From: a virus
Taxonomy: Duplodnaviria; Heunggongvirae; Uroviricota; Caudoviricetes
DNA: 64,000 bases
Direction: 5' to 3' (one strand)
Virus record (IMG/VR): IMGVR_UViG_3300025896_000021
How positions within the stretch are numbered: position 1 is the first letter of the stretch; each line of letters begins with the position of its first letter. The notes below the pieces were generated by a model, which was not told where the DNA came from, searched no databases, and saw only the letters and a program-made list of their open reading frames with translations. This document shows positions 1 through 64,000 of this stretch, in pieces. The position numbers were made by a program, and so were the translations under genes.

Positions 1-9
1 CAGATCAAA

Positions 10-3000
10 TTGTTTGTTGATACTAAGTTGACTATTCCTGTATTGTCTGCGGATTATACTTTCACTAATACAGTGACTGACTTTGCATTCATACCGGAAC
101 CATTGTCATCAGGCGGCGGATATAAGTACACCGTAACTGCTATTGTCTCTTATGACAATAGAGTATGGCGTTGCTTGATTAGTAACAGTGATGATTATTT
201 TGACTTTGCTAAGTGGGAAGTAATTCCTAGTGATAGCAGATTACTAAACGCACTAGATAGAACTATGGGTTACTATAAACCTACAGTAGATATGCCGGCC
301 AAAGATGTACGTCAATTGTTTACTGGTACTACATTCCCTAATGCAGTTTACTATGGTAACAGCTTTGCTCCCGGAGATGAATTACCTCTAGATGTTGTAT
401 TGAAGGATCAAATCTTCTATCCTAGAGACACTGATATTAAAGCAATTATATTTGATGGTACTTCATACGTAGCTGTAGGAGAAACTGCCACTCACTCTGT
501 TGCATTAATCAGTGATGACGGAACTAACTGGCGCGTCATTAAATTATCAGATCAAAACTTGGGAGTTACTGACATTGTATACTCTGGAATTTACTATGTA
601 ATTTCAACTACGACAATTGCGACACCGGTATTATTAAGTGATGATAAAGTTAATTGGTCAACATTAGGTTCAAACGTAGCATATGACTTTACGCCGTATG
701 GTTATACTGGATTCGACTCACTCGCATTAACCGTGCCTAGTGAAGAAATGTATTCATTGACATATGCGAACGATAAGTTTTTTGCTATTGGTAAAGACAT
801 TGTTTCAAGTGACGACGGTATTACTTGGAACATAGTGTTCAGTTTTGGTAGCGAATTAGACAACCAAATTAAAAACTTGCGCTATGTAAATTCTACCAAC
901 TTTGTTGGTTATATTGCTGTAGGTGGTGGCTATCAAGTCGTAGAAGGCGCCGGCACATCTTCTCCGGTGGTAGAATATAGAGCAAGAATCATCACTGAAG
1001 TCGATTCAGTTTGGAATACTTTCAATCCATCATTCACTGGTAATCAAATGAACACTGTTATCGCATCTAGTGATATCATTGTAGTCGCTGGCGCAAACGG
1101 AGAAATTTGGAATAGCATTAATACTCGTAACTGGATCATGTCAAGTGTCTCCGGTGGAACAGTAACCGCTACATTACGTGACAGTTCATACGGTAACAAT
1201 ATATTTGTTATCGTCGGTGATGCTGGAACAATTCTAAAATCAGTTGATGGCATTTCATGGGGAGTAATTGCAAGCCCGATCTCATTCGACTTGACGGGTA
1301 TTACTTTTGATGGTACGTACTTCTATGCGGTTGGTAATAACGGTGTTATTATTCGTAGTACGAACGGAAGTGCTTGGCAAGATATTTCCTTCATCACAAC
1401 TGATAAAGCATTATATGATATCAAGGGTAGCGAGTACTTGTCAGGGTATGGTCCTGAAGAACTAGTGCCAGGCATCATCAGTGACACGTTATCAATGAAG
1501 GTTACGACTCGTCCTGGATCATATTGGGATAACGATACGTTCACTCAATCATTCTTGTATGGAAATACTGGATTCAATATTGTTTCTGAAATAGTTACAC
1601 CAACTGGAACTACTGCTAGCTTTGATAATTTAGTAGAAAATCCTGCACAACTTTCAGTGTTCATTGTGGACAGTATTACTAAGTTAGGTAATCGTATCTA
1701 TGAAAATTACGGGTATGCTCTTAACTGGATCACTAAGACGATTACATTGTCTACTGCTCTAGTTGCTGGTAAGTCATTATTAGTTGAAGTATACGAAGTT
1801 GGTAATGGTCGTCAGTTAGTAAGAAGCAATTCTCAACTAATGCCGGTGACCATTGATACTACTACCGGGCACTCACAAATAATATTGAATGAAAAAGCAC
1901 AGAACTTAAGTGCTTCAATCATATATCGCAACGGAACAAAATTGGTAAACAACACTGATTATCAAATTGTTACGGTAGCTAACTACATGAAAGTTCTGTT
2001 TAGTACTACATATGACTTATCAGTAGACTATCTATCATTTGCAATTTTAGGTACTGCATTGTCTGAATACAACGCAAATGAATATAGTTATAGCATTCCA
2101 GAGACACAGGTGTTTGTATATACTAGCAGTAATGTGTTCACCTTAACTAATTCGTTAGGTGGCAATAACAATGTTAATGCTATTGTAGAATTGAATGGTC
2201 TACGTCTATTGAGTTCTCAGTATTCTATTAATACTTCTGCCAAGACGTTGACTGTTACTGCGGCATTGGTTGCAACTAATATAGTTGCAACTAATATAGT
2301 TGCTATCACTACGTTTAATGATACACAGCGCCAGTACTTAACTACTGATTCATCAACTAATATGGAGGTAACTGCAATCAATACAATTGACACTACTCAA
2401 GCAGGCGCGGTTCTAGTACTGACTACTAATCTTGGGTTAGTTGATGCAGATACCGTGCAAGTTAATGGTATTATTGGGGCTGATCAACTGAACGGTCGTG
2501 CATATTATGTACAAGTTGGATCCCCTTATGTGATAGACGCAATTACATACTACCAATATGTTCTGTTCAATGATGCTGCATTAACTGATCCTATCTTGAG
2601 TAATAACGTCAACATGTACATCAGCGGTGGATTTGTTTGTAAGACAAGCTCATTGATTGCGCTAACTCCAACTATCATTACTATTGCACTGGATAACTCA
2701 AGTTACACATTTACACCAACAGATTCTAATAGAATTTGGGTGACTGTTAATGGAAAAAGACTTGACTCACATCAAGTTAGTATCGTAGATGATAATGGTA
2801 CATCACGTCTAAACGTGCTAGCACCAGTAGCTACTGGGGATATAGTTATTGCAACTTCTATGGTTTCCGGCGGTACTCCAAACGCAACAGCTTACGGTAT
2901 AACCATCAGCAAGCAAGGTTTTGGAACTATCAGCAACATGAGTGTTAAAAATAGAACTTGGTTAACTGAAGCACTGTATATGTCACAAGATATAATACAT

Positions 3001-3309
3001 TTCAATGATGTATCAAAAATAGTAGATTCTACTACCAAGATGCTGAACTTACACGGTGAGCGAATCAGATTTACTACTGTGGATTATGTAGCAAATACGG
3101 TGTCAGGATTGACACGCGGGGTAGAAGGTACTGGTATTATATCTGTCCACTTGGCCTACAGCTATGTATATGGAATATCTGCTGCGAAGACGCTAGATTC
3201 TTCATATTTCTTCAAGAGTTGGAATACTAAGAACTATACTAGCAGAGGTGATCCTATCCAGTTGAGTAATTCGTATCCTGTAGAATTCTTAGAATTAGGT
3301 ATAAATTAA
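10..3309 (+). CDS. Large virion structural protein (baseplate/tail-associated), probably 5'-truncated; BNR/beta-propeller-like repeats
   Basis: Open from window start; repeated S-x-D-G-x-x-W motifs (SDDGTNW, SDDGITW, SVDGISW, STNGSAW); ends with GERI...L-x-RG-x-x-GT as in large myophage baseplate proteins. Confidence 0.7.
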   Translation: MFVDTKLTIPVLSADYTFTNTVTDFAFIPEPLSSGGGYKYTVTAIVSYDNRVWRCLISNSDDYFDFAKWEVIPSDSRLLNALDRTMGYYKPTVDMPAKDVRQLFTGTTFPNAVYYGNSFAPGDELPLDVVLKDQIFYPRDTDIKAIIFDGTSYVAVGETATHSVALISDDGTNWRVIKLSDQNLGVTDIVYSGIYYVISTTTIATPVLLSDDKVNWSTLGSNVAYDFTPYGYTGFDSLALTVPSEEMYSLTYANDKFFAIGKDIVSSDDGITWNIVFSFGSELDNQIKNLRYVNSTNFVGYIAVGGGYQVVEGAGTSSPVVEYRARIITEVDSVWNTFNPSFTGNQMNTVIASSDIIVVAGANGEIWNSINTRNWIMSSVSGGTVTATLRDSSYGNNIFVIVGDAGTILKSVDGISWGVIASPISFDLTGITFDGTYFYAVGNNGVIIRSTNGSAWQDISFITTDKALYDIKGSEYLSGYGPEELVPGIISDTLSMKVTTRPGSYWDNDTFTQSFLYGNTGFNIVSEIVTPTGTTASFDNLVENPAQLSVFIVDSITKLGNRIYENYGYALNWITKTITLSTALVAGKSLLVEVYEVGNGRQLVRSNSQLMPVTIDTTTGHSQIILNEKAQNLSASIIYRNGTKLVNNTDYQIVTVANYMKVLFSTTYDLSVDYLSFAILGTALSEYNANEYSYSIPETQVFVYTSSNVFTLTNSLGGNNNVNAIVELNGLRLLSSQYSINTSAKTLTVTAALVATNIVATNIVAITTFNDTQRQYLTTDSSTNMEVTAINTIDTTQAGAVLVLTTNLGLVDADTVQVNGIIGADQLNGRAYYVQVGSPYVIDAITYYQYVLFNDAALTDPILSNNVNMYISGGFVCKTSSLIALTPTIITIALDNSSYTFTPTDSNRIWVTVNGKRLDSHQVSIVDDNGTSRLNVLAPVATGDIVIATSMVSGGTPNATAYGITISKQGFGTISNMSVKNRTWLTEALYMSQDIIHFNDVSKIVDSTTKMLNLHGERIRFTTVDYVANTVSGLTRGVEGTGIISVHLAYSYVYGISAAKTLDSSYFFKSWNTKNYTSRGDPIQLSNSYPVEFLELGIN
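2269..2303 (+). repeat. 15-bp in-frame tandem duplication (GTTGCAACTAATATA x2, VATNI x2)
   Basis: Directly visible exact duplication. Confidence 0.9.
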
Positions 3310-3311
3310 AA

Positions 3312-3319
3312 GATAAATA
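3312..3319 (+). promoter_or_regulatory. T4-like late promoter (GATAAATA)
   Basis: Variant of T4 gp55 late consensus TATAAATA. Similar motifs precede genes near 4100, 6354, 22909, 26505, 26991, 30452, 40561, 42157, 44154, 46251 and 48197. Confidence 0.65.
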
Positions 3320-3323
3320 AATT

Positions 3324-3479
3324 ATGAACGATAAACCCATTGATGTAGACGAAAACACTATAGACACTACCCCTGGTCCGACTCCAGACGAGCAGGGAGG
3401 GTTTATTTTTAGCTCAGTTCTGAAAATAACTGATCCTAATACAAAAGAGATTATATTACACATGCGAGGCGACGATTAA
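3324..3479 (+). CDS. Small hypothetical protein (51 aa, MNDKPIDV...KITDPNTKEIILHMRGDD)
   Basis: Not in ORF track; follows late promoter; TAATG overlap with next gene; C-terminus resembles the next gene's N-terminus (LKVYDPNSGEV). Confidence 0.7.
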   Translation: MNDKPIDVDENTIDTTPGPTPDEQGGFIFSSVLKITDPNTKEIILHMRGDD

Positions 3480-4099
3480 TGTCAAAAGTAACGATTCCAA
3501 TTCAAATTGAGGGTTTTCTGAAAGTATACGACCCTAATAGCGGGGAAGTGTTCTATGATGGACATAACGCCATCCACTATGAAAACATCAGTGTAGCTAT
3601 TGCAGATACATTGAGCAGTCGAGGATACGGAAGTATCATCAAAATGGCTTTTGGTAACGGCGGCGCAAGCGTTGACGAAACCGGAGTTATCACATATTTA
3701 CCTACTAATACTATCGGTCAAAATGCTAGCTTGTATAACCAAACTTATACAAAGATTGTTGACGATACCAGCGTTTTAAACACTGATCCTACCCGCAATA
3801 AAATGCTAGTAAGTCACACTACTGGCAAGGTTTATACTGATATTGTTATCGAGGCATTACTAGATTACGGCGAGCCTCCAGGCCAGTTAGCGTTCGACAA
3901 TGGAACTCAGCTAGAATCCGCATTTGTTTTTGACGAAATTGGATTATTAGCAGACTATGGAAGTGATGAGGCAGGCAATGAACTGACCAAATTACTAACT
4001 CATGTCATTTTTCACCCGGTTCAAAAGAGTTTGAACAGACAAATCCAGATAGATTATACCGTTAGAATACAAAGTCTAACCAACTTAATCACAGTTTAA
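3479..4099 (+). CDS. Putative virion structural protein
   Basis: Structural module context; FDEIGL...LLTHVIFHPVQKSLNR motif. Confidence 0.6.
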   Translation: MSKVTIPIQIEGFLKVYDPNSGEVFYDGHNAIHYENISVAIADTLSSRGYGSIIKMAFGNGGASVDETGVITYLPTNTIGQNASLYNQTYTKIVDDTSVLNTDPTRNKMLVSHTTGKVYTDIVIEALLDYGEPPGQLAFDNGTQLESAFVFDEIGLLADYGSDEAGNELTKLLTHVIFHPVQKSLNRQIQIDYTVRIQSLTNLITV

Positions 4100-4131
4100 G
4101 ATAAATATTACATAAAGCGGAGCAACATAGA

Positions 4132-5349
4132 ATGGCTTATACAATTATTAGAAGTAATGGAACGACACTGACTACAATTCAGGATGGAACCATTAACACC
4201 ACTAGCACTTCACTAGGATTACCTGGTAGAAATTACGCAGGGTACGGACAAACTTTAAACACTAACTTTGTCAGATTGACAGAGAATTTTGCGTATGATA
4301 CTCCACCAGCAAACCCCTTAAAAGGTCAGTTGTGGTATAACACTACCGCAGGGACATTAAACGTCTGCCCCACAGACGGCCTTACTACTATTTCAAGCTG
4401 GCTAACACTAGCTAGCACGAATTCAGGTGGTAATACTACTCTAGGAAACGTAGTCGTTACTGGTAACGTATCTGCAACTAATTTTATTGCATCTGACGCA
4501 ATTGTCGGAGACACTATTACAGTTCGTTTAGCGACAGTATCAGATACACTATCCGCTGCGATAGCAACTATCACTAGCGCATCTATTCCAAGTTTAAACA
4601 CTCAAACAATCACTACCGGTAGTCAAACTACTTCAGGTGCATTGACTGGTAGTTGGACTGTATTGGGTAATAATGCTACTGGTGGTAATTCATTCAGTGT
4701 TACAGCAGGTAACATTGCATTCCCTTCAGCTAGCACACACGGTATTAAGTGTGACAAGTATATGTACGCAAACGGTGCAAACTTTAACCCATCAGGTACA
4801 TTCAATAGCTCAAATGTAAGTGACTATTTGACTGGAGCAAATAGCGTAGCTCAGTTTACTGGTAACATTGCCCCTGCTGGTATCACTACTAGTAGCATTT
4901 CAGGCGGCGGCGCAATCAATGGTATCTGGACATTAGGTGTCGGTGCTCGTTTGCAAGCAACTTATGCTGACTTGGCCGAACGCTTCGCAGCCGATGCCGA
5001 ATACGAGCCGGGAACAGTAGTTGAACTAGGTGGTGAAAAAGAAGTCACTGCGGTAGTAGCTGATCTATCTGACACAGTATTTGGTGTAGTAAGTAACACT
5101 GCTGCTCTTATGATGAACAGTGTTGCAGGGGATGACAAAACTCATCCACCAATCGCTATGAGTGGGCGTGTTAATGTTAAAGTAACTGGCCCAGTTAAAA
5201 AAGGTGAACGACTTGTAAGCGCAGGCAATGGAATGGCACGTGCTGCACAGCCCGGCGAAATTACTGCTTTCAATACAATCGGACGAGCACTTGCAAACAA
5301 ACTAGATGATGGTGTAGGCAAAGTAGAAGCTGTCGTAACTATTATCTAA
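4132..5349 (+). CDS. Tail fiber-like protein with C-terminal YADLAE (intramolecular chaperone/peptidase G2-like) domain
   Basis: N-terminal G-x-NY-x-GYG...ENFA...P-x-x-GQLWY; C-terminal YADLAE...GTVV...GRV-x-VKV. Confidence 0.65.
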   Translation: MAYTIIRSNGTTLTTIQDGTINTTSTSLGLPGRNYAGYGQTLNTNFVRLTENFAYDTPPANPLKGQLWYNTTAGTLNVCPTDGLTTISSWLTLASTNSGGNTTLGNVVVTGNVSATNFIASDAIVGDTITVRLATVSDTLSAAIATITSASIPSLNTQTITTGSQTTSGALTGSWTVLGNNATGGNSFSVTAGNIAFPSASTHGIKCDKYMYANGANFNPSGTFNSSNVSDYLTGANSVAQFTGNIAPAGITTSSISGGGAINGIWTLGVGARLQATYADLAERFAADAEYEPGTVVELGGEKEVTAVVADLSDTVFGVVSNTAALMMNSVAGDDKTHPPIAMSGRVNVKVTGPVKKGERLVSAGNGMARAAQPGEITAFNTIGRALANKLDDGVGKVEAVVTII

Positions 5350-5358
5350 GGATTCGTA

Positions 5359-6330
5359 ATGGCATATTCAAAATATGGTAAAATAGAAGCCAAAGACTTC
5401 AATGATGATATTAAAGGTAGTACAACTAGTACTGCATCAACTAATATCAATTCAGTGTGGTCTGTTGGCAATAGTAAGGGTGGGTACGGTCAAACGGCAG
5501 TACCGAGTATCACTGTTACTGGAAAAGTTACTGCTACTGAATGGGCTGCTATAATTTCTACAGTTGCTAACACTGCAAGTCATCAGGGCACCCCTATCAC
5601 TGCTATCACTGCACCTACGACAGGTAGTCCTGTAGTATATTATGCTGCGTTACCGGTTAACATTACTAACGTGTATGCTGGTAAAAATAATGCAGCGGCA
5701 CAAGGTTCTTCGATAACAGGTACTGTTACCAATGCTACCACTTGGTACAATGCTATAACATTTACGCAAACTGTTACTTTTGCGTCGGGGGATGCGGCAC
5801 GATATTTCTTTAATGCCGGCGGTCAGATTGCGCTAACCTTTGCTCATCCTACTGGAAGCGGCATTAATGGATTATTCAACGCATTGGGTACTTCATGTGG
5901 TACTATAGTTGTTAGTAGTCCTAATACAGGCACTGCTACGATTGCTGCTACTAATTATAATGGTATAACCAAAGTCGGCGGAGCTGGAACAGTAACTACT
6001 TTATTACCAAACGTTGGCTACTGGGGTCTAACTACTACTAACCAAGAAGTGTTCAAGCAGTTTGGCGGCTCATTTACTAATCCTATCCCAGGTGGCGGCA
6101 CATACAGTCAGAACTTTTTGTCAGTAAACGTTAAAACAAATGGCGCTCAAGGAAGTAACGGTGATAATGGATCAATTATTACAATCACTACTACTTGGGA
6201 TGAAGTACCTAATGGATTGGTAGCATCTGCTGGTACTGCGGTAACAGCAACCGTCAAGCCACCGTCAACTACTTACATCACAAACACTTGGGGAACTCCG
6301 GCAATTGCTGGATCAGTCACTGGCCAGTAA
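5359..6330 (+). CDS. Virion structural protein (Thr/Gly-rich)
   Basis: ARYFFNAGG motif; composition and position. Confidence 0.55.
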   Translation: MAYSKYGKIEAKDFNDDIKGSTTSTASTNINSVWSVGNSKGGYGQTAVPSITVTGKVTATEWAAIISTVANTASHQGTPITAITAPTTGSPVVYYAALPVNITNVYAGKNNAAAQGSSITGTVTNATTWYNAITFTQTVTFASGDAARYFFNAGGQIALTFAHPTGSGINGLFNALGTSCGTIVVSSPNTGTATIAATNYNGITKVGGAGTVTTLLPNVGYWGLTTTNQEVFKQFGGSFTNPIPGGGTYSQNFLSVNVKTNGAQGSNGDNGSIITITTTWDEVPNGLVASAGTAVTATVKPPSTTYITNTWGTPAIAGSVTGQ

Positions 6331-6376
6331 AATAAAGCATGTGTTAGTATCCATCTAAATACTCGTAGGAGTGTTC

Positions 6377-6682
6377 ATGGATACTAAACAACTTATCACC
6401 GAAGCAAAAGCTCGCTTCAATCACAACTCAGCAAAAGCATATCTAAAAGACAAATACGAAAGTAAGTTGTCCGTCGCCGATCAGGGTGGTTTATGGGTAG
6501 CTACAGTAGAACTAATCTCGTTCTTAACCATCAGCACCATGGATCATGTAGTCTTGTTAGATACATATTCTAATCCTGTCAAAGTAAATAGGGCAGCGTT
6601 ACTCACCAAACTAGACAAAACTTATACCTATGTTATGGATCAATGGCATACTGAATGGGCAGCACTAGAGAAGAAGCGATGA
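6377..6682 (+). CDS. Hypothetical protein
   Basis: AGGA RBS; late promoter-like CTAAATA upstream. Confidence 0.7.
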   Translation: MDTKQLITEAKARFNHNSAKAYLKDKYESKLSVADQGGLWVATVELISFLTISTMDHVVLLDTYSNPVKVNRAALLTKLDKTYTYVMDQWHTEWAALEKKR

Positions 6683-7470
6683 GCAAAGGTGTATTATTAT
6701 TCGCATTTAACAATGACAAAGTAGATTATTATGCAATGGCAATTGCTACTGCTAAACGTGCGAATCAGTTTTTAAATTTACCGGTAACTGTTATAACCGA
6801 TGCGTCTACTGACATGTCAAAGTATGATTACGAGTTTGACAATGTTGTCATAGTTGAAGCTGACAGAACTAATCTCAATGCACAGAATGAAGTATGGATA
6901 AACAAAGGTAGATACCAAGCGTACAATCTAAGTCCATATGACGAAACATTACTACTAGATACAGATTATCTAATCAACAGCAATACATTGTTGAAACCAT
7001 TCGAATTATACGATGACTTCATGTGTCACAATCGGACTAGCTTTCTAATGATTCCAAATCACTATCAAGAGATGATAAGTGATCAGTCTTACCCTACGTT
7101 ATGGGCTACCGTGATCTATTTTAAAAAGACTGCAAAGACTAAGCAGATTTTTGAATGCATGGAAATGATTCAAAAGAACTATCGTCATTACACAACATTG
7201 TACCACATGACCGTGGGCAACTTTAGAAATGACTTTGCACTAACCATTGCACTACGAATCGTGTGTGGACAGACTGACGATAGTAGTCATTACATCCCGT
7301 GGAACTTAGTACACGTTGGAAAGAACACCCATGTGTACCGAGACTCAGATACAATGTATACTGTCATATATGATAACTGGCAACGAGGTAAGATAAAAAA
7401 AGAGTATAGCATTGTAACTGATACTGACTTTCACCTGTTGAACAAAGAAAACTTTATGGAGTTGATATGA
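6679..7470 (+). CDS. GT-A fold glycosyltransferase-like protein
   Basis: SPYDETLLLDTD (DxD motif); ATGA overlap. Confidence 0.6.
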   Translation: MSKGVLLFAFNNDKVDYYAMAIATAKRANQFLNLPVTVITDASTDMSKYDYEFDNVVIVEADRTNLNAQNEVWINKGRYQAYNLSPYDETLLLDTDYLINSNTLLKPFELYDDFMCHNRTSFLMIPNHYQEMISDQSYPTLWATVIYFKKTAKTKQIFECMEMIQKNYRHYTTLYHMTVGNFRNDFALTIALRIVCGQTDDSSHYIPWNLVHVGKNTHVYRDSDTMYTVIYDNWQRGKIKKEYSIVTDTDFHLLNKENFMELI

Positions 7471-8192
7471 GAGGGTTCGTGATAATGGCTCAGAATACTG
7501 AGACAACTGATTACGTAAAGTGCGCAGAAGCATTATCTAAAAGTATCAAGCAAGCGATGCCTGACGCCAATGTGACTATCATTACTGAGTTACCATTAAA
7601 ACTTGACGGCTTTGCTAACGATTGGCAGGTATACAATGCTAGCCCCTACGAGTATACAATCAAACTAGAAGCTGATATGTTTATCCCTACTGACATAAGC
7701 TACTGGTGGGATGTGTTGCAGGATAGAGACTTGGTGTTGTGTACGACTATACGAAACTTCAAAGGAGAAGTATCAGACGTGATGGCTTATCGTCAATTCA
7801 TCACTGACAATGAATTGCCCAACATCTACAATGCTATCACTTACTTTAAGAAATCAAGTATTGCTCAACAATTCTTTAACTTAGTCAATGACATCTTCAC
7901 AAACTGGGAAGACTACAAGAAAATCTTAAAGTGCGATATTAATGAACCAGCGTCTACTGATTGGGTATACGCCATTGCTTCACACTTGATGGGCGTAGAA
8001 CAGACAACGCTCCCCACGTTCACTCAAATGAGCATGGTGCATATGAAGCAACACATTAATGGATTGATAACAGAAGATTGGACTAAAGAACTAGTAACTG
8101 AGTTCCATGCTGACGTGCTGAAAGTCAACACAATCGTACAAAGATACCCCTTTCATTATTATGTCAAAGAATTTGTTGAGGTAATAGTATGA
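7467..8192 (+). CDS. Glycosyltransferase-like paralog
   Basis: SPYEYTIKLEAD parallels the upstream gene, with ExD in place of DxD; shared YFKK motif. Confidence 0.55.
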   Translation: MRGFVIMAQNTETTDYVKCAEALSKSIKQAMPDANVTIITELPLKLDGFANDWQVYNASPYEYTIKLEADMFIPTDISYWWDVLQDRDLVLCTTIRNFKGEVSDVMAYRQFITDNELPNIYNAITYFKKSSIAQQFFNLVNDIFTNWEDYKKILKCDINEPASTDWVYAIASHLMGVEQTTLPTFTQMSMVHMKQHINGLITEDWTKELVTEFHADVLKVNTIVQRYPFHYYVKEFVEVIV

Positions 8193-8536
8193 CCGATGAC
8201 ACATCACAACTCTTTTGGGAAGTTAAAGCACCCGAATCAGTAGAGTTTAGGTTGTATTATGATGACAAAGGTAGTATAATAACTTATACCTGTGAGAAGC
8301 TACCGGGTAACTATCTTGTAATTGATGCCCAAGTGTTTGCTGAATGCAGACCTGATCTTACTGTAGTGAACGGCATGCTAGTCAAACTTGTACCTGAAGT
8401 GTTTCTTTCATTACTAGCTAAGTCTGATTCAGGAACTAAGTGTGCAAGCGATGATGTTTCGATAATAGTATCGGATGACTACGAAGGTAATATCACACAT
8501 TGGGACCTAAAAAGATATGAGTACAAATATAGTTGA
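8189..8536 (+). CDS. Hypothetical protein
   Basis: Coupled ORF in operon. Confidence 0.65.
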   Translation: MTDDTSQLFWEVKAPESVEFRLYYDDKGSIITYTCEKLPGNYLVIDAQVFAECRPDLTVVNGMLVKLVPEVFLSLLAKSDSGTKCASDDVSIIVSDDYEGNITHWDLKRYEYKYS

Positions 8537-9464
8537 TGTAGCAGATTTAGATTGCATCTACCTAAGCTATGATGAACCGCAGAAGGAAGAATTCTGGGTT
8601 AAGATTAAGAACATGGTGCCTTGGGCACAACGAGTAGATGGTGTCAAGGGTAGTGATGCAGCACACAAAGCCGCTGCAGAGGCAAGCGACACTGAACGAT
8701 TTATCTTAATCGACGGGGACAACATGCCCAATGAGTCTTTCTTCAATATGCAGTTAGACTTCACTGACAAAGACAAGAACTATGAACTAGCGCAGTATCG
8801 TTGGAAAGCTATCAACAGCGTTAACGGATTACGTTATGGCAACGGTGGCATGAGTTCATGGACAAAATCTTATGTAATGAACATGAAGACCCATGAAGCT
8901 AGCGACGGCAATGACAACAACACAGTAGACTTTTGTTTAGACAGTAGCGACAACTTGTATTGGTCAATGCATGATTGCTACTCTACTACCTATCCCAACA
9001 TGACAAGTTTTCAAGCATGGCGTGCAGGGTTTCGTGAAGGTGTCAAGATGTGTCTAGTCAACGGAGCAAAGCCTTCAGTTGAACAGTTTAAAGATAGTGT
9101 TGCGAATAGGAACATGAACAACTTGACGATCTGGCACAACGTGGGCATGGATGCAGAGAATGGTGACTGGGCAATGTATGGTGCTAGACTAGGAACATAC
9201 ATGACTATGCTTACTGATTGGAATCCACAAGAAGTTCAATGGTTTGACAACTTTGCAAAACTATGGGACGAATACAAAGATAGAGATCCAAGATTCTCTA
9301 GTGAATTCTTTGGTGGAGCATTGGGTGACAAATTAGGATTGCCTATCTGTACACTAAATGCAGAACAAAGTAAATTCTTTAAACGTCACTATAACACTGA
9401 CAAACACAACATGGGTCCTCTCGTTAGAGAGATGGACGTAATTAGAAACATAGAGGGCTGGTAA
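8517..9464 (+). CDS. GT2-like nucleotide-sugar transferase
   Basis: ILIDGDN DxD motif; AWRAGFREGVKM; related to the C-terminal domain of 19380..22874. Confidence 0.55.
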   Translation: MSTNIVDVADLDCIYLSYDEPQKEEFWVKIKNMVPWAQRVDGVKGSDAAHKAAAEASDTERFILIDGDNMPNESFFNMQLDFTDKDKNYELAQYRWKAINSVNGLRYGNGGMSSWTKSYVMNMKTHEASDGNDNNTVDFCLDSSDNLYWSMHDCYSTTYPNMTSFQAWRAGFREGVKMCLVNGAKPSVEQFKDSVANRNMNNLTIWHNVGMDAENGDWAMYGARLGTYMTMLTDWNPQEVQWFDNFAKLWDEYKDRDPRFSSEFFGGALGDKLGLPICTLNAEQSKFFKRHYNTDKHNMGPLVREMDVIRNIEGW

Positions 9465-10882
9465 TGTCAGACTTAGACGGTAATTATAAAAAGCATCTTT
9501 TAGATGTTAAACAAAAAGTTGATGCAGTCAGTGATAGCTTCTGTGCAGCTAAATGGAAGCAAGTAACGATTCACTTGCAGAATGGTCATACTCATAGTTG
9601 CCATCACCCAAAGACTCACGTAGTCCCGTTGGATGAGATTGCAATTAATCCGTCAGCATTGCACAACACTAACTTTAAAAAAGAACAACGCAAGATGATG
9701 CTTGAAGGTAGTCGTCCAAGTGAATGTGACTACTGCTGGAGAGTAGAAGATAGCAACAAGGACAACGATGTATTCAGTGACAGATACACTAAGAGCGCAG
9801 ACCCTTGGGCAGCACCCTTCATTGAAGAAATTGCTAGCAAGAAATGGGATGACAACGTTGATCCTAGTTATGTAGAGGTAGCATTTAGTAGCACGTGTAA
9901 TTTCAAGTGCAGCTATTGCAGCCCTGACGTTAGCAGCAAGTGGATGGAAGAAATTGAACGCTATGGAGCATATCCTACGAGCACTAACTTCAATAACTTA
10001 GACAACATTAGTCAAGCTAAGAAGATTCCTATCAGAAACAAAGACTACAACCCGTATGTTGAATCATTCTGGAAGTGGTGGCCACAACTGTATACTAGTC
10101 TAAAGACATTTAGAATCACAGGTGGAGAGCCATTACTAGCTAAAGATACGTTTCAAGTGCTTGACTATATCATTGAGCATCCTAACCCAGAACTTGAACT
10201 GAATATCAACAGTAACTTGTGCGTACCTGACGAGTTATTAAAGAAGTTTGTAGAGAAGATGAAACGTATTCAGGGTGAAGGACTTATCAAAGAGTTTAAG
10301 CTATATACCTCTGCTGAGGCACATGGTAAAAAAGCCGAGTACATCCGTAACGGACTAGACTACAACAAATGGTTAGACAACTGCAACTATGTATTGCGTG
10401 ATATTCCACAGAGTAAGTTAACTGTGATGGCTACTTACAATGCATTGAGTGTGACAAGTTTCACTCCATTCATGCAAGATATTCTAGACTTACGCAACAC
10501 ATACAACACAGGTGCTGACAGACGCAACCCGGTATCACTTGATACACCTTACTTGCGTTGGCCTTGGCATCAAAGTATGTTCATTCTTACTCCTGACTAT
10601 CTTCCTCAGATTCAAGATCAGGTTACGTTTATGTATCGCAACAAAGAACACATGATGTGGCCACCTACATGTGGTTATGGATTCTACGAACACGAGATTA
10701 ATAGAATGGAACGACTGTACTATGTCGCCAGGGATGAAAAGATCCCTGAGTTAGAACTGATTCGTAATCGCAAAGACTTTGTATCATTTGTAGATGAACA
10801 TGACAAGCGCAGGGGTACAGACTTCTTAGGTACTTTCCCTGAGATGGAAGAATTTTATAGAATGGCTAAAGAATTAAAATGA
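9464..10882 (+). CDS. Radical SAM protein with N-terminal twitch/SPASM-like domain
   Basis: CNFKCSYC (CxxxCxxC), TGGEP, N-terminal FC...SCH...ECDYCW. Confidence 0.9.
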   Translation: MSDLDGNYKKHLLDVKQKVDAVSDSFCAAKWKQVTIHLQNGHTHSCHHPKTHVVPLDEIAINPSALHNTNFKKEQRKMMLEGSRPSECDYCWRVEDSNKDNDVFSDRYTKSADPWAAPFIEEIASKKWDDNVDPSYVEVAFSSTCNFKCSYCSPDVSSKWMEEIERYGAYPTSTNFNNLDNISQAKKIPIRNKDYNPYVESFWKWWPQLYTSLKTFRITGGEPLLAKDTFQVLDYIIEHPNPELELNINSNLCVPDELLKKFVEKMKRIQGEGLIKEFKLYTSAEAHGKKAEYIRNGLDYNKWLDNCNYVLRDIPQSKLTVMATYNALSVTSFTPFMQDILDLRNTYNTGADRRNPVSLDTPYLRWPWHQSMFILTPDYLPQIQDQVTFMYRNKEHMMWPPTCGYGFYEHEINRMERLYYVARDEKIPELELIRNRKDFVSFVDEHDKRRGTDFLGTFPEMEEFYRMAKELK

Positions 10883-12285
10883 GTAAAGAACTATTTCAGT
10901 GGCGTCAACGAGTATTAGACAGTGTTAGTCCCAGCTTCTGTGCTGCGAAGTGGCTCAACGCTACAATACATCTAGGTCACGGCTATACCCATAGCTGTCA
11001 CTTGCCTATCCCTCATCCTATTAACGTAGAGGAATTGAAGGATAACCCATCGGCTATTCATAATACTGCTCATAAGAAAGAGCAACGCACTAAAATGCTA
11101 GCAGGTGAGCGTCCAAGCGAGTGTGAATACTGCTGGAAGATCGAAGATATAGGACGTGAGAACATCAGTGATAGAGTGTATAAGAGTAAGCCCTACAAAG
11201 AAGCTGATATCATTCGCATAGCCAAAGCTGACCCACAGGATAATGTCAACTTAAAGACACTAGAGATTAGTTTCGACCGCACGTGTAACTTTGGATGTAG
11301 TTATTGCAATGCAGGGTACAGTACAACATGGGCTAAGGACATTAAAGACAATGGAATCTATCAAGGCCTCAAGAGTGATGGTGCAGGTGCTTATCAAAAT
11401 GATGGATCATGGACAGAACCCTACGGCAAGTTCAACGAAGGTAACCCCTATACTGAGGCATTCTTTAAATGGTGGCCTGAACTGAGTAAAGACTTAGAGG
11501 AACTACGAGTTACTGGTGGTGAGCCTACAATGAGCCATCATTTTTGGAAATTATGTGAGGAGATCAAGACGCAAGACTTGAAACACTTACGCTTTGCTAC
11601 GAATAGTAACCTAGGTATGAAGCGTTCATTACTAGAAGACTTGGTTATGTTCACTAAGGAAGCGAATATCAAAGAGTTCGACCTCTATACTAGTAATGAA
11701 GCGTACGGTGAGCAAGCTGAATACATCCGTGACGGTATGGACTATCAAGTATGGCGTGATAATTTGATATATTTCATGGAGAATGCTAAGTTTCGTAGTG
11801 TAACTATTATGATGACCATTACTAGCGTATGCTTATTCAGTATTACTGACTTTTTAGATGATATGATATTGCTAAAGAAACAGTATGGACATAATAGACC
11901 AATGGTTGATTTAAATATCCTGCGCTGGCCTAGTTTCATGAGCCCTATAGCATTGCCGGATCATATTAAAGAATATTGCAGAACGAATCTATTAAATTGG
12001 TTCACTGTCAATAGAGTACATTTAACTGAGGGCGAGAATGCGCAGATTCAACGACTGATTGATTATATTGAAGTAGTTGAAACTCCACACCGCCGTGCTG
12101 TAACTGATAAATCATATTTACATAATGATTTAAAGAGTTTCTACCAACAATATGATTTACGTAGGAATAAAGATATCAATGTATTTCCTGATATCTTTAC
12201 TGATTGGTTAAAAACTATTGAGATAGATAAAACAATTCCAATTAGACTGATCGGGAACGGAGCAATTACTAACTATGACAAGTAA
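10879..12285 (+). CDS. Radical SAM protein, tandem paralog
   Basis: CNFGCSYC, TGGEP, same twitch Cys pattern. Confidence 0.9.
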   Translation: MSKELFQWRQRVLDSVSPSFCAAKWLNATIHLGHGYTHSCHLPIPHPINVEELKDNPSAIHNTAHKKEQRTKMLAGERPSECEYCWKIEDIGRENISDRVYKSKPYKEADIIRIAKADPQDNVNLKTLEISFDRTCNFGCSYCNAGYSTTWAKDIKDNGIYQGLKSDGAGAYQNDGSWTEPYGKFNEGNPYTEAFFKWWPELSKDLEELRVTGGEPTMSHHFWKLCEEIKTQDLKHLRFATNSNLGMKRSLLEDLVMFTKEANIKEFDLYTSNEAYGEQAEYIRDGMDYQVWRDNLIYFMENAKFRSVTIMMTITSVCLFSITDFLDDMILLKKQYGHNRPMVDLNILRWPSFMSPIALPDHIKEYCRTNLLNWFTVNRVHLTEGENAQIQRLIDYIEVVETPHRRAVTDKSYLHNDLKSFYQQYDLRRNKDINVFPDIFTDWLKTIEIDKTIPIRLIGNGAITNYDK

Positions 12286-13564
12286 AATTATATGCACGTC
12301 TGATAGTGATGTAGCCACTACGATATCTGCGTACAATACCCGAGGGGATAGATTTCACTTGGGTAGCGACTGGATTAAGTTTCGTATTAAAGATCCTATA
12401 TCTATGCCGCTATCAACTGCATTGGATAAGAATATTGAAGGGTTCATATTCCATCAGATAGGAACTAGGCAAAGTCCTGATTGGTGGACTGGGTTCAAAC
12501 CCGATAGTTATTTGCCTGGCAAGAATCATGCCACCGTAATTGACAAGTTACCCGAAGCCCTACGAGAAAAATTACGCAATCGCACAGCACTAGTTCATTT
12601 CGATCAATCTATGGAAGCTAATCCATTAATTGACAAATGGTTTAATTACTATGAGGCATTTCATAAAGCATTTATGGAACACGATCTACTAGCAGAACAG
12701 TTTGTAATTACAACCTGCAATTTAAGTGAGAGCCGGTTATATGATAAATGGTGCAGTGATAATAATATTACTTCTAAAATGATTATAGTTGAGGCTAACT
12801 TCTTTGCATCAGCTTGCGCTCAGGATCATTTCTTTTTACCAGGCCCGATCACTATACCCTTCATTAAGCATATAGAACATAAAAGAGATAATGAGGTGCA
12901 ATTATTCAATTGCTTGAATAGAGTAGTTAGAGAGCACAGAGTTGCATTTGTAGCCATGCTTAATTACTATGGATTAGTAGACGATAACAAAGTGAGCCAT
13001 GATTTCTATCCCAATCATTTTAAAAATGATATAGTTATCAATGAATTTGCCCCTCATCCTGCATTCGAGCATGCCAATGTTATTAAGACTAATCAGAAAT
13101 TGCCATTGATCCTTGACACCATTCAGTTTCAGGTCAATAAAGCACAGAATCTATACGTAGATGTATATCTAAATACATGGGTTAGCGTCATCACTGAAAC
13201 CTTCTATTATGAATACCCTGATCAGGCAATATTCTTTAGTGAGAAGATATATAAACCCATGAGAGCATTGCATCCTTTTATTATAGTAGGAGCAAAAGGT
13301 AGTCTCCGTGAATTGAAAGCACAGGGGTTTAAGACATTTAGTAATTGGTGGGACGAAAGCTACGATGACATAGAAGAACCTACTGCTAGATTAGAAGCTA
13401 TTTGCAAACTCTTATTGCAGTTGAGCATTAAACCAAAGGCTGAGTGGGAACATCTCTATCCTCATATGGAATCGGTACTGCAACATAACTATCAGCATTT
13501 ACTGAACACCGATTGGTTAAAAGATTTGAAACCTAAAATAATTGACAGGATACAACATGATTGA
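12275..13564 (+). CDS. Putative glycosyltransferase-like protein (SEK-x-x-KP family)
   Basis: VITET...FFSEKIYKP...PFIIVG...GFKTF...DESYD. Confidence 0.5.
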   Translation: MTSKIICTSDSDVATTISAYNTRGDRFHLGSDWIKFRIKDPISMPLSTALDKNIEGFIFHQIGTRQSPDWWTGFKPDSYLPGKNHATVIDKLPEALREKLRNRTALVHFDQSMEANPLIDKWFNYYEAFHKAFMEHDLLAEQFVITTCNLSESRLYDKWCSDNNITSKMIIVEANFFASACAQDHFFLPGPITIPFIKHIEHKRDNEVQLFNCLNRVVREHRVAFVAMLNYYGLVDDNKVSHDFYPNHFKNDIVINEFAPHPAFEHANVIKTNQKLPLILDTIQFQVNKAQNLYVDVYLNTWVSVITETFYYEYPDQAIFFSEKIYKPMRALHPFIIVGAKGSLRELKAQGFKTFSNWWDESYDDIEEPTARLEAICKLLLQLSIKPKAEWEHLYPHMESVLQHNYQHLLNTDWLKDLKPKIIDRIQHD

Positions 13565-14324
13565 TTTTACAAAATACAAAAGATTCTTTGCATTTGGATG
13601 CAGTATGACTCGCTATCAATGGCCTACTTGGGCTGATATGATAGGACAAGAGATCCCTACGTATATTAACTGTGCTCAAAGCGGCGCAGGAAATATCTTT
13701 ATTAGCAATCAAATAGCTGAATCTAATATGCGGTATAAGTTTAACGAAGATGATCTAGTTATGGTTATGTGGAGTACTATCACTAGAGAGGATCGTTACG
13801 TAGAAAACCAATGGCATTGTCATGGGAATATCTATTATCAAAATTTCTATGACAAAGACTTTCTGATGAAGTATGTAGACAACCGTGGACAATTAATTAG
13901 AGACTTGGCATTGATTTCAATGTCAGACTGTTTACTACAAACTACTAAAGCAACATATCATATGTTGTCAATGCAACCATTAGAAGCAGTGATACGTGAC
14001 ACCACTAATAAATTAGAAGGCGAGTACCAAGATGTCCTTGATCTATACAAGCCTGTCATTGACTTGTTAAAGAATGATCTACTTACGATCGGGTGCGATA
14101 GTAAATGGGGGTCACTCCCAATCAGACATAATATTCCGGGCGGTCAAACTCACGACTATCATCCGGCACCTAAGGCGCATTTTAACTTTGTTAATAAAGT
14201 ATTCCCGAACCTTACCTGGTCTCAGAAAACGATTGATTTTATGGAATTTCATGACGATGTGGTAATGAAGGCCAAGTCTCAGGATGACTTAGTTTATCAA
14301 GCGCCCTGGCCACCTAGACTGTAA
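13557..14324 (+). CDS. SGNH/GDSL-like hydrolase or acyltransferase
   Basis: FGCSMT, GAGN and DYHP blocks. Confidence 0.55.
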   Translation: MIDFTKYKRFFAFGCSMTRYQWPTWADMIGQEIPTYINCAQSGAGNIFISNQIAESNMRYKFNEDDLVMVMWSTITREDRYVENQWHCHGNIYYQNFYDKDFLMKYVDNRGQLIRDLALISMSDCLLQTTKATYHMLSMQPLEAVIRDTTNKLEGEYQDVLDLYKPVIDLLKNDLLTIGCDSKWGSLPIRHNIPGGQTHDYHPAPKAHFNFVNKVFPNLTWSQKTIDFMEFHDDVVMKAKSQDDLVYQAPWPPRL

Positions 14325-14375
14325 ATTAAATTCGGGGGAGAGTAATCCTTTTAAATACAGTAAGAGGAAATATTT

Positions 14376-15599
14376 ATGAACATCGGATTTATTGGAATAG
14401 GAAAACTAGGCCTGGCCTGCGCAGAAGTTATGGCAAAGCAACATGTCGTAGACGGATATGATGTACAACCGGTGATCAGTGACAATGTGAATGTCGTTTT
14501 TAGTATAGAATTAGCAGTAAAAGACAAAGACATTGTATTCATTGCAGTACCTACCCCGCACAGTAAAGAGTATGATGGTTCTACACCTAGTGCCCACTTA
14601 GCTACAAAGGACTTTAACTATGACATTGTAAAAGAATGCTTAGTAGAAGCAAACAAGTATATGAACAAGAATCAATTGTTGGTTCTTATCTCTACCGTAC
14701 TACCTGGCACTACTCGCAATCAATTTGTTAATTTGATTCCTAATACTCGCTTTATCTACAATCCATACTTAATTGCAATGGGCAGTGTAGCATGGGACTT
14801 TGTAAACCCCGAGATGGTTATGATCGGTACAGAAGATGGTAGTGAAACGGGTGATGCACAACTACTAATCAACTTCTATAAGACTATGATGCAGAACGAA
14901 CCTCGCTATGTAGTAGGTACATGGGACGAGTGTGAATGTATCAAAGTGTTCTACAATACTTTCATCAGTGCTAAGATTGGATTGGTCAACATGATCCAAG
15001 ACGTTGCAGTGAAGCAAGGTAATATCAACGTAGACGTAGTAACCAAAGCATTAGCAGACAGTACAATGCGTATCATGGGACCTAAGTACATGACAGCAGG
15101 CATGGGCGATGCAGGAGCTTGTCATCCACGTGATAACATTGCACTACGTTACATGGCAGAACAATTAGACTTGGGTTATGACTTGTTCGGCTCTATCATG
15201 CAAGCACGTGAGATACAAGCTAAGAATCTTGCACAATGCTTAGTTGACGAGGCAAATAGTACCGGAATGCATATCTTCATACATGGTAAAGCATACAAGC
15301 CTAATGTCTCTTACACGGATGGAAGCTACAGTACACTAGTGGGACATTATGTAGAAGAAATGGGGCATGGGGTATTTTATGTTGATCCATTGACTGAAGA
15401 AACTGTCACTACCCATATCAAAGGAGTGGTATTGCTAGCACACTGCGCAGAATTAACGTATGATTATGCTGATGTTGAAAAAGCACAGAAGCTATATTGT
15501 GAAATTGTTTCTGGAAGCACCGTAGTCGATCCATGGCGTAGATACACAACTGACAACAACCAAATCAAAGTAATTCATTATGGTAACACTAGACCTTGA
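14376..15599 (+). CDS. ugd: UDP-glucose/GDP-mannose 6-dehydrogenase
   Basis: GIGKLG Rossmann motif, AVPTP, K-x-x-x-N, GAC(H)PRD catalytic Cys, AYKPN. Confidence 0.88.
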   Translation: MNIGFIGIGKLGLACAEVMAKQHVVDGYDVQPVISDNVNVVFSIELAVKDKDIVFIAVPTPHSKEYDGSTPSAHLATKDFNYDIVKECLVEANKYMNKNQLLVLISTVLPGTTRNQFVNLIPNTRFIYNPYLIAMGSVAWDFVNPEMVMIGTEDGSETGDAQLLINFYKTMMQNEPRYVVGTWDECECIKVFYNTFISAKIGLVNMIQDVAVKQGNINVDVVTKALADSTMRIMGPKYMTAGMGDAGACHPRDNIALRYMAEQLDLGYDLFGSIMQAREIQAKNLAQCLVDEANSTGMHIFIHGKAYKPNVSYTDGSYSTLVGHYVEEMGHGVFYVDPLTEETVTTHIKGVVLLAHCAELTYDYADVEKAQKLYCEIVSGSTVVDPWRRYTTDNNQIKVIHYGNTRP

Positions 15600-16713
15600 C
15601 AAGCGTGGTTATTATTTAGTAGGTTGGAAGAAATTCTACAATAAGACCGAAGCCGTAACTTACGCCACTAAGAATAGCTTTGAAGTTAGATGGGTGTTCA
15701 ACGATAGTGTATATTCTACTATCGACTGGACTATCCCAATCGAGGTGCCCCTGCCGCAATTATATAGAATGAGAGCGCAACAATTACGGGACAAGTATGA
15801 CTATATCGTGTTGCACTTTAGTGGAGGACAAGATAGCATGAACGTCCTTCATAGTTTCTTAGATAACGATATAAAATTAGATCATATTGTAATTCAAGTA
15901 CCAGAACCAGAACGTAAGCGCACTAAAGAAAATGATACTGATTGGAGTAATTACTGGGCCGAGATTGATTATCAAACGATACCATACCTAAAGAGTTTGG
16001 GCAGCAAGATAGATGGAATCAAAATCACAATTCAAGATATGTCAACTTCAACTACTGAATTATTTGCTAAGGACAATTGGACTGAGAAACTACTACCTAA
16101 CGCTAGTAGTAACTTAGGAGTAATTGCTAGAGCAATGGCTCAATATAAGACAAACGAAATATTAGAAGTAGCAGAGAAAGGCAAGATTAGCTGTCAATTA
16201 TTAGGAATAGATAAACCATTAGTATACTTTGATGGCATAGATTATTATTCGTTCTTCTTAGATCAATCCGCTTATCATATGCATCCTATGGATAGCACAA
16301 TGAGTGACTTGTTTATTAACTCAGCTACTGAATTCTTTTACTGGACTCCTGATTTACCCGAGATCGTAGTTAAGCAAGCACAAGAGATTAAGAAAGCCTG
16401 TATTGCTAATGATTTGTACAGAAGTGTATTCACAAAGACGCACGAGCATGAAGTGGGTATATTTAGGGCATTGATGCAGCATATAATTTATGATCCTAAG
16501 TATGCTCCTAAGTTTCAAACTAATAAACCACCGGTACCAACAGCAGGCCCGATTCTAAACAAATGGTTCTTTAGCGAGACTGACGAAAATCTAGTTAAGA
16601 ACTATGAATACGCATTACAGTATATCAGCAGCCATATTGATACTAAGTTCTATAACAAAGATACTAGAGGACATGGCTATAAATCACTGTCGAGTAAATT
16701 TTACAAACTATGA
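15580..16713 (+). CDS. PP-loop (adenine nucleotide alpha hydrolase) protein
   Basis: FSGGQDS PP-loop motif. Confidence 0.65.
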   Translation: MVTLDLDKRGYYLVGWKKFYNKTEAVTYATKNSFEVRWVFNDSVYSTIDWTIPIEVPLPQLYRMRAQQLRDKYDYIVLHFSGGQDSMNVLHSFLDNDIKLDHIVIQVPEPERKRTKENDTDWSNYWAEIDYQTIPYLKSLGSKIDGIKITIQDMSTSTTELFAKDNWTEKLLPNASSNLGVIARAMAQYKTNEILEVAEKGKISCQLLGIDKPLVYFDGIDYYSFFLDQSAYHMHPMDSTMSDLFINSATEFFYWTPDLPEIVVKQAQEIKKACIANDLYRSVFTKTHEHEVGIFRALMQHIIYDPKYAPKFQTNKPPVPTAGPILNKWFFSETDENLVKNYEYALQYISSHIDTKFYNKDTRGHGYKSLSSKFYKL

Positions 16714-17618
16714 AAATTCTAATACTAATCTTAGCTATACTGTCATTTAACTGCAACGCAGATCAATATACCAAAAACATAAATGTCATCGTGTCATTGG
16801 GCGCCGGCTCAATAGTAGATACTACTTGCAGAAAGATATTTGAAATATATGATCAACTGAATAACACAAATACAGTGATTACTAATATGGCAGGTGCCGA
16901 CCATATGGTTGCGCATAAGCATTTCATTACGTTAACTGAGCCTAGCATTCTATGTGCTGGTACTAGTGTGGGTGGATTGAATCAATTTAAAAATCCTACT
17001 ATCAGCCCTGCTACTGACACCCTTAAACCTGTAATCAATTTGTTCTCTAGTACGTTCTTGATTCTAGCTCCTGTTACAGGCGCTGGCTCGGTCGAAGAAT
17101 TAATAAGCAATAGCAAAAGAACGGGTAAGAGTATACTAGTCGGAGCCCCCACAACCAACACCGCTGCTGCATTTACTTATATTCTAGATAAAACTAACAG
17201 CAACTACGAAGTTGTGGTCTTTCGAAAACCATCAGATGCGGTTGCGGCACTGAGAGAAGGTGCGATTGATGTGTATGTAGATGGTGGATCACTGAATCAG
17301 TTAATTGATACTGCTAAGGCTAAAGAAATAGCACATATTATGGCTGGAGCTTCTAGAAATGAGTCGGTAAATTTACGCAATAAATATACTGAAATCGACC
17401 CACTAATGACTAAAATCATGTTGCACGTTAAGAGTGATGTTCCTGATAGTGAAATCGCTATATTGAACGCACGGGTTAACTCTGCTATGAATTCAACTCA
17501 ATTTAAATCTTATGCTAAGGATCGAATGAGCATACATACTATTACTAATGGGACTGTTAAGCAAGCTGAACAGACTCTACTCAATCTAAGGAATTATCTA
17601 AAAAATGTTCGTAATTAA
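16710..17618 (+). CDS. Bug/TctC tripartite tricarboxylate transporter substrate-binding protein
   Basis: Signal peptide; VIVSLGAGSIVD, NMAGA and LREGAIDV match the Bug pattern. Confidence 0.7.
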   Translation: MKILILILAILSFNCNADQYTKNINVIVSLGAGSIVDTTCRKIFEIYDQLNNTNTVITNMAGADHMVAHKHFITLTEPSILCAGTSVGGLNQFKNPTISPATDTLKPVINLFSSTFLILAPVTGAGSVEELISNSKRTGKSILVGAPTTNTAAAFTYILDKTNSNYEVVVFRKPSDAVAALREGAIDVYVDGGSLNQLIDTAKAKEIAHIMAGASRNESVNLRNKYTEIDPLMTKIMLHVKSDVPDSEIAILNARVNSAMNSTQFKSYAKDRMSIHTITNGTVKQAEQTLLNLRNYLKNVRN

Positions 17619-17703
17619 CTTCTTCAAGAATCTCATGCGTGAGTACAAGTATCGAAAACGCCTAAAAGAAATGCGTAAAAAAGATCCATTCATCTACAAA
17701 TGA
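17605..17703 (+). CDS. Small basic protein (32 aa, ...YRKRLKEMRKKDPFIYK)
   Basis: Not in ORF track; ATGA overlap with carbamoyltransferase. Confidence 0.65.
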   Translation: MFVINFFKNLMREYKYRKRLKEMRKKDPFIYK

Positions 17704-19193
17704 ATTACATAGGGATTAGCTCTGGGTTCCATGATGCTGCCATCAGTGTCGTGAATAGTTACGGGGAAATTATATTTGCAGGGCATAGTGAACGGTACAG
17801 TAACTTTAAACATGACTCGCACTTATGTTTGCCTCTAATCACTGATGCAAAATCATATATGGATAGTGATGACTATGAAGTTCATTACTATGAAAGACCT
17901 TGGCTCAAGTACTTACGTCAACTACGTGCAGGAGAACCCACTTGCATTGCAAACATATCAGTCAAAAATGTTATCGGTAGAAGTACTATTAAATATCAGT
18001 TAGGTAACAAGACTGTTCATACTCATAATCATCATTTAAGTCATGCTGCTGCTGGCTTTCAAACCAGTCCCTTTGATGACGCTACTGTTGTTATCATTGA
18101 TGCCATTGGAGAGTTTGACACTATCAGTATATGGGATGCTTCATATGATGAGGACACCGGACGTGCTGAATATAAAAAGGTATGGGGACAAACTTATCCT
18201 GACAGTATAGGACTATTCTATAGTGCAATGACTGCTAGAGTGGGACTACGCCCACTAGATGAAGAATATATTTTAATGGGTATGGCAGCATATGGCCAGT
18301 CACGTCACTCGGGTGAAATCTATGACACTCTTGTTGCATCAGCAAGAGAGTTACGATTCGATAAAAACTTGCACATAGGAGTACCCGACAACTTCTTAGA
18401 GGGTGCAAACAACATGGATATTGCTACTAGTACACAAATTGTTACAGAGCATTTGATCCAGCATGTCATTAGTAAGGCCCGTATGTTAGGCAAGAGTAAG
18501 AATCTTGTATATGGTGGCGGTGTAGCACTAAACTGTTTAGCTAATAGATTACTAGGAAATTACTATGATAACATTTGGATCATGCCAAATCCGGGCGATG
18601 CAGGCTCTAGTCTCGGTGCAGCATGTCTTGGGTACAAGTATAAAGTTAATTGGAATGATGCTTATCTTGGGCATGACATTGTTGGGAACTATCCTGTTAA
18701 TAGTTTACTTGATGTGTTACTTACTGACCGCATCGTTGGTGTCGCATCAGGTCGCGCAGAGTTCGGCCCGAGAGCATTGGGAAACAGAAGTCTCCTTGCA
18801 GACCCTAGAGGTAGTGAAATTAAGGATAAAGTAAATGAAATCAAACGTAGACAAAAATTCAGACCATTTGCGCCGGTCATTCTGGAAGAGTATGCTGATA
18901 ATTATTTCAGCATGCCTGATGGCTGGGATAATAGTAGGTATATGCAAGTCATCAGTACTTGTAGGCATCCTGACTTATTTCCTGCTATCGTGCATCATGA
19001 TGGGACTAGTCGTGTCCAAACTGTCCCAAAAGATGGAAGCGGAATTAGAGAACTCCTTGAAAAGTGGTTCGTCTTGACAGGATGCCCTATGCTGCTTAAC
19101 ACTAGCTTGAATGTTAGGGGTGAACCAATGGTTAATGATCGGGCAGATGCAGACAGATTTGAACAATTGTATGGGGTCAAGGTTTTATCGTGA
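17700..19193 (+). CDS. NodU/CmcH/TobZ-family carbamoyltransferase
   Basis: HDAA, HHLSHAA, GGVALNC, EFGPRALGNRS, RPFAP, LLNTSLN. Confidence 0.93.
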   Translation: MNYIGISSGFHDAAISVVNSYGEIIFAGHSERYSNFKHDSHLCLPLITDAKSYMDSDDYEVHYYERPWLKYLRQLRAGEPTCIANISVKNVIGRSTIKYQLGNKTVHTHNHHLSHAAAGFQTSPFDDATVVIIDAIGEFDTISIWDASYDEDTGRAEYKKVWGQTYPDSIGLFYSAMTARVGLRPLDEEYILMGMAAYGQSRHSGEIYDTLVASARELRFDKNLHIGVPDNFLEGANNMDIATSTQIVTEHLIQHVISKARMLGKSKNLVYGGGVALNCLANRLLGNYYDNIWIMPNPGDAGSSLGAACLGYKYKVNWNDAYLGHDIVGNYPVNSLLDVLLTDRIVGVASGRAEFGPRALGNRSLLADPRGSEIKDKVNEIKRRQKFRPFAPVILEEYADNYFSMPDGWDNSRYMQVISTCRHPDLFPAIVHHDGTSRVQTVPKDGSGIRELLEKWFVLTGCPMLLNTSLNVRGEPMVNDRADADRFEQLYGVKVLS

Positions 19194-19366
19194 CTGAAAT
19201 TCATGCACGTACTATTGCTAGGACAATTTCATATAGAATAGTTGCATTACTAATCACTGCACTATGGACAGGGTTAGGTGAAGCGGTAGCAATTCACATT
19301 GTATTAGCGATAGTTCAATATCTCATTGAGAGGTTATGGCTAAAGATTCAATGGGGCAAATACTGA
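19190..19366 (+). CDS. Small membrane protein, DUF2061-like (58 aa)
   Basis: GTGA overlap; RTIARTISYR...ERLWLKIQWG. Confidence 0.65.
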   Translation: MTEIHARTIARTISYRIVALLITALWTGLGEAVAIHIVLAIVQYLIERLWLKIQWGKY

Positions 19367-19379
19367 CATAAGTATATGC

Positions 19380-22300
19380 ATGTTAAGAGATGTATTTTAC
19401 TTCGGCAACAAGCCACACGCACACCCGAGAGAGCAACATGCAACTGACTTAGCACACGCTAGGTCATTATCCACTACAGAGCATTTCTGGGTAATTACTG
19501 AATGCAGTGATTATCAAAATTTTGATTGGGATTGGGATTTTGAGTTCTTGCCCGACGAAGATGCATGGACAAGTGATTTCAACAATGTGTGGCCTAGTGA
19601 GTTTGACAAAGATAGTGGAACTTGGCTTTGCACTGAACTAGACGTAGATACATTTATCTATCGTACTGACGTTTCCCCAATCAAACTAAAGAATCAATCT
19701 TGGAAGTTCTTATCACCGATTGATATGTCAAGCATTGATGTATTGTGGAGACCTGACCCTAATGAGTCGCCCTACATCTACACTTGGGGTAATAAGCATG
19801 TACCGGCTGAGGTTGAACCGACGCTAGAGTATCATGTTAAAACCGCAACCGATAGAAAGTACATGGGCAATGTACAAGTTTTTCCTCAATGGGATAGATG
19901 GACTGAATCAATTAAAGTAGACAAAGCTACGTTTGATTTTACTTGGAGACCTGATCCAACTAGTCCTCCTTATATCTATGTATGGGGTAACAAATACGAT
20001 GCAGCAGAAATTAAACCAACAGTAGAATATAAAGTCCCCGGCGCTACTGAAAAGAAGTATATGGGCATCGTAGACTTAGAGCCTGAATGGGATAGATGGA
20101 ACGAGTTTATCAAAGTAGACAAAACTACGTTTGATATGAGTTGGAGACCTGATCCTAACTTACATGAGCCACCTTACGTTTACGTATGGGGCAACATATA
20201 TGACCCGGCAGAAGTCAAGCCTACTATACAGTACCTAGTTCCTGGAGCTACAGAAGTAAAGTACATGGGTACAGTAGACTTAGCACCTGAATGGGATAGA
20301 TGGACTGAACATCTACTAGTAGATAGAACAACTTTTGACTTTAGCTGGAGACCTGATCCTAACTTACATGAGCCTCCGTATATTTACGTATGGGGTAACA
20401 AGTTTCATTCAGCAGAACAGAAAACAACAATTGAGTATATCGTCCCAGGAGCAACTGAAAAGAAGTACATGGGCATTGCTGACTTAGCACCTGAATGGGA
20501 TAGATGGAATGAGTTAATAGCAGTAGACAAGAATAGTTTTGACTTTAGATGGAGACCCGATCCTAATTTACATGAGCCACCTCTTGTGTATGTGTTTGGT
20601 AACAAATGGAATGATAGTAAGACAGAACCTACCCTTGAGTATGTTGTACCGGGGGCTACTATCAAAAAGTACATGGATTATCCTGTTGCTCTACCTAAGA
20701 TTGATATGTCATTGTGGACAGTGAACAACAGTGAAGACTTACAGACATTTGATTTCAGTTGGAGACCCAATCCACATAGTCAACCTCAAATTTATCAATG
20801 GGTGAACAACGGCCCTAGATATACTCAACCAGCTGCGACTGAAGTAGTGTTGATGGAGTATGAAGATAGTAATCGTGAGGGAATTGTCAATCGTTACTCT
20901 ATTAAAACGACACTAGAAGAACTGATTAATGAACACCCAGATGAAGTCTTCTGGGTATTGAACCCCGACTTGACTTATGATAAGTTTGATTTTAGTTGGA
21001 GACCCACTAACGAGAACTTCCGCCATATCAACACGTTTGGTAATGAGTTCAGTAAGAATACACAGACATACTATATCAACGGACCTATGTACAAACTAGG
21101 TCACCGTGAAATAAACTATGTAGTAGATCAAACAGTGGCTATTGAAACTAATTTAAGCATGTTCTACATTGATCGGGGTAACGGCGGTGATAGATATGAC
21201 GCACTGAAAATACGTTATCCTCAACTACAAAAGACTCGCTATTTAAATAGCTGGGTAGAAACTATCCAACGTTGTTGCAACAAGAGTGAGTCTAAACTAT
21301 TCTGGGTAGTAAACAGTGAACTTGAATACGGTGGGTTTATGTTTGACTTCTATCCTAGCCCGTGGCAGATGGATATGGTTCATGTGTTTGGAACTCAATG
21401 GAGTCATTGGGGAAATACTTACCTAGTGAACAAGGACACGTTTGAAGAATCTACAAAGTATGTGAAGGTCATTGAACATTTGAACATATTGAACTTTGTT
21501 AAGACTAAGAGAGCACAAGCAGTTGAAGTGTTATACGATATCGTCTACATCGACCATAGTAATCTGTCTGACACAGACCTCAGTGATATCACCCATGAGG
21601 GAAGATTGATTGTTAAGTACGATACTAGCTATTTGGACACGCTGAAAACAATAGTAAAGTCATTACCAGTTAAGAAGGAACATTATGTTTGGGTTGTCAG
21701 TACCATCTGTGAATACTTTCAGTTTGACTTTACTTATATGTGTGACCCTTACGCTAAGGATCAATTGCACGTGTTCCCTAGCGATAAGCAAAAGTTCGGG
21801 GACACATTCTTAATTGACGTGAACAAATTGCGAACATTGATTGATGGTATGGTTGTGCTTGAAGACTATGTGAAAATTAATTACAACCAGCATCAACGGG
21901 CAAAACGATTGCCCGCACCTATTTTTATAAATGAAAAGGATACTCATGTCTCTATTACTGATTTTGATTTTAATTGGCCTTATGCTACGATTCTCTCGGC
22001 AGACAACAAAGAAATAAGAGTAACAAACGATGAACCCATGAGTTTGTGGACTCCTGAAACTAAGAACATAACTGTTCATAGTACCGGCGGAACATATATT
22101 ACTGTACCAAAAGAAGCTAAAAACTACGTGAAGAAAGAACTTTATGATTACCCGTATATCAAGCGTGTAGACAAGCTAGTTTATAGTAACCCACTTGACA
22201 TTGTATTCTTTAGTAACGGCGAAGCTAATGCTGATGAAAACTACGAGCACCTTTTGTTTATGACAGGTGATTTAGCGAATAGAGTTATCAGAGTAGATGG

Positions 22301-22874
22301 TATAAACGGTCGCGTGGCAAGTCAACATGCAGCAGCTAACGCGAGCAATACGCCTTGGTACTTCTTGGTCAATGCTAAACTTAAGGTTAATGCTAAGTTT
22401 GATTTTGATTGGCAACCAGACAGACTACAGATTCCCAAGCACTATATATTTACTGCAACTAACCCGGTTAACCACTTAGAGTACGGACATCAAGCTATAG
22501 TTGCTAATAATAAGAACATTACGCTTAACACTATAGCTAAAGGTTTAGACTTTACTATGGATGGGGAACATGAAGTTATCAAGCTAAACAGTGGTATAGG
22601 TATGTATAATACTAGTGCGTGGGACACATGGCGTACTAGTTTCCGTGAAACTTTGAAACTAAAGGCATATACTGAAAAGAACGATGACTTAGAAGCTAAG
22701 TTCAGATTAAGTTCATGGTTAAACTTAGGTGACGGTGATTTTGGAAATGTTAGTATGGATGCAGCACTAGATGCTTGTCGCTACTATGAATCTGTTAACG
22801 GCGAATTAGAAAAGCTACGACTTAGTTATGACTGGGCATGGCTGCGCTGCCACTACGATAAACTATATCCATAA
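19380..22874 (+). CDS. Large multi-repeat protein with C-terminal GT2-like domain
   Basis: FDFxWRPDP repeats; C-terminal VDGING...WRTSFRETLKL resembles 8517..9464. Confidence 0.7.
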   Translation: MLRDVFYFGNKPHAHPREQHATDLAHARSLSTTEHFWVITECSDYQNFDWDWDFEFLPDEDAWTSDFNNVWPSEFDKDSGTWLCTELDVDTFIYRTDVSPIKLKNQSWKFLSPIDMSSIDVLWRPDPNESPYIYTWGNKHVPAEVEPTLEYHVKTATDRKYMGNVQVFPQWDRWTESIKVDKATFDFTWRPDPTSPPYIYVWGNKYDAAEIKPTVEYKVPGATEKKYMGIVDLEPEWDRWNEFIKVDKTTFDMSWRPDPNLHEPPYVYVWGNIYDPAEVKPTIQYLVPGATEVKYMGTVDLAPEWDRWTEHLLVDRTTFDFSWRPDPNLHEPPYIYVWGNKFHSAEQKTTIEYIVPGATEKKYMGIADLAPEWDRWNELIAVDKNSFDFRWRPDPNLHEPPLVYVFGNKWNDSKTEPTLEYVVPGATIKKYMDYPVALPKIDMSLWTVNNSEDLQTFDFSWRPNPHSQPQIYQWVNNGPRYTQPAATEVVLMEYEDSNREGIVNRYSIKTTLEELINEHPDEVFWVLNPDLTYDKFDFSWRPTNENFRHINTFGNEFSKNTQTYYINGPMYKLGHREINYVVDQTVAIETNLSMFYIDRGNGGDRYDALKIRYPQLQKTRYLNSWVETIQRCCNKSESKLFWVVNSELEYGGFMFDFYPSPWQMDMVHVFGTQWSHWGNTYLVNKDTFEESTKYVKVIEHLNILNFVKTKRAQAVEVLYDIVYIDHSNLSDTDLSDITHEGRLIVKYDTSYLDTLKTIVKSLPVKKEHYVWVVSTICEYFQFDFTYMCDPYAKDQLHVFPSDKQKFGDTFLIDVNKLRTLIDGMVVLEDYVKINYNQHQRAKRLPAPIFINEKDTHVSITDFDFNWPYATILSADNKEIRVTNDEPMSLWTPETKNITVHSTGGTYITVPKEAKNYVKKELYDYPYIKRVDKLVYSNPLDIVFFSNGEANADENYEHLLFMTGDLANRVIRVDGINGRVASQHAAANASNTPWYFLVNAKLKVNAKFDFDWQPDRLQIPKHYIFTATNPVNHLEYGHQAIVANNKNITLNTIAKGLDFTMDGEHEVIKLNSGIGMYNTSAWDTWRTSFRETLKLKAYTEKNDDLEAKFRLSSWLNLGDGDFGNVSMDAALDACRYYESVNGELEKLRLSYDWAWLRCHYDKLYP
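19700..20780 (+). repeat. About five tandem 66-68 aa repeats (198-204 bp)
   Basis: TGGGATAGATGG recurs at 19890, 20088, 20292 and 20496; boundaries approximate. Confidence 0.85.
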
Positions 22875-22931
22875 TATTATCATCATCTGATAAATTTGTA
22901 GTACTATAGATAAATAGTAGTACAACAGAGG

Positions 22932-24071
22932 ATGATAATAAAAATGAAAAGAATTCTCATTGTCAGCGCCGTCATGGCTATGGCAATAACCACCCAAGCT
23001 CAGACAACATACGATTCAAAAACCCTAGTTGATACTAATAGCACTAGTACCAGCACGGTTAACACCAACAACGTTAACTCGGGTACAGTGACCAACATCA
23101 ATCAAACGACAGTTGGTAGCACTAGTACTAATACTAACAACAATAATAACGTTAGTACAGGTTCAATGACTAACAACAATAACAACGTTAATAGCGGTAG
23201 TATGACGTACAACAATAACAATGTTAACACTGGCACAACTACTAGTAATAACAACAACGTTAATACCAATGTTAATAGCGGTAGTATGACGTACAACAAT
23301 AACAACGTTAACACTGGCACAACTACTAGTAATAGCAACAACGTTAATGCTAGTACCAATGTCAACACAAACAACAACGTTAACAGCGGGTCAATGACAT
23401 ACACTAACAATAATGTTAATAGTGGATCAATGACTAATAACAATGTTAATTCGTCAACGGCTACTACTTCAAATACTAACAACAATATTAACAGCGGTAC
23501 AATGACTAATAACAATAACAATGTTACGGCCACTACTGCTGCAACGACCAACGCAAATACGAATAATAACGTGAACACTGGTAACATGACAAATAACAAT
23601 GTCAACAGTGGCGACATGACCAACCGTAATATTAACGAGTCTACTATTACACAAAAAATCATTCAGCCACCGCCAACAGCAGTTGCGCCTGCAATGATGA
23701 GTGGTGGCAATGCTGACCTATGCACCACAGGCACAAGTGGAAGTGTACAAACACAAATCTTTGGTGTTTCAACTGGTGGTACAGTGCGTGATATGAATTG
23801 CGAACGACTAAAATTATCTAAGACCTTATACGACATGGGCATGAAGGTAGCAGCAGTTGCTACTATGTGTCAAGACCGTAGAGTATTTGACGCTATGCTA
23901 GCGGCTGGTACCCCTTGCCCGTACGAAGGCAAAATTGGTGAAGCAGCTAAAACACAATGGGAAGCTAACCCAGAAAAGTTACCTAAAATAGATGAGGCAA
24001 AAGATGATGACACTGCTAAGAAAATCGGCTTGGGCGCTTTGCTTGGCGCTGCTGTTTTCAAATTATTCTAA
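22932..24071 (+). CDS. Secreted Asn/Thr-rich repeat protein with Cys-containing C-terminal domain
   Basis: Signal peptide; NNNNVNSGSMT repeats; PPPTAVAP...CERLKLSK...MCQD. Confidence 0.75.
   Translation: MIIKMKRILIVSAVMAMAITTQAQTTYDSKTLVDTNSTSTSTVNTNNVNSGTVTNINQTTVGSTSTNTNNNNNVSTGSMTNNNNNVNSGSMTYNNNNVNTGTTTSNNNNVNTNVNSGSMTYNNNNVNTGTTTSNSNNVNASTNVNTNNNVNSGSMTYTNNNVNSGSMTNNNVNSSTATTSNTNNNINSGTMTNNNNNVTATTAATTNANTNNNVNTGNMTNNNVNSGDMTNRNINESTITQKIIQPPPTAVAPAMMSGGNADLCTTGTSGSVQTQIFGVSTGGTVRDMNCERLKLSKTLYDMGMKVAAVATMCQDRRVFDAMLAAGTPCPYEGKIGEAAKTQWEANPEKLPKIDEAKDDDTAKKIGLGALLGAAVFKLF
23030..23640 (+). repeat. Low-complexity Asn-rich repeats (NNNVNSGSMT)
   Basis: Near-exact duplication starting at 23187 and 23271. 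Confidence 0.85.
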
Positions 24072-25767
24072 AGCAGATGTAGTCACCGTTCCAATTGGGA
24101 ACGGTTTATCTGTCAACGTCACCACCGGAGCTAGTACACCGGCATTGCAATATCTTAATAATAATGCTTCTGCTACACAGGTTAACTTAGGTGATGATGG
24201 AACTACCACTGTTCCACTACAATTTCAATTTTCTTATTTTGGTAAGACATTCGGTACATCTTGGATGCACAGTAACGGAGTTGTTAGTTTCCAAGATCCG
24301 GGGACTACAGGAAATTTCTGTTGCTCAGGCGAAGTGTTAAACAATAATACTAGCAGTCGTTATAACTATGCAGTCATGCCGTTATGGACTGATTTGATTG
24401 GGCAAACAGGTAGAAATACATTTTACCTTAGTTCTGCTGATTCTATTACATACGGGTGGTACGGAACTAGCCAGTATGGTAATGGCAATAACAAAAGCAG
24501 TTTTGAGGTGAAACTAGATAGTGCGGGCGCAGTTGATATGCGATGGGGTGCGTCTGTGATAAGTAATGCAACAGTTACTATGGGCTTTACTGGCGATCTA
24601 AGTAAAGGTCAATTCTATCAATATTACAATGGAAATAATGTAGCTGTCGGTAACCTTGGTGTGTCTTTTAATGGAGTCAAGATAGCTGATCCGATTGTAC
24701 CGGTTGTTAAAGCACCTGCTGCTGCGGTCGTGTATACTATTGCATCAGGAACTACGATTGCAACGGTTGATTCAAGTTCAGCTCCTACTACCGCAGTTAG
24801 TGTAGGTGGAGTACAGTTATCAACAACTGGTGAAATTGCTGCGCCCGATAATATACCGCAAGCACTACGAGATGTAGTTGCATCAGTTGCTGCATCTTCT
24901 ACACCAACTGCGTCTGTCACTGCAACTACAACTGATCCAGTAAAATCAGAATCAAACAAAGCTGGACCTAGCGTTACCGTTATGAATGCTGTAAAACAAA
25001 TTCAAGCTGCCGATAAAGCCGTGCAAACTAAAGCAGTTCAAAATGCTAATCAGCAAATAGCAATAAGTTCTAGCAAAGCACAAGAGCAAGCTATGGCAAC
25101 AGTAGACACACTAAATGCAATGAGTGCGTCTAGTGTGCAGACTAGTGGTTCAGCTAACTCTCAATCTAGTTCGCAATTAGGCGGATTGATAGCACCACAA
25201 GCATCTTCACAGCAATCAAAACAACTTAATTCTCAGAGCAACACTCAGCAGTTATCAATGTTTCAATCTTATCAACCAGTGACGCAATCGTTACTGCAGG
25301 TGTACATTCCGCCCGTTGTACAAGAAACACAACCAGTTGTTAATTTAGGATTGCCTATGATATTGCCAAAGAGTCCTACCCTGTTTAATAACAATCAGTC
25401 AAGTTCTGCACAGAATGAAATTCCAGTTGTAGCGTCTGCTAGTATATCTACTAGAGGCAATGTAGTGAATGAAGTAAATGAATTCAAGCCAACAATTGAA
25501 TCATTCCAAAGTGAAATGAAAACTGATGCAGTGAACAAAAGTGTGCAGCAAAATGATCTAGCAGGTGGAGTTAGTATTGCAGCAATGGCAGTACAACCAA
25601 AAGGATATGAACTGTATTCATTTGTAATTAAGGATGCAGGATTTTATGCACCAAAAGACATATATAGCAATCAAACTACTGTAGACAATGCCCGCGCATT
25701 ACGACAGTTAGGTAGCGATAGATTACACCGAGCGATGGTGGATCAACAATTTAAGATAGGAGAATAA
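24004..25767 (+). CDS. Secreted protein with NIDO-like N-terminal domain and Ser/Gln-rich C-terminus
   Basis: Signal peptide; DD...F-x-YFG...SNGVVSF...PLWTDL. Confidence 0.6.
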   Translation: MMTLLRKSAWALCLALLFSNYSKADVVTVPIGNGLSVNVTTGASTPALQYLNNNASATQVNLGDDGTTTVPLQFQFSYFGKTFGTSWMHSNGVVSFQDPGTTGNFCCSGEVLNNNTSSRYNYAVMPLWTDLIGQTGRNTFYLSSADSITYGWYGTSQYGNGNNKSSFEVKLDSAGAVDMRWGASVISNATVTMGFTGDLSKGQFYQYYNGNNVAVGNLGVSFNGVKIADPIVPVVKAPAAAVVYTIASGTTIATVDSSSAPTTAVSVGGVQLSTTGEIAAPDNIPQALRDVVASVAASSTPTASVTATTTDPVKSESNKAGPSVTVMNAVKQIQAADKAVQTKAVQNANQQIAISSSKAQEQAMATVDTLNAMSASSVQTSGSANSQSSSQLGGLIAPQASSQQSKQLNSQSNTQQLSMFQSYQPVTQSLLQVYIPPVVQETQPVVNLGLPMILPKSPTLFNNNQSSSAQNEIPVVASASISTRGNVVNEVNEFKPTIESFQSEMKTDAVNKSVQQNDLAGGVSIAAMAVQPKGYELYSFVIKDAGFYAPKDIYSNQTTVDNARALRQLGSDRLHRAMVDQQFKIGE

Positions 25768-25768
25768 A

Positions 25769-25909
25769 ATGGGAGCATCGGCATTTGCGTTAGGATTCTT
25801 TATTGCCCTGGGAGGCTGGACTGCCAGCAAGGTCACTAAACAAGTGGATACTATAATAGATCCGCCAAAAATAGAAAAAATAGAAAAAATAGAAAAAAAG
25901 GAAGAATAA
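25769..25909 (+). CDS. Small membrane protein (46 aa) with KIE x3 tail
   Basis: AGGAG RBS; hydrophobic N-terminus; AAAATAGAA x3 at 25868-25894. Confidence 0.65.
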   Translation: MGASAFALGFFIALGGWTASKVTKQVDTIIDPPKIEKIEKIEKKEE

Positions 25910-25910
25910 A

Positions 25911-26498
25911 ATGACAGAAGAAATTAAAGACGTTAATGCTAAGATTGACGATATGGAAGCAGCAGCAAAAAAATATGCCAGTAAGGATACAGTCATTAGT
26001 ATTGGAGGATATGAATTTACTCCTGCTAAACTAATGGTTGCGTTCACACTAGTATCATCCTTGTTGGGTGGACTGTATGGTGCATTTGAAGTTTACAAAG
26101 ACTATCAAGGTATGAAGAAGAAGATATCTGAATACTCGGCACCAGACTTATCAGGATTTGATAAGCGTCTAGCAGTGATTGAAGAAACATCTGGTAAGAC
26201 TGCTGATTACACTCGTGATATTAAGAATGATCTTAAGACTGATATCCGTCGTAACGAAACAGTTACTGAACAAGTTGAACGCAGTGTTAAAACAGCCCAA
26301 CGTGAATCAGAAGGTGAGATGCGTGATATGCGTAAGGGTGTTAGAGAAGACCTAGACAAAGCTCGTGCAGAAGCAGCAGCAGTGCGTACTGAAATGGCAC
26401 AGGCACGTAGAGAGATTGGCAAGGAAGTGGAACAATTGAAGAAAGAGATTGACCAAAAGATACAGAAAGCTATTGACAATCCTTTAGCAAACAAGTAA
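25911..26498 (+). CDS. Membrane-anchored coiled-coil protein
   Basis: One TM segment followed by a heptad-rich region. Confidence 0.7.
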   Translation: MTEEIKDVNAKIDDMEAAAKKYASKDTVISIGGYEFTPAKLMVAFTLVSSLLGGLYGAFEVYKDYQGMKKKISEYSAPDLSGFDKRLAVIEETSGKTADYTRDIKNDLKTDIRRNETVTEQVERSVKTAQRESEGEMRDMRKGVREDLDKARAEAAAVRTEMAQARREIGKEVEQLKKEIDQKIQKAIDNPLANK

Positions 26499-26511
26499 AC
26501 TATACTAAATA

Positions 26512-26581
26512 AGAGTTATTGTTGTATGAAGTAGATTGAAAAGGATTCAAGACGCGGGTTCGAATCCCGCCAGGTCCACCA
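26512..26581 (+). ncRNA. ssrA: Two-piece (permuted) tmRNA, acceptor piece
   Basis: T-arm GCGGG-TTCGAAT-CCCGC (26554-26570), acceptor 3' strand CAGGTCC, discriminator A, CCA (26579-26581); 5' boundary inferred. Confidence 0.88.
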
Positions 26582-26592
26582 TAAGGAAGTTT

Positions 26593-26742
26593 ATGAAAAG
26601 CATATATCATGGCACAGCAGGTGCCAACGCAAAACTTAAAGGTAAAAAATTTAAACTTTTGTCATGTGGTTGTTGTGTATTGTTCAACCTAAAATGGGAA
26701 GAACGTATGAAAGAAGCAAAGAAAGAAATAAAATCTTTATGA
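26593..26742 (+). CDS. 49-aa basic SCGCC protein inside the tmRNA intervening segment
   Basis: AAGGA RBS just after CCA; TGA ends 1 nt before tmRNA G1. Confidence 0.7.
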   Translation: MKSIYHGTAGANAKLKGKKFKLLSCGCCVLFNLKWEERMKEAKKEIKSL

Positions 26743-26743
26743 T

Positions 26744-26962
26744 GGGCCTGCTCCGGTAATCGATTGGGTCAAGAGTAGAGAAATGGACAACTCGGCAATG
26801 TAGAAGCCGTAGGATTAGGGTAACTTTAGTCGCTATGCCCATAGCATAGAAAGACGGAGCCTGGTCGTAGACACAAAAAACCATAAATGCAAACGATTCA
26901 GTTTACGCATTGGCTGCTTAAATGACGCCTAGGGTAGTTATACCTCGTAACAGAAAATAACA
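26744..26962 (+). ncRNA. ssrA: Two-piece (permuted) tmRNA, coding piece; tag (A)NDSVYALAA
   Basis: 5' GGGCCTG pairs with CAGGTCC including G3.U70; tag frame 26889-26921; TTGGGTC pairs with GATTCAA; 3' boundary inferred. Confidence 0.9.
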
Positions 26963-26964
26963 AA

Positions 26965-26986
26965 GAAAGGCTCTTCGGAGCCTTTC
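26965..26986 (+). terminator. Stem-loop after tmRNA
   Basis: GAAAGGCTC-TTCG-GAGCCTTTC. Confidence 0.75.
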
Positions 26987-27003
26987 CCCATATAAATACA
27001 GAT

Positions 27004-27672
27004 ATGATATACTTCAAAGAAACAGATTTAAAGTTTGCAGACGACATACAAGCAGAAGTCTTGGACATCTGTCACAATCGTCCTGAAGAATTAGTCATGC
27101 GCAATCCAGAGTGGCGCCGAATACTCAATGACACTCCCTACCGTGAAATAGAATCTTACATTGGCGTTAAAGCCGCACGTGAGATTAAGTTTCGACGCAT
27201 TGCTATGCTTAAGAAATTTAATGCACTAACGCAAATTAGTTTCTTACAGTACAGTTTACCGGATCGATTGAATGAGGCATTTAAAGATGCATGTCCTTCG
27301 TTCCTACCTAAGGATGAACTGATTCCGATTGTACAAATAAGTACAGGTGGAAGCATGTTGTATCCACATAAAGGTCATTTTAGAAAAGCAAGTTTATTCT
27401 GCTTGCTTGAAGGTGGAGATGAGATTACTAAATGGTGGAAAGAAACTACCCCGTTTGATCTAATTCCTGAGTATAGAATCCCGGATATAACCAAGTGCGA
27501 AGAAGCTGTTTCTACCGTGCTTAAAAAGAATGTGTGGACTTTGTTCAATCACTATGAATGGCATTCGGTGCATTCTTATAAAGAGAACATTGAGTTTCGT
27601 GTCAACTTGGGTGTTGATTTTAAAACACTATCTGCGGATCAAGTTTACGAGAAAATACAAAATCATGTTTAA
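27004..27672 (+). CDS. Putative cupin/2OG-Fe(II) oxygenase-like protein
   Basis: PHKGH...WHSVH...RVNLG; TATAAATA directly upstream. Confidence 0.45.
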   Translation: MIYFKETDLKFADDIQAEVLDICHNRPEELVMRNPEWRRILNDTPYREIESYIGVKAAREIKFRRIAMLKKFNALTQISFLQYSLPDRLNEAFKDACPSFLPKDELIPIVQISTGGSMLYPHKGHFRKASLFCLLEGGDEITKWWKETTPFDLIPEYRIPDITKCEEAVSTVLKKNVWTLFNHYEWHSVHSYKENIEFRVNLGVDFKTLSADQVYEKIQNHV

Positions 27673-28408
27673 AAATACAGTCCCCATTGACACTTCAATA
27701 TTTTATGTATGCTTTGCTGCATTACTATTCGGCTTTACTTTGCCAGTAACTGGTTGGTGGTGGATTTTAGCTATTGCTACCCACGTAGTAGTGATAACTA
27801 TCTTCAGTGCAGTTATTCATCGTTATTATTGCCATGATGCATACGAAGCAAATGGTAATGTTATGTTTTGGCTATCAGTCATAACTACAACTTACTTTTA
27901 TTCCAATCCTATTCAATGGCGGGTGTTGCACTCACGTCATCATGCATATAGTGATAAACCTAATGACCCTCATTTAAGGGGACTATCTGGTTTCTTTGGA
28001 CACGGCTATGCTACTACAAATCCAGAGACTAAGTTTATCAAAACTTCTATGAAACTAATTCGTGATAAGAGACTAGTATGGATAAACAATAATGCATTAC
28101 TAATGGGTGCTGCATGGGGATTATTTTTACTAGCATGCGGGTTCAACTGGTTCTTGTTTGCATTTGCTATACCAATCTTCACTAACCATCTATGTAATCG
28201 GTTACATAAACAATTTGCTCATGGTGGAATGGTTAATGCTGACGGGACAATCGGTGCAAAGAATCGTTGGTGGCTAGAGTACATCTTTCCTATGGGAGGT
28301 GAATGGATTCACCAACAACACCATGAAGTAAGCAATGAGCCCTATTATAAGACTAAGTGGTATCAACTAGACACCGGTGGCATGTTAGTTAAATTATTAA
28401 GGAGCTAA
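27665..28408 (+). CDS. Membrane fatty acid desaturase (delta-9-like)
   Basis: His boxes HRYYCH, HSRHH and GEWIHQQHH; TM segments. Confidence 0.85.
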   Translation: MFKNTVPIDTSIFYVCFAALLFGFTLPVTGWWWILAIATHVVVITIFSAVIHRYYCHDAYEANGNVMFWLSVITTTYFYSNPIQWRVLHSRHHAYSDKPNDPHLRGLSGFFGHGYATTNPETKFIKTSMKLIRDKRLVWINNNALLMGAAWGLFLLACGFNWFLFAFAIPIFTNHLCNRLHKQFAHGGMVNADGTIGAKNRWWLEYIFPMGGEWIHQQHHEVSNEPYYKTKWYQLDTGGMLVKLLRS

Positions 28409-28409
28409 C

Positions 28410-29096
28410 ATGCTTTCTGAGGCGAAGAGATTAGGGTTGGATGACCGACCTGCAGTCATGCAGCTAGTGAACAGCATATACGAGCATCTCAGTGTAGAAG
28501 AATTAGCTGATAAGGGGTATCCGGACTTGCGAGTAACACCTAACTCACCTAACGAAGTGAATACCTTCGACTACCGAAAAAAGAACTACCCGTTACAACA
28601 AGACTCTAATGCAGATTTTGTTGCACGATCTATATATTTTTCACGATACTTATCTGAGCCTACCCCCGGCATTCCTAAAAAAGTAACATATGGTATAATG
28701 AATGCCGACGGAGAGCTAACATCTGTTATGGGAGTATCGATATCAGATTACTGGCCAACATGGGTAGTTAACTGGGTGCTAAATTCACCAAAACATGAAA
28801 TTTCAGTTGCAGATAGTGTAAAAATCTTTTATAGTATAATTGAGTTGTACAAATCGCATGGCATACACGAGGCTACATGGGTTATGCCCAAGCATAGACT
28901 CCGTGCATGGATGAGAATAAAGCAAACAATGGAGAACCTAGTCACAGAATTAGGTATGCCGCTAAACGAATATGAACATATGACTGAGTACGTTGTGCCA
29001 GCTAACACTATTCCTCAATACTCTTTTATGTCAAGTTTAGTAGGAAACAGGACACACACTTACGACCTGTACATACGGCGTATAAAGTTCAAGTGA
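28410..29096 (+). CDS. Hypothetical protein (possible GNAT-like fold)
   Basis: AGGAG RBS; weak fold impression only. Confidence 0.55.
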   Translation: MLSEAKRLGLDDRPAVMQLVNSIYEHLSVEELADKGYPDLRVTPNSPNEVNTFDYRKKNYPLQQDSNADFVARSIYFSRYLSEPTPGIPKKVTYGIMNADGELTSVMGVSISDYWPTWVVNWVLNSPKHEISVADSVKIFYSIIELYKSHGIHEATWVMPKHRLRAWMRIKQTMENLVTELGMPLNEYEHMTEYVVPANTIPQYSFMSSLVGNRTHTYDLYIRRIKFK

Positions 29097-29196
29097 TTAA
29101 AATTTCTGGGCAAGCAAAACTTGCTTAAATATTATTCTGTATGTATAATGCAGAGAGATTCTGTAACGGGATCGCTTAACTAAAGGAAATTTAAAT

Positions 29197-30072
29197 ATGA
29201 AGAAAATCTTAATCGCCGGCGCAATGCTAGCAGCTATGGGAATCGCGCAAGCGCAAGTTACTGTTTATGGTAAAGTTCGCATGTACGAAGAAAGCACTAC
29301 AGTTGGAACTGCATCGGCAGTCACATCATTGACCAATGATTCAAGTCGTTTGGGCTTCAAAGGTACAGAGGCGCTAGGCAACGGTCTATCTGCAAACTTT
29401 CTCATTGAGACTACTGTTGCAGTTGACGCACCCTCAGCAACTACATTGGGCGACCGTGCAGCAACTTTTGGGTTGAGCAATTCGCTTGGATCAATTGCAG
29501 CAGGTCGTGACAAACACGCAGTTGCCAAGACTCTTGACAACTATGATGCTATGGGCAATGTGTTTGGTTCTAGCACCGCTGTTATTCACGCCGCACAAGG
29601 TACCCGCATTCAAAATGCAGTGTTCGTTTCGGCTACTCCAGTCAACGGATTGACTGTTAATTATCAAAATGCAAATAGTGAAGTAGCAGGTACTACTAAT
29701 AGTCAAGGCGCAAGCGTTGAATATGTAACTGGTCCAGTTTCGGCTACTATTGCTCGTTTTGATAACGGTACTACAAGTGCATCTAACATCTACGGTGCTA
29801 AGTTTAAATATTCAAACACTACGTTGTTTAGTATGTACTCCGATGATACAATTGCTGGTGTAAATTCTACTGGTAAGAGTATTGGTATCAATCAAGCTAT
29901 GGGTGCGGTTACTGCACTTGCAAGCTATGGTGAAAAAGAAGGTACTAAGGCTTATAACCTAGGTGCTACTTACGCTCTAAGCAAGAACACTAAGCTACAT
30001 GCTCGTTATGTTAAAGAAGTCGCCGCAGTTGACACTCAGAAAATTGGTGTCGGTATGGAACTGAATTTCTAA
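29197..30072 (+). CDS. Gram-negative trimeric porin (betaproteobacterial type)
   Basis: Signal peptide AQA-QVTVYG; SRLGFKGTEALGNGL; YALSKNT; terminal Phe. Confidence 0.92.
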   Translation: MKKILIAGAMLAAMGIAQAQVTVYGKVRMYEESTTVGTASAVTSLTNDSSRLGFKGTEALGNGLSANFLIETTVAVDAPSATTLGDRAATFGLSNSLGSIAAGRDKHAVAKTLDNYDAMGNVFGSSTAVIHAAQGTRIQNAVFVSATPVNGLTVNYQNANSEVAGTTNSQGASVEYVTGPVSATIARFDNGTTSASNIYGAKFKYSNTTLFSMYSDDTIAGVNSTGKSIGINQAMGAVTALASYGEKEGTKAYNLGATYALSKNTKLHARYVKEVAAVDTQKIGVGMELNF

Positions 30073-30086
30073 TCAATTAGAAATCT

Positions 30087-30113
30087 AAAAAGGGCAACTA
30101 GTTGCCCTTTTTT
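30087..30113 (+). terminator. Intrinsic terminator
   Basis: AAAAAGGGCAAC-TA-GTTGCCCTTTTTT. Confidence 0.8.
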
Positions 30114-30148
30114 GTTGGCTTTTACTCAGAAAAGATATATACTTAATT

Positions 30149-30436
30149 ATGAGCACTGAACAAGACAAAATCAAACATAGTAGGCGCATGTTGAAAGACG
30201 ATGCCGCAGTTAAGAAGCAAGTTGATATTGCTAAAGCACATGGCTTCCCTACAGGACCCGAACATAGATTAGCAAAAGTTCACGCAACAACCTGCGGTAA
30301 CCCTAACTGCGTAATGTGTGGTAACCCTCGCAAGTTTTGGGGTGAGAAGACTATACAAGAACAAAGATTGTTCCAAGATGTAGATCAGACTCCTGATAGA
30401 CATAGCAATGGTTTACCAAAAGATATTGACGAATAA
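30149..30436 (+). CDS. Hypothetical protein with CGNPNCVMCGNPR motif
   Basis: Cys motif; ORF. Confidence 0.7.
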   Translation: MSTEQDKIKHSRRMLKDDAAVKKQVDIAKAHGFPTGPEHRLAKVHATTCGNPNCVMCGNPRKFWGEKTIQEQRLFQDVDQTPDRHSNGLPKDIDE

Positions 30437-30531
30437 TAGTATTGTGTTATACTAAATACTATTGCTACACGGTGTAGCATTCAACTGTCTTTAAAAATAT
30501 GGTCTTAGACAGTGACCAGTAAAAGAAAAAT

Positions 30532-31365
30532 ATGATGTACTCAAACAAGCTCGTGGCGAGCCTAAAAGCCAATGGTAAAATTCTCCGCGAATTTAAAGAC
30601 ACCGTCTATATCCCATTCGGGAGCGAATATAGCTTCTTGCTAAAAAATCTTCACACATCCAGAGCAGTAGTTAACATCTTTATCGATGGTGACAATATTG
30701 TTGAGGGTGGACTTGTCCTTGATCCAGGACGTGAAGTAGACTTAGAGCGTTACATTAAGAACGGCAATCTTACAGAAGGCAATCGTTTCAAGTTCATCGA
30801 ACGTACTGCTGTAATTGAAGATGGTCCGCGTGGCGTCAAGTTGGAAGATGGACTGATTCGTATTGAGTTTCAATTTGAAAAGCCATATGTTCCGCCTCAG
30901 TGGAATAACAAGAGTTCTTGGATTAGTGCATCCGGATCAACTACACTTGCCAGCTACAATGTCAACGGTGCAATGCGCGGTGTGGACTTTAGTAAGAATG
31001 GTGCAATTATGGCACAGGCTGCAAGTGCCTCAGTAGACAAGTATTGTGCCGATAACGGTATCATGAATACTAGCGAAGTACATGATGGTGCAGCTACTAT
31101 GGATTGGATGCCTGCTAACGATGTTGGCATCACTGTGCCAGGTAGCAAGAGTACGCAAAAGTTCCAGAGTGTTACAATGGGCACAATGGAGATTGAAAAG
31201 CACAGCATGGTTATCAAGTTGTTGGGCGAAACTCCTGACAACAAGCCTGTGCTAAAGCCAGTCACAGTTGAGCGCAAGCCTGAATGCGTAACTTGTGGTA
31301 AGAAGAATAAAGTACATTCTAAATTCTGCACAGAATGCGGAACTGCACTAGAAATCTTTGCATAA
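30532..31365 (+). CDS. Hypothetical protein with C-terminal zinc ribbon
   Basis: CVTCG...FCTECG. Confidence 0.75.
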   Translation: MMYSNKLVASLKANGKILREFKDTVYIPFGSEYSFLLKNLHTSRAVVNIFIDGDNIVEGGLVLDPGREVDLERYIKNGNLTEGNRFKFIERTAVIEDGPRGVKLEDGLIRIEFQFEKPYVPPQWNNKSSWISASGSTTLASYNVNGAMRGVDFSKNGAIMAQAASASVDKYCADNGIMNTSEVHDGAATMDWMPANDVGITVPGSKSTQKFQSVTMGTMEIEKHSMVIKLLGETPDNKPVLKPVTVERKPECVTCGKKNKVHSKFCTECGTALEIFA

Positions 31366-31366
31366 C

Positions 31367-31388
31367 AAAGCCCCGAAAGGGGCTTTTT
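31367..31388 (+). terminator. Intrinsic terminator
   Basis: AAAGCCCC-GAAA-GGGGCTTTTT. Confidence 0.85.
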
Positions 31389-31389
31389 C

Positions 31390-31418
31390 TTGACTTCAAA
31401 TCCATAGTGTGCTATAGT
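31390..31418 (+). promoter_or_regulatory. Sigma70-type promoter
   Basis: TTGACT-N17-TATAGT with TG extension. Confidence 0.65.
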
Positions 31419-31426
31419 GTAGATAT

Positions 31427-32272
31427 ATGATAACTAGATTACTGTTCGTCGGCCCTTATAAATTAGTAGACTCCGCTATAAGTCTTCAATTTGATGCCAA
31501 TCTAATCCCAAAACCGGATAGAACAATTGTGCATGTTAGATTGCTTGACCCAAGTGTTGATGTATTAGCATTATACAACAGTTATGGAATCGACACCTCT
31601 ACCTTTACTGTAATGGAGGACTTGGAATTCCTACGAAATATTAACATTGATGATAAAGCACTTCATCAATATGGTGGGTGGATTGCACAGCAATTGCTAA
31701 AATTCTTAGCGTTAGATAATACCGATAGTGATCATTTCTTAATACAAGATTCGGACACCTTTGCCATTAAGCCATATCGATATATAATGAATCATATTCC
31801 TAATTGGTTTATATTGTCTCAACGAACTTTGGACCAACGATATGATCAGTATGTGTATAAACTCACCGGTGTCACTAGGCAAACTACTGATAGTTTTATT
31901 ACAGACTTTGCACCACTGTCAAAAAAAGATTGGGTAATGATTAAACAGTGTATTGAAACTAGATCGAATACCAATTGGTTGGATACCTTGATGGCAGAAT
32001 TTAAAAATGATAGAGCACCGATCGGGTTCAGTGAATATGAACTGATGGGTAATTGGATGTCAGTACATTCTCAAATACTTGTTCAAGTTCAAGAGCAAAT
32101 TCACATCACTGATATTGATATTCCTAATATCAAAAACAAAACATATGTATTACCGAATCGCTCTAATATTGATGTAGTGGGATTCAAGAATTTCATCCGA
32201 TTAGACTTCACTGATGTGGATTACCTTACTAACTTAATTAAGGGAAAAAATGGAAATACAAAACTCACTTGA
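31427..32272 (+). CDS. Glycosyltransferase-like protein (DUF6492-like)
   Basis: GWIAQQLLK, QDSD, FSEYELMG. Confidence 0.55.
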   Translation: MITRLLFVGPYKLVDSAISLQFDANLIPKPDRTIVHVRLLDPSVDVLALYNSYGIDTSTFTVMEDLEFLRNINIDDKALHQYGGWIAQQLLKFLALDNTDSDHFLIQDSDTFAIKPYRYIMNHIPNWFILSQRTLDQRYDQYVYKLTGVTRQTTDSFITDFAPLSKKDWVMIKQCIETRSNTNWLDTLMAEFKNDRAPIGFSEYELMGNWMSVHSQILVQVQEQIHITDIDIPNIKNKTYVLPNRSNIDVVGFKNFIRLDFTDVDYLTNLIKGKNGNTKLT

Positions 32273-32504
32273 TTGGCAAAAAGTTCACGCTGACTTATCT
32301 AGCCAGTTGTCTAGTTCTGGATACAATCCAGACTTGTACAAAATGCTCACGAATATCAACCTGATGGTAACAGAGTTGAGCAAAGTAGAAGTAGATGCAA
32401 GACGGTCCAAATCTACCCGAGTGACAGAGGAAAAAGCGGCTGAAATTAACAAAGCTATCAACCATCTAGAAAAGCTAATGCTAATGGCTATGCTAATGAG
32501 GTAG
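32250..32504 (+). CDS. Hypothetical protein
   Basis: ORF with RBS. Confidence 0.65.
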   Translation: MEIQNSLDWQKVHADLSSQLSSSGYNPDLYKMLTNINLMVTELSKVEVDARRSKSTRVTEEKAAEINKAINHLEKLMLMAMLMR

Positions 32505-32511
32505 TCAAAGG

Positions 32512-32540
32512 TTGACAATAAATCCGTTCTGTGTTATACT
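32512..32540 (+). promoter_or_regulatory. Sigma70-type early promoter
   Basis: TTGACA-N17-TATACT. Confidence 0.8.
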
Positions 32541-32600
32541 TACAGTCTGGAAATCGAAAAAGCACTCAAAAACGAGTTGCCCAGAAGTATCAATCAAAAT

Positions 32601-32629
32601 TTGACATTAAATGGTTTTGATGTTATACT
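32601..32629 (+). promoter_or_regulatory. Sigma70-type early promoter (TTGACATTAAATGG class)
   Basis: TTGACA-N17-TATACT with TG extension. Confidence 0.85.
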
Positions 32630-32675
32630 GTGTTCTCAGTTAGTTAATTATTCTTTTCATCTTTAAGGAAACAAA

Positions 32676-33773
32676 ATGGCATCAGCTATCAGCGACAATC
32701 ACACAATCACTAGCGTTCAAACCCGCAAGTCTATTCTCAAAGCGTTCAAAACAAAACGTCCCGTTTTTCTCTGGGGTCCTCCCGGCATCGGCAAATCAGA
32801 AGTTGTCGCTGAGATTGCAGAAGAACTAGGTGGTGCAGTCGTAGACTTGCGTATGGCTCAGATGGAACCTACTGACATTCGCGGTATCCCATACTTTAAT
32901 AAAGACAATGGTAAAATGGATTGGGCTCCCCCAATCGACTTGCCCGATGCAGAATTTGCAAGCAAGTTCCCGATCGTTGTGTTGTTTCTTGATGAAATGA
33001 ACTCGGCACCCCCAGCAGTACAGGCTGCAGGTTATCAACTGATTCTCAACCGTCGTGTTGGTAAGTACTTCTTGCCTGATAACGTTGTGATTGTTGCAGC
33101 AGGCAATCGTGACTCTGACAAAGGTGTTACATATCGTATGCCGATGCCCCTCGCTAATCGTTTCATTCACTTGGAAATGCGTCCTGACTTCACTAGCTGG
33201 CAATCATGGGCTGTGAACAAAGGCATTCACAAAGACGTTGTGGGTTACTTGTCGTTCGCAAAACAAGATATCTATGACTTTGATTCTAAGTCTAGTTCAC
33301 GTGCGTTTGCTACCCCACGTAGCTGGTGTTTTGTGTCTGACTTGCTTGCCGATGACGACACCGATATTGATACACAATTCAACTTGATTGCAGGCGCTGT
33401 CGGCGAAGGTCTTGCTGTTAAGTTTATGGCTCACCGCAAGATTGCTGGTCGTATGCCCGAGCCAATTGAGATTCTCACAGGTAAAGTTAAAGACTTGTCT
33501 GTGAAAGAAATTTCTGCAATGTATGCATTGACAATTGGCATGTGCTATGAGTTGAAAGATGCAGTGCAAAAGAAAACACCTAGCAAAGAGTTCCACGCAA
33601 TGGCTCAAAACTTCTTTGACTACATGATGAACAACTTTGAAACTGAGTTGGTCGTGATGGGTGCTAAGATTGCATTGAAGACTTATGAGTTGCCAATTGA
33701 GCCAACTCAGTTGAAGAACTTTGACGAGTTTCACAAAAAGTACGGCAAGTACATTGTAGACGCAGGTAACTGA
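32676..33773 (+). CDS. MoxR-like AAA+ ATPase
   Basis: GPPGIGKS, LFLDE, AAGNR, ANRF, TPRSW. Confidence 0.9.
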   Translation: MASAISDNHTITSVQTRKSILKAFKTKRPVFLWGPPGIGKSEVVAEIAEELGGAVVDLRMAQMEPTDIRGIPYFNKDNGKMDWAPPIDLPDAEFASKFPIVVLFLDEMNSAPPAVQAAGYQLILNRRVGKYFLPDNVVIVAAGNRDSDKGVTYRMPMPLANRFIHLEMRPDFTSWQSWAVNKGIHKDVVGYLSFAKQDIYDFDSKSSSRAFATPRSWCFVSDLLADDDTDIDTQFNLIAGAVGEGLAVKFMAHRKIAGRMPEPIEILTGKVKDLSVKEISAMYALTIGMCYELKDAVQKKTPSKEFHAMAQNFFDYMMNNFETELVVMGAKIALKTYELPIEPTQLKNFDEFHKKYGKYIVDAGN

Positions 33774-33782
33774 TAGCTTTAT

Positions 33783-33811
33783 GGGGTGAGCATTTATGCT
33801 CATCTCTTTTT
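33783..33811 (+). terminator. Intrinsic terminator
   Basis: GGGGTGAGCAT-TT-ATGCTCATCTC followed by T-run. Confidence 0.65.
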
Positions 33812-33827
33812 ATTACAAGGAAACAAA

Positions 33828-33989
33828 ATGAAACAAACACGAAACTCTGGTAAAAAGTATTTTTATGCAATTGGACAAAGTGCCCGCGCCCGCGGGGTGT
33901 CCAAGTCTTACGCCGAAGCATACTACATGCTTGATTCAGCCGCACCATATGCTCGAATTGCATTTGACGCAGGATACCGCGGACTATGA
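33828..33989 (+). CDS. Small hypothetical protein
   Basis: AAGGA RBS before ATG at 33828. Confidence 0.6.
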   Translation: MKQTRNSGKKYFYAIGQSARARGVSKSYAEAYYMLDSAAPYARIAFDAGYRGL

Positions 33990-34213
33990 GTGAAGAACCC
34001 AAAGAGCTAAAGTTAGTCTTTGCTCCTGGGTGCTTTGACTCGTTTGAGGGCACCCAGGAAGAATTGGATGAACTGATGGCAGAGATCCAAGCATCATTTG
34101 ATAGCGGTGAAATGCTAGAAAAAGGTACTGCCGTGGACCTTGACGACCTATCCGACGAGGATTTTGAAGCCATCATGAATGCAGTGGATGACACACCACG
34201 ACAACTTCAATAA
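33986..34213 (+). CDS. Small acidic hypothetical protein
   Basis: ATGA overlap; FAPGCFDSFEGTQEELDEL. Confidence 0.7.
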   Translation: MSEEPKELKLVFAPGCFDSFEGTQEELDELMAEIQASFDSGEMLEKGTAVDLDDLSDEDFEAIMNAVDDTPRQLQ

Positions 34214-34214
34214 G

Positions 34215-34243
34215 TTGACATTAAATGGATTTGATGCTATAAT
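34215..34243 (+). promoter_or_regulatory. Sigma70-type early promoter
   Basis: TTGACA-N17-TATAAT (full consensus). Confidence 0.88.
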
Positions 34244-34269
34244 GTAGCATACATTAAGAAAGACCTGAA

Positions 34270-35565
34270 ATGAGTAAAAAGAATACACATAGCAAAAAGT
34301 ACGAAAATCTGATCGGCCCAACTGATTCGAAAGTTGATAATCTAGCACGTGAGCGTCTAGTTACAGCCCGTATTGGTTTGCTGTTGCGTCATTCATTTTT
34401 TGGTAATCTTGCAACACGCATGAAATTGATTAATGCTGATGAATGGTGCGGCACTGCTGCCACTGATGGTCAGAAATTCTATTACAATAGTCGCTTCATT
34501 ATGATGTTGAAGCCTAAAGAAGTCGAATTCTTAGTTGGGCATGAAGTCTTGCACGTTGTATATGATCACATGGGTCGTAGAAACAATCGTGACCCGCAAA
34601 TCTGGAACATTGCCGATGACTATGCAGTTAACGCTGACTTGAAACGTCACAAAGTTGGTCAATTCATTACTACTGTAGGTTGCTTATACGAACAAAAGTA
34701 TGATGGTCTACCAGCAGAACAAATCTATGATGACTTGATGAAAAACGTCAAGAAAATCTCTATTGAGGACCTCATTGATCAAATGCTTGATGATCACATG
34801 GACGGCGAAGACGGCGAAGATGGTGACGGCGATGGCGATGGTGACAAAGAAGGTAATGGTAAAGATGGTAAGAAGCCTGGTCGGGGCAAGCGCCCTCAAT
34901 TGTCGCAAGAAGAAAAGGACCGCATTCGTCAGGAAGTGAAGCAAGCAATTATCAGTGCCGCGCAAAGTGCAGAAGCAGGTACATTGCCTAAAGGTGTTGA
35001 ACGATTGATTCGTGACACTACTAACCCAGTCATGCCTTGGCGCGAACTGATTCAAACAAACTTGACTAGTTGCATTCGTACAGACTATAGCTGGGCACGT
35101 CCGTCACGTAGAAGCTGGCACATGGATGCTATCATGCCCGGTATGACCCCCGGTGAAGAAATTGATGTTGTAGTAACACTTGACATGTCAGGTTCTATCA
35201 GCAACAAACAAGCGCAAGCATTCTTGGGCGAAGTTGGTGGCATGATGCAATCATTCGATGGTTACAAGGTCCATATCTTTTGCTTTGATACTAAGACTTA
35301 CAACCCACAAGACTTCTCTAGCGAGAACATGGACCTGATTGAAAATTATGAGCCAATGGGCGGCGGTGGCACTGACTTTGATTGTATCTTTGAATACTTG
35401 AAAGAAAATGCAATTGACCCCAAGCGACTGATTGTGTTCACTGACGGGTATCCCTGTGGTAGTTGGGGTGACAAAGATTACTGTGATACGACTTGGATCA
35501 TTCATGGTGACCCTGATCCGCATCCCCCGTTCGGTACGTTCGCATTGTATGATGAAACAAAATAA
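34270..35565 (+). CDS. DUF2201-like HExxH metallopeptidase plus VWA domain (MoxR partner)
   Basis: TAATDG, HEVLH, DMSGS MIDAS, GGGGTDF, FTDG. Confidence 0.88.
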   Translation: MSKKNTHSKKYENLIGPTDSKVDNLARERLVTARIGLLLRHSFFGNLATRMKLINADEWCGTAATDGQKFYYNSRFIMMLKPKEVEFLVGHEVLHVVYDHMGRRNNRDPQIWNIADDYAVNADLKRHKVGQFITTVGCLYEQKYDGLPAEQIYDDLMKNVKKISIEDLIDQMLDDHMDGEDGEDGDGDGDGDKEGNGKDGKKPGRGKRPQLSQEEKDRIRQEVKQAIISAAQSAEAGTLPKGVERLIRDTTNPVMPWRELIQTNLTSCIRTDYSWARPSRRSWHMDAIMPGMTPGEEIDVVVTLDMSGSISNKQAQAFLGEVGGMMQSFDGYKVHIFCFDTKTYNPQDFSSENMDLIENYEPMGGGGTDFDCIFEYLKENAIDPKRLIVFTDGYPCGSWGDKDYCDTTWIIHGDPDPHPPFGTFALYDETK

Positions 35566-35573
35566 GGATTGAT

Positions 35574-35705
35574 ATGGAACAGGTCTATATGTTGCTGAGT
35601 GGCTTAGGCTATCTTTTTATCTTTGCAGTATTGCTTGGAATCGGCTATCTCTTTGTAAAATTGTTGGCAACTGGATTGGAATCGTTATCGGAGCACGATG
35701 ACTGA
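35574..35705 (+). CDS. Small membrane protein (43 aa)
   Basis: AAGGA RBS; hydrophobic; not in ORF track. Confidence 0.55.
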   Translation: MEQVYMLLSGLGYLFIFAVLLGIGYLFVKLLATGLESLSEHDD

Positions 35706-35934
35706 CATTTATGAATCCCCCGATAAAGGGGAAACGGTGTATGTTCGCAAAGCAGGTGAGAGCGAACGTACTCTACACAGTGAGAGTACCCGTCATTCTG
35801 ACCTCTATATCCAGATGAAAGAAAGTCAACTATGGGGAAACATTCACCGTGCAGCGAAAACAAATGTATCATTAGCTGATGCGTTAGATAAAGTGAAAAT
35901 GATTTATGCGCTCATCAAAAAAGAAACTAACTAG
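35698..35934 (+). CDS. Hypothetical protein
   Basis: IYESPDKGETVYVR motif; GGAG RBS. Confidence 0.7.
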   Translation: MTDIYESPDKGETVYVRKAGESERTLHSESTRHSDLYIQMKESQLWGNIHRAAKTNVSLADALDKVKMIYALIKKETN

Positions 35935-36277
35935 GTATTTGGCAATGTGGGACATGACTGGACTTGAATGTCTAGTCAATGTATCTACTGTGCTAGATGA
36001 ACATGAACAATGGGGTAAGGAAAATATCTGGAGTATCCTGAAAGAGGAAAAACGGTCCCCGGCACCTAGAGGTGTTCCGTTGGATAGTATGATACTTAGA
36101 GCAAGATACAATAGTCAACGCCACTATGAAATCTACACCTTTGATTCAGAGTTGACAGAAGAAGATATTAAAGAAACATTTGCTAGTGACCCACAAGTAA
36201 TGGTAGATGCTATTCGCAATGTGGGTCATGAATTGTATAGTGATAGAGTATTAAAGAAAACACAGGTGATTACATGA
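35906..36277 (+). CDS. Hypothetical protein
   Basis: ORF in operon; start uncertain. Confidence 0.65.
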   Translation: MRSSKKKLTRYLAMWDMTGLECLVNVSTVLDEHEQWGKENIWSILKEEKRSPAPRGVPLDSMILRARYNSQRHYEIYTFDSELTEEDIKETFASDPQVMVDAIRNVGHELYSDRVLKKTQVIT

Positions 36278-36684
36278 TGTATATTGGAACAAGTTTGGGT
36301 AGATGTTTGCGTAGCATTCTTATAGGTGAAGTGTCCGAGGAAGATGTATTATTGATCATCACTCGTACTATGACATTCGATACAGAGCGTTTTATCGGTG
36401 TAGTAAAAATGTATTACCAAGAAGGTAACTACACTTCACGTAATTCAACTGACTATGATCTTTCAGTCAAGCCATGGGAAGAAGTGGAAGCACTTGCTAA
36501 CCGATTGTATACTACTGGCAAGATTCATCAGCCTAGGAACTTTGTAAATTTGGGTAATCAATTTATACATCCTGAATTGAGCAATGATGTTTGGGTTGAA
36601 GTAGCACCTAAAAGTCGTAATTCTACACCTGCGGTTGTTCAGGCATACGATCAATATAAAATGCTTGATGCGTTGACAAAATGA
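36274..36684 (+). CDS. Hypothetical protein
   Basis: ATGA overlap. Confidence 0.7.
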   Translation: MMYIGTSLGRCLRSILIGEVSEEDVLLIITRTMTFDTERFIGVVKMYYQEGNYTSRNSTDYDLSVKPWEEVEALANRLYTTGKIHQPRNFVNLGNQFIHPELSNDVWVEVAPKSRNSTPAVVQAYDQYKMLDALTK

Positions 36685-36929
36685 ATGTAAATGTACTGGC
36701 TTGGTATGCTACCCGCAAGCTAGCATCCTCTCCACCTCACTTTGTAAAGTGCAATACTCCCTTGTCGGATAAATCACTACTTTGGGTAATGGCTAAATTA
36801 CAAGGTAGATATTCATTATCGGACAGAGACGAAGACGATGATTTTGTGTTTTTAACCACACATGATATTTCCTTTGAAGATCCAGCAGAAGCAATGCTGT
36901 ATGAGTTACGCTGGTCGGGTACAAAATAA
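36681..36929 (+). CDS. Isolated member of the LRW small-protein family
   Basis: Ends FEDPAEAMLYELRWSGTK. Confidence 0.65.
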   Translation: MNVNVLAWYATRKLASSPPHFVKCNTPLSDKSLLWVMAKLQGRYSLSDRDEDDDFVFLTTHDISFEDPAEAMLYELRWSGTK

Positions 36930-36981
36930 ATTTTGTGCCGGTCAAAAAACATTAAATATTTAAAACTAAGGAGATATAGTT

Positions 36982-37689
36982 ATGAGTTTTTTACGACATG
37001 TAGGGAAAATCGGTGATCGGAAAGTAGCAATTGTTTTCCGTGAGGTACCAAATGAAACACATATGTGTTTAGTATGCTATACGGATACATTGAATCGTCA
37101 CATTCACGATCCAATGATGAAATGTATTGAGAGTGATATTGGTCAAAGTAGCCAAAACTTAGCAGATGCATTGAATCGTACCCATACACAAGATGGTAAG
37201 TACATTTTACAAGTACTACATGCACAGGGCATGTTGAAAAAAGTACAAACAGAATCAGTGGTGGTAACACCTAATTCTAATACTAGGATTAAACTTAGTG
37301 ACTTGAATAAGATTCTAGATGAAATGGAACAAGGTGAAGCAGCAGTTAAACGTTTAGCTGAAATTGATAGCAGCCGTGGCATTCAAGATGCTAACCAAGT
37401 TGCCCAAAGAGCACGTGACCGCGCTGCCGAAGCAAGTCTTCCACCAGTCACTACGGCAGAAGATGGGTTGTTGTCCGATACACTAATTGCTAAAAATCTA
37501 CGTAATCAAGCTAGGAAGATGGAAGATGAAGCTAGAGGTCTATTGGCTGAAAGTGCTAGATTGCAAACAGAGGCATCTTCACTCGATGGGGTAGCATCAA
37601 TGTATGCCTCACCTAACGCAAGCAATGTGCTAGCTGCACCTGTAGCCAAGAAACGTGGTCGCCCTGCTAAAGTTAAAGTACTAGTGTAA
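36982..37689 (+). CDS. Hypothetical protein with coiled coil and KKRGRP tail
   Basis: AAGGAG RBS; AT-hook-like C-terminus. Confidence 0.75.
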   Translation: MSFLRHVGKIGDRKVAIVFREVPNETHMCLVCYTDTLNRHIHDPMMKCIESDIGQSSQNLADALNRTHTQDGKYILQVLHAQGMLKKVQTESVVVTPNSNTRIKLSDLNKILDEMEQGEAAVKRLAEIDSSRGIQDANQVAQRARDRAAEASLPPVTTAEDGLLSDTLIAKNLRNQARKMEDEARGLLAESARLQTEASSLDGVASMYASPNASNVLAAPVAKKRGRPAKVKVLV

Positions 37690-37696
37690 ATAACGA

Positions 37697-37993
37697 ATGA
37701 CTCCCGAGTACATCAAAAAATGGGAACACATTCTTGAGGATATTGATAAAGTTAATGTACCTGTTCAATTCATTCGTAAAATCGTAGTGAAGATGACAGG
37801 GAAGAAACAACATACTATTAATATTCAGGCTTTGATGAAGCAAGGATTGGACCCGGAAGAGGTGGAGGAAGTTATTTCACGTAAGTTAAATGAACTCGAT
37901 CCACTAATCACTAGTTTTGAATTTGTCCTCAACGTTGAGAACATTGCAGAAACAGTGCAACCCGAAACAGATAAACTATTAGGTAAACTATGA
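37697..37993 (+). CDS. Hypothetical protein
   Basis: ORF in operon. Confidence 0.7.
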   Translation: MTPEYIKKWEHILEDIDKVNVPVQFIRKIVVKMTGKKQHTINIQALMKQGLDPEEVEEVISRKLNELDPLITSFEFVLNVENIAETVQPETDKLLGKL

Positions 37994-38442
37994 AGTTAAT
38001 CGTAGCGTGTGATCCTAATGGAGGAATAGGCTATAAAAACAAATTGCCCTGGAGTAACATTCAGGGCGATTTGCCAAGATTCAAAAAACTAACTACAGAT
38101 AAAATTGTTGTTATGGGCAGAAATACTTGGGACAGCTTAGAGAAAAAACCTCTACCGAATAGAGTTAATATAGTCGTAACTACTCGTGAGTTAGAAAATG
38201 TTACTACTATTAATAGTATCTCACATCAGTTTTATGGCGAATACCCTGATGCATGGCTCATAGGCGGTGCGCAACTTATCAACAGTAGTTGGCATCTTAT
38301 TGATGAAGTACATTTAACAATAACTTTCGCCGAATACACTTGCGATACGTTCATTGATCTGTTAAAATTGTCTAAAGAATTCACTTGCAATGAACTGGAA
38401 GAGTTTCCAGATCATACATATCAAATTTGGAAAAGACGATGA
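37990..38442 (+). CDS. folA: Dihydrofolate reductase
   Basis: IG-x-x-NKLPW, VMGRNTWDS, LPNR, IGG, CDTF. Confidence 0.95.
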   Translation: MKLIVACDPNGGIGYKNKLPWSNIQGDLPRFKKLTTDKIVVMGRNTWDSLEKKPLPNRVNIVVTTRELENVTTINSISHQFYGEYPDAWLIGGAQLINSSWHLIDEVHLTITFAEYTCDTFIDLLKLSKEFTCNELEEFPDHTYQIWKRR

Positions 38443-39314
38443 AACAATACTTAGATTTACTTAAAGACATTTTAGAAAACGGAGAAACAAAAGATGATAG
38501 AACTGGCACTGGCACTATTAGTGTGTTTGGACGTCACCTTCGCTTTGATTTGCGTCGGGGCTTTCCAGCCGTCACAACGAAAAAGTTAGCATGGAAAGCA
38601 TGTGTAGGTGAACTAATTTGGTTCATTGAAGGATCAAGTGATGAGCGTAGACTAGCAGAGATTACGCATGGTACTCGTGAAGGTGGAGTAACTATCTGGA
38701 CACCAAATGCATTAGCTCCTTATTGGAAGCCTAAAGCGAAGTTTGAAGGTGATCTTGGACGAGTATATGGGGTACAATGGCGACAATGGAATCCACACAC
38801 TATCAAGTGGACAAGCTCTAGTGAGTCGGAACCAGTGTACATTGATCAATTGAAGAATCTCATAGAAGGATTGAAACAAGATCCTAATGGGCGCAGGCAC
38901 ATTCTAAGTTCCTGGAACGTGGGCGAGTTAGACCAAATGGCTTTGCCACCTTGTCATGTTATGAGTCAATTTTATGTCAACAAAAATAAAGAACTCTCTT
39001 GCCATATGTACCAGCGTAGTGTGGATGTTTTCCTTGGGCTACCTTTTAACATTGCTAGCTATGCGCTACTCACTCATTTGATTGCACATCACTGTGGATT
39101 GAAAGTTGGTGAACTTGTTATCAGTACAGGTGATACTCATATCTACCAAGACCACGTTGAGCAAGTCAACGAACAATTGCAACGTGAACCGTTTGCAACG
39201 CCCACTCTTACACTGAATACATTGAAGACTAATATCTTTGAAATGACAATGCAAGATATAGCATTAACTGGATACGAAAGCCATGGCTCTATCAAAGCAA
39301 ACATGGCTGTATGA
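38439..39314 (+). CDS. thyA: Thymidylate synthase
   Basis: DRTGTGT, YGVQWR, MALPPCH, YQRS-x-D-x-x-LG-x-PFN. Confidence 0.97.
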   Translation: MKQYLDLLKDILENGETKDDRTGTGTISVFGRHLRFDLRRGFPAVTTKKLAWKACVGELIWFIEGSSDERRLAEITHGTREGGVTIWTPNALAPYWKPKAKFEGDLGRVYGVQWRQWNPHTIKWTSSSESEPVYIDQLKNLIEGLKQDPNGRRHILSSWNVGELDQMALPPCHVMSQFYVNKNKELSCHMYQRSVDVFLGLPFNIASYALLTHLIAHHCGLKVGELVISTGDTHIYQDHVEQVNEQLQREPFATPTLTLNTLKTNIFEMTMQDIALTGYESHGSIKANMAV

Positions 39315-39609
39315 AGATATGTTGCCTTCAAGGCAACTAAGAATATCTGATACAGGTGAACACATTGTCACGGTTACTCGTGTCGTACACACGTTTAAAA
39401 TGAATGACTGTGATGACCCTGATTTGTTAGCAGCAGAACCCATATATAACTGGCAGCAAACAGAAGCAGGCAAGTGGATAATGGAAAACTCTGCACCAAC
39501 AGCTAGCTGGCATCGTAACACAGATCATAATACATACGGATACATATATCAAATCAGAGCGTATCTTACTCCACAGCAAATAACATATTTTGAATTGAAA
39601 TTTAAATGA
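39283..39609 (+). CDS. Hypothetical protein (C-terminus TYFELKF, LRW-like)
   Basis: ORF between thyA and epimerase; start uncertain. Confidence 0.6.
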   Translation: MALSKQTWLYEDMLPSRQLRISDTGEHIVTVTRVVHTFKMNDCDDPDLLAAEPIYNWQQTEAGKWIMENSAPTASWHRNTDHNTYGYIYQIRAYLTPQQITYFELKFK

Positions 39610-40565
39610 ATATTTTAGTAACAGGCGGACTCGGTCTCATAGGACACAATGTTGTCCAGCGTTTAGAAAAGTTAGGACATGAAGTTGTCATTGTTGACAC
39701 TAGGACTAACTATGGAATAATTCCTCCTAGCGAAATCATGTACTTAATGAGTGAGAGGCAAAAGAAAATTACTACTACTCATATCTACAGTGCAGACATT
39801 GTATCAGACACTATGGATTATTTGTTTGAAAAGTACCAGTTTGAACTAGTGATTCACATGGCTAGTTTTCCTAGACAGAAGGTTGTAAACAATAACCCTA
39901 TGCTAGGTGCAAAGACAATGGTAGAAGGATTACTTAACCTATGTGAGTTAAGCAAGCAACACAGTGTACAGAAGTTTTTGTATATTAGCTCTAGTATGGT
40001 CTATGGCGACTTTACTGATGATGTAACTGAGGATGCAATCTGTAAACCTCAAGGACAATATGGAATTATGAAACTAGCAGGAGAAGAACTTGTCAGAGAC
40101 TACAGCCGCCGTGGTTGCTTCAATCATACTATCATTCGCCCTAGTGCTGTATATGGCCCCTTGGATGTGGAAGATAGAGTCATCGCAAAATTTATGCTCA
40201 CCGCACTGCGTGGGGGTATTCTCAACGTTAATGGGGCAGGTGAAACACTAGACTTCACATATGTAGACGATGCAGCAGATGGTATTGTATCAGCAGCATT
40301 GAGTGAGAACACAATAAACAAGACATACAACATCACAAAGAGCCACAGTCGTACATTACTAGATGCAGCCGAACTAGCTGTTAAGATTGTGGGTAAAGGT
40401 ATCATTAATGTTCGTGACAAAGACGCAGATTTTCCTAGCAGAGGTGCATTAAACATTGATGCAGCTAGAAAAGACTTTGGATTTGATCCTAAAGTAGATG
40501 TAGATGAGGGATTTTATAACTATTACAAGTGGTTAGTGGACGATCCTTACTTTAACAATGTATAA
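39606..40565 (+). CDS. NAD-dependent nucleotide-sugar epimerase/dehydratase
   Basis: TGGLGLIG, SSSMVYG, YGIMK (YxxxK), DFTYVDD. Confidence 0.92.
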   Translation: MNILVTGGLGLIGHNVVQRLEKLGHEVVIVDTRTNYGIIPPSEIMYLMSERQKKITTTHIYSADIVSDTMDYLFEKYQFELVIHMASFPRQKVVNNNPMLGAKTMVEGLLNLCELSKQHSVQKFLYISSSMVYGDFTDDVTEDAICKPQGQYGIMKLAGEELVRDYSRRGCFNHTIIRPSAVYGPLDVEDRVIAKFMLTALRGGILNVNGAGETLDFTYVDDAADGIVSAALSENTINKTYNITKSHSRTLLDAAELAVKIVGKGIINVRDKDADFPSRGALNIDAARKDFGFDPKVDVDEGFYNYYKWLVDDPYFNNV

Positions 40566-40573
40566 ATAATACT

Positions 40574-41017
40574 ATGTTCATACTATCAATACTTCCCGAC
40601 TTTGTGCTACACTTAATTCTAATAGCAGGCATCTTAGGCACTATTGCAGGATTTGTGTTAGGGTTTATCCCCCTCATTAGAATGTATAAGCTACCCATTC
40701 AAATTTGTAGTTTGTTGATTCTGTCACTCGGGGTGTATTTAGAGGGAGGTCTTGCTAATGAACAAGAATGGCGACTTAAGGTGGCAGAAGTTGAAGCTAA
40801 GTTGGCAAAAGCAGAAGCGCAGTCTGCGGTTGAAAATGTAAAGATAGTAACTAAAGTCGTCAAACAGTTAGAGTTAGTTAGAACTCGCGGAAATGATATC
40901 GTGCAGTATGTTGACCGTGAGGTTACTAAGTATGACACATCTTGCCCTATACCTTCTGTAGTGATAAAAGCTCACAATGATGCTGTGTCTGACCCAAGAA
41001 CAAAGGATATCAAATGA
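40574..41017 (+). CDS. Rz-like i-spanin
   Basis: N-terminal TM, coiled coil, C-terminal Cys; adjacent lipoprotein. Confidence 0.65.
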   Translation: MFILSILPDFVLHLILIAGILGTIAGFVLGFIPLIRMYKLPIQICSLLILSLGVYLEGGLANEQEWRLKVAEVEAKLAKAEAQSAVENVKIVTKVVKQLELVRTRGNDIVQYVDREVTKYDTSCPIPSVVIKAHNDAVSDPRTKDIK

Positions 41018-41283
41018 AACATATATTGATCATTCTCTCCCTAATGCTAAGTGCATGTAGCACACCAGTGCCCATTTCTGCTAAATTTCCTGATGTTCCC
41101 CCACAGATAATGGAAAAATGCCCCCAACTGAAATCAATTGAGGGCGAAACGACTACTCTAAGTACTATCACCAAGACCGTTGTCGTTAACTATACTACAT
41201 ATTATGACTGTGCAGTTAAGATGGACGGTTGGATTGAGTGGTACAACGTTCAAAAAATCATATTTGAGAACGCCGGTAAGTAG
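41014..41283 (+). CDS. Rz1-like o-spanin lipoprotein
   Basis: Lipobox LSAC; Pro-rich; Cys residues. Confidence 0.7.
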   Translation: MKHILIILSLMLSACSTPVPISAKFPDVPPQIMEKCPQLKSIEGETTTLSTITKTVVVNYTTYYDCAVKMDGWIEWYNVQKIIFENAGK

Positions 41284-42096
41284 TTAATCAGCTTTACCGC
41301 ATTTAGCACGTTTAGCTTTAGTAAGCGCACCGAAGTCTACTTTCCACTCAGCACCTGGCTGTAACTCTGTTACACCTACAGGATAAGCGTAATTCACGTT
41401 GGCAGATTTTTCAATTTGTGCAATTGATACACGAAACTTAGTTAAGTCATTGCCCAAGTTAACATAGGGCTTGGTGTGCGGGAATCCCCATCCTGCAACT
41501 TCTTTGGTAGAGTTGTTTATTACAATCTTGTAGTATCCATGGGGCACAATAACACCCTTACCAATTGTTTCATCTCCGGCACCATACAATGCTCCAACAT
41601 AGATAGTGAACGGTTGATTCAATTGAACCGCCCATCCACGAACACTAGTCTCAAGTAGTTTCCAGATGCCACGATTCAATGAGCCATGTTGTGGGTACAT
41701 ATTAGTCATTAAAAACGATTCGTATTCGACTTGCTGAGTGTATGATAGATCACCGTCCGGCGCAGCGTGTCCTTTGTCGTAACCAGTGCCAGCATAATCA
41801 TCAGGTACTGCACCACCTTGAATTGATTTATCAGCTACAAAAGCATTAGTGCGGGGAAAGCAACCCAATGCATTAGCGGGTTGCAGTGTGTATGCTACAT
41901 AAACTGGAATCTTCACTGGTGCATCATATGCAACTAGATATGCTTCACGGCAGATTGGCATTGCTGTACGCTGAGTTTGCGCAAAGCCATATGGACTGTG
42001 AACAGCACATGCTTGTACTGGATTAGGGGCACGTTGGTCCCATGCGTGTGCGGATGCTGAAATGATTAACAACAATCCTAATAGAAATTTGTGCAT
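41284..42096 (-). CDS. Secreted DNA/RNA non-specific endonuclease (NucA/EndA-like)
   Basis: Signal peptide; GYDKGH, SF-x-x-TN-x-x-PQ, LNRGIW-x-x-LE. Confidence 0.9.
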   Translation of the reverse strand: MHKFLLGLLLIISASAHAWDQRAPNPVQACAVHSPYGFAQTQRTAMPICREAYLVAYDAPVKIPVYVAYTLQPANALGCFPRTNAFVADKSIQGGAVPDDYAGTGYDKGHAAPDGDLSYTQQVEYESFLMTNMYPQHGSLNRGIWKLLETSVRGWAVQLNQPFTIYVGALYGAGDETIGKGVIVPHGYYKIVINNSTKEVAGWGFPHTKPYVNLGNDLTKFRVSIAQIEKSANVNYAYPVGVTELQPGAEWKVDFGALTKAKRAKCGKAD

Positions 42097-42185
42097 AAAT
42101 GCTCCTTATATATGTATATATTTAGTCTGTAGCAAAATCAAAACGGTGTTGCCAACGATAAATATAGTATAATCGGAATACTTAC

Positions 42186-43028
42186 ATGGCGACAACCCTA
42201 CATATACTAGAAGTTATTGATATTGGTCTATTACCCAATGATGGCACCGGAGATCCATTGCGTGTTGCATTTGACAAGATCAATAACAACTTTGCTAGTA
42301 TCCCGCTACTAAATCAAGGTGGACCTAACGGCGCATTACAGTTCAATAATGCAGGATTAAGCGGAGGTATTGCTAACTTAACCATAGATGTAGAGCTTAA
42401 CCAAGTTAATATTGATACGAATATCATCCCTATCACTACTAACGTAGTTGAAATCGGGAGTGATGAAAAGCGTGTCGCTAATGTATGGCTGAGTAAACTT
42501 GATTCATTGCACATAGGTAATGTAGGTGTTAGTGAAAACTTTAATGTATTAAGTTTCTATCAAAACTCTAATAGATTTGTAGCAACCGACTTACAAGTAG
42601 GTAACATTTACGCTACCGGTGACTTATTTGCAATCGGTAATGTTACTAGTACTGGTAGTATGGAAGTCAATGGTGGTATCGGACTTAATGGTGGTATTAC
42701 AATTAACTCATCAAATGTAACAACACAGACTAACACTGCTAATCAAGTGATATACGAATTGCCCCAAGGTACTTTTAGCACTATTCGCTTTCAAATATCA
42801 TCCTCTGCGATTGACACGAATGATAGTCAAACAGCTACAATCACAGTAACCAAACGCAATGACGGAATCAGGGCCCAGCACAATGTATTCGGTACAGTGT
42901 TTATAGGCAATGCAGTAACTCGTTATAATATTGACATTGCGTATGGTAATCTCAGACTAATGGTGTCTCCGATCCCTAATATTCCAATGATACATTTATT
43001 TTCTTATCAATCGGACAAAGAAGTATGA
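42186..43028 (+). CDS. Virion protein with gp9/gp10-like N-terminus
   Basis: NDGTGDPLRVAFDKINNNF. Confidence 0.65.
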   Translation: MATTLHILEVIDIGLLPNDGTGDPLRVAFDKINNNFASIPLLNQGGPNGALQFNNAGLSGGIANLTIDVELNQVNIDTNIIPITTNVVEIGSDEKRVANVWLSKLDSLHIGNVGVSENFNVLSFYQNSNRFVATDLQVGNIYATGDLFAIGNVTSTGSMEVNGGIGLNGGITINSSNVTTQTNTANQVIYELPQGTFSTIRFQISSSAIDTNDSQTATITVTKRNDGIRAQHNVFGTVFIGNAVTRYNIDIAYGNLRLMVSPIPNIPMIHLFSYQSDKEV

Positions 43029-43411
43029 GAGCAAACGAATTCATCACTGAAGTAAAAGCCGGCCCTGTTGGGAAACGTAGACAAAATGCTACCAAGGGTC
43101 TGAACACATACGGCGACGGTGAACATATAAGCGGAGACTACACTTCATACCGCTTGGGCATGGCTGTTGCTGGCGCAGATGGTAAAACTCCACCGGACAT
43201 TGATGCAAAAAGTTGGATAGGTAAATCTAAATCAACTCATCCTTATACTAAGGAAGAACAAGATATGCTTAAACATGCATACGCAGCAGTTGGTGCAAAA
43301 TATCAAGATTTAAACAACGGTGATATGCGTAGTATGGAACCCGAAGATACTCACAAAACTAGCCCAATGATGGGGTTCAGTGGGTACGAAAAGAAATCTA
43401 AGAAAAAATAA
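43025..43411 (+). CDS. Putative internal head protein
   Basis: N-terminus MRANEFITE resembles the T4 capsid-targeting sequence MKTYQEFIAE. Confidence 0.55.
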   Translation: MRANEFITEVKAGPVGKRRQNATKGLNTYGDGEHISGDYTSYRLGMAVAGADGKTPPDIDAKSWIGKSKSTHPYTKEEQDMLKHAYAAVGAKYQDLNNGDMRSMEPEDTHKTSPMMGFSGYEKKSKKK

Positions 43412-43441
43412 ATCACCGTAGTTTTGCTGATAAGTAAAACT

Positions 43442-44149
43442 ATGATCGACATTAACCATACCCTAGATTTACTCAAGCTAAAGTTTTACAACGAATGGCT
43501 TTACACTGCACACCTTTATGACGAGGGTGATGCAGCATTTCACAAGCAACTAACTATTCAAATGGTCAATACATATATTGATCCGTTAAATCTACCAAAA
43601 GACGCATTGATATTAGATATGGGTTGCGGCCCTGGCTACTTTTTAGATGAAATGAAAGAACGTGGTTACACTAATTGTGTCGGAGTTACACTAAGTCCAG
43701 TTGATACTAAGATTTGTACTGATAAAGGGCACACTGTGAAGAACTATGATATGTCCTTCATTCCTCAAGTTGACGGGTACTATGACGAAAGTGTAGACTT
43801 TATCTGGGCTAGACATTCATTAGAACACAGTCCGTACCCTATCATCACGTTAGCTGAATACAACCGATTATTAAAATTGAAGGGTAAAATGTATGTTGAA
43901 GTTCCTGCTCCGGATACTGAACGTAAGCACGAATACAATCTAAATCACTATAGTGTGTTAGGAATCCAGCAATGGGATGCACTATTAAAACGCACCGGGT
44001 TTACGGTTGAAGTATGCAATACAATTGATTTTGACGTACAGATGCCCGCAGATCCAGCTAAATCAGGACCTGATGATGAAAGAATTACAATGAAAGAAAA
44101 ATTCTTTGTTATGATGACACATAAGCAATGTCCACTTGATATCAAGTAA
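43442..44149 (+). CDS. Class I SAM-dependent methyltransferase
   Basis: LDMGCGPG; RHSLEH. Confidence 0.85.
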   Translation: MIDINHTLDLLKLKFYNEWLYTAHLYDEGDAAFHKQLTIQMVNTYIDPLNLPKDALILDMGCGPGYFLDEMKERGYTNCVGVTLSPVDTKICTDKGHTVKNYDMSFIPQVDGYYDESVDFIWARHSLEHSPYPIITLAEYNRLLKLKGKMYVEVPAPDTERKHEYNLNHYSVLGIQQWDALLKRTGFTVEVCNTIDFDVQMPADPAKSGPDDERITMKEKFFVMMTHKQCPLDIK

Positions 44150-44166
44150 TTCAGATAAATACATAC

Positions 44167-44448
44167 ATGACGTTTGATGTATGGAAACAAGCTAAAATAC
44201 AGAACGGTCTTGCAAAACTCAAGACCGTTCCTACACGTCAGGAAAACACTGACACTACCCTAGAAGATTTAAAGAAATTAAGTGGAATAACTCAGCAAGT
44301 TATAGGGGAAGAAAGTAATATCAGCATTACCGGAAATGAAAAAGCTCGGTTAATGAAAGAGCACAATATCAAGCCCGGAACTGATGAATGGTTTCAACTA
44401 TGGTTTTCAAGACCATATCTAACCGGCGAAAAGCCAGTAGGAAAATAA
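44167..44448 (+). CDS. Hypothetical protein
   Basis: NIKPGTDEWFQLWF; late promoter upstream. Confidence 0.7.
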   Translation: MTFDVWKQAKIQNGLAKLKTVPTRQENTDTTLEDLKKLSGITQQVIGEESNISITGNEKARLMKEHNIKPGTDEWFQLWFSRPYLTGEKPVGK

Positions 44449-44449
44449 T

Positions 44450-44641
44450 ATGGCAGCTAACGGAATATCAACAGAAGTAGGCGCTAACGCAGCAGCTACT
44501 AAACTAAAGCGTAAGAATGACAAACTTGCGTTAGCTAAAACTAAACGCCAAGCAGTAGGTACACCCGGATATCGCCAATATAACAAATATACTAGTCCTG
44601 GCACAGTCGCCCCCGCTACCGGCCGACCCTGGACAAAGTAA
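44450..44641 (+). CDS. Small basic hypothetical protein
   Basis: AGGA RBS; MAANGIST...GRPW. Confidence 0.65.
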   Translation: MAANGISTEVGANAAATKLKRKNDKLALAKTKRQAVGTPGYRQYNKYTSPGTVAPATGRPWTK

Positions 44642-44671
44642 TCGGGGTCAGTAGATCCAAATAAATACGTT

Positions 44672-46240
44672 ATGGCAAAACCCCCTACACCTATTAGTAA
44701 CGCCCCGACGTTGGTCAAGAACCCGTACATTAAGACGCAATTCAGAAACGAAACAGAATTAAACGACTTCATTAAATGTTGTGATCCTGAAACGGGTTAT
44801 CTATATTTTATGGATAACTTCTTTATGATTCAGCACCCGACTAAGGGTAGCATGGTCTATCACCCTTGGGATTATCAAAGACGATTGATAGAAACATATC
44901 ACAAGTATCGTTATTCAATCTCATTGATGCCACGACAGTCAGGTAAGTCAACGTCAGCAGCAGGATACTTGCTTTGGTACGCTATGTTCGTACCCGACTC
45001 AACGATATTAATTGCAGCACACAAGTACACAGGTGCTCAAGAAATTATGCAGCGTATTCGTTATGCATACGAGAACTGTCCTGATCACATTAAAGCAGGG
45101 GTAACTACATACAACAAAGGCTCATTAGACTTTGAAAATGGATCACGTATTGTTTCAGCAACTACTACTGAAAATACAGGTCGTGGTATGTCTATCACAC
45201 TTCTATACTTAGATGAGTTCGCATTCGTGCGTCCCTCAATTGCAAAAGAGTTCTGGACTGCTATCACTCCTACATTGTCAACCGGTGGTAAAGCTATTAT
45301 CACTAGCACACCTAACTCAGACGAAGATCAATTTGCGTTCATTTGGAAGGGTGCTAATAAGTGTGAAGACGAATACGGCAATCCTACTGAATTGGGCGTT
45401 AACGGATTCAAGTCATATAGAGCATATTGGCCAGAGCAACCCGGCCGGGATGAACAGTGGGCCAAAGAAATGCAAGCTCAATTGGGAGAAGATCGTTTTA
45501 GGCGAGAAATTGGATGTGAGTTCATTATTGCTGATGAAACACTTATCAATCCAAGTACTCTTATTGATTTAGCAGGCATTGAGCCTATTCACCGTATTGG
45601 ACAGATTCGCTGGTATAAGCGGCCTACTAAAGGCAGTGTATACGCCGTCAGTCTTGATCCATCATTGGGTACAGGTAGTGATCCTGCTGCAATTCAGATA
45701 TTCGAAGCAAACACTACTACGCAAGTTGGTGAGTGGAAGCACAATAAGACAGATATTCCTAGTCAGATCAAGTTACTAGCACAAATTACTAAGTACATTT
45801 CAGATTGTACCGGTGAACCAAACAGCATCTACTATTCAATAGAGAACAACAGCATTGGTGAAGCTGCATTAGTGTCATTGAATGAGTATGGTGAAAGCAA
45901 TATTCAGGGAATTTTCATTAGTGAGCCCGGAAAAAAGCGCAAAGGGTTCACTACAACTAATAAGAGCAAACTTGCAGCTTGTGCTAAATTTAAAACATTA
46001 GTTGAAAACAAGAAACTGACAATTCATAGTCATAGTTTGATTACTGAGTTAAAGTCATTCATTGCTAATGCGGGTAGCTACGCTGCTAAGATAGGAGAAA
46101 CTGACGATTTAGTTATGGCCTCTTTACTTGCAATCAGGGTTATCCAACAATTGAGTGAATATCATAGCGGATTGGACAGTCATATGCGTGACCATGAAGA
46201 ATTCATAGCTCCATTACCCTTCTTTGCGGTACTGGGTTAA
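44672..46240 (+). CDS. Terminase large subunit (gp17-like)
   Basis: PRQSGKS Walker A, YLDEFAF, TSTPN, E-x-N-x-x-G, DDLVMA. Confidence 0.95.
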   Translation: MAKPPTPISNAPTLVKNPYIKTQFRNETELNDFIKCCDPETGYLYFMDNFFMIQHPTKGSMVYHPWDYQRRLIETYHKYRYSISLMPRQSGKSTSAAGYLLWYAMFVPDSTILIAAHKYTGAQEIMQRIRYAYENCPDHIKAGVTTYNKGSLDFENGSRIVSATTTENTGRGMSITLLYLDEFAFVRPSIAKEFWTAITPTLSTGGKAIITSTPNSDEDQFAFIWKGANKCEDEYGNPTELGVNGFKSYRAYWPEQPGRDEQWAKEMQAQLGEDRFRREIGCEFIIADETLINPSTLIDLAGIEPIHRIGQIRWYKRPTKGSVYAVSLDPSLGTGSDPAAIQIFEANTTTQVGEWKHNKTDIPSQIKLLAQITKYISDCTGEPNSIYYSIENNSIGEAALVSLNEYGESNIQGIFISEPGKKRKGFTTTNKSKLAACAKFKTLVENKKLTIHSHSLITELKSFIANAGSYAAKIGETDDLVMASLLAIRVIQQLSEYHSGLDSHMRDHEEFIAPLPFFAVLG

Positions 46241-46262
46241 TATAATTTAAGATAAATACACT

Positions 46263-48152
46263 ATGTCAAAAAAACAAGAAAGCCTAAGGGCAGAATTAAG
46301 AAACATTCTTAGCAGGGGCGGCCGCTCTGTTATCAGCAAATCCAGTGATGGTAAAGCAGTTCCTGTACCTGAAGAAGCAGAAGTATTTGAAATTGACTTT
46401 GTTAAAGACGGTGAAAGTTACGGTAAAGTCTATGTATCAATTGACGGATTACATCAACTTATTGTTTATTTTGACGACAAAGTAGCAAATAGTCCCAAGA
46501 ACGGTTCAGCCGACAGCGAATCATGGGAACAATTAGTTAGAACACTAAAGAGATTCGCTATGATGAAACAACTTAGTTTCAAACTAGAAGATTTAGATAA
46601 TTTGGAAAACGATATGGCAAAAAGAGAACACACAAAGAAGCAAGAAACAATGTACGAAGGTTATCATGCTCAGGGCAAGAAGGCCAGCTATAGCGACACT
46701 GTCCCTACAACTAAGATGATTATCAAGCATAAGCGTAACATGGAAGAAGGTGAACAGCGATTCCGTCAAATTGACAAAATCTTTATTGAAAACTCAATTG
46801 GTGAAAGAGCACTAGCACCAACTGACAAGCCTGGATTGGCACGTGTGTTCGCAAGACACATTGCAGAAGGTGGAAAAGCTAACGATGACCGTTGGAATCA
46901 TATCTCTGGTTTATGTGAAGAATACGGTAAGATGGCAGGATTTGTTCGTGCTACTCGTAATAATCAATTCAATGAATCAGCACAAAAATTAGTAACTGAA
47001 GGCATCAATCACTATCAGAAACTACGTGAATGTTTAGGCAAGATGTCAGGTAAGCGTGGCTACAACAATTACTTTGAAAGCTATACTCCATCATTGATGG
47101 AAGATGAAGACAGTGTTGACTTAAGCGAAATGTTCATGTCTAGCAGTTTAGACCCTCGCATTGAAAGTGTAATGCCAATATTAAGTAAGTTAAGCAAGCA
47201 CATCAGTGAAACAAGTGAAATGGCTGAGACTATTGCATTAGAAGAATGGGCAGACGATATCATCGGAGACTCACCAAAAGCAGCAACTAAAAGTAACAAG
47301 CCATCTGACAAAGAAGTTGCAAAGCGTATGCATGCCATTCTTAGTAAGGGCAAAGAAGAAGTAGAAGAAATGGACTCACAAGGTTATACTGGTAGCCGTG
47401 ATGGTGGTGACCCTGATGCTGGCAAGAAAGAACATTACGGCAAAATGGCTAAGCCAGGTGATGTTGTCAAGCAAGGTGTAAGTAGTCTAAACAAAGCTAT
47501 GAGTTCTGCAAGACCATCTGATAAAGAAGTTGCCAAAAAGATGCATAGCATTTTAAGCAAAGGCAAAAAGGATGTAGCGGAAGAACAAGTTAATGAACTA
47601 AGCAAAGGTACACTGAAGTCTTACTCAAAATCAGCGGGCCAAGATGTACACGCTGACCAACGTGACGCAGGTGGCGCAAGAGACCAAGCTGCCCATAGCA
47701 AGAAGCACGGTGATGTCAAGCAAAGTGCAGCATGGAAAGATGAAGCTGAATGGTTAGACAAACGTGCTGAAAAACGTGCCGGCGGTGTTGCCAGGGCAAC
47801 TACTAAGATTGCGCAAAAAGGTGTGGCAGAAGACACCGAAGAAGAATTATCTGACTTGTCTAAAATCAAAACTGCAAAGCTACAACAATTACATGCGCTA
47901 CATAGTCATTATGGACAAACTGATCCACGTAGTAAATCAGCAGCACAGCGAGGTGCAGCAGAACTAAAAAGACGCGGGATAATTGTCCCCGGTGATAAGG
48001 AAGGTGTAGCAGAGGACCTAGATTCAGGGCAAAAAAGAGCAGGACAGTTCAGCCCGAAAGATGCTTATGCTAAGCCAGGTAGCTTAGTTGGTACAAACGA
48101 AAGCAGTGACCCATTAGATCGTATAAAACAGATAATGAATCATCGCAGATAA
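46263..48152 (+). CDS. Putative prohead core or internal protein with repeated cleavage-like sites
   Basis: Repeated GVAE/DVAEE/VEE; duplicated PSDKEVAK-x-MH-x-ILSKGK. Confidence 0.5.
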   Translation: MSKKQESLRAELRNILSRGGRSVISKSSDGKAVPVPEEAEVFEIDFVKDGESYGKVYVSIDGLHQLIVYFDDKVANSPKNGSADSESWEQLVRTLKRFAMMKQLSFKLEDLDNLENDMAKREHTKKQETMYEGYHAQGKKASYSDTVPTTKMIIKHKRNMEEGEQRFRQIDKIFIENSIGERALAPTDKPGLARVFARHIAEGGKANDDRWNHISGLCEEYGKMAGFVRATRNNQFNESAQKLVTEGINHYQKLRECLGKMSGKRGYNNYFESYTPSLMEDEDSVDLSEMFMSSSLDPRIESVMPILSKLSKHISETSEMAETIALEEWADDIIGDSPKAATKSNKPSDKEVAKRMHAILSKGKEEVEEMDSQGYTGSRDGGDPDAGKKEHYGKMAKPGDVVKQGVSSLNKAMSSARPSDKEVAKKMHSILSKGKKDVAEEQVNELSKGTLKSYSKSAGQDVHADQRDAGGARDQAAHSKKHGDVKQSAAWKDEAEWLDKRAEKRAGGVARATTKIAQKGVAEDTEEELSDLSKIKTAKLQQLHALHSHYGQTDPRSKSAAQRGAAELKRRGIIVPGDKEGVAEDLDSGQKRAGQFSPKDAYAKPGSLVGTNESSDPLDRIKQIMNHRR

Positions 48153-48159
48153 AGGGTTA

Positions 48160-48186
48160 AAAAACCGCATTTAATTATGCGGTTTC
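48160..48186 (+). terminator. Stem-loop/terminator
   Basis: AAACCGCAT...ATGCGGTTT. Confidence 0.6.
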
Positions 48187-48207
48187 CCACATCCGTGATA
48201 AATACTC

Positions 48208-48235
48208 TTGACATTAGAGAAAAGTATGTTATACT
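48208..48235 (+). promoter_or_regulatory. Sigma70 promoter for gp32, preceded by late motif GATAAATA
   Basis: TTGACA-N16-TATACT. Confidence 0.65.
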
Positions 48236-48314
48236 ATCTCATATGTTAGTTGCTTCATGGTGAAGCAGCGAATATTAAAACAGACTCCAAGTCAATGAAA
48301 TAAGGAAATTTATT

Positions 48315-49331
48315 ATGGCATCTTTAGCAGAAATCCGCGCTCGTATTGCAGCGCAAGAAAACAAATCAAATTCTGGTTCTTCTCAACAATCAGACAACTC
48401 AGTTTACCCCCACTGGAATATGGATGAAGGCACTACAGCTAGTCTACGTATCCTACCTGATGGTAATGCAAGCAACACCTTCTTCTGGGTTGAAAAACAA
48501 ATCATCAAACTCCCATTCAACGGAGTAAAAGGTGAATCAGGTATGAAGCAAGTTATCGTTCAGGTTCCTTGTGTTGAAATGTACAACGATGGTTCAGTAT
48601 GTCCTATCTTGGCAGAAGTTCGCCCTTGGTACAAGGATGAGACACTGAAAGAAATGGCTAACAAGTATTGGAAGAAGCGTTCTTACTTGTTTCAAGGTTT
48701 TGTTCGTCAGAACCCAATCGGTGATGACAAGCAACCAGCGAACCCAATTCGTCGTTTTGTTATCTCTCCTCAAATCTTCACTGTTATCAAGTCTAGCTTG
48801 ATGGACCCAGAGATGGAAGAATTGCCAACTGACTACATGCGTGGTCTTGACTTTAACGTTAAGAAGACTACTAAAGGTGGTTATGCTGACTACTCAACTT
48901 CAACATGGGCTCGTAAAGAATCCGCATTGACTGACGCAGAAGCAGCAGCAATTGAAAGTTTCGGCTTGCACAATCTAAATGACTTCTTGCCTAAGAAGCC
49001 GGGTGAAGCTGAACTGCGTGTGATGAAAGAAATGTTTGAAGCAAGTGTTGATGGTCAACCGTTTGACAATCAACGTTGGGGCAACTACTATCGTCCATAT
49101 GGGCTAGAAGCGCCCGGTGGCTCTGCACCTTCAGCAGCAGCTCCAGCAGCACCGTCTGCACCAGCAGCAGCATCAGCACCTGTAGCAGAATCTGCTCCTT
49201 GGGAAGATGATGTAGCAGCAGCAGAAAAGTCTTTCAGTAACCCAATTGAAATTCCAAAATCAGCTCCAAGCAGCGATAAAGCACAAGACATTCTTGCAAT
49301 GATTCGTGCTCGTCAAAACAAGCCTGCGTAA
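48315..49331 (+). CDS. Single-stranded DNA-binding protein (gp32-like)
   Basis: R-x-LP, C...CP, KKRSY, YADYSTS; Ala/Pro-rich tail; next to uvsX. Confidence 0.85.
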   Translation: MASLAEIRARIAAQENKSNSGSSQQSDNSVYPHWNMDEGTTASLRILPDGNASNTFFWVEKQIIKLPFNGVKGESGMKQVIVQVPCVEMYNDGSVCPILAEVRPWYKDETLKEMANKYWKKRSYLFQGFVRQNPIGDDKQPANPIRRFVISPQIFTVIKSSLMDPEMEELPTDYMRGLDFNVKKTTKGGYADYSTSTWARKESALTDAEAAAIESFGLHNLNDFLPKKPGEAELRVMKEMFEASVDGQPFDNQRWGNYYRPYGLEAPGGSAPSAAAPAAPSAPAAASAPVAESAPWEDDVAAAEKSFSNPIEIPKSAPSSDKAQDILAMIRARQNKPA

Positions 49332-49338
49332 TTATAGT

Positions 49339-49364
49339 AGAGAACGGGAAACCGTTCTCTCTTT
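49339..49364 (+). terminator. Intrinsic terminator
   Basis: AGAGAACGG-GAAA-CCGTTCTCT. Confidence 0.75.
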
Positions 49365-49376
49365 AAGGAGAACAGT

Positions 49377-49613
49377 ATGACAATGCCAGACGAAAGATAC
49401 CGTGCTATCAAGCAAGGTAAAAAGTTATTGGAAGAACTATGTGATCCTGGTAAAACACCTAGAGTCCCTAGTATAGTTCGTGACCGAGCAAGGGGTGCAT
49501 TACGTCACTATCCTAACGATTGGGAGTTAGATGCAATGGCAGAAAAATGTCCCGATCTGCTTGATAAGCAGCCGTTTAGTATATACAATACACGGAACAC
49601 ATCAATTAAATGA
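49377..49613 (+). CDS. Small hypothetical protein (BPSL0761-like)
   Basis: MTMPDER...TPRVP...LRHYP. Confidence 0.65.
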   Translation: MTMPDERYRAIKQGKKLLEELCDPGKTPRVPSIVRDRARGALRHYPNDWELDAMAEKCPDLLDKQPFSIYNTRNTSIK

Positions 49614-49626
49614 AAGAGAGAATGTA

Positions 49627-50703
49627 ATGGCAAAACCTTTTGACGTTTCAAAATTTAGAAAAGAAATTACTAAGTCTATTGAAGGACTTAGTATCGGATA
49701 TAACGACCCAACTGATTGGGTCAGTACAGGGAATTATGGACTTAATTATCTTATCAGTGGTGATTTTAACAAAGGCGTGCCTCTTGGCAAAGTCACTGTA
49801 TTCGCTGGAGAATCTGGTTCGGGCAAGTCTTTCATTTGCTCAGGCAACTTGGTCCGACATGCGCAACAGCAAGGTATTTACGTTGTTTTAATTGACAGTG
49901 AAAATGCACTTGATGAAAAATGGTTGCATGACTTGGGTGTAGACACAAGTGAAACCAAATTGCTTAAGTTGAACATGGCTATGATTGACGATGTAGCAAA
50001 GACTATCAGTGAGTTTATGAAGTCATACAAAGTCTTGCCAGAAACAGACAAGCCTAAAGTATTGTTCATCATTGACAGCCTTGGAATGCTATTGACTCCA
50101 ACTGATGTGAATCAGTTTGAAGATGGTAACATGAAAGGTGACATGGGTCGTAAGCCTAAAGCACTGACAAGTCTTGTTCGTAATTGCGTGAACATGTTTG
50201 GTAGCCACAATGTTGGTCTAGTCGCAACTAATCACACATATGCATCACAAGATATGTTTGATCCAGATGACAAAATCTCTGGTGGTCAAGGCTTTGTGTA
50301 CGCAAGTTCTATCGTAGTCGCTATGAAGAAGTTGAAACTGAAAGAAGATGAAGACGGTAACAAAGTTGCAGAAGTAAACGGCATTCGTGCTGCTTGCAAG
50401 ATTATGAAAACTCGTTACGCTAAGCCTTTTGAAAGTATTCAAGTTAAGATTCCATACGAAACAGGTATGAGCCCCTACAGTGGTCTAACTGATATGCTTG
50501 AGAAATCAGGCGCATTGAAAAAAGAAGGCAATAGCTTAGTGTATGTAACCGAACACGGTGAGATTCTCAAAGCATTCCGTAAGGGTTGGGAAGCTAACAA
50601 AGACGGTTGCTTGGATAAAGTTATGCTAGAGTATACTGGTGCTACTAAGAGTAAAGTGAGTGCTGCAACTGCTGAGGCAGATGTAGAAGAGGTAGCAGAA
50701 TGA
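49627..50703 (+). CDS. uvsX: UvsX/RecA-like recombinase
   Basis: GESGSGKS, IDSE, IIDSLG, TNHTY, SGG. Confidence 0.93.
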   Translation: MAKPFDVSKFRKEITKSIEGLSIGYNDPTDWVSTGNYGLNYLISGDFNKGVPLGKVTVFAGESGSGKSFICSGNLVRHAQQQGIYVVLIDSENALDEKWLHDLGVDTSETKLLKLNMAMIDDVAKTISEFMKSYKVLPETDKPKVLFIIDSLGMLLTPTDVNQFEDGNMKGDMGRKPKALTSLVRNCVNMFGSHNVGLVATNHTYASQDMFDPDDKISGGQGFVYASSIVVAMKKLKLKEDEDGNKVAEVNGIRAACKIMKTRYAKPFESIQVKIPYETGMSPYSGLTDMLEKSGALKKEGNSLVYVTEHGEILKAFRKGWEANKDGCLDKVMLEYTGATKSKVSAATAEADVEEVAE

Positions 50704-50948
50704 AGTTAGATTTGATTACAGAAGTATGGGAAGTACTACGTGAACATATTGACCTGAATGATCGGGCTGATGCTGCTGATACTCTAGTCAATTTCTTGAT
50801 GGACAACAACTATGAGGTTGACGAAATCAAGGAATCATTCAAAGACAAAGATATCACTAAAGCTCTGAAGGGTTATGCTGAACAGCATTTCCAAGAAGAA
50901 GAATACGAAGAATACGACGAAGACTCCGACACAGACGAATGGAACTAA
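50700..50948 (+). CDS. Small acidic hypothetical protein
   Basis: ATGA overlap. Confidence 0.7.
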   Translation: MKLDLITEVWEVLREHIDLNDRADAADTLVNFLMDNNYEVDEIKESFKDKDITKALKGYAEQHFQEEEYEEYDEDSDTDEWN

Positions 50949-51413
50949 ATGTCAAGTAATTGGTACACCCGAGTAAGTCAAGACTTGTCAAAGATACCTG
51001 ACTTCTTGGCGTACTATGATGCAGAGTTAGCCTCTGCAAAAGCTGATGTTAAGATTCAAGGTAACGTAGAGAAAAACATTTCTGCGTTACCCGGTGTTAC
51101 TGAACACCGTTTCAATCAACTACAAGAGATTGAAGCGGTGCTTCAATTCTTGAATCTACAACTACGTAAGATTCGGCGTAAACACTTTCAAAAATACTTA
51201 GAAGCGTACAATCGGGCACTGAGTGACCGTACTGCTGAAAAGTATGTAGAGGGCGAAGACGAAGTTATTGACATGGAAACAATCATCAACGAAGTTGCAC
51301 TATTACGAAACAAATGGTTAGGAACCATGAAGGGTTTGGATTCAAAGAACTTCATGCTTGGTCACATTGTTCGTTTACGTGCTGCTGGTATGGAAGACAT
51401 ATCGGTTAGCTAA
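50949..51413 (+). CDS. uvsY: UvsY-like recombination mediator
   Basis: Helical; AEKYVEGE...LR-x-AG; position next to uvsX. Confidence 0.75.
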   Translation: MSSNWYTRVSQDLSKIPDFLAYYDAELASAKADVKIQGNVEKNISALPGVTEHRFNQLQEIEAVLQFLNLQLRKIRRKHFQKYLEAYNRALSDRTAEKYVEGEDEVIDMETIINEVALLRNKWLGTMKGLDSKNFMLGHIVRLRAAGMEDISVS

Positions 51414-51476
51414 GGGAAATCTCGACTTGCTTATATAGCAGGTCCGTGCTATAATTCATCAACAACTTTATTTCAT

Positions 51477-52247
51477 ATGCCTAATACCTTGTCTACCATC
51501 TTTAATTCATATCCTAGCTTAAACCTTAGCTCACTCAGCAACATCTCAATAGGTGGCGCATATGGTACTCATAGTTTTACACATCCTAATATGCACCCTG
51601 CTGTTAAGAAGTACGAAATCTATGAAACTCCATCTGATATTTTAGCATTAAGCGTAGCGTGGAAGCGAATGCGGGAAGTGGGAACATCTACTGGTAAAAT
51701 AGGTAGTCTTCTGGACAAAGACTTGCACCAAGAACTATCAAATGATGACCATCAACGTGCAAGTGAAATTCGTGACCACTATAGCAAAAGAGTGTTGATG
51801 TGGAAACTTAAGGGTGATAGAATGTCTGCATACCGTGAAGACTTAAATTCTTTTGTCCACAGTGATGGTTTAAAATTTCGTGAAAACATGTTAGGTCTCG
51901 CCTATCACTTGCCTTCATTTTATGAATACGACATTCAACTGGACGAGGTTCGACTACAAGTTGTTTCGAACAAAGTTCCCACTAAAGCACTACGGGATAG
52001 TAGAATACTAAAGCCACTAAAGAGAATCGTATTCAAGAACAAGCGAATGAGCAATGTCCAATATTGGATGCAAGATACCGAGACTGACACTGCCGCAATG
52101 ATTCAGATTGAGACTAAGAACCCATTAGAACACTTGTGGAATCGTATCTTTGAAAGTTCTACTACACTTGGTGTAGCTGGAAATTTCAATCTCAAGACTC
52201 GGGATAATTTTGAATACGCAAGTATCAACCAGTGGAAATTAGCCTAA
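51477..52247 (+). CDS. Hypothetical protein
   Basis: ORF after TGCTATAAT promoter element. Confidence 0.7.
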   Translation: MPNTLSTIFNSYPSLNLSSLSNISIGGAYGTHSFTHPNMHPAVKKYEIYETPSDILALSVAWKRMREVGTSTGKIGSLLDKDLHQELSNDDHQRASEIRDHYSKRVLMWKLKGDRMSAYREDLNSFVHSDGLKFRENMLGLAYHLPSFYEYDIQLDEVRLQVVSNKVPTKALRDSRILKPLKRIVFKNKRMSNVQYWMQDTETDTAAMIQIETKNPLEHLWNRIFESSTTLGVAGNFNLKTRDNFEYASINQWKLA

Positions 52248-52249
52248 AT

Positions 52250-52278
52250 TTGACATTAAATGGTGTTTGTGTTATACT
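52250..52278 (+). promoter_or_regulatory. Sigma70-type early promoter
   Basis: TTGACATTAAATGG...TGTTATACT, 17-nt spacer. Confidence 0.85.
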
Positions 52279-52284
52279 CTTAAC

Positions 52285-52380
52285 ATGAACTTCATTAAAG
52301 AACTACTTCAAGCTACCATCATAGCTCTCACTATGTTCGGTCCTTTCTTCTATTACTTCATCTTTATGATGAAGCCATAA
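52285..52380 (+). CDS. Leaderless 31-aa membrane peptide (MNFIKELLQATIIALTMFGPFFYYFIFMMKP)
   Basis: ATG at the expected +1; fills the gap between two promoters. Confidence 0.6.
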   Translation: MNFIKELLQATIIALTMFGPFFYYFIFMMKP

Positions 52381-52381
52381 T

Positions 52382-52410
52382 TTGACATTAAATGGGTATT
52401 GTGATACAAT
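52382..52410 (+). promoter_or_regulatory. Sigma70-type early promoter
   Basis: TTGACATTAAATGG...TGATACAAT, 17-nt spacer. Confidence 0.8.
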
Positions 52411-52443
52411 ACTTGTATTGACACTGAAACATAGGAACTAAAA

Positions 52444-53478
52444 ATGACAGCTACGATTCGTATTACAAAAGGTGAGTATCGCAACATGCCTGTGATCAAC
52501 AAGACTTTCACACTTGTCAAAGGTTATCAGACAGGTGCAAAAGGTGGTTTCGTAACAGTGAAAAACAATGGTCACTTCCCCAACGTTTCTATTGAGAACG
52601 TAAAAGTGAAAGTAGATGGCATTGACAAAATTAAATTTCTCGAAGGAGCACCTGAATTGGTAGATGCAATTAGCTTTAAAGCAGTAGAACCCGAAGTGTC
52701 TGAGACTGAATTGGAAGCAATGGACCGTATTGCAATGCGTTTCTCTGTACTTGATGAAATGTCAAAAGCATGTATTGCAGGCGACATTCGTGCAATGATT
52801 GTGTCAGGTCCTCCGGGAGTTGGCAAGTCGCATGGTGTTACAATGCAAATGGAAAAGGCATCTATGTTTGATAAAATCTCAGGCAAGCGTCCCCGCTTTG
52901 AGATTGTTAAAGGTGCAATGTCGGGTATTGGTCTGTTCGCTACACTGTACAAATATTCTGATTCTAAAAACGTGTTAGTGTTTGATGACTGTGATGTTTG
53001 GGAAGATCAAGACGCATTGAACGTGCTGAAAGGTGCTCTCGATTCTGGCAAGACTCGCCGTATCTCTTGGAACAAAGATAGTCGTTTGCTGAAAGACGAG
53101 GGAGTGCCCAATACTTTCAACTTCAACGGCTCAGTGATTTTTATCACTAACTTGAATTTTGCAGATCGCCGCAGCAACAAAATCAAAGCTCACTTGGAAG
53201 CATTGCAATCTCGTTGTCACTATCTGGACCTGACTATTGATACCGAGCGTGATAAAATGTTGCGTATCAAGCAAGTGCATCGTGATGCTGATGGTGGTCT
53301 GTTTGCTGACTACGATTTTGACGCTACTCAATCTCAAATGGTCCTTGACTTCATGTGGGACAATCAAGACAAACTGCGTGAAACTAGTTTGCGTATGGCA
53401 TTGAAAATTGCTGACTTGGTTAAGATCAGCCCGAACTGGCGCAATCTTGCTACTGCAACTTGCATGAAAAAAGTTTAA
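52444..53478 (+). CDS. AAA+-type P-loop ATPase
   Basis: GPPGVGKS, VFDDCD, IFITN, ALQSR. Confidence 0.85.
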   Translation: MTATIRITKGEYRNMPVINKTFTLVKGYQTGAKGGFVTVKNNGHFPNVSIENVKVKVDGIDKIKFLEGAPELVDAISFKAVEPEVSETELEAMDRIAMRFSVLDEMSKACIAGDIRAMIVSGPPGVGKSHGVTMQMEKASMFDKISGKRPRFEIVKGAMSGIGLFATLYKYSDSKNVLVFDDCDVWEDQDALNVLKGALDSGKTRRISWNKDSRLLKDEGVPNTFNFNGSVIFITNLNFADRRSNKIKAHLEALQSRCHYLDLTIDTERDKMLRIKQVHRDADGGLFADYDFDATQSQMVLDFMWDNQDKLRETSLRMALKIADLVKISPNWRNLATATCMKKV

Positions 53479-53479
53479 T

Positions 53480-53719
53480 ATGTTTAAACAAAAAGGTTTC
53501 ACTCTCATTGAAATGATGATTGTAGTGGTGATCGTTCTTATTCTAGGTATGATGGCAGTAGGTGCAGTCAATGGATCAACTAGTAATAACACCGTCAGTT
53601 GGGGCGTCAACGGCATGACCGAAATGCGGTGCATTGATAATTATAAATTTATCATTAGTCAACAGGGACATACTCGTCAGGTAATGGATGAGTTTGGCAA
53701 AGGCGTGAAGTGTCAATAA
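53480..53719 (+). CDS. Prepilin-type N-terminal cleavage/methylation protein (mini-pilin)
   Basis: KQKG/FTLIEMMIVV class III signal; two Cys. Confidence 0.85.
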   Translation: MFKQKGFTLIEMMIVVVIVLILGMMAVGAVNGSTSNNTVSWGVNGMTEMRCIDNYKFIISQQGHTRQVMDEFGKGVKCQ

Positions 53720-53779
53720 AAGGTTAACCCCCTGCAGTGTGCGTAACGGCAATATCAATAAGTCCGTTTCGATAATAGA

Positions 53780-53804
53780 AAAAGGGGACTTAGGTCCCCT
53801 TTTT
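53780..53804 (+). terminator. Intrinsic terminator
   Basis: AAAAGGGGAC-TTAG-GTCCCCTTTTT. Confidence 0.85.
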
Positions 53805-53847
53805 AGCCACTATCTATTGCATTATCTATCACAAGAGTATATAATGA

Positions 53848-54924
53848 ATGATGACAAAAAAGCCTAACACTAAAGAACAATTAGTTGATTACTTGCTAAA
53901 ATACATAAGTTTGGGCACTTACGATAAAAAGTTTGTTAGCAATATATTGCAACTTAACATTACTACTGGTAAATCTGTTACCACTAATCAAGCAGCCCTG
54001 TTAGATAAAATCATTCTGCGATATCATCGGCAACTAGCTAAAGCAGAAATAAATAGCATTGACATGGTTAACCTTTCGTGGTCACTGCCACCGATTGAAA
54101 GTTCACCTATCTATACTGAGGCACATGTGTCTGTTATGGATGATACCACGCTCATTATTCATAGTCCCTACAAAAAGGATTTTGTAAAGGAACTTAAGCA
54201 ATATGATTACATGAACTGGGACCGCGACAATAAATTATGGTCCACTATAGCATCGGAGCACACACTAAAGCAAGTGTTGGAAGTTGTTAATGCTCACTAT
54301 GATAAAGTAAATTACTGTCCTATAGTACAGCAAGTAGTAGACACTGTGACAGAATACGAAGGTATGCTATACTGGAATCCAACACTAACTCGAATAAAAG
54401 GTAATCTGTACGTAGTTGCTGCAAATGGTCCACTGATGGAAGCGATTACTAATATTCCTTTGGATACTGATTATCACACATTAGCTAGACTAAGCAGAAT
54501 GGGAATCAGAATTGAGCCGGCACTTATTAGTGCAGTACATGATGAGTTGGGCGGGTCTGACGAAGTGTTTAAGAAACTGATATTTGCAATTGACCATCAA
54601 CCCAAGATTGAAATGTCTAACCAATCTATGATCATAGAACATCTGTTAGATATCAAAGCAGATATCGTGATACTCAACCAGTGGTTTGGTACAAACAAAA
54701 CTTATGTTATGGAATTAGCTAATTTATTGAAAGCAAATAAAATCGAACATAAGATATTAAAAACTAAATCAGGTCTCGGTGAAGTAGTTGACACTGAGTT
54801 AAAGACATATGACATGCCCATAAAACTTAACATAGGAGTGTTCAATACGCACGGATCACTTAAACATATAGCCAAGAATGTACAATTGGTAAACAGCAAC
54901 GAAATCTATATAGAGTATAAATGA
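53848..54924 (+). CDS. Hypothetical protein
   Basis: ORF directly after TTGCAT-N17-TATAAT. Confidence 0.7.
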   Translation: MMTKKPNTKEQLVDYLLKYISLGTYDKKFVSNILQLNITTGKSVTTNQAALLDKIILRYHRQLAKAEINSIDMVNLSWSLPPIESSPIYTEAHVSVMDDTTLIIHSPYKKDFVKELKQYDYMNWDRDNKLWSTIASEHTLKQVLEVVNAHYDKVNYCPIVQQVVDTVTEYEGMLYWNPTLTRIKGNLYVVAANGPLMEAITNIPLDTDYHTLARLSRMGIRIEPALISAVHDELGGSDEVFKKLIFAIDHQPKIEMSNQSMIIEHLLDIKADIVILNQWFGTNKTYVMELANLLKANKIEHKILKTKSGLGEVVDTELKTYDMPIKLNIGVFNTHGSLKHIAKNVQLVNSNEIYIEYK

Positions 54925-56399
54925 AACAATGTAAAATAATCGTCAAAGACGAAGTAAACGTAAAGATAGAGGGCTTGGATCTACCTGATCGTAAGGCTCT
55001 AATGAAACTATTTGAGTTTGATGTACCCGGCGCACGGTATTTGCCAAGTGTCCGACTCGGTAGGTGGAACGGCAAGACTAGCTACTTTAGTCTAGGTGGG
55101 TCAAGTTATATCAACTTGCTTCCCGAGATTCTTCCTGTACTTGAACGTGTCGGTTACGACATTGAGTTAGAAGACACACGGGACTATACAACTACCTTTG
55201 CGTTTACTGAGGTTACTGAGGAAACATTCAAACATAAAGTATGGCCTAAGAATCATCCTATTGCGGGACAACCAATTGTACTGCGTGACTATCAGATTGA
55301 GATTATCAACAACTATCTTAAGAATCCGCAAGCACTGCAAGAAATTGCAACGGGTGCTGGCAAGACACTAATCACTGCTGCACTTAGTTCTGCTATTGAG
55401 CAGTATGGTCGTAGTATTGTTATCGTGCCTAACGTTAGTCTAGTAGGTCAAACCGAAGCTGATTATATTAACTTGGGGCTTGATGTTGGTGTGTACTACG
55501 GCGGCCGCAAAGAGTACAACAAGACGCATACTATTTGCACTTGGCAGTCACTAGGTAACATGCTTAAGAACACTAAAGCAGGAGAAGCAGAAGTTGACAT
55601 TGGCGACTTCTTAGAAGGCGTAGTTTGTGTTATCGTTGACGAGGTTCACCAAGCTAAAGCAGAAGTATTGAAGACATTGCTCACTGGGGCAATGAGTCAG
55701 ATTCCATTACGTTGGGGCTTGACTGGTACTATCCCTAAAGCTAGATTTGAATCAATGTCGTTGACTGTTAGTTTAGGCCCAGTGATTGGTAGTCTAACTG
55801 CTAGTACATTACAAGAGCAAGGTGTGTTGAGTAACTGCCATGTTAACATCCTACAACTACAAGATGGAGTTGAGTTCCCTAACTATCAAACTGAATTAAA
55901 GTACCTAGTTGAGAACAGTCAGCGTATGGATTGTATTGCTTCACGTATCTTTAAGATTAAGGATACAGGTAACACATTGGTCCTTGTTGATAGGATTGAA
56001 GCTGGTAAAATACTACATCTTAAGTTAGAAGAATTAGGTGTACCCGAAGCTGACGTAGTGTTCGTGTCGGGTGGCACTAAGTCTACTACTAGGACTGATC
56101 ATTACGATGACATTGCTACAGCAACTAACAAGATTATTATCGCAACATACGGTGTAGCCGCAGTTGGTATTAATATCCCGCGTATCTTCAACGTAGTGTT
56201 GATTGAACCGGGTAAGAGTTTCGTTCGAGTTATTCAAAGTATCGGACGAGGCATACGTAAAGCAGAAGACAAAGACTTTGTGAATATCTGGGATATCACT
56301 AGTAGTTGTAAGTTCGCTAAACGACATTTGACCCAACGGAAGACATTCTATCGTGATGCCAACTACCCGTTTGACGTTGAAAAAATTAAGTATAAGTGA
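54921..56399 (+). CDS. uvsW: UvsW-like SF2 helicase
   Basis: LRDYQ, ATGAGKT, DEVH, GLTGT, QSIGRGIR. Confidence 0.9.
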   Translation: MKQCKIIVKDEVNVKIEGLDLPDRKALMKLFEFDVPGARYLPSVRLGRWNGKTSYFSLGGSSYINLLPEILPVLERVGYDIELEDTRDYTTTFAFTEVTEETFKHKVWPKNHPIAGQPIVLRDYQIEIINNYLKNPQALQEIATGAGKTLITAALSSAIEQYGRSIVIVPNVSLVGQTEADYINLGLDVGVYYGGRKEYNKTHTICTWQSLGNMLKNTKAGEAEVDIGDFLEGVVCVIVDEVHQAKAEVLKTLLTGAMSQIPLRWGLTGTIPKARFESMSLTVSLGPVIGSLTASTLQEQGVLSNCHVNILQLQDGVEFPNYQTELKYLVENSQRMDCIASRIFKIKDTGNTLVLVDRIEAGKILHLKLEELGVPEADVVFVSGGTKSTTRTDHYDDIATATNKIIIATYGVAAVGINIPRIFNVVLIEPGKSFVRVIQSIGRGIRKAEDKDFVNIWDITSSCKFAKRHLTQRKTFYRDANYPFDVEKIKYK

Positions 56400-56411
56400 T
56401 ACAATAACAAC

Positions 56412-56912
56412 ATGCGTATATTAACCCTCGACAACACCTATTATAACTTAGAGACCCTACCCGATGAAGTAGATGATTTACGTTTTGCTATCTTAGATAA
56501 CAGCAACCCCCAAAATGTAGACTATCATTATATCCCACTAATCTTTTTAGAATCGTTTAACAGCCCGGCACTCGTATTGAAGATCGGTAACAAGACAGTA
56601 AAGATGCCAGTTGATTGGCAAATACTGATTGGTGAACCTGATATGGGTGACTTAGAAACACTTCCACTTACTAGTATTAATGACAGAGGTTTCAAAGCAT
56701 TCGAATTCAATCCACTGACAGCATTCAAACCTAGCTTTTTAGATATTGATATTGTTGATATCTATCACGATGTAACTTGGTATGCTCCTAGACTAAAGAA
56801 CGGACAGTTCTTATGTGTACCAATCGACGACGATATAAAACCCCGATGTGTCTACTTTGTTAAAGAGATTAGTCGTAACTGTGAAATTATTGATTACGCA
56901 CAAGCGTTTTAA
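56412..56912 (+). CDS. Hypothetical protein
   Basis: ORF; PLIFLESFNSP. Confidence 0.7.
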   Translation: MRILTLDNTYYNLETLPDEVDDLRFAILDNSNPQNVDYHYIPLIFLESFNSPALVLKIGNKTVKMPVDWQILIGEPDMGDLETLPLTSINDRGFKAFEFNPLTAFKPSFLDIDIVDIYHDVTWYAPRLKNGQFLCVPIDDDIKPRCVYFVKEISRNCEIIDYAQAF

Positions 56913-56914
56913 AA

Positions 56915-57511
56915 ATGGCAACTAGAAAAGCAGCAGCACCCGTTGATGAGAAATTTGAGAACATGGACTTTGACTTGTTCAATGCACTAACCGCACTGGA
57001 TAAGAAAGACTATGCTTACATTGACCGACTCACTGACGAACAGCAACGTAAGTTCGTTCCCTACATGATGACGCACTGGATGAGTGCCATCAAAGCTAGC
57101 GGTGATCTTCAAGGCTATTACTTGATGAGCACGAACTATCATGCAAACATTCACTTGTTCAATGAATATGTTAGCAAGCATCCTAAGCTACAATGGCAGA
57201 TGTTATGTGCAGCTAGTCCAGGCATTGGTAAACAATTTCATCAGTGGATACCGCATCTGTCTAGTAAAGTAACACAGCTTAAAGAAACTCCTAAAGAAAA
57301 AGATATTCGTGACTACTTTACTAAAATCTATCCTAAGGTAAGTGCTGATGATATCAAAGAAATCAGTGAAGCATTTGTAACTACACACAAGAAGAAAGTA
57401 TACTTGGCAAACAAGTATCCTAACTTAAAACAAACAGATATTGAAACATTATCGGAGCTAGTAACAGATGCTGAAATTAAACAATATGAAAAAGATAGTG
57501 GCAACAGTTGA
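56915..57511 (+). CDS. Possible clamp-loader small subunit (gp62-like)
   Basis: F-x-PY-x-x-x-x-WMS...HPKLQW...HQWI pattern. Confidence 0.45.
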   Translation: MATRKAAAPVDEKFENMDFDLFNALTALDKKDYAYIDRLTDEQQRKFVPYMMTHWMSAIKASGDLQGYYLMSTNYHANIHLFNEYVSKHPKLQWQMLCAASPGIGKQFHQWIPHLSSKVTQLKETPKEKDIRDYFTKIYPKVSADDIKEISEAFVTTHKKKVYLANKYPNLKQTDIETLSELVTDAEIKQYEKDSGNS

Positions 57512-58190
57512 GCCAAAGCATACCTGTGAGTTTTGTCATCGTGAATTTGTGCGAGAACGAACATTAATCAGTCATCTATGTGAACAGAAGCAAAGATGGC
57601 TGAACAAAGATATCAAAGGTAACCGACTAGGCTTTCAGTGTTGGTTGCAGTTCTATACCAAGAACAGCATGAACCGAACTAAGAATAAGACCTATGAAGA
57701 ATTTATTAAGTCTGCATACTACACTGCCTTTGTAAAGTTTGGTACTTATTGTGGTGAAGTCAATGTAGTCAATGTAAGCCGCTTTGTTGATTGGTTACTC
57801 AAAGAAAATATCAAGCTAGACAACTGGCATAGTGATTCAGTTTATACTACCTTCTTGCAGGATTACCTTCGCAAAGAGGATCCGTTTGATGCGATACATC
57901 GTGGCATTGAGCATTCTATAGTATTAGCCAAAGCAGCAAACATTCAGTCACACGACATATTACGATTTGGGAATGTGAACAAAATCTGCTATGCCATAAC
58001 AACGGGCAAGATAAGTCCATGGATGTTGTATCAGAGCAACAGTGGTACCCATTTTCTAGATACTTTAAATCCAGACCATGTTAAAATGATCATAGAGTAC
58101 ATAGACCCGGAACAGTGGGCAATCAAATTTAAACGAGATCCTGAAGTTGCTAAACAAATCAAAGAGTTATTGGGGGCGGGAGGATATTAA
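57486..58190 (+). CDS. Hypothetical protein with N-terminal zinc finger
   Basis: CEFC...HLC; start uncertain. Confidence 0.65.
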   Translation: MKKIVATVEPKHTCEFCHREFVRERTLISHLCEQKQRWLNKDIKGNRLGFQCWLQFYTKNSMNRTKNKTYEEFIKSAYYTAFVKFGTYCGEVNVVNVSRFVDWLLKENIKLDNWHSDSVYTTFLQDYLRKEDPFDAIHRGIEHSIVLAKAANIQSHDILRFGNVNKICYAITTGKISPWMLYQSNSGTHFLDTLNPDHVKMIIEYIDPEQWAIKFKRDPEVAKQIKELLGAGGY

Positions 58191-58365
58191 GCATATAGCA
58201 GAGATTCCTTATACTAGAGTGCAACAGCATGAGGTGTTTGAATGGTTGCTAGTCAATTTAGGATTGCCCGGACACGATTATTATGTCAGACATGATTCTA
58301 CTACGTTAGCAGTACATTTTACAACAGAACAAAATTACATTTGGTTTATATTGAGGTGGTCGTAA
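58147..58365 (+). CDS. LRW-family small protein 1
   Basis: Ends FTTEQNYIWFILRWS; start uncertain. Confidence 0.6.
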   Translation: MLNKSKSYWGREDIKHIAEIPYTRVQQHEVFEWLLVNLGLPGHDYYVRHDSTTLAVHFTTEQNYIWFILRWS

Positions 58366-58658
58366 TGAACGAAAAAATGATTCACGAATTTGTACAACGC
58401 TACGGAGCCAGGGTAGATTACCAACATGGTCGTAGCAGCTTTGAAACCTATAGCAGGTCAATGAATTATTACGATGACCGTAAAAGTGTAGTAGATATTG
58501 AACTATCCAGGCAAGAATTTGAGCATTTAGTTGAAGCAGATCACCATGCAGAAGTTGACTATCGTGTTAGAAGCGAAGAAGCACGCCTGCGCAGTAAATA
58601 CCCTGCGTTGGAAACAGCATATAGCAAATACAAAATGTTATTGGAGCTATACAAATGA
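58365..58658 (+). CDS. Small hypothetical protein (YPAL-x-x-AY-x-x-YKML type)
   Basis: TAATG overlap; GAGGTG RBS. Confidence 0.75.
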   Translation: MNEKMIHEFVQRYGARVDYQHGRSSFETYSRSMNYYDDRKSVVDIELSRQEFEHLVEADHHAEVDYRVRSEEARLRSKYPALETAYSKYKMLLELYK

Positions 58659-59014
58659 ACGATCTGCTACCTTATCAACACGCACTATATGATAAACTGC
58701 AAGCAGGTGGATTTAAGCAAGGAGAACTAGTTGTCTTTGCCGCTGGTCGTCAAACCGGCAAGAGTATGCTCTATAAGACTATGCTTAATGAAATGTATGG
58801 ATCAATGACGAAACAACCTATTTTCTCGGTAAATGGCAAAGCAGAAGTAGATGGTGCAACTTGGTATACTGTACACTGCAATAGAGATATCAGTACATGG
58901 TTGCGTAATCAACCTAAAGAGTGGCATTATGAAGCATTAGCACACGGATGGAGTGGTTGTCAATTTGACATTCACGAAAAACTTTACACAATGTTGATAT
59001 TGCGATGGAGCTAA
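58655..59014 (+). CDS. LRW-family protein with N-terminal Walker A fragment
   Basis: LLPYQ...GGFKQGELVVFAAGRQTGKS; ends MLILRWS. Confidence 0.75.
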   Translation: MNDLLPYQHALYDKLQAGGFKQGELVVFAAGRQTGKSMLYKTMLNEMYGSMTKQPIFSVNGKAEVDGATWYTVHCNRDISTWLRNQPKEWHYEALAHGWSGCQFDIHEKLYTMLILRWS

Positions 59015-59253
59015 AACTAAGTGAAGGCAGAGTCTCGGGGTCACGATACTATACAGTTGATCCTAACCCAAATTGGGATCCTTATTGGTACAATCAAGGT
59101 TGGTTTGATATGGAAATTTGGTGTCTGACGCAATTTGGTCCAACTCCGAATGATGGTGTGTGGACACCCGGTGCTCGTTGGTATATGAACAATAGAAAAT
59201 TTTGGTTCCATAATGAAGCAGACTTATCTTGGTTTATATTGAGGTGGTCATGA
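59005..59253 (+). CDS. LRW-family small protein
   Basis: WCLTQFGP...FHNEADLSWFILRWS. Confidence 0.8.
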   Translation: MELKLSEGRVSGSRYYTVDPNPNWDPYWYNQGWFDMEIWCLTQFGPTPNDGVWTPGARWYMNNRKFWFHNEADLSWFILRWS

Positions 59254-59483
59254 GTAATACAGCAAGCTGGACAACATTCGGCAAGGATCGTTATCATCTC
59301 AACGGTGAGATGGAACGCTGGTGCCTAGACAATGTTGGGAATGGTGGTTGGACTTATAGTACTCCCGAAACTTGGGAAGGTATGGGTGGCAAAGTTTGGA
59401 TTATGCACAGCATGTTTGGTAACACTACCTTTGTATTTAAAGAGTCCAAACACTTAGCTTGGTTTATGTTGAGGTGGGAATGA
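59250..59483 (+). CDS. LRW-family small protein
   Basis: WCLDNVG...FKESKHLAWFMLRWE. Confidence 0.8.
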   Translation: MSNTASWTTFGKDRYHLNGEMERWCLDNVGNGGWTYSTPETWEGMGGKVWIMHSMFGNTTFVFKESKHLAWFMLRWE

Positions 59484-59698
59484 GTTCACTTGTAAGAATA
59501 AAAAACAAGAATGCAATAGCAGCAATGGATATAGTAAGAGAGTTGCGTGAGAAGGGGTATGTACAGGGAATTGATTTTGATTTTAATTACTATCATCAAG
59601 AATCCGATGATCCACAGGACATCACCGAGCAGAGACATACCTTATTCACTTTTTACAAAGAGGGGCTGGCAACATGGTTCAGTTTAAAGTACCTATGA
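59480..59698 (+). CDS. LRW-family small protein (LKY variant)
   Basis: FYKEGLATWFSLKYL. Confidence 0.75.
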   Translation: MSSLVRIKNKNAIAAMDIVRELREKGYVQGIDFDFNYYHQESDDPQDITEQRHTLFTFYKEGLATWFSLKYL

Positions 59699-59952
59699 CA
59701 TTAGAAGATGAGTTGGCGGCGACGGCGGGTAAGATCATGGCAGATGAAATTGACTGGGAAATTTTAGCTAACCTATTAGTTCAATCAGGCTGGTTTATGG
59801 TAGACTTAGATCATTACAGAGACCGTTACCAAAGTATTGACATTGAAACATGGATTGATGAAAACTGCAAGGGCAAATACAAGAAACACAGTAGAACATT
59901 CGTGTTTGAGAAGAAAGAAGATGCAGCTTGGTTTAAGTTAAGGTGGCTATGA
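59695..59952 (+). CDS. LRW-family protein with N-terminal gp23-like helix
   Basis: EDELAATAGKIMADEIDWEIL; ends FEKKEDAAWFKLRWL. Confidence 0.75.
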   Translation: MTLEDELAATAGKIMADEIDWEILANLLVQSGWFMVDLDHYRDRYQSIDIETWIDENCKGKYKKHSRTFVFEKKEDAAWFKLRWL

Positions 59953-60158
59953 GAGTATTGAAGAAAGAACTGTGGCCTTGCAAGGTAGAACTGGATCTAG
60001 ATCAAAGTCAGACCAAGTTGATAGAAATAGAAACTTGGCTAGGCGAACATTATGGTCCTTTAAAGAATCGCTGGAATGTGGTTTATCAATGGGACCATAC
60101 TGTATTTTATTTTCGGCAAGGCACTGATGCTACCATGTTTTCATTGAGGTGGGTATGA
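59949..60158 (+). CDS. LRW-family small protein
   Basis: WLGEHYG...FRQGTDATMFSLRWV. Confidence 0.78.
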   Translation: MRVLKKELWPCKVELDLDQSQTKLIEIETWLGEHYGPLKNRWNVVYQWDHTVFYFRQGTDATMFSLRWV

Positions 60159-60547
60159 TAGAATATATTAAAGACAAGTATTTGACTTGGCGTACTGGTG
60201 TTGATAAACAAACACGTGATCATCGTAAGTGGTATGATGAAACTGTTGTTCAACGTGCTAGTACGATTGAAAATATGTTTATGAACTTCAAGTACATACT
60301 GCCAGTATCTACGAATATATTTGATTTTTCTGAGCCGTTTGGTTGGTACCCCAACAAAGAATTTAGACAGTATATGTGGCCTAACCGAAAGTTAGATGAC
60401 TGTTCCGTGTATTACTTTGCCCGTGGCTATAGAGATAAGTGGGATGGTAAATTTTATATGAATGACTTGCGGCACGACGAAGACCAAGTGTTTGTAGCAA
60501 CTAACAATGAGGTAGATGCTATGATGATAACATTGAAATATTCATGA
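60155..60547 (+). CDS. LRW-family protein (LKY variant)
   Basis: NNEVDAMMITLKYS. Confidence 0.72.
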   Translation: MIEYIKDKYLTWRTGVDKQTRDHRKWYDETVVQRASTIENMFMNFKYILPVSTNIFDFSEPFGWYPNKEFRQYMWPNRKLDDCSVYYFARGYRDKWDGKFYMNDLRHDEDQVFVATNNEVDAMMITLKYS

Positions 60548-60888
60548 CAATAAGCAATTCCACAATTAATATGATTCGTAAGCAATTGCCAATTCTACTG
60601 GCAAAAGCTATTACAGGCGTGCAACCTATGACAGGCCCGGTTGGGGGACTCTTTAGAATGAAATATACCTATACTCCACAATCAAAGTATAAATTTACCC
60701 GTGCCAACTGGTATGTGGCAGAGTTCAACATTAAAGATTATACTGATGTTGTACATTGGTGTAGGGAACAGTTTGGTCCACATCCTCGTAATCCCGATGC
60801 TTGGAGTCGTTGGGAACACAAGTATGAAGATAAGATTTACTTCCGTGATGAGAAAGATTATGCTTGGTTCATGTTGAGGTGGTCGTGA
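60544..60888 (+). CDS. LRW-family protein with N-terminal major-capsid (Gol-like) fragment
   Basis: MIRKQLPILLAKAITGVQPMTGPVG; ends FRDEKDYAWFMLRWS. Confidence 0.8.
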   Translation: MTISNSTINMIRKQLPILLAKAITGVQPMTGPVGGLFRMKYTYTPQSKYKFTRANWYVAEFNIKDYTDVVHWCREQFGPHPRNPDAWSRWEHKYEDKIYFRDEKDYAWFMLRWS

Positions 60889-61136
60889 GAAAATTAATTC
60901 CAAATAATATAACTGTAACTGAACAGTTTCGTATCCGTACTCAGTTTGTTGGTATGGTTGGAAAATGGAAACAAAGTATTCTTACTACCACCAGCAAGAA
61001 ATATCTAGAGTTAGAGTTACAGTGGTTGGAGCGGGACAGCGGTGTTCGCTGTCATTATACTAACAATGGTGAATTGGTAGGATTTAAGTTAGTTGATGAA
61101 AAAATGTATGCTTGGTTTGTGCTGAGGTGGGCATAA
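60885..61136 (+). CDS. LRW-family small protein
   Basis: GTGA overlap; DEKMYAWFVLRWA. Confidence 0.75.
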   Translation: MRKLIPNNITVTEQFRIRTQFVGMVGKWKQSILTTTSKKYLELELQWLERDSGVRCHYTNNGELVGFKLVDEKMYAWFVLRWA

Positions 61137-61141
61137 GTAAC

Positions 61142-61396
61142 ATGACTATTAAATTTACTAGTACAGAGTGGGTAGGTGCTGAACCAGAAAACACTGACAT
61201 TGTGTTAAGATCAGAAGCAGGGTTAACTGGGAAGTTTACGGATTTTTCTAATGAAGTTTTTCTATGGTGCTTTGATAATGGCATTGAAGCAGATATGGTT
61301 GGTAAAAAATATAATAGTGATGACAATAGTGATTATAGTCTATGGAGAATTGAAAATGAACAGCACAGAACTTGGTTTATATTGAGGTGGGCATGA
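61142..61396 (+). CDS. LRW-family small protein
   Basis: WCFDNG...ENEQHRTWFILRWA. Confidence 0.78.
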   Translation: MTIKFTSTEWVGAEPENTDIVLRSEAGLTGKFTDFSNEVFLWCFDNGIEADMVGKKYNSDDNSDYSLWRIENEQHRTWFILRWA

Positions 61397-61605
61397 TCAA
61401 AAGACAATATAACAGATGGCGCTACGGCGACAATAAATCTTACTTTGATAACTTTGTTGATGCACATGGACCAGATGAAGTCATTGAAGATAAATTATTA
61501 TTCTATAAAGCAACTATAGGTAAAAGTAAGAATAAAAATCACAAACTAAATGTCAAGTGGCATGATCCAAAAATGTATGTGGTGTTTGTATTGAGGTGGG
61601 CATGA
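61393..61605 (+). CDS. LRW-family small protein
   Basis: DPKMYVVFVLRWA. Confidence 0.75.
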   Translation: MIKRQYNRWRYGDNKSYFDNFVDAHGPDEVIEDKLLFYKATIGKSKNKNHKLNVKWHDPKMYVVFVLRWA

Positions 61606-61790
61606 AATTACTGGAAGACTACTCAGTATCATTGAGCGCAGACAGATGGATCAAAATAAAAGAACAATTAACAAAAGTTGAATCTAATTCATTGGTGTCT
61701 ATTACTTGGACAGGTCCGTTTGAAAGAACCAGAATATTACGATTTAAATCTGAGAATGATGCATTGATATTTGTATTGAGGTGGTCGTGA
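61602..61790 (+). CDS. LRW-family small protein
   Basis: FKSENDALIFVLRWS. Confidence 0.75.
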   Translation: MKLLEDYSVSLSADRWIKIKEQLTKVESNSLVSITWTGPFERTRILRFKSENDALIFVLRWS

Positions 61791-62071
61791 AGATAGTATG
61801 GGGCAGAAGCATAGGATTTAATATGAGCCTTAACGGTATGGAAAAATTTGGGTCAGGATTTAATCCAATGGAAATTACAATTATCAAAGACGGAGCAGGT
61901 TGCTATCCGTGGACAGAACATTTTGCATGGCTACCAGTTAAAACAATTACAGGTCTACGTGCTTGGGGTGTTAAAGTTTACAAGCGTAGAGTTTGGATGG
62001 TATGGGGTACAGGCTTTCATATGGAACCAGAAACTCAATACGCAACATTGTTTGAGATTCTGCAAGAGTGA
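61787..62071 (+). CDS. Small hypothetical protein (FAWLPV type)
   Basis: GTGA overlap; no LRW end. Confidence 0.7.
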   Translation: MKIVWGRSIGFNMSLNGMEKFGSGFNPMEITIIKDGAGCYPWTEHFAWLPVKTITGLRAWGVKVYKRRVWMVWGTGFHMEPETQYATLFEILQE

Positions 62072-62331
62072 AAAAGCCTAAACCAAAGAAGCCAAAAGCT
62101 AAGATACCCAAAGATGCACTAATAGTTGACTATGGATCGCATCGTGTGATCCTACCTTATAAACACCCATTAGACTTGTATAATAACAAAGAACTTGATA
62201 CAATAAGTGAATGGTGTAAGAAAACTCTCCCAATAGACTCCTGGCGTATCAACAGAGGCTCTTGGCCCGGTCACATCTACTTCTTAAAAGAAAGTTATGT
62301 CACACTGTTTTTATTGATGTGGGCAAAATAA
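62068..62331 (+). CDS. LRW-family small protein (LMW variant)
   Basis: WCKKT...FLKESYVTLFLLMWAK. Confidence 0.72.
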   Translation: MKKPKPKKPKAKIPKDALIVDYGSHRVILPYKHPLDLYNNKELDTISEWCKKTLPIDSWRINRGSWPGHIYFLKESYVTLFLLMWAK

Positions 62332-62609
62332 TGGCAATAAAAAATATATACCCAATGGGTACATTCTCTCAGAAAATTGACTACGAAGAAGTTATCGTAG
62401 ATGCCGCGCCTAGATCGTATGGTAAGAAAACTATATACGTATATCTTTGCAAAGACTTGAAAGAAGATCCTAGAACTATTGTAAAATGGTGCAGAAGAAA
62501 CTTCGGTGACAGAGGCAATGGCTGGGACTTTATGTTGACTTCCGGAAATATCACGATAGAGATATGGAATGACAAATTAAAATTTATGTATGAAATGTGG
62601 AAGACATGA
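62331..62609 (+). CDS. LRW-family small protein (divergent)
   Basis: WCRRNFGDRGNGWDF...FMYEMWKT. Confidence 0.7.
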   Translation: MAIKNIYPMGTFSQKIDYEEVIVDAAPRSYGKKTIYVYLCKDLKEDPRTIVKWCRRNFGDRGNGWDFMLTSGNITIEIWNDKLKFMYEMWKT

Positions 62610-62830
62610 TTCAGAACAAAAAACACGAAAAGTTAAACACTTGGCGCATATTAAAAGACTTAGAACCTGTACAATCACTAAAATGTAGATTGAATTGGCA
62701 TCTATGGACTAACTGGGAAGTATGGGATGGTGAATGGTCTAGAGGTAATGTTAGTCACGCTACCTGCTACTGCGCTAGATGTGGTATGCCTAGAACTGAA
62801 GCACCCTACAGTAAAAGTAAAAAAGGATAA
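62606..62830 (+). CDS. Small Cys/His zinc-binding-like protein
   Basis: CRLNWH...CARCG. Confidence 0.65.
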   Translation: MIQNKKHEKLNTWRILKDLEPVQSLKCRLNWHLWTNWEVWDGEWSRGNVSHATCYCARCGMPRTEAPYSKSKKG

Positions 62831-62832
62831 TT

Positions 62833-63390
62833 ATGGCAGATATAATGATAGACATTGAATCACTAGATACAACACCAGATTGCGTGATTCTTACAATTGG
62901 TGCAGTATTGTTTGACCCTCGTGGTCAGGGCATTATTGACAAGATTGAGATTAGACCTACGATTGAGGATCAAACAGAAATACATAACAGGAGTATTAAT
63001 GAAGACACACTACGATGGTGGAGTACACAAAGTCCAGCAGCACTTGAAGAAGCTATGGGAGACACCGGACGCGTATCATTTGCAGACTGTATGGAGACGC
63101 TATACAAGTTTTGTTGGAATCATAATAATGTTTGGAGCAACGGTGCTTCCTTTGACGTGGTCGTCATGGAACACGCTTGGAGACAAACATCAACTAGACC
63201 AAATCCAATACCCTGGCCCTTCTATAAAGTCAGAGACACTAGAACTTTGTATGAAGTGACTGGTGTAAGTTTGAAAGACGGTAACTATGCGACTACCCAC
63301 AAAGCTGTTGAAGATGCCGAACGACAAGCTATAATACTACAGAAGGGCTATTTGAAGTTAATTAAAGCAGGGCTAGTGCAACCTAAATGA
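62833..63390 (+). CDS. DEDDh 3'-5' exonuclease (DexA/Rv2179c-like)
   Basis: MIDIESL, WSNGASFD, RDTRT, HKAVEDA. Confidence 0.88.
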   Translation: MADIMIDIESLDTTPDCVILTIGAVLFDPRGQGIIDKIEIRPTIEDQTEIHNRSINEDTLRWWSTQSPAALEEAMGDTGRVSFADCMETLYKFCWNHNNVWSNGASFDVVVMEHAWRQTSTRPNPIPWPFYKVRDTRTLYEVTGVSLKDGNYATTHKAVEDAERQAIILQKGYLKLIKAGLVQPK

Positions 63391-63980
63391 AATTCAACAG
63401 TGACATTGACATTGACTTTGGCAACAGAGACAATATCCTACAACACATCAAGCACACACCAGCGGCAATGCGCAAGGTAAATCCTATTCGCAGGCACTCT
63501 ACTGGCATCTATGTGACCGATGTACCGTATGATGCTATCAATGACATGGCTAATCTTGATTACAGTGATGCAGAGAAGCGTAGTTATATCAAGTTAGACT
63601 TTTTGAATGTTCATGTATACGATAAGATACGGGATGAACAACATCTAGTCAATTTGATGCGTGAACCTAACTGGGTTAAATTGAATGATAGGGTGTTTGT
63701 TGAGAAGTTGATACATTTGAGCAATCATTATCAAAGTATGCAACGAATGCCTGAACCTATTGATAGTATTCCTAGACTAGCTATGTTTCTAGCTGTCATT
63801 CGTCCTGCAAAGAAGCATTTGACTGGATTACCCTGGAAAGAAGTAGCGAAAACTGTGTGGGAGAAGGGCGATGATGGATATACGTTTAAGAAATCACATA
63901 GTATTTCTTATGCTCATCTAGTAACAGTTCATATGAACCTACTTGAAGAACTAGCTGAGTCTCTTGACCAGGGTGATTGA
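63387..63980 (+). CDS. Miniature DNA polymerase III alpha (DnaE)-like protein
   Basis: DIDIDF, HSTGIYV, KLDFLNV, IRPA and YTFKKSHSISY in 197 aa. Confidence 0.78.
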   Translation: MKFNSDIDIDFGNRDNILQHIKHTPAAMRKVNPIRRHSTGIYVTDVPYDAINDMANLDYSDAEKRSYIKLDFLNVHVYDKIRDEQHLVNLMREPNWVKLNDRVFVEKLIHLSNHYQSMQRMPEPIDSIPRLAMFLAVIRPAKKHLTGLPWKEVAKTVWEKGDDGYTFKKSHSISYAHLVTVHMNLLEELAESLDQGD

Positions 63981-64000
63981 TTTGCGCTTGCTTTTGCGCT
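63951..64000 (-). CDS. Possible 3' end of a minus-strand gene (...RKSKRKSITLVKRLS*)
   Basis: Open to the window edge; convergent overlap with the DnaE-like ORF. Confidence 0.35.
   Translation of the reverse strand, partial: RKSKRKSITLVKRLS

Follow-up and report, generated by a model that had tools for sequence, protein, structure and literature searches.

A phage two-piece tmRNA gene with a protein-coding gene nested in its intervening segment

The permuted tmRNA gene and its phage context

The stretch of DNA analysed here (64 kb, hereafter the window) carries a tmRNA gene of circularly permuted order, in which the acceptor piece precedes the coding piece, and the segment lying between the two pieces contains an open reading frame (ORF) of its own. 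The window is phage DNA, with nearly all its genes on one strand and a GC content of 40%, and it encodes a large terminase (TerL), a helicase and a scaffold-like protein, as well as a methyltransferase. Its TerL shares 82% identity with the one encoded by a complete IMG/VR genome of 364 kb that has terminal repeats, and 54-58% with those of four further genomes of about 360 kb. Identity to cultured jumbo phages, e.g. Sinorhizobium phage Phosso and Pseudomonas phage PA5oct, is just 48-51%.

When the whole 64-kb window is searched with ARAGORN, one gene only is called, a permuted tmRNA (26489-27012, + strand) with the tag ANDSVYALAA. Two Rfam models are also matched over their full length and above their gathering scores, namely RF04321 tmRNA_permuted (89.7 bits vs. 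a gathering score of 47, E 6e-16) and RF01850 beta_tmRNA (89.8 bits vs. 84, E 9e-26). The margin over the RF01850 cut-off is just 6 bits, because of the long spacer and of an insertion of about 60 nt, relative to the Rfam models, in the pseudoknot region of the coding piece. The initial annotation, made from the letters of the sequence, had claimed a phage-encoded, circularly permuted two-piece tmRNA, and the agreement between ARAGORN and the two covariance models confirms this observation, which is far beyond chance.

The acceptor piece (26520-26581, +), whose 5' boundary is approximate, is delineated by Rfam, sequence and MFE fold and includes the 5' strand of helix P2. It contains the T-arm GCGGG/TTCGAAT/CCCGC (26554-26570, +; sequence and MFE fold), followed, as read from the sequence, by the 3' acceptor strand CAGGTCC (26571-26577, +), the discriminator A (26578, +) and an encoded CCA (26579-26581, +). 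The coding piece (26744-26990, +), defined by the full-length RF01850 alignment and by ARAGORN, opens with the 5' acceptor strand GGGCCTG (26744-26750, +) and further comprises a D-arm-like region, the 3' strand of P2, the pseudoknot region, the tag frame and 3' hairpins. The order is thus permuted, the encoded CCA end at 26581 preceding the first base of the coding piece (G1, 26744) with a spacer of 162 nt between them. The acceptor stem consists of 7 pairs (26571-26577 with 26744-26750), of which the third is a G.U pair (G3.U70). An unconstrained MFE fold of 26520-26800 recovers the T-arm, the acceptor stem and the closing helix that is described below.

The tag reading frame (26889-26921, +; ARAGORN) opens at the alanine resume codon GCA (26889), encodes ANDSVYALAA and closes with an ALAA-type hydrophobic degron followed by the stop codon TAA. 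A 3'-terminal hairpin with a UUCG loop (26966-26985, +) aligns in Rfam with the final helix of beta_tmRNA. It is not followed by a U-tract and a terminator scan returns no + strand terminator, so that the 3' boundary of the coding piece is provisional. The T-arm with CAGGTCC-A-CCA upstream of GGGCCTG, the 7-bp stem with G3.U70, the tag frame and the UUCG hairpin had all been noticed in the initial annotation and lie where it had placed them. Furthermore, the maturation sites that it had predicted, 26581 and 26744, match the encoded CCA end and the 5' end of the tmRNA models.

The same architecture is found in related phages, as all 19 representative relatives tested match RF04321 over its full length, with 92-136 bits. 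Their acceptor and T stems vary in a compensatory manner, e.g. CAGGTCC/GGGCCTG vs. CTGGTCC/GGGCCAG, and the tags that relatives encode include ANDSQFALAA, ANDEQFALAA and ANDSVFALAA.

An SmpB partner had not been visible in the initial annotation, and none is detected by Pfam among the 30 window ORFs scanned. PF01668 is likewise absent from five complete relatives of about 360 kb, the same search being positive in 10 of 10 control bacteria. As no phage SmpB is found, the activity of the tmRNA would rely on compatibility with the SmpB of the host. The lack of a phage SmpB in the scanned ORFs and in the complete relatives would also suit an RNA acting as a decoy or inhibitor, which would either titrate the SmpB of the host or block the trans-translation of the latter. 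Such a role has been suggested for a TLD-only RNA, that of mycobacteriophage DS6A, and RNA of this kind is reported as a tmRNA inhibitor (PMC4131195). It is, however, an unlikely role for the present gene, since its complete and canonical ALAA-ending tag frame, its conserved resume-codon context and its pseudoknot region would be superfluous for a decoy, and since tags of the AND..(F/Y)ALAA type are conserved in the related phages.

Upstream of the tmRNA, a consensus scan gives a sigma-70-type promoter candidate, TTGACA-17 nt-TAAACT (26473-26501, +; 10/12), located within the 3' end of the upstream ORF. In relatives, a perfect TTGACA-17-TATAAT is often found at a fixed distance, ending 71 nt ahead of the CCA end, and 26 of 61 score at least 10/12. 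The sigma-70-type site of the window and its counterparts in relatives make host RNA polymerase the better guess for transcription of the gene. The initial annotation had pointed instead to a late-promoter-like CTAAATA. This motif is indeed present, at 26505-26511, but its role as a late promoter is not supported, as it occurs 8 times in the window vs. 15 expected. A T4-type late promoter was accordingly rejected, both CTAAATA and TATAAATA (2 copies vs. 6 expected) being under-represented in the window, and the sigma-70-type site appears as the better candidate. A perfect TATAAATA is located at 26991-26998 (+), between the 3' hairpin of the tmRNA and an ATG at 27004; it is probably there by chance, as it is one of just the two window copies where 6 are expected.

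Several other genes of the window are worth mentioning. A protein with a signal-peptide-like N-terminus matches Porin_4 (29197-30072, +; Pfam E 1.5e-26), and the RF01850-type tmRNA and this phage porin together suggest a Gram-negative, perhaps betaproteobacterial, host. Auxiliary genes (9464-12285, 14376-15599, 17700-19193 and 37990-38442, all +, and 41284-42096, -) encode two radical-SAM proteins, a UDP-glucose dehydrogenase, a NodU/CmcH-type carbamoyltransferase, a DHFR and a non-specific DNA/RNA endonuclease, the last being the sole sizeable minus-strand gene of the window. An Rv2179c-like 3'-5' exoribonuclease (62833-63390, +; Pfam E 3e-31) could bear on how the 3' ends of stable RNAs are trimmed. 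Two genes for secreted-looking proteins (22932-24071 and 23992-25767, both +) directly precede the tmRNA, and one of these proteins has an extreme content of Asn/Thr/Ser repeats of the NNNNVNSG type; Pfam matches neither of them, and L049, the closest of the complete relatives, lacks this block. Another gene (19380-22874, +) encodes a protein of 1164 aa with about seven tandem repeats of about 65 residues, which contain a W-R-P-D-P...Y-x-W-G-N motif; this protein has no Pfam match and is conserved in L049.

The gene nested in the intervening segment

The intervening segment (26582-26743, +; 162 nt), which is predicted from sequence and MFE fold to be removed on maturation, had been taken as a mere spacer in the initial annotation. 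This view has to be abandoned, as the segment holds a protein-coding gene with homologues, low dN/dS and free-standing copies. The sequence right behind the CCA is TAAGGAAGTTT, followed by ATG, and includes a Shine-Dalgarno (SD) motif, AAGGAAG (26583-26589, +), which starts one base past the CCA and ends 3 nt ahead of the ATG. The ORF that follows (26593-26742, +; hereafter the cargo) encodes 49 aa, starts with MKSIYHG, contains LSCGCC and ends with KEIKSL, and its TGA stop codon (26740-26742, +) is located 1 nt before G1.

Sequence searches retrieve homologues of the cargo protein at 13 viral loci and in 16 protein clusters, with 57-90% identity. Residues H6, C25, C27 and C28 are invariant among them, which suggests a metal site in the cargo protein. 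At 12 of the 13 loci, the homologue is free-standing, in an ordinary intergenic context, and possesses 3-7 extra C-terminal residues. At the remaining locus, L146, it is located inside the spacer of another, diverged tmRNA, with an identical KEIKSL-stop junction one base before G1. The window and L146 share 81% nucleotide identity over 281 nt, and their acceptor stems differ by a compensatory change. From this comparison, the C-terminus of the nested cargo is trimmed to suit the RNA junction.

The dN/dS ratio (Nei-Gojobori) between the window cargo and the nested copy of L146 is 0.07, with a dS of about 1.1, and ranges from 0.10 to 0.26 when the window cargo is compared with the free-standing copies. 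These low values (0.07-0.26) show that 26593-26742 is a real gene under purifying selection.

The function of the cargo protein was approached by domain and structure searches. Pfam returns DpdA alone, at E 0.017, and a DpdA identity was rejected as this match is below the cut-off. A Foldseek search of the PDB with an AlphaFold model of the cargo (pLDDT 73) gives nothing at E 0.001 or better, and an ESM Atlas search nothing at 0.9 or higher.

No second copy of the cargo is found within the 64-kb window, the sole one being that of the tmRNA spacer, and the identical protein is recorded on a 359-kb contig. In four relatives (L140, L141, L144 and L145), the free-standing homologue lies directly behind a zinc-ribbon gene, which shares end residues with the window ORF 30532-31365; the corresponding position in the window is empty. 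Some database gene calls for the cargo family (P0005) begin within a T-arm.

Spacers of related phages and the closing helix

The junction between acceptor end and ribosome-binding site (18-mer TCCACCA+TAAGGAAGTTT) is present in 95 IMG/VR stretches, which give 62 distinct spacers of 100-415 nt. Among the 57 SD-type spacers of at least 120 nt, 49 contain a slot-filling ORF, i.e. one running from an SD-proximal start to a stop located 1 or 13 nt before G1, vs. 0.61 expected from shuffles of the spacer interiors. The cargo ORFs belong to 30 unrelated families of 30-133 residues and are distributed over 25 tmRNA backbone signatures. A single backbone is found with 11 cargo families and, conversely, a single cargo family is found in 6 backbones. 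One of the families is a thioredoxin with a WCGPC motif (PF00085, E 4e-21). In relative L109, the spacer of 376 nt contains two cassettes in tandem, each behind its own TAAGGAAGTTT junction, and the first ORF continues six codons into the second junction. In these phages, the spacer behaves as a cassette slot, whose unrelated small genes are presumably swapped by recombination at conserved junctions.

In L050, L055, L056 and L103, whose spacers are 100-103 nt long, a hydrophobic cargo family of 33-41 aa has no stop before G1, its frame continuing for 13-34 nt beyond the start of the mature coding piece; a message cut by RNase P would here lack a stop codon. In L002, L006 and L071, all located at IMG/VR contig ends, an acceptor piece with 95% identity to that of the window precedes a different cargo ORF (starting with MIVKFANAIG). 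These three contigs break within about 100 nt past the CCA, perhaps as an assembly effect of cassette variation in the population.

In the MFE fold of the window, the ends of the spacer, together with the CA of the CCA, form a closing helix of 8 bp, CAUAAGGA / UCUUUAUG, which stacks on the acceptor stem, from which just one mismatch and the discriminator/-1 pair separate it. The ribosome-binding site is located on one strand of the closing helix, and the last codons of the cargo, with two bases of its stop codon, on the other. As the last codons form one strand of the helix, most cargos end with (K)VSL or similar. Across 61 SD-type relatives and 11 ORF-less ones, in-register pairing involves about 12-13 of the 13 positions, vs. 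8.1 in a swapped-partner control. The ORF-less relatives possess short hairpin spacers of 57-109 nt with quite different sequences, and nevertheless share this in-register helix, with about 12 of the 13 positions paired. This conservation points to the closing helix as an older, selected feature of the precursor, which the slot type appears to have turned into a pairing between ribosome-binding site and anti-site. Few helices of the clade are as short as the closing helix of the window (8 bp + 2), just two SD-type relatives having a shorter leading run, and the switch proposed below may therefore be weak or leaky in the window.

These data allow the coding nature of the spacer to be reconsidered. 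The ORF could be a chance frame in an AT-rich RNA, whose TAAGGAAG...TTTATGA ends would merely be the strands of a processing helix. It is true that the closing helix, being formed by other sequences in ORF-less relatives, is needed whatever the coding, and that UGAU or UAAU also occurs ahead of G1 in ORF-less spacers. A chance frame is nonetheless very improbable: the cargo family also exists outside any tmRNA as a free-standing gene, the dN/dS values are low with synonymous sites saturated, far more spacers are open across the slot than shuffling predicts, and one of the cargos is a bona fide thioredoxin. We thus retain a genuine gene, nested in the spacer of the tmRNA.

Finally, the distribution of the junction bears on the origin of the locus. 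A 19-mer covering the junction is absent from the tmRNA genes of 185,579 bacterial and archaeal species genomes, where it gives 3 chance matches without a T-arm. A blastn search with the whole tmRNA (522 nt) against 50,697 GenBank phage records gives no match, and a 53-nt junction query against GenBank phages, at E values up to 1, hits tRNAs and one-piece tmRNAs, just in their generic T-arm/acceptor regions, so that no cultured phage with a cargo slot is found among the GenBank phage records searched. Although integration into tmRNA genes is common and prophages contain ssrA fragments (PMC9004378), it is hardly conceivable that the locus derives from a host ssrA fragment acquired by imprecise excision, or serves as an attachment site, with no phage role of its own, as the gene is no mere 3' fragment but is full length, with both pieces, promoter and 3' hairpin, its junction is not that of any of these cellular tmRNA genes, its relatives are genomes of about 360 kb with terminal repeats, and no integrase is found among 40 window ORFs scanned.

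Proposed mechanism and comparison with known systems

We consider it quite probable that a single transcription unit gives two products, a working two-piece tmRNA and a cargo protein, the processing, tagging, translation and switch being predicted from the sequence and its comparison with relatives. The mechanism proposed here draws on what is established about tRNA and tmRNA maturation and about trans-translation. A single precursor would be made by host RNA polymerase from the sigma-70-type promoter. The cargo could be translated from the nascent or unprocessed precursor, as long as the ribosome-binding site is unpaired and the 3' strand of the closing helix is not yet transcribed. Once this strand is made and ribosomes are gone, the helix would close, hiding the ribosome-binding site and committing the RNA to tmRNA maturation.

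The closed helix would then be the substrate for RNase P and for 3' trimming. Host RNase P is expected to cut at 26743/26744, and the 3' end to be trimmed back to the encoded CCA at 26581, releasing the acceptor and coding pieces, which would pair as a two-piece tmRNA. This tmRNA could be charged with alanine through G3.U70 and, together with host SmpB, rescue stalled ribosomes and tag the unfinished chains with ANDSVYALAA for host ClpXP-type proteases. Once cut by RNase P, the cargo message would extend just one base beyond its stop codon. That rescue takes place while defence nucleases attack host RNAs, as put forward in the initial annotation, is speculation.

One further possibility, to which we give a rather low probability, is that the locus is a dedicated slot, fed by recombination and wired to tmRNA maturation, in which translation of the cargo and folding and cleavage of the precursor exclude each other, and in which the phage tmRNA destroys the cargo that is made late. 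If the two processes were mutually exclusive, each transcript would be a messenger first and a tmRNA second. Moreover, as a single base would be left behind the stop codon of the cleaved cargo message, slight 3' trimming would be enough to turn this message into a non-stop mRNA. Such wiring could result in a self-limiting early pulse of accessory proteins, possibly involved in host takeover or anti-defence.

In our view, the nested gene matters more than the tmRNA, which adds just one more example to those known. The locus suggests that a spacer discarded from a stable RNA can double as a regular messenger, whose ribosome-binding site and stop codon sit in the very helix that is read by processing enzymes, and it could thus serve as a compact, testable model of how translation and RNA maturation compete on a single transcript. 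The tmRNA spacer also turns out to be a hot spot of uncultured jumbo phages, at which no fewer than 30 small accessory genes are exchanged. From a practical point of view, gene callers and RNA finders mask each other's feature at such loci, which calls for caution in annotation.

Two-piece tmRNAs of phages are not new. Huge phages carry tmRNAs and SmpB among their translation genes (Al-Shayeb et al., 2020, PMC7162821), the OM43 phage Melnitz has a two-piece ssrA (Buchholz et al., 2022, PMC9004378), and 53 of the 133 unique tmRNAs of isolated phages are of the two-piece type, nearly all of them aquatic (PMC9004378). As such tmRNAs have already been published (PMC9004378), that of the window is by itself a further example. 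Like the window, Melnitz and the pelagimyophages combine a permuted ssrA, a large lytic phage of aquatic type and an early/host-type promoter, with no smpB reported (PMC9004378). The ssrA of Melnitz is, however, alphaproteobacterial in type and linked to a glutamine riboswitch (PMC9004378), whereas the window has a tmRNA of betaproteobacterial type (RF01850), and just the two tmRNA models, with no riboswitch as in Melnitz, are returned when 26000-27500 is scanned permissively with Rfam. Furthermore, no protein gene is described in the intervening segment of Melnitz (PMC9004378), in contrast with the nested gene of the window.

The betaproteobacterial two-piece tmRNA (RF01850; Sharkady and Williams, 2004, as cited in PMC9004378) is, in what is related there, similarly arranged as acceptor piece, spacer and coding piece, and the RF01850 match of the window covers both the terminal hairpin and the promoter-proximal region. 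The RF01850 model has a spacer of about 11 nt, vs. 162 nt in the window. The gene of the window also differs in being phage-borne, in the insertion of about 60 nt in its pseudoknot region and in having a junction not found in bacterial genomes.

Additional elements in tmRNA genes have been recorded, as the 2025 tmRNA database mentions permuted spacers with extras, one a tRNA-Ala gene and one a repetitive element, as well as group I introns in tmRNA T-loops, which can bear homing endonuclease genes (PMC11915505). Unlike these intron-borne genes, the cargo of the window needs no splicing, as ordinary tRNA-type end processing would release it. The same database, which includes just 79 phage sequences, reports no protein gene in a permuted spacer (PMC11915505). 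In the full-text literature searched, which covers a minority of the subscription journals, no account of a protein gene inside a permuted-tmRNA spacer is found, and novelty is thus provisional.

As a genetic device, the tmRNA slot is reminiscent of integron cassettes and of the hyperplastic 'moron' slots of phages, where one conserved expression site, with its promoter, ribosome-binding site and fixed junctions, receives many unrelated small genes, and the tandem array of two cassettes in the tmRNA slot of L109 is part of this resemblance. In contrast to integrons, the tmRNA slot has neither an integrase nor attC, and its cassettes are presumably exchanged by homologous recombination between phages. 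The conserved junctions of the tmRNA slot correspond to the paired strands of an RNA helix within a stable-RNA gene.

Follow-up and report, generated by a model that had tools for sequence, protein, structure and literature searches.

The permuted tmRNA gene

The DNA analysed here, a stretch of 64,000 nucleotides referred to as the window, belongs to a phage, as is evident from its genes for a terminase large subunit, a UvsX-like recombinase, a helicase and a virion protein. The only permuted tmRNA gene that ARAGORN reported in the window lies on the plus strand at 26489-27012 and has the tag ANDSVYALAA. Two Rfam models matched the gene over their entire length, RF04321 (tmRNA_permuted, model positions 1-213 of 213) with 89.7 bits against a gathering score of 47, and RF01850 (beta_tmRNA, positions 1-331 of 331) with 89.8 bits against 84. 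The permuted gene order is present, an acceptor piece with encoded CCA being followed by a spacer and then by the coding piece that starts from G1. According to the RF04321 alignment and the sequence, the acceptor piece (26520-26581) comprises the pairing strand, the T arm, the acceptor 3' strand, A73 and the CCA at 26579-26581. The coding piece (26744-26991; ARAGORN, Rfam and sequence) begins with G1-G2-G3 of the acceptor 5' strand, carries the tag frame at 26889-26921 and ends with a terminal hairpin at 26960-26991. Alanine identity is provided by G3.U70 and A73; the acceptor 5' strand GGGCCTG faces CAGGTCC, with G3 opposite U. The tag frame is intact and reads ANDSVYALAA followed by a stop codon, so that the tag ends in ALAA.

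Directly 5' of the gene, a consensus scan found a putative sigma-70-like promoter, TTGACA-17-TAAACT (26473-26501, plus strand, 10 of 12 matches), and many related loci have TTGACA-N17-TATAAT or TATACT at the equivalent place. A candidate TAAATA box of the T4-late-like kind, judged by its letters, is located at 26506-26511, about 8 nt before the acceptor piece; among the matches listed, 36 of 108 related loci likewise have one, in most cases at an equal distance.

Several other genes of the region were recorded along the way. Located 7.5 kb 3' of the tmRNA gene, at 34270-35565, is a gene for a 431-aa HNH endonuclease (PHROG 1314, E 1e-111); by its predicted product, the phage thus has one or more homing-type nucleases that are free-standing. 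Two adjacent radical-SAM paralogues (9464-12285), a NodU-type carbamoyltransferase gene (17700-19193) and a Gram-negative porin gene (29197-30072) flank the tmRNA region; these are auxiliary genes with no relation to the spacer. In several related loci, tRNA genes with a CTA anticodon are found just 3' of the tmRNA gene (L002:1779-1853, L003:1835-1909, L006 and L007:1862-1936, L018:4599-4674). Their ARAGORN label is tRNA-Pyl, and as they would decode amber codons, one may ask whether these phages suppress amber codons or recode stop codons.

The open reading frame in the spacer

Between CCA and G1 lies an intervening segment of 162 nt (26582-26743, plus strand), which would be removed at maturation; its limits, determined from the sequence and Rfam, match exactly those originally predicted. 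The segment contains a ribosome-binding site (RBS), AAGGAAG at 26583-26589, together with the start codon ATG at 26593 and the stop codon TGA at 26740-26742, the latter being separated from G1 at 26744 by a lone T at 26743. The original prediction had described an AAGGA RBS with a 49-codon open reading frame (ORF) that fills the spacer, stops 1 nt before the RNase P site and encodes a Lys-rich peptide with an SCGCC motif; all of this was found as described, the peptide having 11 lysines and the motif S-C-G-C-C. A 68-codon version of the ORF starting from TTG 26536 inside the T arm, which was called once as a gene (P0005), was rejected, because every free-standing homologue begins at the invariant MKSI.

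When the spacer was shuffled with both ends kept, an ORF covering at least 80% of it arose in only 0.6% of the shuffles. The interior of the spacer did not fold better than shuffled sequences (z -0.71). A back-translated search found relatives of the 49-aa protein at 13 IMG/VR loci, with 57-86% identity, and a collection of 5.8 billion proteins yielded 16 clusters of 49-77 aa (E 5e-21 to 6e-11), none of which is named beyond 'hypothetical'. Every relative comes from a metagenomic contig. One protein identical to that of the window is encoded on a 359-kb contig, and the source of the window is therefore probably a jumbo phage. The GenBank phage collection gave no DNA match to the tmRNA region or to the surrounding 14 kb and no tblastn match to the 49-aa peptide, and thus offers no cultured relative.

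The core shared by this MKSI...SCxCC family aligns throughout in 22 members. Twelve residues are invariant (M1, K2, S3, I4, N12, L15, G17, K18, L23, C25, C27 and C28), and H6, G7, A11, K14, S24, N32, E37, K40, E41, A42, E45 and I46 are nearly so. Besides the window, four loci (L008, L252, L253 and L254) have the gene embedded in the spacer. The comparison of the window with L008 gave 16.3 synonymous differences over 28.2 sites and 8.7 nonsynonymous differences over 118.8 sites, that is, a dN/dS (omega) of 0.07. Across the five embedded copies omega was 0.07-0.23 in the ORF frame only; in the other two frames it was 0.5-3.8 for most pairs and lower in a few near-identical pairs that differ by 1-4 changes. 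The variable columns fall on codon positions 1, 2 and 3 in the ratio 3/8/21. From the ORF list, the homologues, dN/dS and the alignment, 26593-26742 (plus strand) was annotated as a 49-codon gene for a basic mini-protein with invariant C25, C27 and C28 and near-invariant H6. As far as comparative sequence evidence reaches, the spacer ORF is a genuine, conserved and selected protein gene. The proposal of a nested protein-coding gene was thus upheld by the homologues, the twelve invariant residues and an omega of this size in this frame only, and the possibility that the ORF is not conserved was refuted.

Properties of the protein

The protein has a mass of 5.6 kDa, a pI of 9.8, a charge of +7.6 and a GRAVY value of -0.38, and contains 11 Lys, 1 Arg and 3 Cys. 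An AF2 model consists of a helix, a beta-hairpin and a second helix, with C25-x-C27-C28 at the hairpin turn; no fold was assigned, because the confidence of the model is moderate (pLDDT 74.5). Searches for a known relative gave little. PHROGs contained no match, and Pfam, searched with E up to 0.1, returned only a chance-level hit to DpdA (E 0.017, 14.6 bits against a cut-off of 27). The ESM Atlas offered unnamed clusters only, with best scores of at most 0.84, and Foldseek found nothing at E <= 0.001 in the PDB and BFVD. Neither Pfam nor PHROGs matched the protein to a nuclease of the homing endonuclease types HNH, GIY-YIG or LAGLIDADG, and the same Pfam scan (E up to 0.1) gave no match to S23p (PF05635), the protein of 23S rRNA intervening sequences. 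A small membrane peptide or type I toxin-like ORF was also considered and rejected, given the GRAVY of -0.38, the charge of +7.6 and the lack of a hydrophobic run. Since a near-invariant His and three invariant Cys occur in a very basic 49-mer, our guess is that the protein is a Cys3-His metal-binding, nucleic-acid-binding factor of host takeover.

In most relatives the gene is free-standing, with 52-56 codons and a variable C-terminal tail (52-77 aa over all free-standing homologues). A free-standing homologue lies 1-3 kb from a tmRNA gene with a short empty spacer in L002, L003, L005, L006 and L007, about 25 kb from the tmRNA gene in the L004 record, and 1 kb upstream of it in L009-L013, where the spacer holds an HNH gene. 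The embedded form consists of the conserved core only, the tail being replaced by Ser-Leu-stop. Because free-standing homologues exist, the protein does not depend on the spacer; judging from the loci compared, the spacer is one possible home of the gene and is not required for it.

Spacers of related phage tmRNA genes

The contents of other spacers were surveyed by a spacer-blind scan, that is, with an exact pattern on the T arm, the acceptor strand and CCA only, which gave at least 120 loci with 100 unique spacers. Among the matches listed for this sample, an ORF fills at least 80% of the spacer in 34 of the 100 unique spacers and in 18 of the 20 that are longer than 120 nt, while 39 of the 100 are shorter than 82 nt and are plain hairpins. 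An additional scan with a 14-base pattern returned mostly random matches, with 11 tmRNA loci among the matches listed; as this pattern favours spacers that bear a Shine-Dalgarno (SD) motif, frequencies were taken from the spacer-blind scan. When the loci were pooled, 39 of 67 unique spacers of 82-300 nt among the matches listed had an ORF over at least 80% of their length, against 2.75 expected from end-preserving shuffles.

The 40 cargo ORFs of the pooled set form 29 blastp clusters among the matches listed. They include a family of hydrophobic peptides of 22-24 aa and several other membrane-like peptides of 25-83 aa; those of 22-37 aa are plainly hydrophobic, and many cargo ORFs are without relatives. 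Two cargos are recognisable by homology. The 268-nt spacer of L206 encodes a thioredoxin of 84 aa (L206:213-464, minus strand) with the active site WCGPC (PF00085, 75 bits against a cut-off of 23.5). The 482-nt spacers of L009-L013 and L122 (L010:4082-4563, ORF L010:4092-4562) encode an HNH homing endonuclease of 156 aa, whose L009 copy matches PHROG 655 with E 7e-15 and PF01844 with 20.6 bits, just below the cut-off of 21.4. Its RBS, closing stem and TGA are arranged as in the small cargos. All 15 cargo-bearing tmRNAs that were examined match RF04321 over its full length with 97-153 bits.

Some spacers and loci were unusual. The 79-nt 'empty' spacers of L176, L211 and L215 contain a hairpin that resembles a tRNA T arm, GTAGGTTCGAGTCCTAC, and may be what is left of a tRNA; a tRNA-Ala gene has been reported from one permuted-tmRNA spacer (PMC11915505). 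In L033, with a spacer of 155 nt, an SD-led ORF in another frame runs 28 nt beyond G1 into the coding piece; it is either cargo that has shifted frame or is decaying, or an ORF that truly overlaps the mature tmRNA. The 101-nt spacers of L140, L153, L158, L162 and L243 have an SD-like AAAGGA and an ATG whose frame stops after about 12 codons; this family may consist of degenerate former cargo or of micro-ORFs. Most matches of a 28-mer scan of bacterial genomes lacked a permuted coding piece on their downstream side and seem to be tRNAs or tmRNAs of the one-piece type; the scan is uninformative on permuted tmRNAs of bacteria at large. A single permuted tmRNA with cargo turned up in it: L271, of the phage type, has a 23-aa hydrophobic peptide and lies on a 7.6-kb contig binned with an uncultured Bifidobacterium MAG; it is probably a misbinned phage contig.

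Architecture of the spacer ends

Whether a spacer is coding or not, the 10-11 bases that follow CCA form base pairs with a stretch ending 4 nt ahead of G1. Among the 110 related spacers in the matches listed, positions 1-10 of this closing stem are paired in 94% of cases, against 49-62% in shifted registers, and the stem covaries, with up to six pair types per position. The last four bases, among the same listed matches, are TGAT in 77 of 110 and TAAT in 29 of 110, irrespective of coding. The 5' strand of the stem forms an SD-like motif in 31 of the 40 coding spacers as compared with 12 of the 70 non-coding ones, the start codon is placed at spacer position 10-16 in 38 of the 40 coding spacers, and the stop codon, the TGA of the leader, lies 1 nt before G1 in 34 of them (all among the matches listed).

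In the window, minimum free energy folds pair the 5' strand TAAGGA (26582-26587), which overlaps the RBS AAGGAAG (26583-26589), with the 3' strand TCTTTA (26734-26739), which is at the same time the last two codons, Ser-Leu. The conserved leader TGAT before the RNase P site (26740-26743) provides the TGA stop codon. The stem is short here, with 6 pairs, or 8 if the CA of CCA pairs with the leader UG, likely because the conserved KKEIK of the protein runs almost to its end. Once folded, the closing stem would sequester the RBS, although in the window it is weak (6-8 pairs rich in A-U and G-U). The 3' strand of the stem supplies the last codons, and this is why unrelated cargo proteins end in VSL, KSL, VFL or VLL. 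Only one frame through that strand would meet a stop before G1, which would explain why the cargo frame is uniform.

Exchange of the spacers

The position had also been suspected to be an insertion hotspot, and this suggestion gained strong support from the 29 unrelated cargo clusters among the matches listed, from the HNH gene in the slot and from comparisons of spacers with their flanks. Identical or near-identical flanks enclose wholly different spacers, the agreement being complete over the 62 upstream bases, one locus excepted, and extending over about 110 bases downstream. Such flanks are shared by L176, L211 and L215 with L179, whose spacers differ, and also by L151 with a 53-nt hairpin, L158 with a 101-nt spacer, and L149 and L171 with two different membrane peptides. 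The reverse is seen in L008 and L252: their spacers are 98% identical, while the flanks are only 76% and 57% identical and the T-arm types differ. On a maximum likelihood tree built from the tmRNA parts only (98 rows, 316 columns), the coding or empty state changes at least 29 times, a count to be read with the short alignment and many weakly supported branches in mind. The five carriers of the 49-aa cargo require five changes on the same tree, at least four of which are forced by well-supported branches.

Since like flanks surround unlike cargo and like cargo sits in diverged flanks, the spacer behaves as a swapped cassette bounded by the tmRNA halves. The HNH gene in the slot suggests one possible driver of spacer replacement; ordinary recombination of co-infecting phages, in which the conserved halves provide the homology arms, would be enough as well. 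The contigs of four loci (L015, L016, L019 and L098) end within the spacer, 29-106 nt after CCA, and two of them, L015 and L019, begin a further cargo, of which about 30 codons precede the contig end. Such ends would be in keeping with a heterogeneous population at the site that interrupted the assembly.

Discussion

Taken together, the comparisons of related loci demonstrate coding selection, a common architecture and cassette-like exchange, and we consider it highly probable that the window carries a real phage mini-protein gene in an exchangeable spacer slot, expressed via the pre-tmRNA or the excised spacer. Spacer cargo would be transcribed together with the tmRNA from one or more putative promoters directly upstream. 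The tmRNA halves would serve as homology arms for exchange between phages, and the content of the spacer would be absent from the mature RNA. A cargo gene would use the 5' strand of the closing stem as its RBS, the 3' strand as its last codons and the UGA of the leader as its stop.

RNase P makes the 5' end of tmRNA at G1, and the acceptor piece is trimmed to CCA. The messenger may be either the pre-tmRNA or the excised spacer, and translation of the cargo would have to precede the trimming back to CCA, which would destroy the message. Initiation should be easiest before the 3' strand of the stem is transcribed, as the RBS would be free during transcription of the 150-nt ORF and could be closed later. 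The footprint of a ribosome extends about 15-20 nt to either side of the start codon at initiation and about 12-15 nt beyond the stop codon at termination. Initiation at 26593 would accordingly place a ribosome over the acceptor 3' strand and CCA, and termination at 26740 would place one over G1 to about G12. Because the ribosome would cover the acceptor strands, translation on the one side and formation of the acceptor stem and RNase P cleavage on the other would be mutually exclusive in time. Placing the stop codon before G1 would keep the RNase P cut from leaving a non-stop message. This anatomy, with the RBS and the last codons in a stem and the stop beside the RNase P site, fits a coupling of translation and processing as far as sequence can indicate.

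The coupling might go further, with the pre-tmRNA acting as a programmed bifunctional transcript on which cargo translation and tmRNA maturation gate each other, although we regard this extension as rather unlikely. On such a transcript the RBS would be free until the closing stem is transcribed, which would allow about one round of translation per transcript, and ribosomes on the first and last codons would mask the acceptor strands and delay RNase P. After the cut the message would end 1 nt past the stop codon, late ribosomes would stand at a near-empty mRNA channel, and the release factor and trans-translation would compete there. If mutual gating holds, cargo dosage would follow tmRNA synthesis, and the host RNA itself might police it.

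The most serious competitor of a useful phage gene, improbable in our estimation, is a selfish or neutral passenger: the spacer would be a safe harbour in which cargo spreads by recombination or homing, with no benefit to the phage and no link to maturation. It agrees with the preferred explanation on the movement of the cargo, and differs only on benefit and coupling. Passenger status would account well for the homing endonuclease in the slot of L009-L013 and L122, the patchy distribution of cargo on the tmRNA tree, the 98%-identical cassette in diverged flanks and the roughly two thirds of spacers among the matches listed that are empty hairpins. It accounts poorly for the 49-aa protein, which has no nuclease motif and, whether inside or outside the slot, is strongly constrained by purifying selection; constraint in both settings speaks for usefulness to the phage. 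In another alternative only the act of translation would matter, opening the closing stem and timing RNase P, with the peptide itself irrelevant. Such a cis-regulatory ORF would explain why the RBS and the last codons form the stem, why the stop abuts the RNase P site and why mutually unrelated cargo sequences share a constant architecture. We nevertheless find it very unlikely, as the amino-acid sequence is conserved (12 invariant residues, omega of about 0.1), the protein also occurs free-standing far from the tmRNA gene, for example at about 25 kb in the L004 record, and the thioredoxin and HNH cargos are clearly functional proteins.

Two further explanations would deny function to one or the other of the nested genes. 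The insertion might have inactivated the tmRNA, leaving its halves as decaying remnants, and the insert of 162 nt is indeed longer than the empty spacers of 53-80 nt, but nothing else points specifically in this direction. Both halves match the covariance models in full length and above the gathering scores, G3.U70, A73, the encoded CCA and the intact tag frame ending in ALAA are all in place, the insert occupies precisely the interval from CCA to G1, which is where the spacer lies in all permuted tmRNAs, and the fifteen other cargo-bearing tmRNAs are full-length matches as well. An inactivated tmRNA is thus even less credible than a purely cis-regulatory ORF. Conversely, the ORF could be a chance product of a non-coding spacer or of a structured RNA, as it is short and lies in an A+T-rich region where few stop codons are possible in 150 nt. 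The shuffle probability of 0.006, homologues of 55-90% identity with changes biased towards synonymous sites and an interior that folds no better than shuffles (z -0.71) speak against this; because of the homologues, the frame-specific omega, the codon-position bias and the same z value, we take both the chance ORF and the structured non-coding RNA to be excluded for practical purposes.

The intervening sequence of permuted tmRNA genes has so far been treated as disposable and non-coding, and annotation pipelines therefore mask it under the RNA feature or call odd ORFs through the tRNA-like domain. It appears instead to be a widely used site of expression and exchange for small phage genes, with a fixed architecture, and it provides a route to nest protein genes in stable-RNA genes that is independent of splicing. 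It also offers a natural system for studying the competition of translation with tRNA-type processing on a single transcript. Some thirty small phage proteins that await study, among them membrane peptides, a thioredoxin and the Cys-bearing basic protein, are likely made together with the ribosome-rescue RNA.

Comparison with known systems

The finding amounts to a protein gene lying within a segment of a stable-RNA gene that would be discarded at maturation. In the non-subscription full-text literature searched, no protein gene in the spacer of a permuted tmRNA was found. Two-piece (permuted) tmRNA genes are known in aquatic myophages, namely the OM43 phage Melnitz and pelagimyophages (PMC9004378), and the tmRNA database paper of 2025 names two unusual kinds of spacer content, a tRNA-Ala gene and a repetitive element, and no others (PMC11915505). 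The gene in the window has the same gene order, tRNA-like domain, ALAA tag end and own upstream promoter (putative here) as the tmRNAs described in these two sources (PMC9004378, PMC11915505). It differs in that the spacers are treated there as non-coding, whereas the spacer of the window codes for a protein.

Within tmRNA, the same paper reports homing-endonuclease genes from group I introns only, with LAGLIDADG genes in 23 of 844 tmRNA introns (PMC11915505). Like such intron genes in tmRNA, tRNA and rRNA, the cargo is a protein gene within the removed part of a stable-RNA gene, and the slot of the L009 family even carries an HNH homing endonuclease. Unlike group I introns, however, the phage spacer involves no intron and no splicing, its predicted removal being by RNase P at G1 and by trimming to CCA, and most spacer cargos, the 49-aa protein included, are not nucleases.

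The intervening sequences of bacterial 23S rRNA, as in Leptospira and Coxiella, carry the S23p ORF (Pfam PF05635) and are excised by RNase III. The likeness lies in an ORF within a stem-closed spacer that is excised, not spliced, from the precursor of a stable RNA; the host RNA and the nuclease are different, and S23p is one conserved family, in contrast to about 29 unrelated cargos here. In the tRNA gene region of phage T4, the free-standing homing endonuclease SegB and small ORFs are inherited by recombination together with flanking markers. There too, small accessory genes and a nuclease are lodged among conserved phage stable-RNA genes, but in T4 they lie between separate RNA genes, whereas the cargo described here is inside one RNA gene, between the halves of one molecule. 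Finally, in the dual-function bacterial RNAs SgrS/SgrT and RNAIII/hld the same mature RNA is both coding and non-coding. The pre-tmRNA resembles them as a single transcript with coding and non-coding roles, and differs from them in that the coding role would fall to the part lost at maturation.

Follow-up and report, generated by a model that had tools for sequence, protein, structure and literature searches.

A putative hyperplastic array of small-protein cassettes in one fixed slot of an uncultured jumbo phage genome

Within the replication-gene block of the uncultured phage IMGVR_UViG_3300025896_000021, a jumbo phage of ~359 kb with a T4-like core, 18 chained open reading frames (ORFs) follow one another on the plus strand at 58,147-62,830 of the 64,000-nucleotide stretch that was analysed, here called the window. 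The slot that they occupy is bordered on the left by a conserved gene for a 240-aa protein (57468-58190, plus strand), for which a Pfam search returned no match and which is present in 81 IMG/VR relatives at 41-90% identity, in synteny with a helicase and two more genes farther upstream, and on the right by a conserved DEDDh-type 3'-5' exonuclease gene (62833-63390, plus strand; Pfam Rv2179c-like, E 3e-31), whose synteny is kept in 53 relatives. When starts are set at the stop-start overlaps, the 18 proteins measure 48-130 aa; an earlier note on this DNA gave 62-130 aa. Scanning the array for promoters and terminators returned 29 promoter-like sites against 26.8 expected and five terminator-like sites against 4.5 expected; the whole array would form a single message along which ribosomes hand over from gene to gene, and we read its timing solely from the adjacent replication genes.

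Fourteen of the 18 genes match a profile that was built only from proteins of other phages and sources and covers a W-C...G helix, an F-x-F strand and a D-A..F-x-L-x-W helix (E 7e-24 to 5e-5), and g09 is borderline (E 0.09; its E of 2e-13 against a window-based profile is circular), so the C-terminal domain that had been proposed to unite about 15 of about 18 ORFs is real, with a count of 14-15 of 18. Paralogy is also significant pairwise by itself, for example between g04 and g10 (E 1.6e-7 over 54 aa). The left part of the array comprises g01 (58219-58365; E 5e-15), the fold alone in 48 aa from a GTG at 58219, a start that is uncertain, the mechanical one being TTG 58147; g02 (58365-58658; 97 aa), whose ortholog in relative L005 shares 69% identity (dN/dS 0.23); g03 (58655-59014; E 2e-5 over residues 73-119), whose N-terminus reproduces the Walker-A (H1) segment of a DnaB-like helicase; g04 (59005-59253; 82 aa, E 1.5e-16), with an L005 ortholog at 71% identity (dN/dS 0.19); g05 (59250-59483; 77 aa, E 1e-19), 67% identical to P0018; and g06 (59480-59698; 72 aa, E 2.8e-5), with orthologs in many relatives. 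These are followed by g07 (59695-59952; E 7e-11), with an acidic N-terminal helix of ~30 aa conserved across 15 aligned orthologs; g08 (59949-60158; 69 aa, E 7e-24), again the fold alone; g09 (60155-60547; 130 aa), with a long N-terminal part and an ortholog in L003; g10 (60544-60888; 114 aa), which has at its N-terminus a copy of the major capsid protein's best-conserved stretch; g11 (60885-61136; 83 aa, E 9e-7), with a GTG start; and g12 (61142-61396; 84 aa, E 1.5e-11), starting 5 nt past the g11 stop. To the right lie g13 (61393-61605; 70 aa, E 4.6e-5), with orthologs in L003 and L042; g14 (61602-61790; 62 aa, E 7.5e-8); g15 (61787-62071; 94 aa), a conserved passenger of such arrays with orthologs at 46-62% identity in L003, L036, L042, L048 and L067; g16 (62068-62331; 87 aa, E 2.4e-11), with a Lys/Pro-rich N-terminus; g17 (62331-62609; 92 aa, E 6e-11), adjoining the right border; and the Cys-rich g18 (62606-62830; 74 aa), with orthologs in L004 (78%), L006 and L067. 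The external profile found no match in g02, g15 and g18, which we regard as non-members. Eleven genes end in L-R-W, g06 and g09 in LKY, g16 in LMW and g17 in EMW. Elsewhere in the window, a solitary distant relative of 82 aa (36681-36929, plus strand), ending in ELRW plus four residues, gives a weak profile match through its C-terminal helix (E 0.011), and no Pfam family was found for it. This anatomy of the array we consider practically certain.

What is conserved is an entire fold of ~55-60 aa and not merely a tail; its strand-helix-strand-strand-helix order is predicted with confidence in the AlphaFold2 model of g08 (114-sequence alignment, pLDDT 89, pTM 0.76) and with the same elements in the domain of g10 (pLDDT 80-92), the two members that were modelled. 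The fold sits at the extreme C-terminus, with 0-3 residues past the aromatic position, in 15 of 15 window members and in 198 of 212 proteins from relatives. A real N-terminal extension of at least 20 aa precedes it only in g03, g07, g09, g10, g12, g16 and g17, and less so in g04 and g11, and among the 212 proteins from relatives 103 have fewer than 10 aa before the fold and ~30% have at least 20; in the short members, the variable N-terminus described earlier is just the diverged first strand and helix of the fold. The conserved residues are mostly hydrophobic or aromatic (W, F, L), a pattern that would suit a fold core better than the common docking surface that had been envisaged. Element order and packing follow the first five elements of the beta-alpha-beta-beta-alpha-beta ferredoxin-like and ACT-like folds, with the TyrA ACT domain 5v0s_B as top structural match (VIA Z 6.7, rmsd 2.2 Å over 55 residues), but the model is without the fourth and last strand of that sandwich, sequence identity is 5-16%, and the best scores (Foldseek E 0.2, VIA Z 6.7) fall in the range that the tool calls common among unrelated small folds; such generic resemblances of a predicted structure are no basis for a common function. 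Searching 1.84 billion representatives with a window-derived profile recovers 1,012 clusters at E 1e-3 or better, and members occur in the cultured phages Phosso, PA5oct and Atu_ph07; neither Pfam nor PHROG holds a name for the family, and PADLOC models gave no match at E 0.01 or better to 10 array proteins. The LRW proteins may be accessory binders whose diversified surfaces engage host or defence proteins, and such a binder or counter-defence role strikes us as plausible, if short of probable.

The end of the fold is also where the genes are joined. Chaining by ATGA, GTGA or TAATG had been called nearly universal, and 16 such junctions were tallied (11, three and two, respectively) when the 18 junctions, including that into the exonuclease gene, were classified, next to a single 10-nt overlap and two gaps, of 5 and 2 nt. 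Leu-Arg-Trp is spelt TTG AGG TGG and followed by NNATGA, and in the resulting joint, TTG AGG TGG NNA TGA, a GAGG lies 5 nt before the next start, whose ATG overlaps the stop; this 15-nt joint recurs about a dozen times in the array, and the 3' end of g01 reads TTG AGG TGG TCG TAA TG. Since the codons that end the fold are at once the Shine-Dalgarno and start of the next gene, each cassette brings the translation signals for its follower, and translational coupling through the joint is, as far as sequence can tell, very probable. Ten of the 11 Arg codons in the motif are AGG, a codon with a share of 5.5% across 34 of the window's large genes (binomial 2.6e-12, with counts that are not fully independent because the paralogs have common ancestry) and of four in 78 inside the array genes, and in relatives AGA or AGG is used at 136 of 150 motif Arg codons. 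One could ask whether the shared ending is a mere nucleotide signal, a repeated ribosome-binding site or junction at which the tails of unrelated ORFs converged: the LRW codons do spell GAGGTGG, the final residue is dictated by the overlap of NNA or NNG with TGA, and in the distant phage Phosso the Arg position is occupied by T, A, R or S, its Arg codons being mostly AGG or AGA where an NNATGA overlap follows and mostly CGC where it does not. However, the profiles match 45-65 residues of the array proteins and not four, a common fold is confidently predicted, and the Trp position stays aromatic in Phosso, where it persists together with the F-x-F...D-A..F-x-L pattern even at several joints with no Shine-Dalgarno-like GAGG before the next start; both also hold in uncoupled end members. 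L001 (3968-4387), for example, retains an LRW end that is uncoupled and written CTC AGA TGG, 92 nt away from the following gene, which argues that the constraint on Trp acts at the protein level. As a full explanation the nucleotide signal is refuted and keeps next to no credence with us; it survives only as an account of the Arg codon and of the final residue, and the Arg of LRW would largely reflect a ribosome-binding-site constraint.

The array was also proposed to be an expandable set of exchangeable cassettes, and the comparison of relatives bears this out: between the two anchors, the slots of 53 relatives hold 0-14 family genes in 491-6,706 bp, and their contents differ even at 90% anchor identity, contrary to the invariance that would have spoken against the idea. 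Relatives differ by entire cassettes, and blocks of DNA homology start and stop at cassette borders, as in L004 and L006, where the block is exactly g16 (62069-62327/62332). The repeated joint would then act as a crossover site, and we think recombination at the joint probable from the positions of these borders, although selection purging out-of-frame rearrangements would also place borders at gene ends, so that they are not proof of it. Orthologs in other phages are closer than the paralogs within the array, making each gene an old subfamily, and the array genes are under purifying selection (dN/dS 0.08-0.42, with 0.08-0.10 for g16, versus 0.05-0.08 in the flanks) yet change at the protein level 3-7 times faster than those flanks. 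Selfish cassettes that spread through a recombinogenic joint and do little for the phage would fit a slot that ranges from empty, as in seven relatives, to 15 members without apparent cost, but pN is well below pS in every ortholog pair tested and the subfamilies are old and widely kept, above all g17, the most widely kept cassette, which stands just before the exonuclease gene in most relatives; we hold this explanation to be very improbable.

The N-terminal extensions add a further layer. At least three had been thought to resemble core phage proteins, and profile tests uphold two, the capsid-like stretch of g10 and the helicase-like stretch of g03. Residues 6-51 of g10 match Pfam Gp23 (PF07068; E 1.5e-9; 38.2 bits, above the cut-off of 24.4) over just positions 7-51 of about 376, so g10 was rejected as a capsid protein, being a fragment without the full HK97-type fold, and by tblastn it matches the capsid gene of 750 phages. 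Its residues 3-43 align without gaps to residues 91-131 of T4 gp23 (39% identity, E 4e-9), a span in which the Gol region (residues 93-122) lies, but g10, in contrast to gp23, is non-structural, has 114 aa and retains nothing of it except this Gol-like segment, fused to a small fold. The Gol region of gp23 binds EF-Tu and activates the e14 Lit protease, and its 29-residue segment has been described as the most conserved part of the protein (PMC3014915). At the length of these modules only very conserved regions are recognisable, which makes the 'most conserved stretch' in part a detection bias. In the g10 model the capsid module is flexible (pLDDT 54-69). As for g03, its residues 13-45 share 52% identity with residues 167-196 of a 476-aa DnaB_C protein of relatives, and hhalign aligns 36 columns around Walker A with a DnaB-like helicase (probability 93%, E 2.4e-7), although the Pfam DnaB_C match (PF03796; E 0.039) is below cut-off; g03 is not such a helicase proper, whose RecA-type ATPase domain combines Walker A and Walker B motifs with an arginine finger, for apart from the Walker-A stretch it is the small fold. 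The terminase that had been offered as an alternative source was rejected, since against the window's own terminase hhalign gives 5.6% over 15 P-loop-only columns and BLASTP an E of 0.19. The third candidate, the g07 helix as a fragment of the capsid spine helix, was not established (hhalign 47% against a relative's capsid and 0.2% against T4 gp23), and searches with most of the other extensions found no match.

How much should be made of these modules? The array could be a plain lineage-specific expansion of accessory small proteins with no display logic, in which capsid and helicase pieces are tolerated by-products of sloppy recombination; the many bare folds among relatives, the extensions that match nothing and the failed g07 claim all fit. 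Yet dozens of 90%-identity clusters, reaching down to ~50% identity, retain the capsid fusion, whose GVQPM hardly varies among 61 homologs, and the helicase module is seen on both the g03 and the g10 domain subtype, diverged as these are, which points to selection on the modules and leaves plain expansion, to our minds, unlikely. Within the g10 subfamily, one domain type (75-87% identity) is found bare, with the capsid module or with the helicase module, in support of the earlier idea of a constant domain that would display variable peptides, but most members are the bare fold, with nothing to display. Both fragments come from oligomerising proteins, the capsid shell and the hexameric helicase, and array turnover is fast, as might be expected if the array served superinfection exclusion or inter-phage competition and these were dominant-negative pieces that stop related phages in the same cell from assembling or replicating. 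However, the g10 core GVQPMTGPVG is identical to that in a relative's own capsid protein, leaving self and rival indistinguishable, and the Walker-A strand of RecA-like ATPases lies in the core of the fold and not at an exposed interface, and we rate such competition improbable.

A different possibility for the g10/g03 subfamily is that the flexible N-terminal copy on the fold, taken from the best-conserved stretch of either the major capsid protein or the replicative helicase, would occupy whatever recognises those stretches, a mimicry that we put forward tentatively and with some doubt, and which explains a minority of the family at most given that half of it has no N-terminal extension. Still bolder, and in our judgement distinctly unlikely, is the extrapolation that the entire array is a library of peptide mimics, in which a stable carrier fold shows flexible copies of the least mutable essential stretches (Gol-like capsid, Walker-A helicase and perhaps others too diverged to see). 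Mimics made ahead of the real proteins might pre-occupy or mis-trigger host pattern-recognition defences (compare Lit, CapRel and Avs-type sensors), and the coding joint would let phages trade them as ready-to-express cassettes. Taken as a whole, we lean by a little towards a hyperplastic cassette array of an unnamed small-protein family in one fixed slot, with coupled translation, crossover at the joint, accessory binders and the g10/g03 mimics.

The nearest published relatives of such an organization are the PeSL (promoter-early stem-loop) cassettes in the hyperplastic regions of T4-type phages (Arbiol et al. 2010, PMC2839356; Comeau et al. 2014, PMC4122927). Both have a T4-like core and a variable region with a short repeated regulatory motif between small genes (non-essential ones for PeSL), at which close relatives gain, lose or replace whole genes, each unit carrying its own expression signal. 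However, a PeSL is non-coding, combines a sigma-70-type promoter with a terminator hairpin and acts on transcription, whereas the repeat described here is itself coding, forms the close of a protein fold and works at the level of translation, through a ribosome-binding site and overlapping start; the array genes are also homologous to each other, unlike PeSL-flanked genes. We rejected PeSL cassettes as an account of the array, given that its genes overlap without intergenic DNA and the promoter and terminator scan is not enriched. Integron gene-cassette arrays likewise line up small, varied, promoterless cassettes in one slot, expressed from upstream and with a repeated element at each joint, and the array resembles them in its one-slot run and repeated joint element but differs in that its cassettes are mutually homologous and its joint is coding. 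Finally, a stop overlapping a start as ATGA or TAATG, where the preceding gene contains the ribosome-binding site, is textbook translational coupling in operons, and the array shows this arrangement, with GAGG placed 5 nt ahead of the start that the stop overlaps; where it goes beyond the textbook is that the joint is repeated, belongs to a conserved protein motif of a single family and falls at the borders of the exchanged cassettes.

The plus strand between 58,147 and 62,830 holds 18 contiguous open reading frames, most of which begin, in a mechanical list, at a TTG or GTG within the tail of the preceding gene; re-setting each start to whichever codon overlaps the preceding stop or comes after it gives g01-g18, the genes discussed here, of 48-130 aa. 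Their junctions, including the one into the exonuclease gene downstream, comprise 11 ATGA, three GTGA and two TAATG, together with a 10-nt overlap at g03/g04, a 5-nt gap at g11/g12 and a 2-nt gap before the exonuclease gene. The earlier note proposed that about 15 of these roughly 18 genes share a C-terminal domain, and the homology is real, as seen both in paralog pairs that are significant by themselves (g04-g10, E 1.6e-7; g04-g05, 3e-4; g07-g08, 6e-4) and in a profile rebuilt from 107 outside proteins only, which recognises 14 of them (E 7e-24 to 5e-5), leaves g09 borderline (0.09) and places g02, g15 and g18 outside the family. A search of 1.84 billion representatives with a 51-position profile made from the window's 15 C-terminal regions matched 1,012 clusters at E 1e-3 or better; these are almost all proteins of 50-110 aa, matched at their extreme C-terminus. 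The family runs to more than 1,000 clusters at 50% identity, with dozens of copies in some genomes and neither a Pfam or PHROG model nor a name; among the unexplained small genes of large phages from fresh water and soil it is probably a noticeable fraction. When every array protein was scanned against Pfam, PHROGs and PADLOC, no family came up except a Gp23 fragment in g10 (matches to AglB_core, DUF6895, DUF2251, a tail terminator and ocular albinism fell below the cut-off and were disregarded), and against deposited phage genomes neither megablast of the array region nor tblastn of g03, g09 and g17 (E 0.01 or better) or of g08 (E 1e-3 or better) gave a match.

The AlphaFold2 model of g08 (114 aligned sequences; pLDDT 89, pTM 0.76) consists of a strand at 11-15, a helix at 21-35, strands at 42-46 and 51-55 and a helix at 58-68, and since these elements span the protein, the supposed C-terminal domain is, in short members, the entire protein: the shared fold stands as a prediction, but not as a mere C-terminal part. 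The recurrent W-C-x-x-x-x-G corresponds to the first helix of this predicted fold, and F-x-x-E-x-D-A-x-W-F-x-L-R-W to its last strand and last helix. Structure searches brought up generic alpha-beta sandwiches only (ACT domains, EF-G domains and designed ferredoxin folds; best Z 6.7), so the fold offers no functional lead; a Foldseek search with the model found nothing below E 0.2, and the small Vibrio proteins 2khd and 2jz5, themselves without an assigned function, were among the better rows, yet not significant. The viral model library BFVD yielded dozens of uncharacterised proteins from uncultured tailed phages and one from Atu_ph07, and the nearest clusters in the ESM Atlas are all viral 'hypothetical proteins'. 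Far from the array, at 36,681-36,929 on the plus strand, stands a solitary 82-aa gene without a Pfam family, whose C-terminus is the family's last helix (...ELRW plus four residues); its weak profile match (E 0.011) makes it a candidate distant member.

All carriers of known taxon are viruses, and in cultured phages the family is detectable by profile only. The window comes from an uncultured phage; its terminase is T4-like and about 50% identical to the terminases of Phosso, PA5oct and Atu_ph07, all jumbo phages. A profile search of four cultured jumbo phages gave 33 matches in Sinorhizobium phage Phosso, in several arrays and many with ATGA overlaps, five in Atu_ph07, three in PA5oct (gp237, gp210 and gp209, all annotated hypothetical and not mentioned in the main text of the PA5oct omics paper) and none in Vibrio phage 2.275.O. 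The 469-kb genome of cultured Phosso (PV764938) has at least 33 members, all annotated hypothetical and with a different ending (F-K-L-x-W), in arrays located, for example, at 6673-8917, 95000-100600, 112800-117400 and 369300-371000. These three phages make the family testable now, with Phosso as a ready experimental model.

Around the array are genes of replication and recombination, namely those for a RecA/UvsX-like protein, an SF2 helicase (ResIII plus Helicase_C; 54921-56399, plus strand, further upstream) and a DEDDh 3'-5' exonuclease (Rv2179c-like, E 3e-31; 62833-63390, plus strand), the last two of which frame it; the genes are tightly packed, without intergenic gaps, all the way from about 53.8 kb to the end of the window. 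On the upstream side the border is a 240-aa anchor gene (57468-58190, plus strand) without a Pfam family and with a C-x-x-C-H...H-L-C motif near its N-terminus, which 81 IMG/VR contigs keep at 41-90% identity, in every case directly before the variable slot. Eighty loci with this gene were retrieved from IMG/VR, and among these relatives gene order in the flanks is conserved (55-95% identity). Array content varies widely: in 53 of them the slot holds 0-14 members (median 5) in 491-6,706 bp; the 15 members of the window make its slot the largest in this comparison. Even the closest relative (90% anchor identity) has only some cassettes in common, and these are 33-78% identical. In the closest relatives DNA similarity ends with the anchor gene and restarts in g17, and what lies between is similar over exactly g16 (62,069-62,327), g02-g04 (58,345-59,257) or g08, a cassette-wise turnover within a fixed slot. 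Two of the non-family genes are conserved passengers: g15 (61787-62071, plus strand) has orthologs of 46-62% identity at five loci, in relatives' arrays, and the Cys-rich g18 (62606-62830, plus strand) has orthologs of 57-78%, likewise in relatives' arrays and once after the exonuclease. Each window member has an ortholog elsewhere that is much closer than its best paralog within the array, which argues for an assembly of old subfamilies and not for a recent burst of duplication. The g10 protein is also encoded on a 359,393-bp contig, and in one complete relative (359,563 bp) nearly all members lie within the same single slot. Selection is purifying but relaxed, dN/dS of ortholog pairs being 0.08-0.42 versus 0.05-0.08 in the flanks at comparable synonymous distance; judged by these ratios, the array frames are real genes that evolve several-fold faster than their neighbours.

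What joins the cassettes is itself coding. Members end in the codons TTG AGG TGG NNA TGA, with GAGG 5 nt upstream of the ATG that overlaps the stop, and the last residue codon is always NNA or NNG, as the overlap requires. At the motif arginine the codon is AGG in 10 of 11 positions, against a background of 5.5% of arginine codons in 34 large window genes and 4 of 78 at other sites of the array genes (binomial probability 2.6e-12), and in relatives AGA or AGG occupies 136 of 150 such positions. Uncoupled end members retain Leu-Arg-Trp and lose the Shine-Dalgarno spelling, as at locus L001 of a relative, where the ending is CTC AGA TGG with 92 nt to the next gene. The distant Phosso members keep the aromatic position of F-K-L-x-W, x being T, A, R or S, and where x is arginine it is mostly AGG or AGA if an NNATGA overlap follows and mostly CGC if none does. 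My reading of these codons is that the tryptophan would be part of the fold, and that the next gene, through its ribosome-binding site and start, would largely dictate the arginine and the one-residue tail.

Ahead of the fold, 212 distinct members from relatives carry fewer than 10 residues in 103 cases, 10-19 in 47, 20-39 in 50 and 40 or more in 12, and these extensions sort into a handful of orthologous types. Of the three or more N-termini that had been likened to core phage proteins, two survive profile comparison as conserved fusions to core-protein segments: the likeness of g10 to capsid protein and that of g03 to a DnaB-type helicase. Residues 6-51 of g10 match Pfam Gp23 above cut-off (E 1.5e-9), the capsid gene in 750 deposited phages and a relative's capsid protein (E 6e-10), and align gap-free to residues 91-131 of T4 gp23, the major capsid protein (E 4e-9), over the Gol region, which I take to be residues 93-122. 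A review names the 29-residue Gol segment as gp23's most conserved part (PMC3014915). Homologs of g10 form 330 clusters, many with the Gp23 match and with GVQPM nearly invariant, so that by alignment the fusion is conserved; in the g10 model the capsid module is a low-confidence helix and coil (pLDDT 54-69) tethered to the confident domain. Residues 13-45 of g03 share 52% identity with residues 167-196 of a DnaB-type helicase (476 aa; DnaB_C E 2e-20), and profile comparison gives a probability of 93% (E 2.4e-7). This helicase, whose gene lies about 5-7 kb downstream of the relatives' arrays (e.g. L035:17224-18654), is the apparent donor type; the thought that g03 holds a fragment of the window's own terminase was rejected, as the P-loop alone aligns (probability 5.6%). 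A tblastn search of the window with every array protein gave no convincing match outside the array, so the capsid and DnaB-like helicase genes lie beyond the window, the latter expected just past its end. The acidic helix of g07, proposed as a second capsid fragment (the spine helix), is not established as one: a relative's capsid protein matches at BLAST E 0.009 and hhalign probability 47%, and T4 gp23, at the equivalent helix, at 0.2%.

At 75-87% identity the g10-type domain occurs bare, joined to either the capsid or the helicase module, or as hybrids, which is genuine module swapping on a constant carrier, confined to the g10 subfamily. The linker N-L-C-x-E-I-L-L-P-M that follows the helicase module in proteins of relatives (P0185, P0189, P0206 and others) grades through hybrids (P0165, P0180, P0233) into the capsid-like L-x-A-Q-x-I-x-G-V-Q-P-M, so the proteins with the helicase module seem to have kept a capsid segment in decayed form and would each, small as they are, contain two borrowed pieces.

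In the most likely working model the array would be one message, and ribosomes that terminate on one gene would start again on the following one; the joint of 15-24 nt would serve as the crossover site and the proteins as accessory binders with diversified surfaces. Such a joint would be a compact answer to a general problem, letting a virus gain, lose or exchange genes with expression intact, in that each protein's end encodes the next translation start. A scan for promoters and terminators showed no enrichment in the array. The tethered capsid-like and helicase-like peptides might mimic the originals towards whatever binds those. The corresponding segment of the T4 capsid protein binds EF-Tu and triggers the Lit protease (PMC3014915), and by analogy a copy made before the capsid protein could, at a rather low chance, blunt or divert a Lit-like sensor. 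Should the modules indeed mimic what bacterial immune sensors recognise, that would amount to a new counter-defence principle, and both modules would be ready-made probes for such sensors.

Stop-start translational coupling is textbook knowledge. The earlier note knew of no description of such an array, and literature word searches found none; to my knowledge, a repeated joint that borders exchanged homologous cassettes and combines fold terminus, ribosome-binding site and start is likewise undescribed in the literature searched. The closest described system is that of the PeSL cassettes in T4-type hyperplastic regions, which resembles this array in its modular shuffling at a repeated regulatory motif; unlike the coding joint between homologous genes seen here, however, the PeSL is non-coding and transcriptional, and the genes that it accompanies are mutually unrelated (PMC2839356).

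Follow-up and report, generated by a model that had tools for sequence, protein, structure and literature searches.

A polycistronic array of about 17 small + strand genes, lying between a gene for a 240-aa protein and a DEDDh exonuclease gene in the 64-kb window (the whole stretch of DNA analyzed, 64,000 nucleotides), is probably held together by dual-read junctions and shuffled at a joint of 15–27 nt. Eleven of the array genes are members of a single large, unnamed family of proteins, here called the LRW family. The family protein is predicted to be a small alpha/beta domain ending in a helix, ...F-x-L-R-W-x-stop, and its last four codons plus stop would be read twice, in the protein as the end of the C-terminal helix and in the RNA as the (re)initiation signal of the next gene; every family gene would thus carry at its 3′ end a start signal for its successor. 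The junctions occur in two interchangeable states. In the first (xxG AGG TGG xxA TGA), a Shine-Dalgarno (SD) sequence of 6–9 nt (GAGGTGG, often GAGGTGGTC) stands 5 nt before an ATG or GTG overlapping the stop, and in the second (xxA TGG, with AGA, CGA, or AAA) the ATG lies inside the motif, placing the next start 8 nt before the stop. The genome carrying the array is probably that of a large, uncultured jumbo phage of the T4 superfamily, in which the array genes appear to be accessory genes filling a hypervariable slot. The flanking genes and the family members discussed individually are as follows.

36681..36929, + strand: isolated family member outside the array, ELRWSGTK, tail encoded TTA CGC TGG
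57468..58190, + strand: conserved left flank gene, 240 aa, without a Pfam family; start of the variable slot
58219..58365, + strand: LRW gene A01, tail WFILRWS; start uncertain (GTG at 58219, or TTG at 58147 overlapping the previous gene)
58655..59014, + strand: LRW gene A03, 119 aa, tail LILRWS encoded TTG CGA TGG
59005..59253, + strand: LRW gene A04, 82 aa, tail WFILRWS
62833..63390, + strand: conserved right flank gene, DEDDh 3′-5′ exonuclease (Pfam PF16473, 3e-31); end of the variable slot

Intergenic space is absent from the array, and its genes overlap by 4, 1, or 10 nt at 15 of 17 junctions. The earlier note had reported TTG AGG TGG in eight copies plus two one-base variants, with up to 21 nt identical between copies, and these counts hold: TTGAGGTGG occurs exactly eight times in the 64-kb window, always on the + strand (58351, 59239, 59469, 60144, 60874, 61382, 61591, and 61776), whereas shuffled sequences averaged 0.36 copies and never had more than 2; the variants, TTAAGGTGG and CTGAGGTGG, lie at 59938 and 61122, respectively. 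The longest identity between copies is the 21 nt TTGGTTTATATTGAGGTGGTC, shared by the tails at 58365 and 59253, and a repeat search recovers the junction as families of 7–9 copies. Every copy reads L-R-W in frame, with one codon separating it from the stop of a small + strand gene. The next start follows AGG by 5 nt at eight junctions (six ATGA, two GTGA), by 8 nt at one (TAATG, 58365), and by 14 nt at one (61142). The SD-start spacing had been described as short in several copies, but GAGG stands 5 nt from the start, within the 4–9 nt found for SD cores of other genes in the window. The junctions are listed below, with duplex energies in kcal/mol.

58351..58367, + strand: junction 1, TTG AGG TGG TCG TAATG, SD GAGGTGG; next start 58365; −15.8 kcal/mol to the canonical anti-SD
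59000..59008, + strand: second-type junction, CGA TGG containing ATG 59005, without an SD; this ATG is the only possible start of 59005–59253
59239..59252, + strand: junction TTGAGGTGGTCATG(A); start 59250; −14.1 kcal/mol
59469..59482, + strand: junction TTGAGGTGGGAATG(A); start 59480
59684..59698, + strand: degenerate junction TTA AAG TAC CTATGA (L-K-Y), ATGA overlap retained and SD gone; −0.9 kcal/mol
59938..59951, + strand: junction variant TTAAGGTGGCTATG(A); start 59949; −8.2 kcal/mol
60144..60157, + strand: junction TTGAGGTGGGTATG(A); start 60155
60533..60547, + strand: degenerate junction TTG AAA TAT TCATGA (L-K-Y), without an SD; −1.7 kcal/mol
60874..60887, + strand: junction TTGAGGTGGTCGTG(A); GTG start 60885
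61122..61144, + strand: junction variant CTGAGGTGGGCATAAGTAACATG; start 61142, 14 nt after AGG
61382..61395, + strand: junction TTGAGGTGGGCATG(A); start 61393
61591..61604, + strand: junction TTGAGGTGGGCATG(A); start 61602
61776..61789, + strand: junction TTGAGGTGGTCGTG(A); GTG start 61787
62314..62333, + strand: decayed tail TTG ATG TGG GCA AAA TAATG (L-M-W-A-K), without an SD

The two other spellings previously pointed out, TTG CGA TGG near 59000 and TTA CGC TGG in 36681..36929, are both present. The first of these (59003–59008) is also dual-coded, because the ATG (59005) at which the next gene begins lies inside CGA-TGG, and the same in-motif arrangement occurs in the related loci L001, L006, L024, and L030.

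Sequence comparison strongly supports the proposal that the LRW codons double as the SD of the next gene, i.e., that the Arg and Leu codons of the tail are under selection at the nucleotide level for an SD sequence. When motif codons were set against background, the tail Arg codon was AGG in 10 of 11 array copies, whereas only 1 of the 38 other Arg codons of these genes is AGG, and outside them AGG makes up 6–7% of the window's Arg codons. In the related phages (335 distinct tails, about 155 loci), AGG accounts for 171 of 287 (background 7%) and CGT plus CGC for 9 of 287 (3%, background 47%), while the 909 Arg codons outside the tails of these genes are AGG in 8%; the tails are kin by descent, so that binomial P values make them look more independent than they are, a problem that the cluster-level count and the within-gene control lessen but do not remove. 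The bias holds also at the level of 105 sequence clusters, and in 58 of the 84 clusters formed at 50% identity most tails use AGG. The third base of the Leu codon is G in 152 of 167 AGG copies (91%) but in only 35 of 134 xxA copies (26%; Fisher 9e-33), and the neighboring Phe codon, taken as a control, is unchanged. Start position follows the same division: an NTG start lies 5–9 nt downstream in 163 of 168 AGG copies of the relatives, and an in-motif ATG, which the A-ending codons AGA, CGA, and AAA create (e.g., at 59005), is the only start in 52 xxA copies and in no AGG copy. For one downstream gene, the orthologues start with ATGGAGCTA where xxA precedes them and with ATGAAG where TTGAGGTGGxx does.

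Because the copies are tandem paralogues sharing up to 21 nt, their identity might be thought to be inherited from recent duplication, or held uniform by gene conversion, with no selection for a ribosome-binding site. We consider this very unlikely, as the array paralogues are just 16–37% identical as proteins, no recent tandem duplication was found among 156 loci, and AGG is retained across those 58 of 84 clusters, which are less than 50% identical to each other; moreover, neither process predicts covariation of the Arg codon with the Leu third base and the start position, nor the lack of such an effect in the Phe codon beside the motif. A second alternative is that AGG, the rarest or second rarest Arg codon in these phages, acts as a slow codon or internal SD-like pause that aids folding of the helix or slows termination rather than recruiting ribosomes. 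A pause gives no reason to expect a linked G in the Leu codon before it, a fixed 5–9 nt to a start codon in 163 of 168 copies, or the replacement of AGG by A-ending codons exactly where an ATG lies in the motif, and the isolated member 36681..36929, whose tail is not directly followed by a gene (the next begins 53 nt later with its own AGGAG), uses CGC. This explanation, too, is highly improbable.

Selection for an SD is also in keeping with the rest of the window, where a core SD 4-mer at a spacing of 3–10 precedes 22 of 64 other genes, as compared to 3.9% of random positions. The junction SDs are the strongest of the window, with duplex energies of −10.4 to −15.8 kcal/mol, versus a median of −4.0 and a best value of −10.7 elsewhere; the canonical 16S 3′ tail was assumed as anti-SD, and that of the host may differ. 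SD-dependent initiation or coupling would be expected at the junctions on these grounds, although the SD is helpful and not indispensable, because the two L-K-Y junctions and the second-state junctions do without one. In prfB-type +1 frameshifting, an SD stands 3 nt before a slippery CUU-UGA and the product continues in the +1 frame. A strong SD does lie 3–5 nt ahead of a TGA stop in most of the junctions, so that a programmed frameshift fusing successive genes into polyproteins might be imagined, but the downstream gene is read in the −1 frame of its upstream neighbor and not in the +1 frame, neither a slippery heptamer nor a CUU-U site is present, and every gene after a junction starts at a codon of its own in a fixed position. 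We therefore rejected a prfB-type frameshift, whose probability we regard as negligible.

The left flank gene shares 54–90% amino acid identity across about 150 related loci, and a variable array always lies downstream of it. Comparison of 90 loci showed the slot to be a hyperplastic region bounded by conserved core genes, holding 0–14 LRW genes in 533–7403 nt and 56 configurations. The earlier note had proposed that crossover between copies would delete, duplicate, or swap whole genes, and breakpoints at the motif, when looked for in related loci, were found as whole-gene indels and one cassette swap; the duplication part gained no support, no recent case being seen in the 156 loci. One-gene indels joined within the motif, four to five of them exact, distinguish L024 from L030, L035 from L075, L059 from L129, L097 from L098, and L083 from L085. 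In L129 the cassette was deleted, since 45 related loci carry it. In five of six clean indels inside arrays exactly one unit was gained or lost, with 8–27 nt shared at the joint, and in the swap between L036 and L084 both crossovers lie in motif copies within a background 99% identical; the related loci are metagenome assemblies, which may contain some chimeras joined at shared sequence. The closest locus, L001, has a flank 86% identical to that of the window, and homology ends at 58139 and returns at 58345, at the first motif. A metagenome scan found no near-identical relative of the window's array, so no breakpoint is dated in the window's own lineage.

These comparisons support, without proving, recombination at the motif as a source of whole-gene gain, loss, and swap among the relatives. 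Crossover within the motif would be the mechanism, with the 15–27 nt joint most likely serving as short homology for whole-gene deletions, insertions, and swaps. It is possible, if on the unlikely side, that the motif is a true SD/start signal with no mechanistic role in recombination, the coincidence arising through purifying selection and extension of alignments into the shared motif. The 4-nt overlaps put every gene border at or beside a motif, and in so gene-dense an array surviving whole-gene indels end near borders, so that breakpoints in motifs are expected from selection alone; in addition, slot edges without a motif act as breakpoints too, and L044 and L049 differ by an in-frame indel (a deletion) inside a gene, away from the motif. 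Against this, the clean indels are with one exception exactly one unit with sequence shared at the joint, and the swap has crossovers within the motif on both sides. Furthermore, because the slot holds 0–14 genes that are individually dispensable, selection against broken copies should be weak.

The array is a tidy variation on known principles, namely translational coupling and shuffling like that of promoter-early stem-loop (PeSL) cassettes, and not a new kind of system. Overlapping gene pairs (ATGA/TGATG) with an intragenic SD in the 3′ end of the upstream gene are translationally coupled (Huber et al. 2019, PMC6728339; Palleja et al. 2009, PMC2784483). Like these pairs, the array genes are co-directional, overlap by 4 or 1 nt, carry in the upstream coding sequence an SD 4–11 nt before the start (here GAGGTGG at 5 nt), and have a stop and last codons adapted to the signal. 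Unlike them, the array has an SD that forms part of a peptide motif kept invariant throughout a large family of paralogues, so that the signal travels with the gene; it has a second state with ATG inside the Arg-Trp codons; and its joint also marks cassette borders, coupling in the array itself being inferred.

PeSL cassettes underlie modular shuffling in the hyperplastic regions of T4-type phages (Arbiol et al. 2010, PMC2839356; Comeau et al. 2014, PMC4122927). As in that system, copies of a short, conserved expression signal recur between the small, non-essential genes of a hypervariable region with core genes on either side, and indels or replacements between close relatives end at the repeats (L024/L030, L035/L075, L059/L129, L097/L098, and L036/L084). 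The array repeat is coding sequence plus a translational signal, whereas PeSL is an intergenic promoter plus terminator, and membership was rejected given that the array has no intergenic DNA and no excess of promoter-like (29 versus 26.8 expected) or terminator-like sites (5 versus 4.5 expected). Integron cassettes are similar in being small, promoterless genes of a single orientation, each with a repeated element at its 3′ end, and in varying in content, but the array repeat, unlike attC, is only 15–27 nt and translated. An integron-like cassette array was rejected as well, there being no attC-type inverted repeat at the joints and no integrase family among the immediate flank genes scanned, which include a helicase and the exonuclease.

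The array offers a clean natural case of overlapping constraints, in which one stretch of 9–15 nt is peptide, ribosome-binding site or start codon, and cassette border, and the covariation of Arg codon, Leu third base, and start position could be a test set for methods that detect synonymous-site selection. It shows how a promoterless, spacer-free accessory array can remain expressed while its content shuffles, as it would after any rearrangement at gene borders. It also yields a start-annotation rule for these jumbo phages: ATG inside xxA-TGG, or NTG 5–9 nt after AGG. A more speculative extension, which we hold only tentatively and think somewhat doubtful, is that the LRW tail is a portable "coupler-linker," its RNA role fixing a peptide one residue from the C-terminus in >1,300 sequence clusters and its joint being the substrate for single-gene exchange between co-infecting jumbo phages, possibly via excised circles. 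If so, a translation signal would have shaped both the protein motif and the expansion of the family.

By the evidence of its coding variants, the LRW peptide is selected at the protein level too, as the earlier note had suspected: R/K-W is retained where the codon is AGA, CGA, AAA, or CGC, and the position of the tail is fixed, [RK]-W plus 1–3 residues forming the C-terminus of 137 of 147 family representatives. The AlphaFold model of gene 59005–59253 (pLDDT 83) is a beta-beta-alpha-beta-beta-alpha domain with the motif on the last helix. With this model, Foldseek found no solved relative in the PDB (best E-value 0.49), VIA-align gave generic two-layer alpha/beta domains (best Z 5.7), and BFVD returned uncharacterized phage proteins only; ten array proteins scanned against Pfam and PHROGs yielded no family to which the LRW domain belongs. 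Viral contigs were searched with a profile whose query was the orthologue alignment, and neither megablast of the array nor tblastn with one member gave a match in cultured phages. A possible distant member, with the tail FKLTFL, lies in the slot of Sinorhizobium phage Phosso.

About 17 small genes run head to tail on the + strand from ~58150 to 62830 with almost no intergenic DNA, and 15 of the 17 junctions between these ORF-based gene calls overlap by 4, 1 or 10 nt. Eleven of the genes, together with an isolated gene at 36681-36929, end in hydrophobic-x-L-R-W, one more residue and a stop, and three further array genes carry decayed versions of this tail (L-K-Y in two, L-M-W in one). Because promoter and terminator matches in the array showed no excess over chance, the array genes probably share a single transcript. 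No ATG is available to the first array gene (58147-58365) once the gene before it has ended at 58190; its only two in-frame starts are a GTG at 58219 lacking a Shine-Dalgarno (SD) sequence and a TTG at 58147, which would give a 44-nt overlap with that gene.

The LRW tail codons, the stop and the next start form a recurrent joint of 15-27 nt. Exactly eight copies of TTGAGGTGG are present, all within 58351-61784 (shuffles give 0.36), with variants TTAAGGTGG at 59938 and CTGAGGTGG at 61122; the longest stretch common to two copies is 21 nt. What the earlier note stated as fact was borne out throughout. A repeat finder also picked up the joint, in families with 7-9 members. The distance from AGG to the next start is 5 nt in eight junctions, and one junction each has 8 nt and 14 nt. 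An additional copy with CGA in place of AGG (59000-59008), whose dual coding the earlier note had missed, includes ATG 59005, the only available start for the gene at 59005-59253; it is thus dual-coded in a second way.

The choice of codon in the tail departs strongly from background. In the window AGG is used for 6-7% of Arg codons (CGT 35-37%), yet in its LRW genes it accounts for 10 of 11 tail Arg codons vs 1 of 38 outside the tail. Among 335 distinct family tails extracted from ~155 related loci in IMG/VR, AGG was used for 171 of 287 Arg codons, as compared to 7% in the background and 8% in the remainder of these genes, whereas CGT and CGC together were used for 9 of 287 vs 47%. As tails are non-independent samples, they were clustered at 50% identity to limit pseudo-replication, and in 58 of the 84 clusters with Arg most tails used AGG. 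The third base of the Leu codon before Arg is G, which completes GAGG, in 152 of 167 AGG copies, whereas in copies with an A-ending codon this was the case in only 35 of 134, equal to background (Fisher 9e-33); the adjacent Phe codon, used as a control, showed no difference between the two classes. The position of the start varies in parallel: an ATG, GTG or TTG is found 5-9 nt 3' of AGG in 163 of 168 AGG copies, while the ATG formed within the motif itself (AGA, CGA or AAA followed by TGG) is the only available start in 52 copies, none of them AGG. Orthologues of one downstream gene start ATGGAGCTA (Met-Glu-Leu) after an A-ending codon and ATGAAG (Met-Lys) after TTGAGGTGGxx. This covariation of the Leu third base and the start position argues for a Shine-Dalgarno function, as the earlier note had proposed in reading the tail as dual-coding, and disfavors descent, gene conversion or rare-codon pausing as the cause of AGG. 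In the isolated member at 36681-36929, which uses CGC, four additional codons and a 53-nt spacer separate the tail from the next gene, and that gene is provided with an AGGAG of its own.

The phage makes use of SD sequences outside the array: a GGAG, GAGG or AGGA core lies 3-10 nt before the start in 22 of 64 genes there (vs 3.9% of random positions), with a spacing peak of 5-8 nt. Because the 5 nt from GAGG to the start falls within the range used elsewhere in the window, the concern that SD-start spacing is short in several copies can be set aside. Predicted pairing at array junctions is -10.4 to -15.8 kcal/mol, as compared to a median of -4.0 and a best value of -10.7 kcal/mol elsewhere in the window, for an assumed canonical 16S tail, from which the true anti-SD of the host may differ. 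Where a Ser codon TCA or TCG follows Trp, the predicted pairing to this tail extends to nine positions, GAGGTGGTC, at -14.1 to -15.8 kcal/mol:

58351-58362, + strand, TCA/TCG-type nine-position pairing to the canonical 16S tail
59239-59250, + strand, TCA/TCG-type nine-position pairing to the canonical 16S tail
60874-60885, + strand, TCA/TCG-type nine-position pairing to the canonical 16S tail
61776-61787, + strand, TCA/TCG-type nine-position pairing to the canonical 16S tail

Of the 104 family representatives in which a single residue comes after Trp, 60 have Ser there. Ribosomes ending one array gene would reach a strong SD 5 nt ahead of an overlapping start and reinitiate; at the alternative junction, they would do so at an ATG placed 8 nt before the stop. 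A third solution occurs in relatives (L081:2070-2090, L083:5270-5290, L087:4340-4360 and similar), in which the Arg codon is AGA, the next start is 10-14 nt away, and Trp with the following codon provides an SD-like core (TGG AGT giving GGAG, TGG GGx giving GGGG).

The LRW family is a large one without a name, with 123 matches in a 90% cluster database, all lacking a Pfam family or source name; among 1.84 billion sequences it has 1,374 representatives (E up to 0.001). Its domain is C-terminal in all cases, behind N-terminal extensions of 0 to ~90 residues, and [RK]-W plus 1-3 residues ends 137 of the 147 top representatives (exactly one residue in 106). In the predicted model of the 59005-59253 product (pLDDT 83), which is beta-beta-alpha-beta-beta-alpha, the motif is the end of the last helix; structure searches with this domain found no solved relative. 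The peptide persists where AGA, CGA, AAA or CGC takes the place of AGG, which indicates that it is also selected at the protein level and bears out the earlier note on this point. The 114-aa LRW protein at 60544-60888 begins with ~45 residues that match the N-terminal part of the T4 major capsid protein family (PF07068, 1.5e-9, profile positions 7-51; PHROG 138); since its closest metagenome homologues (L156, L157) match residues 45-114 only, this capsid-like stretch looks to have been added as a module at the N-terminus.

Relatives keep the order helicase, 166-aa gene, 198-aa gene, 240-aa gene, array, exonuclease and 197-aa gene, around array genes that are much more divergent than these flanks and vary in order. 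The array ranges from 533 nt (no LRW genes) to 7,403 nt (14 LRW genes), with 56 configurations in 90 loci. Slots of only 533-1355 nt without an LRW gene occur in L142, L144-L148 and L153, which indicates that the array as a whole is dispensable for this phage group. Pairwise comparison of loci sharing at least 88% DNA identity, all from metagenome assemblies, gave five clean one-gene indels with their joint inside the motif and 8-27 nt in common: L024/L030, L035/L075, L059/L129, L097/L098 and, adjoining the exonuclease gene, L083/L085. L129 is the deleted state because its missing cassette occurs in 45 related loci. L036 and L084, 99% identical on both sides, carry unrelated family genes of 74 and 96 aa between two motif copies, with crossovers directly after TTGAGGTGGGGATGA on the left and in C-terminal helix codons on the right. 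In L001, the closest relative (86% flank DNA identity), homology to the window is lost at 58139 and returns at 58345, at the first motif. One 165-nt indel (L044/L049) lies inside a gene, off the motif, and no recent tandem duplication was seen in any locus examined. Among close relatives, deletion, insertion and swap are thus documented and duplication is not. The motif may be just the site at which selection tolerates breakpoints; we consider it somewhat more likely that the 15-27 nt joint is itself the recombination substrate. Overall, the analysis bears out the repeat that the earlier note described and supports its reading of the LRW codons as the putative SD of the next gene and a possible recombination site.

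Near-identical relatives are also separated by insertions of 760-930 nt in the conserved flanks, both before the array and past the exonuclease gene, and the size of these insertions suggests mobile endonuclease-type genes:

L036:6619-7382, flank insertion off the LRW motifs, compared with L084
L091:6351-7269, flank insertion off the LRW motifs, compared with L093
L091:7738-8509, flank insertion off the LRW motifs, compared with L093
L051:5452-6245, flank insertion off the LRW motifs, compared with L069

Translational coupling at ATGA or TGATG pairs is a known mechanism, in which an intragenic SD usually raises reinitiation (PMC6728339), and adaptation of the stop and last codons to SD function is likewise known (PMC2784483). 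The reinitiation proposed here from sequence resembles it but differs in having its signal within a protein family's conserved end, in two interconvertible states. Repeat-bounded cassette shuffling is known from phage hyperplastic regions, and in the PeSL promoter-terminator cassettes of T4-type phages the signal also coincides with cassette borders (PMC2839356, PMC4122927); the LRW signal, however, lies inside coding sequence and would act at the level of translation. Particular to the LRW array is thus a putative two-state start signal in a family's conserved end that coincides with cassette borders.

The window comes from a large T4-superfamily phage, whose UvsW-like helicase (54921-56399) shares ~50% identity with the helicases of the jumbo phages Phosso, Atu_ph07 and CBB; neither a nucleotide search with the array nor a translated search with one member found a close cultured relative. 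The 497-aa protein at 17700-19193 has both carbamoyltransferase domains (PF02543, E 2e-34; PF16861, E 2e-47), an unusual enzyme for a phage. The closest cultured relative, Sinorhizobium phage Phosso (L163), has three small genes in the slot that corresponds to the array. The last of them (L163:8558-8773, 71 aa) ends FTHKKDAMEFKLTFL, overlaps a DnaE-like gene at ATGA, and may belong to the LRW family as a distant member without an SD.
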